48,472 bases of DNA, taken from the NCBI GenBank assembly GCA_002269645.1, contig NIVC01004362.1, forward strand, positions 1 through 48,472, read 5' to 3'. The translations under genes were made by a program, and so were the position numbers. The stretch comes from Macrostomum lignano. Taxonomy: Eukaryota. Shown here one piece after another: positions 1-48,472 of this stretch (positions within the stretch are counted from its first letter, which is position 1; each line of letters opens with the position of its first letter). The notes under the pieces were generated by a model. It searched no databases. It was not told the origin of the DNA and was given only the letters and a program-made list of their open reading frames with translations.

Positions 1-505
1 GCATTTACACCTGCACTCTAATGTTCTGAATTAGGCATTGACATATGCCAAGCATCTGAAATGGGAATTTACAGCACGGCTTTGGGATTTACTGCACAGT
101 ATTAGCATTCTAGCCTGGCTAAAACCAGAAATGCTTTCCCATGAAAATCAATGAAATCTATCACTATGTTCCTTCAGTGTGCGTTAGCGCACTCGTGCCA
201 TAGATATTTACATCGAAACCTAGAGATAATCTACCATTTACACCTGCACTCTAATGTTCTGAATTAGGCATTTACACCTGCACGCAATGTTCTGAATTAG
301 GCATTGTTACACCTGCACTCCAATGTTCTGAATTAGGCATTGTTACACCTGCACCAAATGTTCTGAATTAGGCATTTTAAACCTGCACCAATGTTCTGAA
401 TTAGCATTTTCACTTGCCACCATGTTCTGAATTAGGCATTTACACCTGCACCAAGTTCTGAATTAGGCATTTACACCTGCATTAATGTTCTGAATTAGGC
501 ATTTA
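1..505. repeat. Tandem repeat, ~32-36 bp unit (gcatttacacctgcactctaatgttctgaattag)
   Basis: One unit at 1-34 and ~8 degenerate units at ~235-505. Confidence 0.9.
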
Positions 506-1186
506 CACCTGCACTGTTGCCGCTTCACAATTTCTGAATCATGTCGACAATCGATGGATCGCTAATGTAGCTTGCGTTTTTTCAGCCAACTTTCTACGAA
601 AAAGACTGCAGGCAAATAGATTGCAGGCGGATGATACTTCACATTACGAGCTAATTACATAGTCTACTAATGTCACGAAACTCTGATTCGGTTCGCATTA
701 CTCGTTAGTTAGTTTATTTATAGAGATCGAATACTAAAGTCTTCAGAATACGATGAGAAAAGTGGCTATGGCAATTTTTGTAAAAAAAGTTTTCTATAGT
801 GTCCCCTGAAGTTCCAATCCATTTGTATTGACAATTTACAATTAAAGCATGCCTGTGAACACGGACGGTGATGTTGACAGGTTACATATACGCTCGTAGT
901 TTTGGAAAAGTTGGCACTAATTTCAAAAGCAGAGGCGGCCTACGAAACGGGGATTTTCAACCATTCGCCACCCTCAAAATACGATTATACGAGTCAGTTG
1001 GCGCGTTTACAGGACACGCGTGATATGCTACTAACAGTAGAGCACGTGTAAATGTGGCATTAATTTAACTCGCTCCTAAATGGTCTATCAAGAATCGAGT
1101 AATGTTGCAAAGGAAAAACTAAAACTTCATATTTCTGTTTTCCCTGATGACAACTAAATGTATTTAATCGCTAATATCTGAACTCA

Positions 1187-1422
1187 ACGGGGTTGTAGCC
1201 TAGTAAATAAGGTCGTGGGTTCGACTCTCGACCCACTCGGAACGATTTGCCTTGGGCAAGACATTTAAACTCGGCATTGCTTCAGTTCACCCAGCTGTAA
1301 AATGGGTGCCAGCATTAGCTGGGGTAATTGAGGGTCTGTGGCGACCCCCCCCCAGTCCTTGTCGCTGAGCTTATTGGAGCAGGTGTGATCAATTATTATT
1401 AGTGTTGTGTGTTGTTGTTGTT
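1187..1422 (+). mobile_element. tRNA-derived SINE with CORE/Meta-like central domain
   Basis: A-box-like TAGCCTAGTAA (1196-1206) and B-box GGTTCGACTC (1218-1227). Central CCTTGGGCAAG...CTGTAAAATGGG resembles the MIR/CORE domain. (TGT)n tail at ~1403-1422. A second copy lies at 31136-31300. Confidence 0.75.
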
Positions 1423-2158
1423 GAACTCAAATGATTTCATAATTAAAACGAAAAGAAAAGAATGCAAAGTCTGAGTTTTTTGTATCAGGTTTTTATAGAA
1501 TTTTTGCTTAGCATTTTATTGAACGCCCAAGTGACGCAAAGCATGCTGGTTATATTTCTCTTAGAACAGAACACACGCCAGACTAATGCCTTCTCTCTGT
1601 ACAGTATCGGTGCCACTGATAAAATTAATTTAAACACATGTTTAATCAGACATAACCATATTTTATATGAAAGGGACAACAGCGGCGCGAGCTGAACACA
1701 GACACGTTGGGGTCAGGGTGAGGGGAGCAGGACAAAAAACAAAATAAACTATTCATAAACGCAGAAAATAAACAGGGTTTAAACACAAAACTACAGTGGG
1801 CCGCTAACTGGGCCAGACGGTGCGGGGCTAATGGAAACAAAAAAGCACACAATCGCGAACCGATGAATGGCGGATTTGGGGCGAGGATTAACCGGAAACA
1901 CGACTGGAGGATTCGAGGAAGAATAAAACGGATCAAGCGAGCGGACGACTGATTGCAGGTCGGCGAACCGATTAGAAGCTGCGACAAGCAAAAATATGAA
2001 ATTCAAAGAGAGGTTCTGCGCGAACAGGAGATGAGAAAAATGAGAGAAGAAAAAGCCACGCTCGAATTCGATAAGCGGACGCAATCAATCACTGTTAATG
2101 TCCAACAGCGCGCTGAGGTCGTCGGAGTCTGGGGACGCCGCCGACGCCAGGCCGGGCA

Positions 2159-3632
2159 TCAGGGCGCGTCGGAGAAGACGCCGGACTCGCTAGACGGAGC
2201 GTCCGGACTGTCGCAGAGCAGCAGCGAGTCCAGCTGGTTGAGCGCCGACTGGTCGAACAGCAGGTCGCCGAGGCCGGCTAGGAGGTCGCCGCCATCAGCA
2301 CCGGCGGGCTCGGCAGCGACAGGCCAGTCGACGTCTGGAACTGCAAAGGCCGGAGCGTCGAGGGTGCCAGCGCAGGCGGTTTCGGCGCCAGCGCCGGCGG
2401 CGGTGGCCAGGTGTCGGCCATCCAGGCCTGACACTTGCGTCGGCTGGCCAGAGTCGCCTGCAGTCGCCGCCGGAGCCGGTCGGCCGCCACGCGAGCTGCC
2501 GAGCGGCAGGAGGCGCCGGTGCTGGTTCTGGGACTGATTTTGCCGCTGTGCGCAGCCGGTCGAGCCAGCTGCAGCGCGAGCGCCAGCGTCATGAGCAGGC
2601 GCGCCAGACCCCGACCCTGCTGCTGAGGGTTGGCCACAGGCACTGCTGTCCTGTCTGCCGGGGTCGAGCGCGCGCCGCTCAGAGCTGAAACGCCCTGGCT
2701 GCAGCCGCCCTCCAGCTGCACAAGCAGGTGGTTCAGCCTGCTGCCCAGCTTTTCCAGCTTCTCCTTAAGCTCAGAGTTCTCGCAGCGCAAGTAGCGATTC
2801 TCAACCTCCAGTCGCTGCAACGCCGACTCCATCTTTTCCATTTTCTGCTTCTTCCGGTCGCGAGCCTGCTGAGCCGCGATGCGGTTCATTACTTTCCTGG
2901 AAATTGTCAACGAGAATAGAATAGAATTATTTTCTACAGACTACTTAAAGTAGACAAGTAAGTAGTATCGCAGGAATGACTTCCGGGTGAGTCTTAATTT
3001 ACAACAGATTCAAAGCTTACCGTCGGGTCAGTTTCTCGTCAGCGGTCAGGTGGTTGAGCCGAGCCCGCTTCCGGCCGTAGATTGACGAGCCGAGCAGGTC
3101 GTCGTCATCCTCGAACTCGTCGAAGGACAAAGTCGAGTAGGTCGACGAATCTAGTGGGGCCTTCTGCAGAACCAGATTCTCCGATTCGGTGCGAATCTTC
3201 GAGTCTGCCGCAGCCACTGACGAAGACGACGATGTTGAAGTCGACAGGGCCGGGGACAAAGCCGACGCCGGATTTGTCGAGCCGAGGACGATGCGCGCAG
3301 GCTGGGCGTCCTCCATGTCGAGCAGGCGCGGCTCCTGCATCATCTTGCGCTTGCGAAAGTGCTGCTGCGAGCTGTCGGCTGGGCTAATGATCTTAGTCCC
3401 GCTGCCGCCGCCGCCGACAAAACAAGTCGACGCGGGAGGCGCGGCCGACTCCGAAACATCGACGGAAGTCGGCCGACGCGTCGGCTCGCTTGAACAGCTG
3501 CTGCTGTTGTTGTTGGGTCAGCGCCAGCTTACCGTTGCCGCCAGGGACTTCAACCAGGCACATCTGCGGCCCGGCGATGCCCGCCTTCTGCAGCAGGGCG
3601 TACACGACTTTCGATGACGCGTTGATAGTCAT
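2159..3632 (-). CDS. XBP1: X-box binding protein 1 (bZIP); unspliced form stops at 2278, IRE1-spliced form stops at 2159
   Basis: RKRARLNHLTADEKLTRR|KVMNRIAAQQARDRKKQKMEKME matches the XBP1 basic region. GT-AG intron 2897-3020 joins the two ORFs in phase. Removing 2623-2645 opens a frame ending in an acidic tail (DLLAGLGDLLFDQSALNQLDSLLL). The N-terminal exon (ATG 3632, intron 3379-3532) is tentative; the alternative start is ATG 3343. Confidence 0.93.
2614..2654 (-). promoter_or_regulatory. IRE1 dual stem-loop with 23-nt unconventional intron (2623-2645)
   Basis: mRNA sense: ACAGG-A-CAG^CAGT-G-CCTGT and ACCCT-CAG^CAGC-AGGGT. Both loops fit CNG^CNGN. Excised piece CAGTGCCTGTGGCCAACCCTCAG is 23 nt. 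Confidence 0.88.
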
Positions 3633-3840
3633 CTCTGCGTTACAAAGCGAAGCAGGATGTGTTATGTTCTTCTGATGCAAGAGATTGATGATGAAATATT
3701 TAAGACTGGGAGAGTTGTCTAACCCATTACAAAGCCATGCGGCGATGCTTATATAGGATGATCAGTACCAAAGGTAATCGGTCAATTCAGTCCAAGATTG
3801 TATGACGAAACTACCTCAGAAAAAACCGCTTGAGAAACTT

Positions 3841-3848
3841 CCACGTCA
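3841..3848 (+). promoter_or_regulatory. UPRE (CCACGTCA = reverse complement of TGACGTGG) in XBP1 promoter
   Basis: Exact match to the UPRE consensus, ~40 bp from the ERSE. Confidence 0.65.
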
Positions 3849-3885
3849 GCAGTCCGTTGTTTAAATAAGGCTGACTGTAACGCGT

Positions 3886-3904
3886 CGTGGCGTTTTCCTA
3901 TTGG
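3886..3904 (-). promoter_or_regulatory. ERSE (CCAAT-N9-CCACG) in XBP1 promoter
   Basis: Minus strand reads CCAAT-AGGAAAACG-CCACG, an exact consensus with correct spacing. TATA-like TTATTTAAA follows at 3868-3860. Confidence 0.8.
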
Positions 3905-5338
3905 TCCGCGACCCGGTAGAACGCCAGAGCAAGAGAGCTGGAATTGCAATGTTGGAACACGGGGCAATGCTGTACATTTATACGCCTGTACATTTCGATA
4001 CGCACGCCCACTATGAAGCACGTGACCCATTGCGGGACAGGATTGTACAGTGATCCCAGTCTATTTTTAGAAATCACGCAGGGGCTGAGTGATGTTACTG
4101 TTCAAAAAACCGTCCTATCCACCCGCCCCTCTTACTGCCAGCGTGGAGGCAAACCCCCCCCTCCCGGTTCCAAACTGCGATTCCAGCGTGGAACTTTGGG
4201 CATTGGGTGGGGCTGCCGGCTGTGCCTTGTGTTTAAACTCTAGCGAAATGCTGTTTCTCGTAATTTCAGCTGTTTACTAAGGCACGTTGCCATAATAAGA
4301 CGGCCAGCGCCCCCCACCCCTACGAGGGTGAGAGAGGCGGAAAGAGCGGGGAGAGGCAGCCCGCCGAACCCGTAGCAGCCAAAGCTCACGCCCGGCATGA
4401 CTAGGCAAAAAAGCACTGCCGATCAATAGGCGATAGTAAAAGACGGTTTACACTGAGTAGTTGGATATTCAATATTCTCTCCAAAAGGGATCAGATACTC
4501 GATAGTTCCCAGCTAAGCTAAGCCAATCAGTAACTGCAGAAATAGAAACGAAGAGGAAAGAAAGGCCAAACCGGAGTTCTTAAATAAGAGTTGTTCTGAC
4601 AATGTTCAGCCGACTGTAATTCACTTGCATTACAAGCCTTCCAGCTGGGCAATTCGAACATAATGAATTGAAAACTGAAATCTGTACAACTTACAGATTT
4701 GATACAAAACATGGCATATCAGTACAAAACATGAAATGAACAGGCAAATAGAAAAGACAAAGAAGTACTCCGCAGCAAAACCATCAATTGAAGCCTAAAG
4801 TTAAAAAAATTAACTCTTTTATGCATAAATTTTGAAGAGCAAAAATTCAAAATTTTTGCCGTTTTTTATTTAGTGCAATAACAGAAATTGTTTTCAGACT
4901 AGCACGAAACTGGAAAACGATGACAAATTATTAATGAATGATAAATTGATGAAGAATAATTGAAATATGAAGCAATCAACGCACTCGAGGTTGTGAAAGA
5001 GAATAGTTTTGAGTAGCAACCAACACATTTGGACACAACAATCATAGCAAGACAGAACAACAGAAAAAGCATCATTGTGAATCGATATTTGTTAGTGAGC
5101 CTTTGCAGTGCAGACTGTAGTACTATAAATATCCAAAACAATGGGAAGCAAACCAATGCAAATAAAAGCTAATAATATTATGAAGAAATAAAACAATGCC
5201 TACTAACAGTAGTTGGTAGGTAAGTACCGCATTAACCGAGTGTCACTAAATATGATAAATAAAAGATGAATCAATATAAAATTCTCAAACTAACAATAGA
5301 ACTCAATTTGATAAAATGTCTGCTCACTAGCGCTCTGC

Positions 5339-8300
5339 TCACTGCAGAGCCGGCCCGCCGTGTCCAGAGGCTGAGGGCCGGCCGGTCCTGCAGTACACTG
5401 AGCCCTTGCTGCGCATATACTTGCTAATATAAGACTTCGCCTTGCCCTGCACATTGGCGTTCACCTCCAGGTCTTCAATATGGCGCGTGTGCTTCAGCTC
5501 CTTCAGCAGGATTGCGTGAGTCATCTTCTTGACTAAGTACTTCAAGTCCTCTTGATTGGTGATGCGGCCAGTCTGGCAGGTGGCGGCGCAGTAGCGCTGC
5601 AGGTGCGCGTGGACGAACTCCTTCATCGAGGCGGTGAAGGCAGCCTTCTGCTGCAGCTCGCGCGAGCTGGCCACCTCGCGGCGCCTCTGTTCAACTTTTC
5701 AACGCGCTCCCGGCGCCGGATTTTCACGGCGTTCCGGGTGATCATGTCCTGGATCTCGTCGTGGGACACCTGGAAGCGCCAGGCTCCGTTGTACTCGAAG
5801 GCAGCCTCGGAGGCGGCCGCCGATGGCTCCGCAGCGGTCTCTTCGGGCAGGGCGTCCCACGGATAGGTGGGCTCCCAGGAGTGCTCGCTACCCGGCTGGT
5901 CGCGCCACACAGTCCGCCTGGTGCCCAGATGGTAAAAGTACACACGGCCGTCCGGATCGCGGGCCGAGCGCCATTGCGGCGGCAGGCCGCCCGAAGCTGC
6001 GACGGCTGCAAAATGAAATGCAAATACAATGCGAAAATTATACTACTCACTGCCGTGAGTAGACAGGCACAAAAAATATGAAAACTCGATGATCCGATAA
6101 AAAAACTGGCTCACCCGCATCGCCTCGCTGCGTGACAGCCAGCAGTAGTCGGTGCACATTCGGATCAGCCGCAGCCGCATCGGCGAGATCCTCCTGGCTG
6201 ACGCAGCCGGCCATAGCGGCGGATCTGGCATGGAAGCCGCCGCCGCCGCTGCCGCCTCGCAGTAGCATTGCCTCGAGCACGCGGCACAGGATGGCGTGCA
6301 CCCCGCCGGACGAGCCGGCGAGGGCGGCCGCCTGCAGCTGCTTTCTATCGGGCTCCGTCATGCCTGCGTACGCCTCGAACAGCCGGTCGAATTCCTCGGC
6401 CGCCGCGCAACTGTCCGCCGTCGGCTGCGGCGTCGTCGAAGTCAAAGCCAAGGAAGCATCGGGAGCGGCTGCTTGGGTTGATGCTGTTGAAGACGCGGTC
6501 GCTGCCGCGCCGGAACCGGGAGCCGCTGTTTCGTTCGGCAGACGGTCCCAGCGGGCCAGCAGCTCGGCAGCCAGCTGACCGACTGCATCCCGGTCCCCAG
6601 ACAGACGGCGGAGCAACTGCTGCAGGCTGTCAGCCACAGAGGCTCGGGCCAACTGATCAGCCGATGCCAGCGGCACGCGGGCCATCGTACGCAGAGCTGC
6701 CAAGACCAGCTGAGTGTTCGGCGAGGATGACGAATTCGAGCAGCAGTTGGGCGCTGCCTCGGTCAGGCAGGCGGCGGTCAGTTGCAGCCCGTGGTGCCGC
6801 CGAAGAGTCAGTAGGCAGTCGGCGACAGCGGGGCCTGCAGCATCGGCCAGCAGCTGTAGCAGTCGGGTCCTGGCTTCGATCGGCAAATCTCGCTGGTGCA
6901 GCAGGGCCTTCAACAGCAATTCACGATAGCATGGGTTAGCTAGTTAGTTCGGAAATAGGGCTGTCTGTGGACGCTGCCGCAAATCATGGCAAGAGGTCAG
7001 TCCGCTAATCCCTGAGCACACACCCACACGGATACATACACAGGGTCAACAGCTGTACTGACTTTCTAATCAATTTGGGCTCAGACAACAGCAACACAGT
7101 TCATGAGCCAACTCACCCTGAGCAAGCTTATCACTTCATTAGGCTGCGTCACAGTCTCAAGCGTCAGCAGCTGGCTAGCATCGTGGCCAAAGTCGAGCGT
7201 CATTGAAGGCTTGCCGCAGCAGCTGCAGCGCGTCTCGGCCCCGACTGCGGCTGGCCAAGACAGAAACCGGCAGTCGATGACCAACTCCTCACCTCTGGCG
7301 ATGTCGCGCCTAGCGAACAGGCCCAGCCGACGCTGGCCGCCGGTTACCCACACCTGCGCTTCGGTGTTCGCCTCAACTCCGGCGCTGCCGCTGCAGCTGA
7401 CAAATCTGGCCAGGTTGCCATTCGCAGTGGCATCAGCCACCAGACTGGCTCCCATCGGCATAAAGTACAGCCGCTTGCCAGCCGCCTTGTCCGCTGCACG
7501 ACGCTGCCAAAACTCGCTCCAGTCGACCAGTTCGCCGGCGAATTCAATTAGAAAAGCGCCGGCGCCAACAGACGAGGTGGCGCGGACGCCCCAGTCGCGT
7601 CTGGCGCCCAGATACAGAGGCTCAAGCGGCAGGGCCGATGGCGGCAAGTCGAAGCGCCGATTTGTGCACATCTCGCCGCACGGACAGCGCCTGTTGTCGC
7701 ATTCGACGCGCAGGGCTCGGTTGACGCAATCGGAGCCGCAGGCCTCGGCGCCTCTGGCTGCCTGGTCGGGCGTTGGCACGCTGCAATCGCAGGGCCAGCC
7801 GCAAGCCGGCTCAGTCGGGAGAAATTTTGCTAGCGGAACGCTTCGTTGCAGCAGCTCGTAGCTCGGCGGCGACATGCCCGGCGGCGCGGCCGGTTCGAGC
7901 GGCTCTAGGGCGGCCGCTGCAGCAGCCCGCTTAGCTGCGGCCTCAGCGGCGGCGGACGAATCCAGGGTGTCGTCGTGCGGCTCCTCCGGCTCGGCGACGT
8001 CCGAGGAGAGGCAGCCGGCCAGGAGGGACTGCCGGTCCTGTTCGTCCAGCTCGACCTCGTTGATGCTACGATCGCTGGCGCCGCCGCCGCCATCGCCGCG
8101 CATCGGCGAGGTAGACGAAGCCACCGACATGTCGCTGCTGCATCCGCCGCCAGCGGTATCGTCCGGCCTCGGCGCGGGCGGCGGTCGGCCCGGCGGAGTT
8201 GTCGGCACAACAGAGACGGCGGCAGTTGTGGGGCCGGAGTCGGAGGCACGCAGGCGGGACAGCTCCCGCTGCTGCATGGCCACCTGGCTCTGCATCTGCT

Positions 8301-11300
8301 TGGTGAAGTTAGTCAGCATGCCGAAGAAGTCTGTCAGTTGTTTGAAAGCGGCGTTGGCATCGGCGGAGCTGCCGGTTTTACTAGCGGGCTTACCGCCGAC
8401 AGCTGCGCCGACTGTAGCCGCCACCGGCTGCTGCTTCGGCTGGTCAACCCGGACCGGGGCCGCCTTTGACTCCTGGGGTGGGTAACAGTTCGGGATTGCT
8501 AGCTGGATGAGCTGGGGCATGGCTTGTTAGCGATGGATTATTGGGCATCATCATCCCCATGGTCATCATCATGATCAAAGTGGTCCCCATCAGCAGCTGG
8601 ACATGTTGGCGAGTGAGCAGCTCCAGCTGCTCTATTTGGTTGCTGCAAAAGTGAAATGCAACGAGGCGGCGGGATGCAATGGTAGAACGTTTTTAATTAA
8701 TGTTGACTAAACCAAATCCACGGGAACGCGCATTCACCATACTACTAATACTAAGTAGATTGAAATCCTTAGAGCTCTCATGACTAGAATATCTGGAAAA
8801 CTTCAAACAACCCAGTTGCTTAAATAGAAACCCGCCTATTAAATAGGGAAGCCCCAGAACCCAACTGAAACCTTAATAGAGGCCTGGCAAATTAATAAAA
8901 CAATGAGAAAAAATATAAATTATTAATAGATCGCTCGGCAGTGTAAAAACAAACTTATTGAAGCTTATTCGACGACGACCAACGGGATGGGGGGGGGTAG
9001 TAGAGAGGAAACTGACGGGGTTGCTACGAATGCGACAAGCGGTTGTTTTGCATTATTAATAAATATATTCGAGCTAAGCATATGCTATATAGTATTAGCA
9101 AGTTTGCCAGGTGCGAGAACGTTTGGAAGGGGGGGCACACAAAATTCAAAGACGAAGGAAAACCGGGGGGCGGTGGTCATGCAAATTCAGCAGTTCAGGC
9201 CGCAGGCAGGGCGGAATGCGCGGTACGCCGCCGGTCACCCACCTGGCGCGTGGCGTGCAGGCGGTCGCCAGAGGCGCCAGCGTCGCCGTTACCGCTTCTG
9301 ACTGCGCTACCGTCGTCTCCCGTATCGCCTCCGCCGCTGCGCTGCCGCTGGATCATGGCGTCGACTTGGCGCAGCCGCTCCTTCACCTTCTGTCTCTCCA
9401 GGTGTCGCCGCTCGCGCTCTTCGGCTTTGCTGGCCGCGGAGGTCTCGTCGGCGGAGGGTTCAGCGGCCGAAGCTCGCTTGCTCTGGTGGTGCTGTCTGGA
9501 CCGAGAGCCCGATCGGCTGCGGCGCTGACGGCTGCGACTGCGCTGCCGCTGATTCTGCTGACGGTGACCGCCGCCTCCGCCTGGCGCAGCTCCGCTAACG
9601 CCGCCGCGACCGCCCCCTCCGCCTGCCGACCCGTCAGAGTCACCGGGGCTTCGCCGGCGTCGATGCCGCTGGGATCGATCTCGACGGCCGCTAGAGCTAT
9701 CAGCCTCGCCGCTGCTAGCCGACCGGCTGTCGTCGTCATCGCGCCGGTGACGCCGCTTTGACCGGCTTTTGCCGTGCCGATTCCGACCATTGTCGTCTCT
9801 TCGGCGACTGCCGCTATTGCTGTCGCCGTGTCGACGGTGCCGGTCCTTCTCGTGCTTCTCTTCCTTACCCCGATCGCCGTCTTCTTTGGCGTCTCGGCTG
9901 TTGCCTCGCGACCGATGTCGATGGCGCGACTGAGTCGGCGGCGTTGGGTACCGTCGTCGTCGGCGCTCCTCCCGATGTCGCTCGCCGCTTTGGTCATTGG
10001 GCGATCGCTCTCTGACCCGGTCCTTAGATCGCTCCGATGAGCGCCGGCTCTCCGTTGCCTCCTGGGCGGTTGGGGCCGATCGCGAGGCCAGGCGGTCCTT
10101 CGAGAGGCTCCGGCGCAGCTGGGACTGCGGCCTTCGATCGTCTTCTCTCTGCGGCGCTTCTACAGGCTCCACCGCCGCAGACTTGGATTCGGCGGCCTTT
10201 GTTTCCTTCGACTTTTCATCGCCAGCTTTATCAGCTTCTTCACAACCGTCGTCATCGTCGTCCTCGCCGAACTCGGCTAGCGTCGACTTAAGCTGCCCTT
10301 TAGACGCAGAAGTGTTCCTTCTTTGAGTTGCGTTGGCGCCGCTTCCGGTGGCTGGCGCACCGGAGTCGCCGCCGGAGAAGCTCATGTGCACTTTCTCGCG
10401 AACCTCCGGCAGCTCACGCAGCTCAGTGCCAGCAGCCACGGCTGCGGCGCCGCGATTGTCGGCGTCGCTAAGCCCCATCTCGGTGTCAGTCAGCTGCTGC
10501 GGCTCCTCGTCCGACAGGGTCTCGTAGGAGCTTCCGCCAGACTCTCTGCGCCCGCCGCCGGGTTTGGCCGCGCCGCCGTCTCCGTTGTTTTTGCTCGCTT
10601 CGGCTGTTGAACGCCGACGCTCGCCGCCGTAATGTCTCTTCGGCGAGGCTCCCGGCGACGAGGCACGATGCGACCGGCGCGAAGACGACGAAGACTTTCG
10701 GTGCCTGCTGTGCCGATGGCGCCGGCTGTCTGGGGAGCGTGAGCCGCGCCTCCGCTTGCGGTGCCTGTGCCGGTGCCCGTGCGAGCCACTGGAGCGGCGA
10801 CGGCGCCGGCTTCCTCCTCCTTCACCTCCTCCGTCGTCCTCGCCGGGATCGCGCTGCACATAGCCGTCGTCGCGCTGGTGCATCATGAGCAGTTCGCGTT
10901 CTCGCGAAGATCGCAACCGATCGGCCTCCTGGCGGGTCATCAGAGCGCCGGGAATGGGCGGCAGCGCGGCCGGATTCAGGTGCGACACGTCTGGCAGTGG
11001 CGGCGCCTCGGCTGCCTGCTTGGCGGCCAGCAGCAGGTTCGGCCGGTTATGCTTCGGCTTGCCCTGGGCTGATGGTTTCAAGCTTGGCAGGCCGAGGTTT
11101 GAAAGGGCACTGGAACCGCTGAGGCTGGAGATGCCGCCAAGACTGGACAGCCCGCCGACACCACCTAGGCCAGAGAGTCCGCTGAGGCCACCGACACCGC
11201 TTAGGCTGGCGAGGCCGCCAGAGCCAAGCGAGGACACGCCTCCAATGCTGCTGCTCATGAGGCTGGTTATGCCGCCAGCTGCGCTGGACTCGGTGACAAC

Positions 11301-12409
11301 GGAACTACCGGATCTGTTTCCACTGTCAGCGCGGGTGCGACTACCGCTTGCAGATCCAGTCAGGGCGGCTCCTGAAGATGAGGCCGCCGTGGTGCTGGGC
11401 ACCGAGGAGCCGCCAGATCCGGACTCGAACGGTTGGATTGGCGTCTTCTCGATGTCGGCCGCGTTAGGTAGGAAAAGCTCTGCGCGTCGGTTGCCGATGG
11501 GCGCGGCGCCTCCACCGCCGCTGCCACCGCCGGCCTGTCCGGCATTGCTAGCTGGGCCGCTGTCCGATTCTGGCAGTTTCTTTCTTTTAGCCGGCAAAAC
11601 GCCAGTCTGCAAGGTTAGCGGCTTCCGTTTGCCCGGTCCGGCCGGTGCTTGGACCGGCATTGGCTGCTTCCACTGCTGCTGTTGTTGCTGCTGCTGCTGC
11701 TGGGTGGGCGAAGTGGCACTCTGCTGCCCACCAGACTGCTGCTGCATTGAAGCAACCACAATTGACGGCTGCTGAGACGGTTGCTGCTGGGAGTAGGGCA
11801 CAGCGGAGCCGCTCTTGGCGTAACTGATCATGCCGAATGCGCTTTTCAATGCGAATTTCACCGGCCCGCTGCTGGCCGAATGGTGAGAGCCGGCGGACAG
11901 GTGCGACAAATCCGGCGGTGGAGGGGCCGCGGTGTGCTCCAGCGCCGGCAGCTGGTCCGGCAGGGGAATGTCGGCCACATTGCCAAAGTCCTTGTCGCCG
12001 TCGAAGTCGTCGTCAATGTCGGATCGGCTGGATGACGGCGGCGGCGACTTGCGGAGGTTTCGGGCCGGCGGCCGAGGCGGCGATGACGAAGGCGGCGGCG
12101 GTGGAGGCGGCGGCGGCGGCGGAGGGGGTGGCGGGGGAGGCGGCGGAGGCGGAGGGGGCGGCGGCGGCGCGGCTCTATTGACAGCCTGCACTGGCATCGG
12201 AATCTCGTCCAGCTCACTGAAAAGTTATTTGTTGATTGTTATTAATGTGGAAAATAAATTTCGCAACCATGGCTGCAATCATGGACCACTGAAACACATC
12301 TGGACTATTCAGTCTGAGTCTGCTCCAGTCCAGATAATAGTTTCAGTGATGCATGGTATCTGATGGAACAGCAAACTCACTCGGTTGGAAAAGCGGGGTC
12401 GTACTCCAT
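5339..12409 (-). CDS. SETD2: SETD2/Set2-like protein (Pro- and RS-rich N-terminus, AWS-SET, WW, SRI) with degenerate SET active site
   Basis: Phase-consistent exons 12409-12381, 12216-9243, 8472-7117 (acceptor tentative), 6907-6115, 6005-5339. AWS: CDC..CGSDCVNR..EC..CPCGEMCTNRRF. WW: LPPQWRSARDPDGRVYFYH..VW. SRI: FVHAHLQRY...ITNQEDLKYLVKKMTH..LLKE...KAKSYISKYM. One-base frameshift near 5696-5699. Confidence 0.88.
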
Positions 12410-12696
12410 AGCTGTTGAAGCTATTCAAGCTTTGACGTCAGATTAGATAATATTTGGCCAGACAGTGTCCGGGTCACAGCATAGCAACTCCGGTCGGTCT
12501 GCTGCAATAAGAAATTTGGATTTTAGAAATTGTCCGTTTCAAAGAGCACTTAATTATATAATGACTGAAATACTAGCTTTTATGTTAGCATGATAGGATA
12601 TACACAATTTATAGTTTAAAAGACTCCAGCGAGACAGGTCTGCTGAGCTTAGCCGAGATAGCACTACTGCGTTCACGTTACAACTGATAAGACTAA

Positions 12697-13665
12697 TGGA
12701 CACAGGTGAGGTGGGACTAATGGACACAGGTGAGGTGGGACTAATGGGCACAGGTAAGATGGGACCAATGGGCACAGGTAAGATGGGACTAATGGGCACA
12801 GGTAAGATGGGACCAATGGGCACAGGTAAGATGGGACTAATGGGCACAGGTAAGATGGGACTAATGGGCACAGATAAGATGGGACTACTGGGCTCAGATG
12901 AGATGGGACTACTGGGCTCAGATGAGATGAACAACAGGGCTCAGATGAGATGGGACTACTGGGCTCAGATGAGATGGGACTAATGGGCTCAGATGAGATG
13001 GGACTACTGGGCTCAGGTGAGATGGGACTACTGGGCTCAGATGAGATGAACAACAGGGCTCAGATGAGATGGGACTACTGGGCTCAGATGAGATGGGACT
13101 ACTGGGCTCAGATGAGATGGGACTAATGGGCTCAGATGAGATGGGACTACTGGGCTCAGATGAGATGGGACTACTGGGCTCAGATGAGATGGGACTACTG
13201 GGCTCAGATGAGATGGGACTACTGGGCTCAGATGAGATGGGACTACTGGGCTCAGGTGAGATGGGACTACTGGGCTCAGATGAGATGGGACTACTGGGCT
13301 CAGATGAGATGGGACTACTGGGCTCAGGTGAGATGGGACTACTGGGCTCAGATGAGATGGGACTACTGGGCTCAGATGAGATGGGACTACTGGGCTCAGG
13401 TGAGATGGGACTACTAAGCTCAGATGAGATGGGACTACTGGGCTCAGATGAGATGGGACTACTGGGCTCAGGTGAGATGGGACTACTAAGCTCAGATGAG
13501 ATGGGACTACTGGGCTCAGGTGAGATGGGACTACTGGGCTCAGGTGAGATGGGACTAATGGGCTCAGATGAGATGGGACTAATGGGCTCAGATGAGATGG
13601 GACTAATGGGCTCAGATGAGATGGGACTAATGGGCTCAGGTGAGATGGCACTGCTGGGCACAGAT
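12697..13665. repeat. 24-bp minisatellite (ctactgggctcagatgagatggga) between RRN3 and SETD2-like
   Basis: About 40 tandem units; source of the 8-aa-periodic spurious ORFs. Confidence 0.95.
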
Positions 13666-13785
13666 GAGCTAGGACCTACAAAAGCAAAACGACAAGAGAC
13701 TTGAAATCGGTCAAGACTGCCAAAAACAATATTGAATGCAAGCATACGGTATGCATTCACTTGCGTTCAATATTCAGTGCAGGAT

Positions 13786-13791
13786 TTTATT
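13786..13791 (-). promoter_or_regulatory. Candidate polyadenylation signal of RRN3
   Basis: AATAAA on the minus strand ~185 nt after the RRN3 stop. Confidence 0.5.
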
Positions 13792-13973
13792 AACAAAACT
13801 CCAGATCGCGGGTTAAAGATTTCACAGCAAGCCAAAGGACAGTTTAAATAAAAAACTAGCGAAAAATCTGCTGCTTATAACAGATTTACAAACAACTGTT
13901 GCATAGTTGAATCGAAGAGTCGAATTGATCAGTCAAATGCAAGAGAGTTTCGCTATAAGCATCTCGCAGACAG

Positions 13974-16900
13974 TCAGGCCGATTCGCCAAACACAACGCA
14001 GTCGCTGCGTAGGCGTTTTCTCCGCCTGGCGAACAGCTGGCCCGGGCCCTGCAGCGCCTCGGCCAGCAGCGGCTGCGCAGGCGGCTCCGCTAAAATCGGC
14101 TGAGCCGGCGGCTGCGACTGGGGCTGCTTCGACGGCTGCTGCTGCGTCTCAACCGTCTCATTGGATGCCGTCGGCGGCGTTGGTGGCGGCGACGGCAGCG
14201 GCTCGTCCAGCAGAAGCAGCGGCCGGAGCAGCGGCTCGCAAAGGCCGAGACCCTCCAGAGAGGCGGACAGCGGCTCCTCGGCGGCGGGGGCCAGTGCTGT
14301 GGCCGACGCCGGGTCCAGGGTAGTCCGGCGCCGCTTCTTGTGCTTCTTCTTGGCGGACAACGGCGCAGTAGCAGTGGCGGCGTCGGCAGCCTCGCAGCCG
14401 TCTGACAGGCTGGCTATGGCGCTAATGAAGTCGTCAAGGCTGTAGCGCCGGCACAGCAGGGCAAAGCGGGACCGAAGCTGCTGCGGCAGGGCGGGCCAAG
14501 GCTGCAGCGAGGACAGCAGCACGAGGTGGAAGTGCATGCCAGAGAGGCAGGCTCCGTCCTTGCCGGCTCCGTCTAGCAGCTCTCGGTGCCGGTGGACGGC
14601 AATGCGCACGACGGCCCGGACGCAGGCGTGGAACAGGCTGGCCTCGTCCGCGCCTAGCGTGCCGGCCCGCTTGTTGTATCTGGGGAGAGAGGGGCGTGGA
14701 TTGGGAGCTGGGTGAGTGTTTTGAATTTTAAAACTAGTGCTTTTACAATTATGACTAGTGCTGTTGGAATCGCGACTCGTGCTGTTGGAATCGGGACTCG
14801 TGCTGTTGGAATCGCGACTCGTGCTGTTGGAATCGGGACTCGTGCTGCTGGAATCGGGATCGTGCTGCTGAAATCGGGACTAGTGCTGCTGGAATGGGGA
14901 CTAGTGCTGTTGGAATCGGGACTAGTGCTGTTGGAATCGGGACTAGTGCTGTTGGAATCGGGACTAGTGCTGTTGGAATCGAGACTAGTGCTGCTGGAAT
15001 GGGGACTAGTGCTGCTGTAATGGGGACTAGTGCTGTTGGAATCGGGACTAGTGCTGTTGGAATCGGGACTAGTGCTGTTTGAATCGAGACTAGTGCTGCT
15101 GGAATGGGGACTAGTGCTGCTGTAATGGGGACTAGTGCTGTTGGAATCGGGACTAGTGCTGTTGGAATCGGGACTCTGTAATCAGCACTCACTTGGAAGC
15201 CATCAGCCTGGCGCGGTCAACCAGCAACAGCAGTACGGTGTGCAGCAGATGCTGGTGCACAAAGGCGCACCTGGCGCACAGGTCGCCAAGCAAAGAGAGG
15301 CAGCGCAATCGAAAATTGGCGCCAAGATGCGAATCAATAGCGCGCTTCCACAGGTAGTCCAGGAAGCCGTGAGCAATCCGATCATTTGCTGAGCAGGCCA
15401 GCGCCAGCAGCAGGTGCAGTCGGGACGGTCCAGCCAGATGGGCCAACTCCCTGTCGAACACGGTCAGCAAGTCCTTGTACACAGCCTTGGTGCGCGGCCA
15501 GTCGCTGGGGTCCAGCTCGGCTCGCACGTAGCACAGCAGCGGATGAAGGCAGGCGTTGAGCTTCAGCCGCTGGTCGCAGGCGCGGCAACTGGCACCGCCA
15601 GCGGCAGGAGACGCGAGCAGCAACAGGCTGTGCAGCTCCGGGGTCAGCTTCCACCAGGTGTCAGTAGTTGCTGACGACTGACGACTGGCGAGACAGGCGG
15701 CTGACGCTTCGGCTGCGGCGGCCGATTGAGCGCAGGTGCAACGAGCCACCGAAGCGGTGCCTGAAAGTGCCCAGATTTGTACCAATAAACCCTGAAGGAC
15801 TGAAAAACTGACTACTAGCAAGTCAGTAGCAAGATAAGAATTTGAAGTGAAGCATATTGCTTATATAGAGAGTGCAAAATAGGGTTTCAACCAAACTTTT
15901 AAAAAGTATATTTTGTTAGCATCTTACCATCGAAGCTTCGGCTTACGCCAGCCGTCTCATCAGCCAGGCTCTCCAGTTTAGCCACCGTTCGACAGGCGAC
16001 AAACAGCAGACGGGTGCGCAAGCCACCGCCGCTGCCGCCAGCTCCCAGATAGGTGGCAGCGGCACGGAGCACATTGAGCAGGTAGCAGGCCAGCTGGCGG
16101 GTCGGCCGGCCCCACAGGCAGTGCGACTCGGCCAAGTCGCAGATTGCGCCAGGCGCGGAGGCTGGGAAAGCGGAAGCGAGAGCCTCCAGCAGCCGGTGGG
16201 CGAGGCTGAACTGGCGTCTGAATGCGCGGAAATGTGGGGAAAATTACACAGGCTAGGATAGAGACACACTGAAGGACTCAAAAGGAAGGGATAGAGGCAC
16301 ACTGAAGGACCTAGAAGGGAAAGGATAGGGGCACATTGAAGGACATAGAATAAAAAGGATAGGGGAACACTGAAGGACCTAGAAGGGAAAGGATAGGGGC
16401 ACATTGAAGGACATAGAATAAAAAGGATAGGGGAACACTGAAGGACCTAGAAGGGAAAGGATAGGGGCACTTTGAAGGACATAGAAGGAAAAGGATAGGG
16501 GCACATTGAAGGACATAGAAGGAAAAGGATAGGGGCACATTGAAGGACATAGAAGGGAAAGGATAGAGGCACATTGAAGGACATAGAAGGAAAAGGATAG
16601 GGGCACATTGAAGGACATAGAAGGAAAAGGATAGGGGCACATTGAAGGACATAGAAGGAAAAGGATAGGGGCACATTGAAGGACATAGAAGGAAAAGGAT
16701 AGGGGCACATTGAAGGACATAGAAGGAAAAGGATAGGGGCACATTGAAGGACATAGAAGGAAAAGGATAGGGACACATTGAAGGACATAGAAGGAAAAGG
16801 ATAGGGGCACATTGAAGGACATAGAAGGAAATAGTATATTAGAAGGATAGGGGCACATTGAAGGATACAGAAAGGACAGGATGGAGGCACAAAGGAAAGG

Positions 16901-17499
16901 ATAGAGGCACATGAAGGACCCCATGGGAGGGATAGTAACACACTAAAGGACCCAAAAAGAAAGGTAGTGGCACAGTGAAGGGCCCAGTGTGAGCGATAGT
17001 GACGCACTGAAAGACCCAGTGAGGATGGTCGCAGCCCAGAAGCAAGAAGAAGCCGAAGCACACCAAGCGACACAATTAAATCCGAACCTGTCAGTCTTGA
17101 AGTCCTCAGCCTGGGCAGTTCCATCTGGCAGAGCGGGAGAGAACCAGACCACGGCAGATTGCATGGCCAGTTGGCGCAGGTCGGGATGCCGGCTAGCCAG
17201 GTGCAGGCAGAGCCGGCGGTACCTGTCCAGTCCGGCCGAGTCCAGCAGGCGACAGGGCGGCCAGTTGGTGAGCAGCAGGCGGGCCAGCTCAGCGTGCCGC
17301 TCGGGGTCAATGCGGCCAGCCAGGGCTAACAGGTAGCGAACGACTGCGCCAGCCTGAGCCTCGGTTGCTAGGCGCTGGGCGGTCAGGCCACCTGAGGCCA
17401 ACTCGTGGCAGGCCAAGTTGTAGTGCTTTTCGCTGGCTGGATTGGAGTCGAGGGCGCGTGACAGGGCGCCACAAAGTGCGCCGGCTGCCTGAATGGCGT
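13974..17499 (-). CDS. RRN3: RNA polymerase I initiation factor RRN3/TIF-IA-like (divergent; start codon not found)
   Basis: Phase-consistent exons 17499(or 17488)-17088, 16217-15928, 15760-15193, 14679-13974. Motifs LACYLLNVLR, HGFLDYLWKR..LRCLSLLGDLCARCAFV and LFHACVRAVVRIAVHRHRELL parallel the RRN3 motifs ECYVHNLLR, FLEHLWKK..RQAAGNYIGSFLARAKFI and PFYSACQAVFYTFVFRHKQLL as I recall them. Confidence 0.8.
14755..15175. repeat. 21-bp intronic minisatellite (gggactagtgctgttggaatc)
   Basis: About 20 tandem units in an RRN3 intron. Confidence 0.95.
16255..16870. repeat. 34-bp intronic minisatellite (gaaggacatagaaggaaaaggataggggcacatt)
   Basis: About 18 tandem units in an RRN3 intron. Confidence 0.95.
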
Positions 17500-17649
17500 C
17501 TGCGCCAATTGAAGAAAGTGAAATATTTGTTTAAAATGACAAACTCTTCTTTACTAACACTGTGTTATTTACTAGAGGTTATTTTACTATCAATAATTCC
17601 AGTCATACATGCCCAACACCCGGCCGACCCGAGAAAACACATACGTAGT

Positions 17650-17713
17650 ACTAATTAGATGACGAGGCATTTAGCCTTGATAAATTACTTATAGTTACGC
17701 CTGCTGTTTACCC
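17650..17713 (-). other. 28S rRNA-like 64-nt segment, copy 1, inside a dispersed repeat
   Basis: Minus strand GGGTAAACAGCAGGCGTAACTATA...AAATGCCTCGTCATCTAATTAGT is ~50/64 identical by eye to the conserved LSU H69-H71 region. Not a full rRNA gene. Confidence 0.7.
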
Positions 17714-20700
17714 AAAAATTTTGCTGTATGTTTTATTTTATAGGTTAGCTGCTATTAACAGTAGAAGTTCTGTTTCTATAATTTTATTCTAATATTTATC
17801 AATTTGCTTATCATGAATTTGTTTATTTTACAACTAATGATATTTTTTGGATACTTATATATTTTTAGGATTTTTTAGGATTATTAATATATTCATTTTT
17901 CAAAATTTGTCCAGGAATTTAATACCAAGTAAGCCCTAGGTAGCAAGTACCAAATCAGGTCAACTTCTACTGTTTGGGTCACATGGCATTGAAGTTAAGC
18001 ATCAGGTTCATATAAGTGAGCTTATGATAACACTCTAAGTGGACATAGCACTATTGTTGATATCATTGTCAATATCAAGGATTGGATATTTTTATAAATA
18101 TAGTTCAAGGCAATAAGAAACTATTTATGATCTAATTCCATATTAACTGTGCCAATTTCACTGACATCCATAATTTTGCCAATTTACACTTAAGTAAGAA
18201 TAAGTTAATTACAACAAAAAATAAGATAGTTAAGTAACAAGTTTGGAGATAGCCCATTTCAATAATAAACACTAATAACAGACACTTTGGTAACAAATTA
18301 TGGCCACCTTGACCAACAAAGTATGTCCCCTTGCAATGAACAGGCAATACCAAACAGGTGCTGCCTATAAGTATGATCCAAGCAATCTGTTTTAGTCAAA
18401 AGGATTAATATGTATACTTTACATGCACAATGTTATAAATCCTATATACTATTTATTAAAGTTTAACATAAGTAAAAAATAGTATAATATAATAATTTTT
18501 AAAACCTTGCTGCAGTAAAACATAAAATTTATATTCTTAAGCCAAGCAAATGTGCATTGGTGTATCTTTTGTTTTAGTCTCTACTTTATGCAATGATTTT
18601 TAAATTCAATCAATGCACAAATTTATTTGTATACCAATTTCCATACATTTTCCTAGAATGTCTATAATATGTGTTGTGCATTGCCAGGGTCCAGAATGTA
18701 TAATGGTGTATACCAGAACAAGAATCCTATTTCTAGCTAAATATATACCAATGTACACCAAAAACGAAAACTTTCCCTAAAATGTTTACCAAAAATTTCT
18801 CCTAAAAGGTCATTTGGTTTTTACAAGTTGTGTTTCCTAAGAAAGGCTTTTGTATAAAAAGTCTTTAAATTTAAAATAATATGAATATACCATAGTCCAT
18901 TTCAATATAGTTATGCCAGAAATCTCTACTATACTTCTAGAAAAAAATTAGCTTTCATGTAAATGCTTGGCATAAGAATTAATAAAAAATGAATTGGCAT
19001 AAATGACTGGCACAAAAACAACTATATATTATCTTTTACATTACATTTTTCCTTGACTGGAAATAAATGTGACTGTGATTTCAATGATCATGTTAACTTT
19101 TTTTATTTAAATCAAACAGAAAATTGGAATAACTACATATTAAATTACTTGTAAAAAGTAAAACAAGTTTAAAATCTAGAAATTGTGCTATACGTAATGC
19201 ATAAACTGTTGCATTATTTTTTTTTATATTTATATGTTTATACTACACAAATACCACACTTTGGATCATGTAGTTTATGCCCAAAAATTGGGGCATGCAT
19301 TGGCCTTGCACACCAAAAGTAGGTGTGCACAGTCAGTGTGCATCATTCCTAAGAAAATAGTGTGTGCACACCTGGCATGCACTATAGAATCATGCGGAAG
19401 AATTATTGTGAAGTAGAAAAAAGATTTGAAAAGTTTATTTTAAATGTAAATTTCAAGCTTTCTAGGTTTTTAAGCTTATACTAAAGCATTTAAACAAATC
19501 TTTGTGTGCATTGACTTTCTACTATGAATAGTATCGCTGAGGAAGCAGAAAAATTAACCAAATTATTTGCCAAAAAGGGTCCATTAGGCAATACAAAAAA
19601 GGTCATTTATTGTTATATCAGCATAGTTTCAAAAAAGGTATGCATTTAATTTTTGGTATACATTTGTAATTATTTGATTTTTGTTCGGGCATGCACCTAG
19701 CATGACCCAGACTATGGCACAAATGAAAACATTAATTTTTTTTATAATAAACATGTTTTTACAAATTACCTAACCCCCCCCCTAGTCTAGGCATTATGCC
19801 TGGTGTGCGATGTATAAGCTTGGCATAAATCTGACATAAATGATGAAATTTCATGTTTTCTTCTGGTGTAACTCCAAGCATAAAACAGACTATTGTGAAT
19901 ATTTTCATTTTACACCAACTTAAATTATAGGTCTATAAAAAATTGCAAAATTTATTTATTTTATTTATTGTTAATTTTAAAGAAGCAAAAAGTTTATCAC
20001 TGACTTTCTAGTAAAGATGGCCCAAAATTTTGGCTAGAATTTTGGGTACCCAAAATTTTGGGCATTTTAATTGCAAATTTTTGGGTACAGCTTTGATTTT
20101 GGATATTACACTTTTGGGAACATTAATACCCAAAATTTCAATCATGTTGTATTGTGCTCAGGAAAAGTGCTCATTTTGGAATATGGAAGAAACAAATCAA
20201 TGCCATCATTTAATTCCAAACTAACTATACTTTAAGGTACTACAATGAGTTTTTCTAGAAAGAGCAAAACCTGCTTAAATATTTGAAAAAAAGGAAAAAA
20301 CCTTTACACTATTTTGATTGCTCAATTGGATTTCCAACAATAAAATATTTCCTGCTGGTGCAAACCATTATTAGGGTGAATTTTCAAAATTGCATACTTT
20401 GCCAAAAGTAAATTGAAGCTTAATGTTTATAAACATTAGAAATGGGACCACTAATAGGTATTTTACTTTGGTTACTTACTATGGACCAAACTGGCACTGG
20501 CAAAGACAGATTTGAGAGAAACTAATTGCTTCATTGTATTTGGCTCCAGCATTACAATAACTATATTGGGGTCTAACTGGCTAAGTTATCAAAAGAAGCT
20601 AGATACCAATCATCAGTCTCACCATCCTATACCTAACATGATTTTAGTCATATGCAACAATAATACCCTCTTTTAAGAGTTTTCAATATCTAAAATTCTG

Positions 20701-21274
20701 TGTGAAATTTTATAAAGTTTCATAAACAATGAAATTTTTGTTATTCACATGCTGGTGGTTTAAAAGTAGCTACATTTGTGCAAACATATACTATCATTAT
20801 TACTACACCTATTATTATCATAACTTTTGTATATGACCTATGAAAGTTAAAGCGCAAATTGTACTTTTCTAATTTTATTTTATCATTTGTTTAGGCACTT
20901 AGGCTGGCTTGCTTGCTTTGTAAGGTGTGGCCTTGGCCACTTTCTCCCCCTTCTTTTATGATCCAAACATTTGAAAGCTTGCTACAAGTATACATTTAAT
21001 TTTATCAATTGATTATTTAAAACAAGCCTATAGTGGTTGATGTTGAGAGTAAGTGGCCTTGAGAGGAAGCCCATGGGCAGACTATGAACCCTCCTATTAT
21101 GAAAAATTGGGCCTTGTACATTGCATAATATACACTATATGAGACAGTAAGGTAAAAAGAAAGAGAATAATAGGCTAGCCAATAGCAATAGCATGTGCTT
21201 CTCTCCAGTCTACTATAGTAGGGGGGGGGGGGAGAAAGGTGTCAGACGGCTTAATTCTAACCCCCATACCCAAT

Positions 21275-21939
21275 GGTATAAGACCAAGATAGCCACACAC
21301 CAAGATGGCCACAGCTGGGGTGGGGGTCACAGAAAATGACAACTGGTTTTCTATTGGATAGGGCAGAGATGAGAGAGAGAAAGATAATATAGGAGAGGGC
21401 AAAGATGAGAGAGAAAGATAATATAGGAGAGGACAAAGATGAGAGAGAAAAGATTAGAGACAAGAAGGCAAAGATGAGAGAGAAAAGATTAGAGACAAAA
21501 AGGCAGAGATAAGAGAAAAGATAAGAGACAAGAGTGCAGAGATGAGAGAAAAGATAAGAGACAAGAGGGCAATCCAAATTTGCTTACTTCTATCATAACT
21601 AATACCTTTACCTTCTACCTTTAACTTTTAACATATAGAAACAACACGTCAGTTTTGGTATATTGAGATAGGTTTGAAACTATTATCCAAGATACAAAAT
21701 CAAATGTCTTGTGCTAGTAGTGCTACTAGCTTTAGTAGGTAGTAATAGGCCCCTACCTGCTGTAAAGGAAAGTGTTTTTTGTTTTACTAATCTAATTTCA
21801 CTAACAAAATCTGTTTTCTCCAAGACTTGAAGCTAGGTCATACCTTACCCCAATCACAGCCAATAGGAAATGAGGAAATATATAGACCTATTCCTATCCA
21901 AGCAGCCATTCAAAACTGTGGCCATCTTGGTCATGCGCC
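21275..21939. mobile_element. Internally deleted copy of the GG-terminal non-autonomous DNA transposon
   Basis: TIR-like ends GGTATAAGACCAAGATAGCCAC / GTGGCCATCTTGGTCATGCGCC. Shares the GA-rich tract and right arm with 27271-29274. No TSD visible. Confidence 0.75.
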
Positions 21940-22087
21940 ATATATTTGATATTAAATAAAAGTAATTTCTCATTGCTAAAAACAAGTCAAATAGATAATA
22001 AAAAAGACAGTATAACAATTATGTCTATGATTTAGACTTTATAGCCATATTTCTTGTCAGTGTTATGTCTTTGTATATACATGTACA

Positions 22088-22678
22088 CCATAGTCCAGAT
22101 CATGCTGGACTTACGCCGGAGGAAAAATCCTACATTTTTTGGCACTTATGCCAGACTTACGCCAACCAAAAAAGGTCCCTCTGACTTACGCCACCCAAAA
22201 AAGGTCCCTCACAATTCTTGTGAATAGAATAGAATAGATGATTTACAATTAATTGGTGATTAATTAAATTCAGAAGTTGCAACTGTTTAAAAATCTCACA
22301 AGTTGCAAATTCTGAATCAAGAATCAAAGTAAGCATCTTGAAGCTAAAAAAACTTTTGCTATCCTACAATAGATATTCTGCTATCCTGCTATCTCATTTA
22401 TACGAACTGCAATATTTTAATGAACTTTGTTTTAATGCTGCTCTTTAACATCATAATTAATGCAAATGTGTAATGTTCTATAGTGATACATTTGATCGGG
22501 AATGATCTCATTTGTGCCAACATTTATGCCACTTGATTTATGCCATGTACTTACGCCAAGCACTTACGCCAAGGCACATTTTGGCCTATACTTACGCCAA
22601 GCACTTATGCCAGCCTCCAATCCCAAACCAGATTTACGCCAGAGATCTCCAGCGTAAACGACATGATCTGGACTATGG
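22088..22678. mobile_element. MITE, TIR CCATAGTCCAGATCATG, 8-bp TSD CATGTACA
   Basis: 17-bp TIR at both ends; CATGTACA at 22080-22087 and 22679-22686. Confidence 0.88.
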
Positions 22679-23561
22679 CATGTACATTGGGTAGACTTAT
22701 CTGGACCCAATCCCTTATTCTGCATACATACTAAGACTAAGATACTAAGATGGCCACAGCTTTGAATGGCTGCTTAGATAGGAATAGGTCTATATATTTC
22801 CTCATAGCATAATATAGCATACATATATAGCTATATAGCCAGTGATTTGAGCAATTCTATAATATTTTATTGGTACCTTTACATAACTATTGTGTGTCTA
22901 TTTATTAATGCTTAGCTACTTATATTTGCATTGTAGAACTTATGCCCATAGTTTCCCTTCTTATAAATCATTTTATATTAGACATTTTACAACTCTCACC
23001 CTACTTTATCTATTAGGCTAACTTTATGTATGATACAAGTCACAACACAAAGTACATGTATAGGAGCATCAGCATTAGCATTAATATTATAATAATGCCT
23101 TGGAAGTTGGAAGTCTCTAAATAATCAATACAACACTAGGTATTATAAAATTCGACTTCCAGACAATCTGGCTACAAGACAATCTGGCGATAGACAAACT
23201 GGCAACAGTCAAATCGGCGACAGATGATCCGGCGACAGATTTTGTATTGTACATAGATTTTATGGATTTTAGATAAAAATTTAGATATAAAACAAAACTT
23301 TACATGAACTATATACTAGCTGTAGTTTTCAATTATTATAATCATCATTATAATGTATTATCATTATCTCATATTATCATTATAAGAAAACAAGCTGTTA
23401 ATAGTTGATCCAAATCCGCACATTTTGAACCCAATAAATTCCAATTCTCTCAGTTATTTTTGCATACATTCTAATAAAAAAGTTAATAACAATAATACCA
23501 ATTATAATAATTTTAACAATCAAAGCTCCGTTTAATCTGTTTAAATAGCAATCACCGGCTT

Positions 23562-24818
23562 CCATAGTGCGGAAGGACGGGTATACGCCAGAAATCTCTG
23601 TCGTACACAGGGATTGCCTGTCGTACATGTCATATATTGCTAATTTTTGGGGGGCACTATGTCGTACACTGTCGTACATGTAAACATGTTACATGTCTGT
23701 CTGTCGTACACTTGTCAATGTCATACTACTCATACACCATGGTCAGGAAGGTGCAGCGTGTGCGCCGGAATAACATCCATCAAAATTTTTGTTGTGCGCC
23801 GCGTGCGCCGAGAAAAAAAAATTACTTGTGCGCCATGCGCCGAGAAAAATACACTTGAAAAAGCACCATCAAGTATTAAGTATCTAAATTGAATCAATAT
23901 CAATGGAAGTTCAAGCAGTTCAATCATGGCTTCTATTTGCAAAATATAAGCAAAAAGACGCAACAAAAGCCGCGAAAGGCGCAAATTTGTTAAGTTTGTT
24001 AAGTCGATTAATGAAATTTGAAATAGAAACAACATTGGAAATAACGACTATCGTGATGACTGTCGTTTATTTTATTGATTGATTGACATTTAATATACGT
24101 TTTTTTATTATTCATTATTATATTGTCACGTACACTGACGTACCTTGTGCGCCATGCGCCGAGCCATGCACCGATGCACCGAGCCATGCGCCGATGCGCC
24201 GAGCCCATGCGCGCGGCGCAGTGAAGTGTGCGCCGTGCGCCAGCAAATTGCTGATTTGCGCCGGAAAATTCCAAGGATTCTACCGTCTTCCTGGCTGTGG
24301 CTCATACATGAAGTATAGACATAGTTAGTATTCCTTTGATAGACAATCGGACACCAGTACCAGATACTTGTAGTCTCATAACTAACTCATAATGTCGTTG
24401 TTAACGTATTGCGTTGAAGCAAAGAAGTAAAAATTCAATAGTTGCACTTTTCCACTCAAAGGGTAATTTAAATTATCAGTATTATATTCGTACAAACTCT
24501 TAAATTCAATTTTATTGGCGCAAAACTATACTTGACATTGCAAGCAGAAAAGTACAATATATCTGTTGTTTTACTTTGCATATTAAAAAAATGCAATATC
24601 AAGAATTTCCCGCACCTACCCACATATTCAAAAAGTTGACTTTTTATTTATTGCCAATTTCATATAATTGAATCAATTTTTGTCGTACAGCACTTCCTTA
24701 AACTCTAACTCTGTCGTACAACACTAGTACCATTTTCCAATCCCTGTCGTACTGTTGTACAACAGGCCGAAATGAAAATTTGCCTTCCGTTGTATACAGA
24801 AATCCTTCCGCACTATGG
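23562..24818. mobile_element. Nested MITE, TIR CCATAGTGCGGAAGGA, 8-bp TSD ACCGGCTT
   Basis: TSD at 23554-23561 and 24819-24826; internal TGTCGTAC repeats. Confidence 0.85.
23737..24300. mobile_element. Doubly nested MITE, TIR CCAYRGYCAGGAAG, 8-bp TSD CTCATACA
   Basis: TSD at 23729-23736 and 24301-24308; internal TGCGCC repeats. Confidence 0.8.
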
Positions 24819-26044
24819 ACCGGCTTTCATGTAATAGCTTTTTACTACAAATTGTCGCCGGATTGACTGTTGCCCTTTTGACTGTCACCGGATTGTCTGT
24901 CGCCGGATCGTCCTGTCGCCGGATTGACTGGAAACCATAAAATTCCAACCCCAAAGCTGACTGGGGCAAAAAGACTTTGTCTTTATTAACTAAATTGTAT
25001 TTCATTCATTAACTTCATACATAAATTGTAATATGAATAGTAGGCCTAGGCCTATCAACTGGCAATCTAATCTTAGTATAGAATAACAAAAATTGCATAT
25101 AAATTCATAACTCACCAGATTCTATTTGGTTAAAATTTGCATGGTTGCATGTTTCATCCTGCTTATTAACTTCCTGCAACCAATCAAATACCTTTTCTTT
25201 TCTTTTCTCTTCCATTAAAATTTACCTTTTAGCTTAAGATCAAAAGGCTAGTCCAAAACAAATATTGCTGTTTATGCTCAGTTATATTAGTCTCAGGACT
25301 ATATTACAACGACGGGCATAGATACAATTTGTCGCTTGTGTCGTAGGGCCACCGAAATTTAACTTTTGTTGTTTCATTCTTATATTCAAAACTCCGCTGA
25401 ATTCACGACCGATGTTTAAACCGATTTAAACAAAGATTAAATTTTCAGCGCACATGACAAAATTTTAGGTTTAGAGATAGCACCATAAATTCTATAAAAA
25501 TGCAAAACAAAACTTATTTGTAAAAACAGATTATAAAGTATTTCTAAGAAGGTTTTTTTTAATGTTCTTTTTAGATTTTCAGCAAAGTAATAATAAAACT
25601 AGCAAACTAGCCGAATGAGCAAGGAGCAAAAATAGTTTATGGAAAACAATTAAAAAAAGCTGTCTGTTTGTCAGTCTGTCTGTCAGTCTGACTGTCTGTC
25701 TGCCTGTTAAACATTTTCTTAAGAACCAATTCCTTCTTTACTTTTAAAAATCATCTTATATTCATGTAAAATTGTCACGGACAAAGATTTTTGCTATGAA
25801 TCTCTTTTTTTTCTAAAATTAACAAACAGACAACAAAATATAGCCCCCCTAAATAGAAAATATTTCGGCATTCCTTCGGTTCACGATCACCACAAAAAAC
25901 AGTTGTAAGACATAAAATCCATAGTTTCCAATGAAACATAATCAAATGTTTTGTTTTTGTTTTTGCACTGTAGTAAGCAAAATATAAGGTGATTGTAAAC
26001 CAAATCTGGAAAAATAGAAGGAGGCTCTTCATATTGCTTGTAAA

Positions 26045-26500
26045 AATTTGTAAAGCATAACTTTTTGTCTCCTAAATTATAGGGATAGGCCTATTAGTGC
26101 TTTAAAATTGTGATTATTGAATGGCAATAGGCCTAGCCAAGAAGATTGTGAAAAAAGTGAAAATTGTGCAAAGTAAGGCTTTTAAGGCAGTCATACATTC
26201 AACAAAGTTAAATAGTTGTACTGCTTTTTTCTTGAAAATCCAAACAGATTCTGGTTCTGGAATCTGTTGGCATGTAGGCTTTTCACACAATGATTCCAGA
26301 ACCAGAATCGGTTTGGATCTTCTGAGACAAAACGCAGTATAACTATTTAACTTTGTTGAATGTTTGACTGCCTTAACAGCCTCATGTTGCATATTTTTCA
26401 CTTTCTTCTTGGCTATTGCAATTCAATAATTACAACTTTAAAGCATGTACATCCCTCTAGTTAAAGAGAGAAAAAGTTATACTTTGCAAATTGGATTTGG
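26045..26500. mobile_element. Foldback (long palindromic) element
   Basis: Arm 26182-26224 pairs with 26334-26376 (2 mismatches in 43). Arm 26238-26264 pairs with 26292-26318 (1 mismatch). Outer arms are more degenerate. Confidence 0.75.
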
Positions 26501-27039
26501 TTCTAGAACCAGAACAAGCAATATGAAAAGGCCCATAAAGAGCCTTAAGGTGATTGTAAACCGAAACTGGCAAAATAGATGGTAATCATAAACCAAAAGG
26601 ATTGCCAATATTCTAAAGACAGCAAGTACCCCCTCTCCCAGATATTGTAGAAACATCTATCCAGATAAAAAGAATACCTAAATAGCAAGCATCTCTGGAT
26701 AGAAAGAATCCCATATATCATACATGTAGCCAATACCATATCCCCCTCTCCCAAACAGCAAGTACCCTCCCCCCTTGAGAGTAAGCATCTATTAGATAGC
26801 AAGTAGCTAATGCAAATATGTTACCTCTACTAATGCAATAGTTGCTTTCTCAGGTTGTGCAACAATCTACATCTCAGCTAGCACAATAATCTCTTTTAGA
26901 CAATGTAATAATCAGTTTCTCAGCTATTAAAATAATCATTTTCTCATCTAGTGCAATAATTTTTTATTCATTAAGTCCAAAAATTGATGTCTTAGCTTAT
27001 ATGCAATATCCCTTCCCTTTCTAATATAGTACAATAATC

Positions 27040-29390
27040 CTTAGCTTATCAAGTGTAATATTCCTTGGTTTATCTAGTGCAATATTCTTTATTATCCAGT
27101 GCAAAAATCCATGGCTTATCAAGTGCAATAATCCTTGGTATATTAGGCCTTGGCCTAAGTGCAATAATCCTTGGTTTATCAATATCAAGTGCAATAATCC
27201 TTGATAATCCTTGGCTTATCAAGTGTAACAATCCTTGGCTTATCAAGTGCAATAATCCTTAGTTTATCAAGGTGTAAGACCAAGATGGCCACACATCAAG
27301 ATAGCCACAGCTGGGGTGGGGGTCACAGAAAATGACAACTGGTTTACTATTGGATAGCTTTGGGTGGGGAGATGTGGGATTGAAATGGGGGGGGGGGGTT
27401 AGATAGGCAGTTAGAAAATTTTGAGTATATTGGGTTAAAGACAAAAATGGTTACGAGTCTTGATTTCCTACTTATAGTAGGCCCCTAAGAGGTGTAAACA
27501 TATTTTGTATTAAACAAATATCTTCTTCATATAAAATCAGGTATAGTTTTTTCGATTTCTCTCTTTGGTTGAGACTAATTTACTTGTTTAAAAGGGATAA
27601 AAAGTAGGTAAATTCCTACAAAATTTTAAACAGCAGGGCAGGACCTCCTGTGGAGTAGACCCATAGAAAATTTTTTGGTTTCCAAAAATAATTTTGACTT
27701 ATAGGGAATAAACACATACTGTACGGGCCTAATTTTTTAGCTCAAATCCTAAATATTTAAACATTGCCACGGGAACACATAGAGTCACAACATAGATTGA
27801 ATATAATAGAAAGCGTAAATAAATAAGCGAAAAGCGATATCCAATGAGGCAACACAAGCAAACTTTCAATATGCTATTTGGAAGGGGATTAAGCAATCAC
27901 GGGCTGACTACTATTCTGCCACTCAGTGGGGGTCAAACAAGAGACTCCTAATAAATAAAATTTCTTAGTCCTATAATCTATAATGGCATGAGTGCTAGCT
28001 AGAAAGGTGCTACCTAGGAGTGACATTGCCATTGAATTGCCAACAATTTCTATCTTTGGAGCTAAGGGTACAAGCTGGAGCAAGAGGGCACCGTTGCTAT
28101 CCACACCCTAGAGATCAATGTAGATATAAGAATAAAGAATGTACAATGGCCAGTGGGCAGTAGGGGATTGCATTTGTGCTCCCTTTCTCAAGAGCCTTAT
28201 TCCTTTCTTTCTCTGCCCCATCACTACTTGGTTGTATAAGTGCCGTCAATCTCAATCAGGTATGTGGACATACAATGGTTCACATTGTTCTCAACCCCAT
28301 TCCACTATAGTTTTTATCTAATGTGACTAAGCTAGGTGCTTTTAGTGCAGGGGTTGGCAAACTTTTTACCTTGATTTAGAACCTAGCTCATGACTGCCCT
28401 TCTGGGTCCACTTCGTTGGGCCCCTAAGCAAAGCAAGGAGTCCTGATGACAGCAAGCCAGAGGTGAAGAAAGAGGGTAAGGAATAGAGAAGAGAAATATG
28501 AGCATAGGATAAAGGAGAGGTGAAGGAATAAAGGAGAAGAGAGTTGATGAGAGGAGATATTAAATATGAGCGGAGAGAGAGGAGAAGGAAGATTAATGGA
28601 GAGGAGAAAGAAAGGAATGGAGAAGATAATGAAGAGGAAAAGGGAGATGAGAGGAAAGAGGTGAGGAGAGAGAAGAGGATAGAGGTGTGGAGAGAGGAGA
28701 GGGCAGAGATGAGAGAGAGAAAAGATAAGAGACAAGAGGGCAGAGATGAGAGCGAGAACAGATGAGAGGAGAGGGCAAAGATGAGAGAGAAAAGATAAGA
28801 GGAAAGGGCAGAGATGAGAGAGAAAAAGATGATACAGGAGAGGGCAGAGATAAGAGAGAGAAAAGATTAGAGACAAGAGGGCAGAGATGAGAGAGAAAAG
28901 ATAAGAGACAAGAGGGCACTCCAATTTTTGCTTATCATAACTAATACCCTTACCCTCTACCTTTAACTTTTAACATATACAAACAACACGTCAGTTTTAG
29001 TATATTGAGATAGGTTTTAAACTATTATCCATGATATAAAAATCAAATCTCTTGTGCTAATAGTGCTACTAGCTTTAGTAGGTAGTAATACTAGCTATAA
29101 AGGGAAGTGTTTTTTGTTTTACTAATCTAATTTCAATAACAAAATCTGTCTTCTCCAAGACTTAAAGCTAGGTCATACCCCATCCCAATCATAGCCAATA
29201 GGAAATGAGGAAATATATAGACCTATTCCTATCCAAGCAGCCATTCAGAGCTGTGGCCATCTTGGTCATGCGCCTTTATCAAGTGCAATAATATTAGGTT
29301 TATCAAGTGCAATAATATTTGGTTTATCAAGCGTAGTAATCTTTGGTTTATCAGGTGCAATAATCCTTGGTTTATCAAGTGCCACAATCC
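27040..29390. repeat. 24-bp minisatellite (ttggcttatcaagtgcaataatcc) split by a 2-kb transposon
   Basis: Units at ~27040-27270 resume at 29275-29390. Confidence 0.85.
27271..29274. mobile_element. Non-autonomous DNA transposon with 5'-GG TIR (GGCGCATGACCAAGATGGCCAC) and 8-bp TSD TTTATCAA (Merlin-like)
   Basis: TSD at 27263-27270 and 29275-29282. GG termini with an 8-bp TSD fit Merlin; the superfamily call is tentative. Confidence 0.8.
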
Positions 29391-30608
29391 AGGTATTTTA
29401 ATTAGTCCTTTAAACAAAAGCTTTCAATAAAAGTTAGAAAGGAACTAGATTCAAACATAGGTTGCTGCATTAGCAGTCCGGTGTGTTCATATCTAGGCTA
29501 GCTCTCATTAAATTTATAAATAATTTTGTAATATTTATAATTCAATATTCACACCAAGTCAGTTGAGTAAAAGTCATACAAAGCAGTTATGACATAATCA
29601 ATTTTTTAGGTAAGTTAGTACCAGTCTCTATTAAAGTTAGCAATATGGTTATGCAATATAAATCAAGTATTGTGCTATTTCTACATTGCATTTTCAATTC
29701 TGTGATGACACAATTTAATTCAGTGTCAAAATTCAGCCAGTACACAGACTAAAATAAATAAAAAGCCAATTGTGATGTAATCTACTTCAGAATCAGAATT
29801 CAAACAGTCAGAAAATTGTTTAAGCAATTTTTGCTAAAATTGATCATATATCTAGATACCTAGATAGATATTTACCAACAAACCATTTTTAGTATATGGA
29901 CAAGCATACAAAAATTAGAGATTTAGTATATTTAGATAGATTTTCAATATATTAGAAATAGTATGTATGCATTAAGCTGCACGCATTAAAGTCAACTCCA
30001 AATAAGTAAACTTAGGGATAAGTCAACTTGAATTAGTTCATATTTTTCTAGAGAAATAAAAGATCTATAAACCTTAAAAATCTAGAAATTAGCAACTTAA
30101 AAGCTATTGTTATATTCAACTTTTTGTTTACTAATCAATTATTATTCATAAATACTGATATAATAGTTTTGAAACTAATGACCTATAGGATAAGCCTAAT
30201 ACAAAAACTTTCATATTTTTCAATATTTCTGCCTACTTATTACCTATTATCTATCAAATCTATTATTATCAATTTATTAAAAAACAATTACTAGTGGTAA
30301 TGCTATACAAAAAAGTTGGGATAAATATATAAGTCTATAATATATTTATTTTATACAAGGCTACTTGGTTTATTTAGTGGATAAATATCTATAAGTCAGG
30401 CTACAATTAAAGCTAAAGCCAAAGGGAATAATTATAATATAATATAATTCTATTATAGTATTTATCTTCTCAAGACTTGAAGATCTACACATAATACAAA
30501 TTCATACATGCGCAACTGCTGGCCGACCTAGCCGATCTGGTCACTATAAATTGTGGTGGACCAGGGGTAAGTCGCAAAAATGCCCAGCCTAAAGAATACA
30601 GATGTAGT

Positions 30609-30672
30609 ACTAATTAGATGACGAGGCATTTAGCCCTTATAAGACATTCATAGTTACTCCTGCCGTTTACCC
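30609..30672 (-). other. 28S rRNA-like 64-nt segment, copy 2, inside a ~260-bp structured repeat (30507-30766)
   Basis: Minus strand GGGTAAACGGCAGGAGTAACTATGAATGTCTTATAAGGGCTAAATGCCTCGTCATCTAATTAGT is ~55/64 identical to conserved 28S. Flanked by ACATGCGCAAC / GTTGCGCATGT inverted repeats. Confidence 0.78.
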
Positions 30673-31135
30673 AAAATTGCGTTGGGTTTCTTTCACAGGT
30701 AAGTTGTATTTTTGGTCAAAAAGTAAGTCGCATGGCCAGTGTAAATCAGGAGGGTTGCGCATGTGTGTACAAATTACTATTAATAGAAAATGAATGAAAT
30801 ATGAGACCTAGGCTTAGTTGTTATTATCTATCATTATGTTAAACAATGCTATTATTATCTATATCCATTATTGACTATTTGACAAAATGCTAGTTTATAA
30901 AATACCTAGCACCCTTATTTCAAACCAAATGTCTAATCAATTCAATTTTAAATATACCTCCTAGGCCTATCTCTAGTCTAGTATAGGATACTAGGCCCTT
31001 ATAAGATCAATATTTGTGGGTTTTAATTTTGAATAATAGGAGATTTATTAAACCAATCCCAATTAGGCAAAATTTGAAACCAATAGCTTTGCTGCAGCTA
31101 TTGCATGGTATATCTAAAAGCTATATATAGCCATA

Positions 31136-31300
31136 CCTACCCTTAATTATCCTAGCTAATTTTAGTACCCATTTTAGCTGTGTCATAAACTAAAGAAATG
31201 CAGAGTTAAATGTCTTGCAAATTGTTCTGAGTGGGTCAAGACTTGAACTTTCATCCTTCAAGTTGTGAGTCTAGCACTCTAACTACTAGACTACAACCCC
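31136..31300 (-). mobile_element. Second, hypermutated copy of the tRNA/CORE-like SINE
   Basis: Reverse complement GGGGTTGTAGTCTAGT...GTTCAAGTCTTGACCCACTCAGAACAATTTGCAAGACATTTAA...AAAATGGGTACT aligns with 1188-1335. Confidence 0.8.
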
Positions 31301-31685
31301 CTTGTCCATAAAGAAGATCTTTGAGTGCAAATACTCAAATTGGCTAAATCTTTATATATTAAAACACTGTTATGCAATAGTCAAGGCTTAGACAAGACAT
31401 CTATAGAAAAGGCAGATATATTCTAATTAGCTGTCATATAGCAAGTAGTTAAGCTATACTATGTCATAAAATTATATTATATTTGTTTAATTTTGCCTAA
31501 TTGTTTTTTTTAAATATTTAACCAAAAAATAAAGAGAAACCTAAAAATCAACATGCAGTTTTTTGACGGATTTCGCACACCTAAGTCTTTTTTGTGCTTA
31601 GAATTTTGGTTACCTCCAAATTGACAAATAAGTAAATGAAATTGTTGCATGCACTAATTCTACTTTCATTTACAACAGCATAATC

Positions 31686-34600
31686 ATGTCTGAAGTATAT
31701 GCTACACAGTTCATAGATGGCTATAAAGACTTTGATGATATAATTGACACCAATGGGGCTACTCCTACCATTGAGAATGGTAGCCAGAATCCTGTAAATG
31801 GAAATGGATTACCAACTTGGGGACGGCTGTTATCTGTAAATGATGATTTTCCTTCTATTGGTAAGTTACATTGATGCAATCTGAGCTTATATTCTTATAT
31901 ACCAAGCCATGGGTCACCCTTGTCTCCCCCAGTTCCTCCAGCAAGCCACCTAATCTTTGCTAACTAATTTTCCCTATCAAAAATGACTCGCAGAGCTGCA
32001 GAAGCACTCAATTTCTGTTGGTCGCGGCAGCTCGTGCGACTTTTGCCTGCCCAGTTTAAAGCGGAGCCAGCAAATTTCTACTCATCACTTCAATCTGCTA
32101 CGAATGGTAAGACTGTTCAATCAATCAATCATATTGCTCCCTAGGTTGATCTCACGTTCAGATTAAATATTATTAAAAATCACAAAACTTCCTTCCAGCC
32201 GGACGTTAAGGTAGACAGTCAGAGAAACGATTCTTTGGGCCAGTCAGTTAGCAACGGCGAGAGCAAAATAAACGCTAATGGCAATGGCGACTGCGCCGAC
32301 GAACAAGCTAATGGCCACGTCGAGCCGACCGTTACCATGGTCACTGTTTTGCAAGATCACAGTACTAATGGAACGTTTGTTGATGGCGTTAAGGTTGGTA
32401 AGCTGATCATGGATCGGGAAATCTTTGTGTTATGCAGTGCTTTATTAATGTTGACACTCACTTGGGCTTATCTGTTTACTAGTCAGACCACAGCCCACCC
32501 CGTTTTCTACCACCCGCTGATTTTATGACTGTGTGTAAGGCTATCTGTTTACTAGTCAGACCACAGCCCACCCCGTTTTCTACCACCCGCTGATTTTATG
32601 ACTGTGTGTAAGGCTATCTGTTTACTAGTCAGACCACAGCCCACCCCGTTTTCTACCACCCGCTGATTTTATGACTGTGTGTAAGGCTATCTGTTTACTA
32701 GTCAGACCACAGCCCACCCCGTTTTCTACCACCGCTAATCCTGCTGATATTATAGCTTTCCGATCGAAACCGTTTGTTGTGGGTGGGCTTAATTATACAT
32801 GTAAAATCGATTTATAATTGGGCCACAAAACTAAGCAACACAAATCTCAACGCTATACCGAGCAGAGAACCGCAGGGAAGTTGAACTCAATGACAAGAGC
32901 TAAGATATTTTTCTGAAATCTTTCAATTCAATAATGTTTTTACATAAAGGCTTACTTATAGGAAATTCTTACATTAACCCGTCAAATGAGCATATGAGTG
33001 GTTAGTTACTTTATCTCAGCCATAGACGGTCTTTTGGTGGGCTATGCGCTTAACAGAGGGACTTACTGGCGGTGTTATTTTGTTTCACACCTCCCTCCAC
33101 TCTTTGCCAGGCAAGGACAAGCAGGTATTGCTCCAATCCAACCAGGTTATCTCTCTGCTGTCGCCTAGCAACCGCTGCTGGATGTACACCGCCTGCGGCA
33201 GCTCCGAATCGGACCAGAAGCCGAAGCTGCCGGCCTCTCTAGCCGACAAATATGTGCTGTCCAAGCAGCTCGGCGAGGGCGGCTTTGGCGCAGTTTATCT
33301 CGCCTACGAGATTGGCACCTGCGAGCCATGCGCAATCAAAATTCTAAGCAAGCGGGACTTGTTCTACTTAGGCAATGTGAGTTTTTTGTGTACTTAGTGT
33401 GTTTCCCCTAGCGATTAATGTATTTCCCCTAGTGCTTTATGTGTTTTCCCCAGTGATTGATGCGTTTTTCCTAGTGATTGATGTGTTTCCTCTTGTGATT
33501 GATGTTTCCCCTAGTGATTGATGTGTTTCCCCTGGAGATTGATGTGTTTCCCCTAGTGATTGATGTGTTTCCCCTGGAGATTGATGTGTTTGCCTAGTGA
33601 TTGATGTGTTTGCCTAGTGATTGATGTGTTTCCCCTAATGCTTGATGTTTTTTCCTAGTGATTGATGTGTTTCCCCTAGTGATTGATGTGTTTTCCTAGT
33701 GATTGATGTGTTTCCCCTAGTGATTGATGTGTTTCCCCTAGTGATTGATGTGTTTCCCCTAGTGATTGATGTGTTTCCCCTAGTGCTTGATGTTTTTTCC
33801 TAGTGATTGATGTTTTTTCCTAGTGATTGATGTGTTTCCCCTAGTGATTGATGTGTTTCCCCTAGTGCTTGATGTGTTTCCCCTAGTGCTTGATGCTTTT
33901 TCCTAGTGATTGATGTTTTTTCCTAGTGATTGATGTGTTTCCCCTAGTGATTGATGTGTTTCCCCTAGTGATTGATGTGTTTCCCCTAGTGATTGATGTG
34001 TTTCCCCTAGTGATTGATGTGTTTCCCCTAGTGATTGATGTGTTTCCCCTAGTGCTTGATGTTTTTTCCTAGTGATTGATGTGTTTCCCCTAGTGATTGA
34101 TGTGTTTGCCTAGTGATTGATGTGTTTCCCCTAGTGATTGATGTGTTTGCCTAGTGATTGATGTGTTTGCCTAGTGATTGATGTGTTTCCCCTAGTGATT
34201 GATGTGTTTCATTTAGCGATTAATGTATCTCCCCTAGTGCTTTATGTATTTTCCCCAGTGATTGATGTGTTTCCCCTAGTGATTGATGTGTTTCCCCTGG
34301 AGATTGATGTTTCCCCTAGTGATTGATGTTTCCCCTAGTTATTGATGTATTTCCCCTAGTGATTGATGTGTTTGCCTAGTGATTGATGTGTTTCCCCTAG
34401 TGATTGATGTGTTTCCCTTAGTGATTGATGTGTTTGCCTAGTGATTGATGTGTTTCCCCTAGTGATTGATGTGTTTCCCTTAGTGATTGATGTGTTTGCC
34501 TAGTGATTGATGTGTTTTCCTTAGTGATTGATGTGTTTCCCCTAGTGATTAATGTTTCCCCTAGTTATTGATGTGTTTCCCCTAGTGATTGATGTGTATC

Positions 34601-48472: not shown

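What the first reader, a model, noticed from the sequence alone, without database searches (positions are those of the whole stretch)
17560..31960. A ~14-kb domain with RIP-like C>T hypermutation (CpG and CpA/TpG) in an animal genome
Seen: the block is AT-rich, visibly CpG-poor and TA-rich, with sharp borders against CpG-rich genes. The SINE copy inside (31136-31300) differs from the CpG-intact copy outside (1187-1422) by CpG loss (gttcga>gttcaa, ctcgg>ctcag, acga>acaa) and also by CpA/TpG>TpA changes (ttcag>tttag, ctgggg>ctagga, attgagg>attaagg, tgcc>tact). The two GG-TIR elements differ the same way (ttggta/ttagta, gataca/gatata, gctgta/gctata, cttgaa/cttaaa, atcaca/atcata), and TIR ggcgca became ggtgta or ggtata. 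Some nested MITEs keep their CpGs, as if inserted later. Known: CpA>TpA hypermutation of repeats is the hallmark of fungal RIP, while animal methyl-deamination is mainly CpG. Inference: a locus-level mutagenic genome defence (non-CpG methylation or a deaminase) not, to my knowledge, described in animals.
Basis: partly seen in the sequence, partly recalled or inferred. Interest (0 to 1): 0.82.

Follow-up and report, generated by a model that had tools for sequence, protein, structure and literature searches.

The report
CpG-depleted, transposon-filled spacer between two genes

Summary
The block is real. From about 17,506 to 31,993 the sequence is 33% GC. Its CpG-void parts hold 25 CpGs where 253 are expected. 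The borders are sharp against genes with CpG o/e of about 1. Nested transposons keep their CpGs in proportion to their apparent youth.

The RIP-like reading fails. CpA/TpG is not depleted: (CpA+TpG)/(ApC+GpT) is 1.39. Only 1 of 55 windows inside the block meets the RIP criteria, against 6 of 132 outside. Decayed CpGs stop at TpG or CpA and none has gone on to TpA. A unique coding exon (CHK2 exon 1) shares the block's composition, so the effect is regional and not triggered by repeats. Loss of CpGs alone accounts for the GC difference between the block and the young inserts.

Small samples do suggest that C>T at CpA is about 2-3 times more frequent than at CpT or CpC inside the block, and not outside it. 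There is no 5' context preference. If this is real, it fits low-level CpA methylation by a DNMT3-type enzyme, which is already known to be mutagenic in a primate germline. It does not point to a new defence.

The organism was not identified. It is animal-like, with best Chk2 matches of about 35% identity.

Verdict: an ordinary methylated domain of a mosaic genome. Interest is low to moderate.

The parts
17506..31993 (.). AT-rich, CpG-depleted domain. It runs from the splice acceptor of the RRN3 exon to the acceptor of CHK2 exon 2.
   Evidence: GC and CpG o/e profiles. 149 CpGs observed against 395 expected over 17720-31800.
17720..21250 (.). Oldest CpG-void stretch, with no recognisable intact element.
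   Evidence: CpG o/e 0.10, CpA+TpG o/e 1.27, TpA o/e 0.89. It holds decayed TTATGCC/TTACACC motif copies: 0 CG, 6 TG, 2 CA, 0 TA. No Pfam hit.
17597..17756 (+). Partial MITE copy that retains its CpGs, of the same family as 30496-30778.
   Evidence: 134-nt alignment at 78% identity to 30582-30710. CpG o/e is about 0.9-1.0 here.
21275..21939 (+). GG-TIR non-autonomous element, copy 1. It contains the AG-rich minisatellite at 21360-21572.
   Evidence: Aligns to copy 2 at 94% (5' part) and 87.5% (3' part). TRF result.
22070..22690 (.). MITE of intermediate age. It has a perfect 17-nt TIR core (22088-22104 / 22662-22678) and internal TTACGCC motifs.
   Evidence: TIR. CpG o/e 0.57 and CpA+TpG o/e 1.32. 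Motif states are 7 CG and 4 TG.
22744..22805 (-). Inverted fragment of the 3' end of the GG-TIR element.
   Evidence: 95% identical to 21870-21931 and to 29205-29266.
23154..24938 (.). Young TIR element that retains its CpGs, flanked by a perfect 9-bp target-site duplication (ATAAAATTC).
   Evidence: TIRs. The duplication was read directly from the sequence. CpG o/e 1.26. Its two TIRs already differ at 5 of 11 CpG sites against 2 of 17 other C sites.
26908..27270 (+). 24-bp minisatellite, left part. The array was split by insertion of GG-TIR copy 2.
   Evidence: TTTATCAA is present on both flanks of the insert.
27271..29274 (+). GG-TIR element, copy 2. It has an expanded internal region and an AG-rich minisatellite at 28691-28918.
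29275..29403 (+). 24-bp minisatellite, right part.
30496..30778 (.). MITE with 14-nt TIRs (30503-30516 / 30754-30767). It retains part of its CpGs.
   Evidence: CpG o/e 0.70.
31136..31304 (-). tRNA-derived SINE copy inside the block, CpG-free and 37% GC.
   Evidence: nhmmer E = 3e-13 to the outside copy. Alignments. Spectrum.
1183..1430 (+). SINE copy outside the block, CpG-intact and 50% GC over the aligned part.
31686..31860 (+). CHK2 exon 1 (ATG to GTAAGT donor). It lies inside the CpG-poor domain, with GC 38%, GC3 0.26 and 1 CpG.
   Evidence: Translation and splice sites. The exon 1 plus exon 2 product aligns with the N-terminus of Homarus Chk2 across the junction.
31994..32106 (+). CHK2 exon 2, the first CpG-normal sequence on the right, with GC 50%, GC3 0.57 and 6 CpGs.
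16946..17505 (-). RRN3 exon abutting the left border. It opens with a splice acceptor and has no start codon, so at least one upstream RRN3 exon and intron lie in or beyond the block.
   Evidence: ORF and translation. RRN3 Pfam match in the neighbouring exon, 15189-15821. Sequence.

Best explanation
The block is a long-resident, transposon-filled spacer or intron region between RRN3 and the body of CHK2. It has been heavily CpG-methylated in the germline, while the adjacent GC-rich genes have not. Spontaneous deamination of 5-methylcytosine converted about 90% of its CpGs to TpG or CpA, and ordinary AT-biased background mutation added to this. Transposons that inserted later carry progressively more of their original CpGs. 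The AT-richness is mostly the native composition of this genome's transposon and intergenic DNA. CpG loss lowers it by a further 3-4 GC points.

Shown: the CpG deficit, the sharp borders, the decay series by age, the TpG/CpA end-products, and the absence of a RIP signature.

Inferred: that the cause is 5mC, since no methylation data are available, and that methylation is confined to this domain.
For: 1. The void segments hold 25 CpGs against 253 expected, and every NCG/CGN context is equally depleted, at 0-0.18.

2. Neighbouring genes have CpG o/e of 0.95-1.3. Other AT-rich DNA in the window is not depleted: the polinton-like region has 29% GC and o/e 0.91, and non-coding AT-rich flanks have 0.86.

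3. There is an in-situ age series. The element with an intact 9-bp duplication has o/e 1.26. The MITE with perfect TIR cores has 0.57, with 7 CG and 4 TG motifs. Old motif relics show 0 CG, 6 TG and 2 CA. The background is 0.10.

4. CpG hypermutability is seen directly. The TIRs at 23 kb differ at 5 of 11 CpG sites against 2 of 17 other C sites. All six clearly aligned CpGs of the outside SINE copy correspond to TG, CA or, in one case, CT in the inside copy.

5. CpA+TpG o/e is raised to 1.20-1.32 in the oldest unique DNA and in the decaying MITE.

6. Removing 90% of the CpGs from a sequence composed like the young inserts gives 32.0-33.5% GC. The observed value is 32.9%.

7. CHK2 exon 1, which is unique coding DNA, shares the regional composition: GC3 is 0.26, against 0.57 in exon 2 and 0.66-0.75 in neighbouring genes.

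8. CpG methylation targeted at transposons, and mosaic methylation, are documented in invertebrates (PMC8857917, PMC11292947).
Against: There is no direct methylation measurement.

The arrangement is unusual for an invertebrate-type genome. Here the housekeeping gene bodies look unmethylated, while a transposon-rich spacer that includes the CHK2 start exon looks methylated.

CpA+TpG o/e over the whole void fraction is only 1.13, less than full CpG feed-in would predict (about 1.3). TpA o/e is slightly raised, at 0.94. This leaves room for some extra CpA>TpA flux.

The inside SINE copy lost about 13 GC points, more than CpG loss alone explains. Transitions run 15 GC>AT to 1 AT>GC.
Confidence: 0.75

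Rival explanations
1. Methylation of the domain extends at a low level to CpA, following the known CpG >> CpA > CpT/CpC preference of DNMT3-type enzymes. Deamination therefore adds a secondary CpA>TpA component to the dominant CpG decay. This supplements the best explanation and does not replace it.
For: CpA sites change more often than other non-CpG C sites in all five tabulated block data sets; a sixth set of extra pairs, tallied only by hand, showed no excess. The SINE gives 5/11 against 2/22 (p = 0.027). Block minisatellites give 11/81 against 6/188 by events (p = 0.004) and 7/13 against 5/32 by distinct positions (p = 0.02). The GG-TIR, D16 and 23-kb TIR pairs have odds ratios of 1.3-1.9, none significant. 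The Mantel-Haenszel odds ratio is about 2.8. Minisatellites outside the block show no excess: 21/684 against 35/1244, OR 1.09. The reverse change, TpA>CpA, is not raised. There is no 5'-neighbour effect. TpA o/e is slightly higher in the block. There is a precedent: offspring of an MBD4-null macaque carry excess C>T at CpA, attributed to CpA methylation in oocytes (PMC10760519).
Against: The counts are small. Events in minisatellites are not independent. Additional block pairs show no excess, at 3/24 against 4/33. TpG/CpA sites derived from CpG never progressed to TpA: 0 of 8 and 0 of 5. There is no net depletion of CpA/TpG.
Confidence: 0.2
2. One reading: a RIP-like defence that is triggered by repeats and prefers CpA, acting at this locus in an animal through non-CpG methylation or a deaminase.
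For: Individual TG/TA and CA/TA differences between repeat copies are real. A modest CpA excess is present. The SINE inside the block shows 15 GC>AT transitions against 1 AT>GC.
Against: The RIP indices are negative, and fewer windows pass the criteria inside the block than outside: 1 of 55 against 6 of 132. CpA/TpG is in excess, not depleted. Unique DNA and a coding exon are affected equally. The duplicated tracts are short (62-665 bp) and differ by only 5-12%, in a mixed spectrum that includes many transversions. CpG loss alone explains the GC deficit. There is no 5' context preference of the kind a deaminase would leave.
Confidence: 0.04
3. There is no methylation domain. CpG is hypermutable genome-wide, and only old, neutral, non-recombining DNA shows the deficit. 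On this view genes keep their CpGs through selection, GC-biased gene conversion and rapid turnover of intronic minisatellites, and young transposons simply have not had time to decay.
For: The age series fits this view equally well. Gene regions are GC-rich with GC3 of 0.66-0.75, which is suggestive of biased gene conversion. Several intronic arrays are very young; for example, the 73-bp repeat is 100% identical between copies.
Against: CpG o/e is 1.0-1.3 across 15 kb of genes, including introns and non-repeat intergenic DNA. That is hard to maintain under genome-wide methylation. AT-rich non-coding stretches outside the block keep an o/e of 0.86. The switch happens within about 130 bp, inside a single CHK2 intron.
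Confidence: 0.08
4. Assembly chimera, contaminant or base-calling artefact.
For: The composition changes abruptly at both borders.
Against: CHK2 exon 1 inside the block splices in frame, with canonical GT..AG sites, to exon 2 outside it. Together they form one FHA N-terminus that aligns to crustacean Chk2. The RRN3 exon ends at a splice acceptor at the left border. A SINE family is shared between the block and the flank. The CpG loss is graded by element age, which no artefact would produce.
Confidence: 0.01

Closest known systems
Methylated, CpG-depleted domains of mosaically methylated invertebrate genomes. Transposon-targeted CpG methylation in cnidarians and other invertebrates is described in PMC8857917. 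The 'mosaic' pattern of gene bodies plus, in some species, transposons is described in PMC11292947.
   Same: A kilobase-scale domain with CpG o/e far below 1, next to domains at about 1. The borders are sharp. TpG/CpA are the decay products. Transposon-rich DNA is the target.
   Different: Methylation itself was not measured here. The neighbouring housekeeping gene bodies (SETD2-like, RRN3, most of CHK2) look unmethylated, the opposite of canonical gene-body methylation. The depleted domain includes the start exon of CHK2 and probably its promoter. The depletion, at o/e 0.10, is more extreme than typical vertebrate bulk DNA (my own knowledge, not tested here).
Fungal repeat-induced point mutation (RIP). 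Surveys: PMC3318451 and PMC12543289.
   Same: C>T transitions accumulate in transposon-rich, AT-rich blocks with sharp borders against GC-rich genes.
   Different: The dinucleotide signature is absent, because CpA/TpG is not depleted. The process does not depend on duplication. The dominant target is CpG in all flanking contexts. The organism is animal-like, not a fungus.
C>T at CpA from non-CpG methylation in the mammalian maternal germline (MBD4-null macaque, PMC10760519).
   Same: C>T at CpG is dominant, with a secondary excess at CpA (ACA, CCA, GCA) and no 5' specificity. Here the commonest non-CpG contexts are CCA, ACA and TCA.
   Different: There the effect is genome-wide and revealed by loss of a repair enzyme. 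Here it would be confined to one domain and accumulated over evolutionary time. The statistical support here is weak.
AID/APOBEC editing of retroelements in vertebrates (recalled from my own knowledge, not searched in the library).
   Same: G>A or C>T hypermutation of mobile elements.
   Different: APOBEC footprints are strand-coordinated and defined by the 5' neighbour (TC, CC, WRC). Here changes occur on both strands (G>A 10, C>T 5 in the SINE) and show no 5' preference (p = 0.82).

Membership tests
Fungal-type RIP | Depletion of the target dinucleotide and excess of the product: TpA/ApT >= 0.89 together with (CpA+TpG)/(ApC+GpT) <= 1.03 and a positive composite index. | tested here: not met
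   For the block, TpA/ApT is 0.96-0.98 but (CpA+TpG)/(ApC+GpT) is 1.35-1.39. Only 1 of 55 500-bp windows passes all criteria, against 6 of 132 outside.
Fungal-type RIP | Mutation is restricted to duplicated sequence (homology-dependent). | tested here: not met
   Unique DNA (17720-21250) and the single-copy CHK2 exon 1 are as CpG-poor and AT-rich as the repeats. Self-BLAST finds few duplicated tracts.
Fungal-type RIP | A RID/DIM-2-type cytosine methyltransferase and a premeiotic dikaryotic phase. | not testable with these tools
   Only one 48-kb window is available and the organism is unidentified. The gene content looks animal-like.
Methylated CpG-depleted domain (mosaic methylation) | CpG o/e far below 1 across a domain, with neighbouring domains near 1. 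| tested here: met
   o/e is 0.10 against 0.86-1.3. The void segments hold 25 CpGs against 252.7 expected.
Methylated CpG-depleted domain (mosaic methylation) | A reciprocal excess of the deamination products TpG/CpA. | tested here: inconclusive
   o/e is 1.20-1.32 in the oldest unique DNA and in the decaying MITE. It is only 1.07-1.13 in other parts and over the whole void fraction, and the baseline elsewhere is 1.06-1.20. Site by site, the products are TG/CA.
Methylated CpG-depleted domain (mosaic methylation) | CpG sites mutate faster than other C sites, and decay scales with residence time. | tested here: met
   The 23-kb TIRs differ at 5 of 11 CpG sites against 2 of 17 other C sites. The age series runs 1.26 > 0.57-0.70 > 0.10.
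Methylated CpG-depleted domain (mosaic methylation) | 5-methylcytosine is actually present on the domain in germline DNA, and DNMT1/DNMT3 are encoded in the genome. | not testable with these tools
   No read-level or methylome data and no whole genome are available.
AID/APOBEC-type editing | Strand-coordinated clusters with a 5'-neighbour preference (TC, CC or WRC). | tested here: not met
   Rates by 5' neighbour are A 0.15, C 0.17, G 0.12 and T 0.18 (chi-square p = 0.82). Both strands are affected.

The most novel reading that the evidence does not exclude
In this unidentified, animal-like genome, silencing of a transposon-rich domain involves cytosine methylation that spills over from CpG to CpA in the germline. 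It leaves a two-tier mutational footprint confined to the domain: CpG lost about 90%, and CpA lost about 3 times faster than CpT or CpC. It also drags the start exon of a housekeeping checkpoint gene into the AT-rich, CpG-poor regime. That would be an evolutionary record of mutagenic non-CpG methylation outside vertebrates.
Probability: 0.15. Interest if true: 0.55.

Novelty: new member of a known kind. Interest (0 to 1): 0.27.

Why it matters
As it stands, the block is a textbook-style example of how CpG o/e maps past germline methylation, and of how nested transposons can date it. It also warns against inferring RIP from a few hand-picked TG/TA differences.

Two features may deserve a genome-wide look in this species. 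First, the polarity is inverted relative to most invertebrates: the transposon spacer looks methylated and the housekeeping gene bodies do not. Second, the compositional boundary runs through a gene, with CHK2 exon 1 at GC3 0.26 and exon 2 at 0.57. If the weak CpA signal held up genome-wide, it would give a simple sequence-only test for historical non-CpG methylation in non-model animals.

Tried and rejected
1. Species identification. The SET-domain ORF found no homologues, probably because the search only considers proteins of similar length. A CHK2 pseudo-protein gave best hits of only about 35% identity, to crustacean and insect Chk2/Lok. The pPolB ORF gave a best hit of 42%, with no close paralogue. 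The organism therefore stays unidentified.

2. The idea that the window comes from Amoebidium, which combines transposon, viral and CGC/GCG gene-body methylation (PMC11244446). This is not supported: CGC/GCG is not depleted in the genes here, at o/e 1.18-1.26. A copepod with genome-wide CpG depletion (PMC11706791) does not fit either, because the genes here have o/e of about 1.

3. Polarising SINE changes with outside copies.

4. A hidden gene in the block. All stop-to-stop ORFs of at least 45 aa, except those I dropped before the search (mainly minisatellite-derived and some overlapping fragments), gave no Pfam hit.

5. The two D16 copies as LTRs of one large element. Rejected: they are copies of a roughly 280-bp MITE with its own TIRs.

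6. tRNA and Rfam scans found nothing in the block.

7. More sensitive self-alignment added only four short pairs.
Full report
**Setting**

The window carries several housekeeping-type genes.
- An XBP1-like bZIP gene lies on the minus strand at about 2278-2910, with a Hac1/Xbp1-type unconventional intron at 2599-2673.
- A SETD2-like gene is also on the minus strand, with an SRI domain at 5339-5674, AWS+SET domains at 7081-8520, and a 1000-aa low-complexity ORF at 9195-12197.
- RRN3 is on the minus strand, with a Pfam match at 15189-15821 and an exon at 16946-17505.
- A CHK2/Lok-type FHA-kinase gene is on the plus strand, from 31686 to about 36.5 kb.
- A protein-primed family-B polymerase of polinton/adintovirus type sits in 27-29% GC DNA from 41815 onward.

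The best Chk2 hits are crustacean and insect proteins at about 35% identity. The genome is therefore animal-like, but the species could not be determined. Its own proteins appear to be absent from the protein collection.

Mostly yes.
- Per-kb GC drops from 47-66% to 28-43% between about 17.5 and 32 kb.
- Per-kb CpG o/e drops to 0.04-0.41 over the same span, except at 23-26 kb.
- A 300-bp scan shows zero or one CpG per window over most of 17,700-21,900, 25,900-27,500, 28,000-30,300 and 30,800-31,800. Density returns abruptly at about 31,990.
- These void segments total 9,385 bp and contain 25 CpGs against 252.7 expected. All eight NCG/CGN trinucleotides are depleted alike.
- AT-richness alone does not explain the deficit. 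The polinton-like DNA (29% GC) has CpG o/e 0.91, and AT-rich non-coding stretches elsewhere have 0.86.
- The nested elements that keep CpGs are real. The TIR element at 23154-24938 has o/e 1.26, and the MITEs at 22070-22690 and 30496-30778 have 0.57 and 0.70.

TpA o/e is 0.94, against 0.72-0.87 elsewhere, except 0.68 in the mixed right flank.

The SINE comparison is weaker than it was presented. The inside copy is in reverse orientation, is about 65-72% identical, and has large indels.

**Anatomy of the block**

No protein domain is detectable in the block's ORFs. It is a nest of non-autonomous elements.
- There are two copies of a 'GG-TIR' element, at 21275-21939 and 27271-29274, plus an inverted 62-nt fragment at 22744-22805.
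- The second GG-TIR copy inserted into a 24-bp minisatellite and is flanked by TTTATCAA on both sides.
- A MITE with perfect 17-nt TIR cores lies at 22088-22678.
- A roughly 1.8-kb TIR element lies at 23154-24938, with an intact 9-bp target-site duplication.
- A hairpin repeat lies near 26.1-26.4 kb.
- A roughly 280-bp MITE family has copies at 17597-17756 and 30496-30778.
- One SINE copy lies at 31136-31304.

The block is physically continuous with both genes.
- The RRN3 exon at 16946-17505 opens with a polypyrimidine-AG acceptor and has no start codon. Upstream RRN3 sequence must therefore lie in or beyond the block.
- CHK2 exon 1 (31686-31860) lies inside the block. It splices with canonical GT..AG sites to exon 2 (31994-32106), and the product aligns with lobster Chk2 across the junction.

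This continuity excludes a chimera or a contaminant.

**Test of the RIP-like reading**

RIP at CpA should deplete CpA/TpG relative to ApC/GpT and inflate TpA/ApT. Several results contradict this.
- The block has (CpA+TpG)/(ApC+GpT) of 1.35-1.39, within the range of the rest of the window (1.22-1.43). TpA/ApT is 0.96-0.98 and the composite index is negative.
- Only 1 of 55 500-bp windows inside passes all three standard criteria, against 6 of 132 outside.
- In the oldest unique DNA, CpA+TpG o/e is 1.27 with TpA at 0.89. This is the footprint of CpG>TpG/CpA, not of CpA>TpA.
- Site by site, the six clearly aligned CpGs of the outside SINE copy correspond to TG (twice), CA (three times) and CT (once) in the inside copy, and never to TA.
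- In the TTAYGCC motif family, the intermediate-age MITE has 7 CG and 4 TG. The old relics at 18.9-19.9 kb have 0 CG, 6 TG, 2 CA and 0 TA.
- RIP depends on duplication, yet unique DNA and CHK2 exon 1 (GC3 0.26, one CpG) share the regime. Exon 2, 133 bp away, has GC3 0.57 and six CpGs, and neighbouring genes have GC3 of 0.66-0.75.
- The block's GC (32.9% in the void parts) is what results from removing 90% of the CpGs from sequence composed like the young inserts (35-37.5% GC falls to 32.0-33.5%). No large non-CpG C>T flux is needed to explain the AT-richness.

**Is there any CpA effect?**

I tallied transitions by the 3' neighbour of the C-bearing allele wherever both flanking bases were conserved.

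| Data set | CpA sites changed | Other non-CpG C sites changed | Result |
|---|---|---|---|
| SINE, inside vs outside copy | 5/11 | 2/22 | p = 0.027 |
| GG-TIR copies | 10/64 | 10/104 | not significant |
| MITE pair (D16) | 4/10 | 5/19 | not significant |
| 23-kb TIRs | 1/8 | 1/10 | not significant |
| Four further short pairs | 3/24 | 4/33 | no excess |
| Block minisatellites, by events | 11/81 | 6/188 | p = 0.004 |
| Block minisatellites, by distinct unit positions | 7/13 | 5/32 | p = 0.02 |
| Seven arrays outside the block | 21/684 | 35/1244 | OR 1.09 |

Each array was polarised against its own consensus.
- The reverse change, TpA>CpA, is not raised.
- The Mantel-Haenszel odds ratio across the block sets is about 2.8.
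- The 5' neighbour has no effect (p = 0.82), and both strands are hit. This excludes an AID/APOBEC-type footprint.

A modest CpA excess inside the block is therefore possible but not established. If it is real, its hierarchy (CpG far above CpA, and CpA above CpT/CpC) matches the known specificity of DNMT3-type enzymes (my own knowledge). The consequence, C>T at CpA in a germline, has been documented in offspring of an MBD4-null macaque (PMC10760519).

**Mechanism judged most likely**

The spacer is a long-standing target of germline CpG methylation, plausibly because of its transposon load. The adjacent GC-rich genes are not methylated. 5mC deamination erased CpGs at a rate well above other substitutions, and the 23-kb TIRs show this directly, with 5 of 11 CpG sites changed against 2 of 17 others. 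Each new insertion started CpG-rich and decays in place, which gives the series 1.26, then 0.57-0.70, then 0.10.

The CpG deficit, the borders, the products and the age series are shown. Methylation as the cause, and its restriction to this domain, are inferred.

The main rival holds that CpG is hypermutable genome-wide and that genes are protected by selection or biased gene conversion. It is disfavoured because CpG o/e is 1.0-1.3 through introns and non-coding parts of the flanks, and because the switch occurs inside a single intron.

**Comparison with known systems**

The block behaves like the methylated fraction of a mosaically methylated invertebrate genome. Transposon-directed CpG methylation in invertebrates is already described (PMC8857917, PMC11292947).

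It differs from the commonest pattern in two ways. Housekeeping gene bodies appear spared, while a transposon-rich spacer that includes a gene's first exon appears methylated.

It is not a member of the RIP family. Two defining features were tested and not met, and the enzymatic feature is untestable here.

**Verdict**

Regional, methylation-type C>T decay is supported. A RIP-like process, and something new to animals, are not. This is an ordinary phenomenon in a tidy example, with a weak residual CpA signal that only genome-wide data could settle.

Noticed in passing
window 41815-45771 (+), continuing to the window end at 48472; possibly also ORFs at 40308-41731: A polinton/adintovirus-like protein-primed family-B DNA polymerase gene with an endonuclease-VII-like insert. 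It is interrupted by one in-frame stop at about 44359-44361. The DNA has 29% GC, GC3 0.19 and CpG o/e about 0.9, so unlike the block it is not CpG-depleted. The best homologues are 42% identical or less, include aphid genome proteins, and some carry PF03175. The neighbouring small ORFs have no family hits. The element runs off the window, so its extent is unknown.
   Followed up: partly
window 2599-2673 (-), within the bZIP ORF at 2278-2910: Rfam match to the non-canonical Hac1/Xbp1 intron (43.8 bits, gathering score 41) inside a bZIP-domain ORF. This looks like an XBP1-type gene carrying its IRE1-spliced intron.
   Followed up: no
window 31686-32106: The compositional boundary runs through the CHK2 gene. 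Exon 1 has GC 38%, GC3 0.26 and 1 CpG. Exon 2, 133 bp downstream, has GC 50%, GC3 0.57 and 6 CpGs. Synonymous codon usage thus follows the regional regime and not the gene.
   Followed up: yes
window 12691-13675, 14753-15175, 16255-16831, 33398-34601, 35206-35612, 39038-39863: Introns of the GC-rich genes are packed with long minisatellites, with periods of 24, 21, 34, 21, 30 and 15 nt and 13-58 copies each. Most units contain no CpG. They create local low CpG o/e windows (0.25-0.45 at 13-14, 16-17 and 39-40 kb) that should not be read as evidence of methylation.
   Followed up: partly
window 32469-32733: A 73-bp tandem repeat of 3.6 copies at 100% identity in CHK2 intron sequence. This is a very recent expansion.
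   Followed up: no
window 16946-17505 (-) and upstream: The RRN3 exon next to the block has no start codon and begins at a splice acceptor. The missing 5' exon, roughly 30-60 codons by comparison with human RRN3 (recalled from memory), was not found. The block may therefore be RRN3 intron 1, with a promoter shared with CHK2 near 31.6 kb.
   Followed up: partly
window 9195-12197 (-): A 1000-codon open reading frame at 67% GC encodes a low-complexity protein with a run of about 30 prolines, poly-Q, and RS/RR-rich tracts. It has no Pfam domain. It is presumably the disordered N-terminal exon of the SETD2-like gene.
   Followed up: no
window 1183-1430 vs 31136-31304: The outside SINE copy lacks about 22 nt of the tRNA-like head that the inside copy retains, so neither copy is a clean proxy for the ancestor. 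Substitutions run 15 GC>AT transitions to 1 AT>GC from the outside copy to the inside copy.
   Followed up: yes
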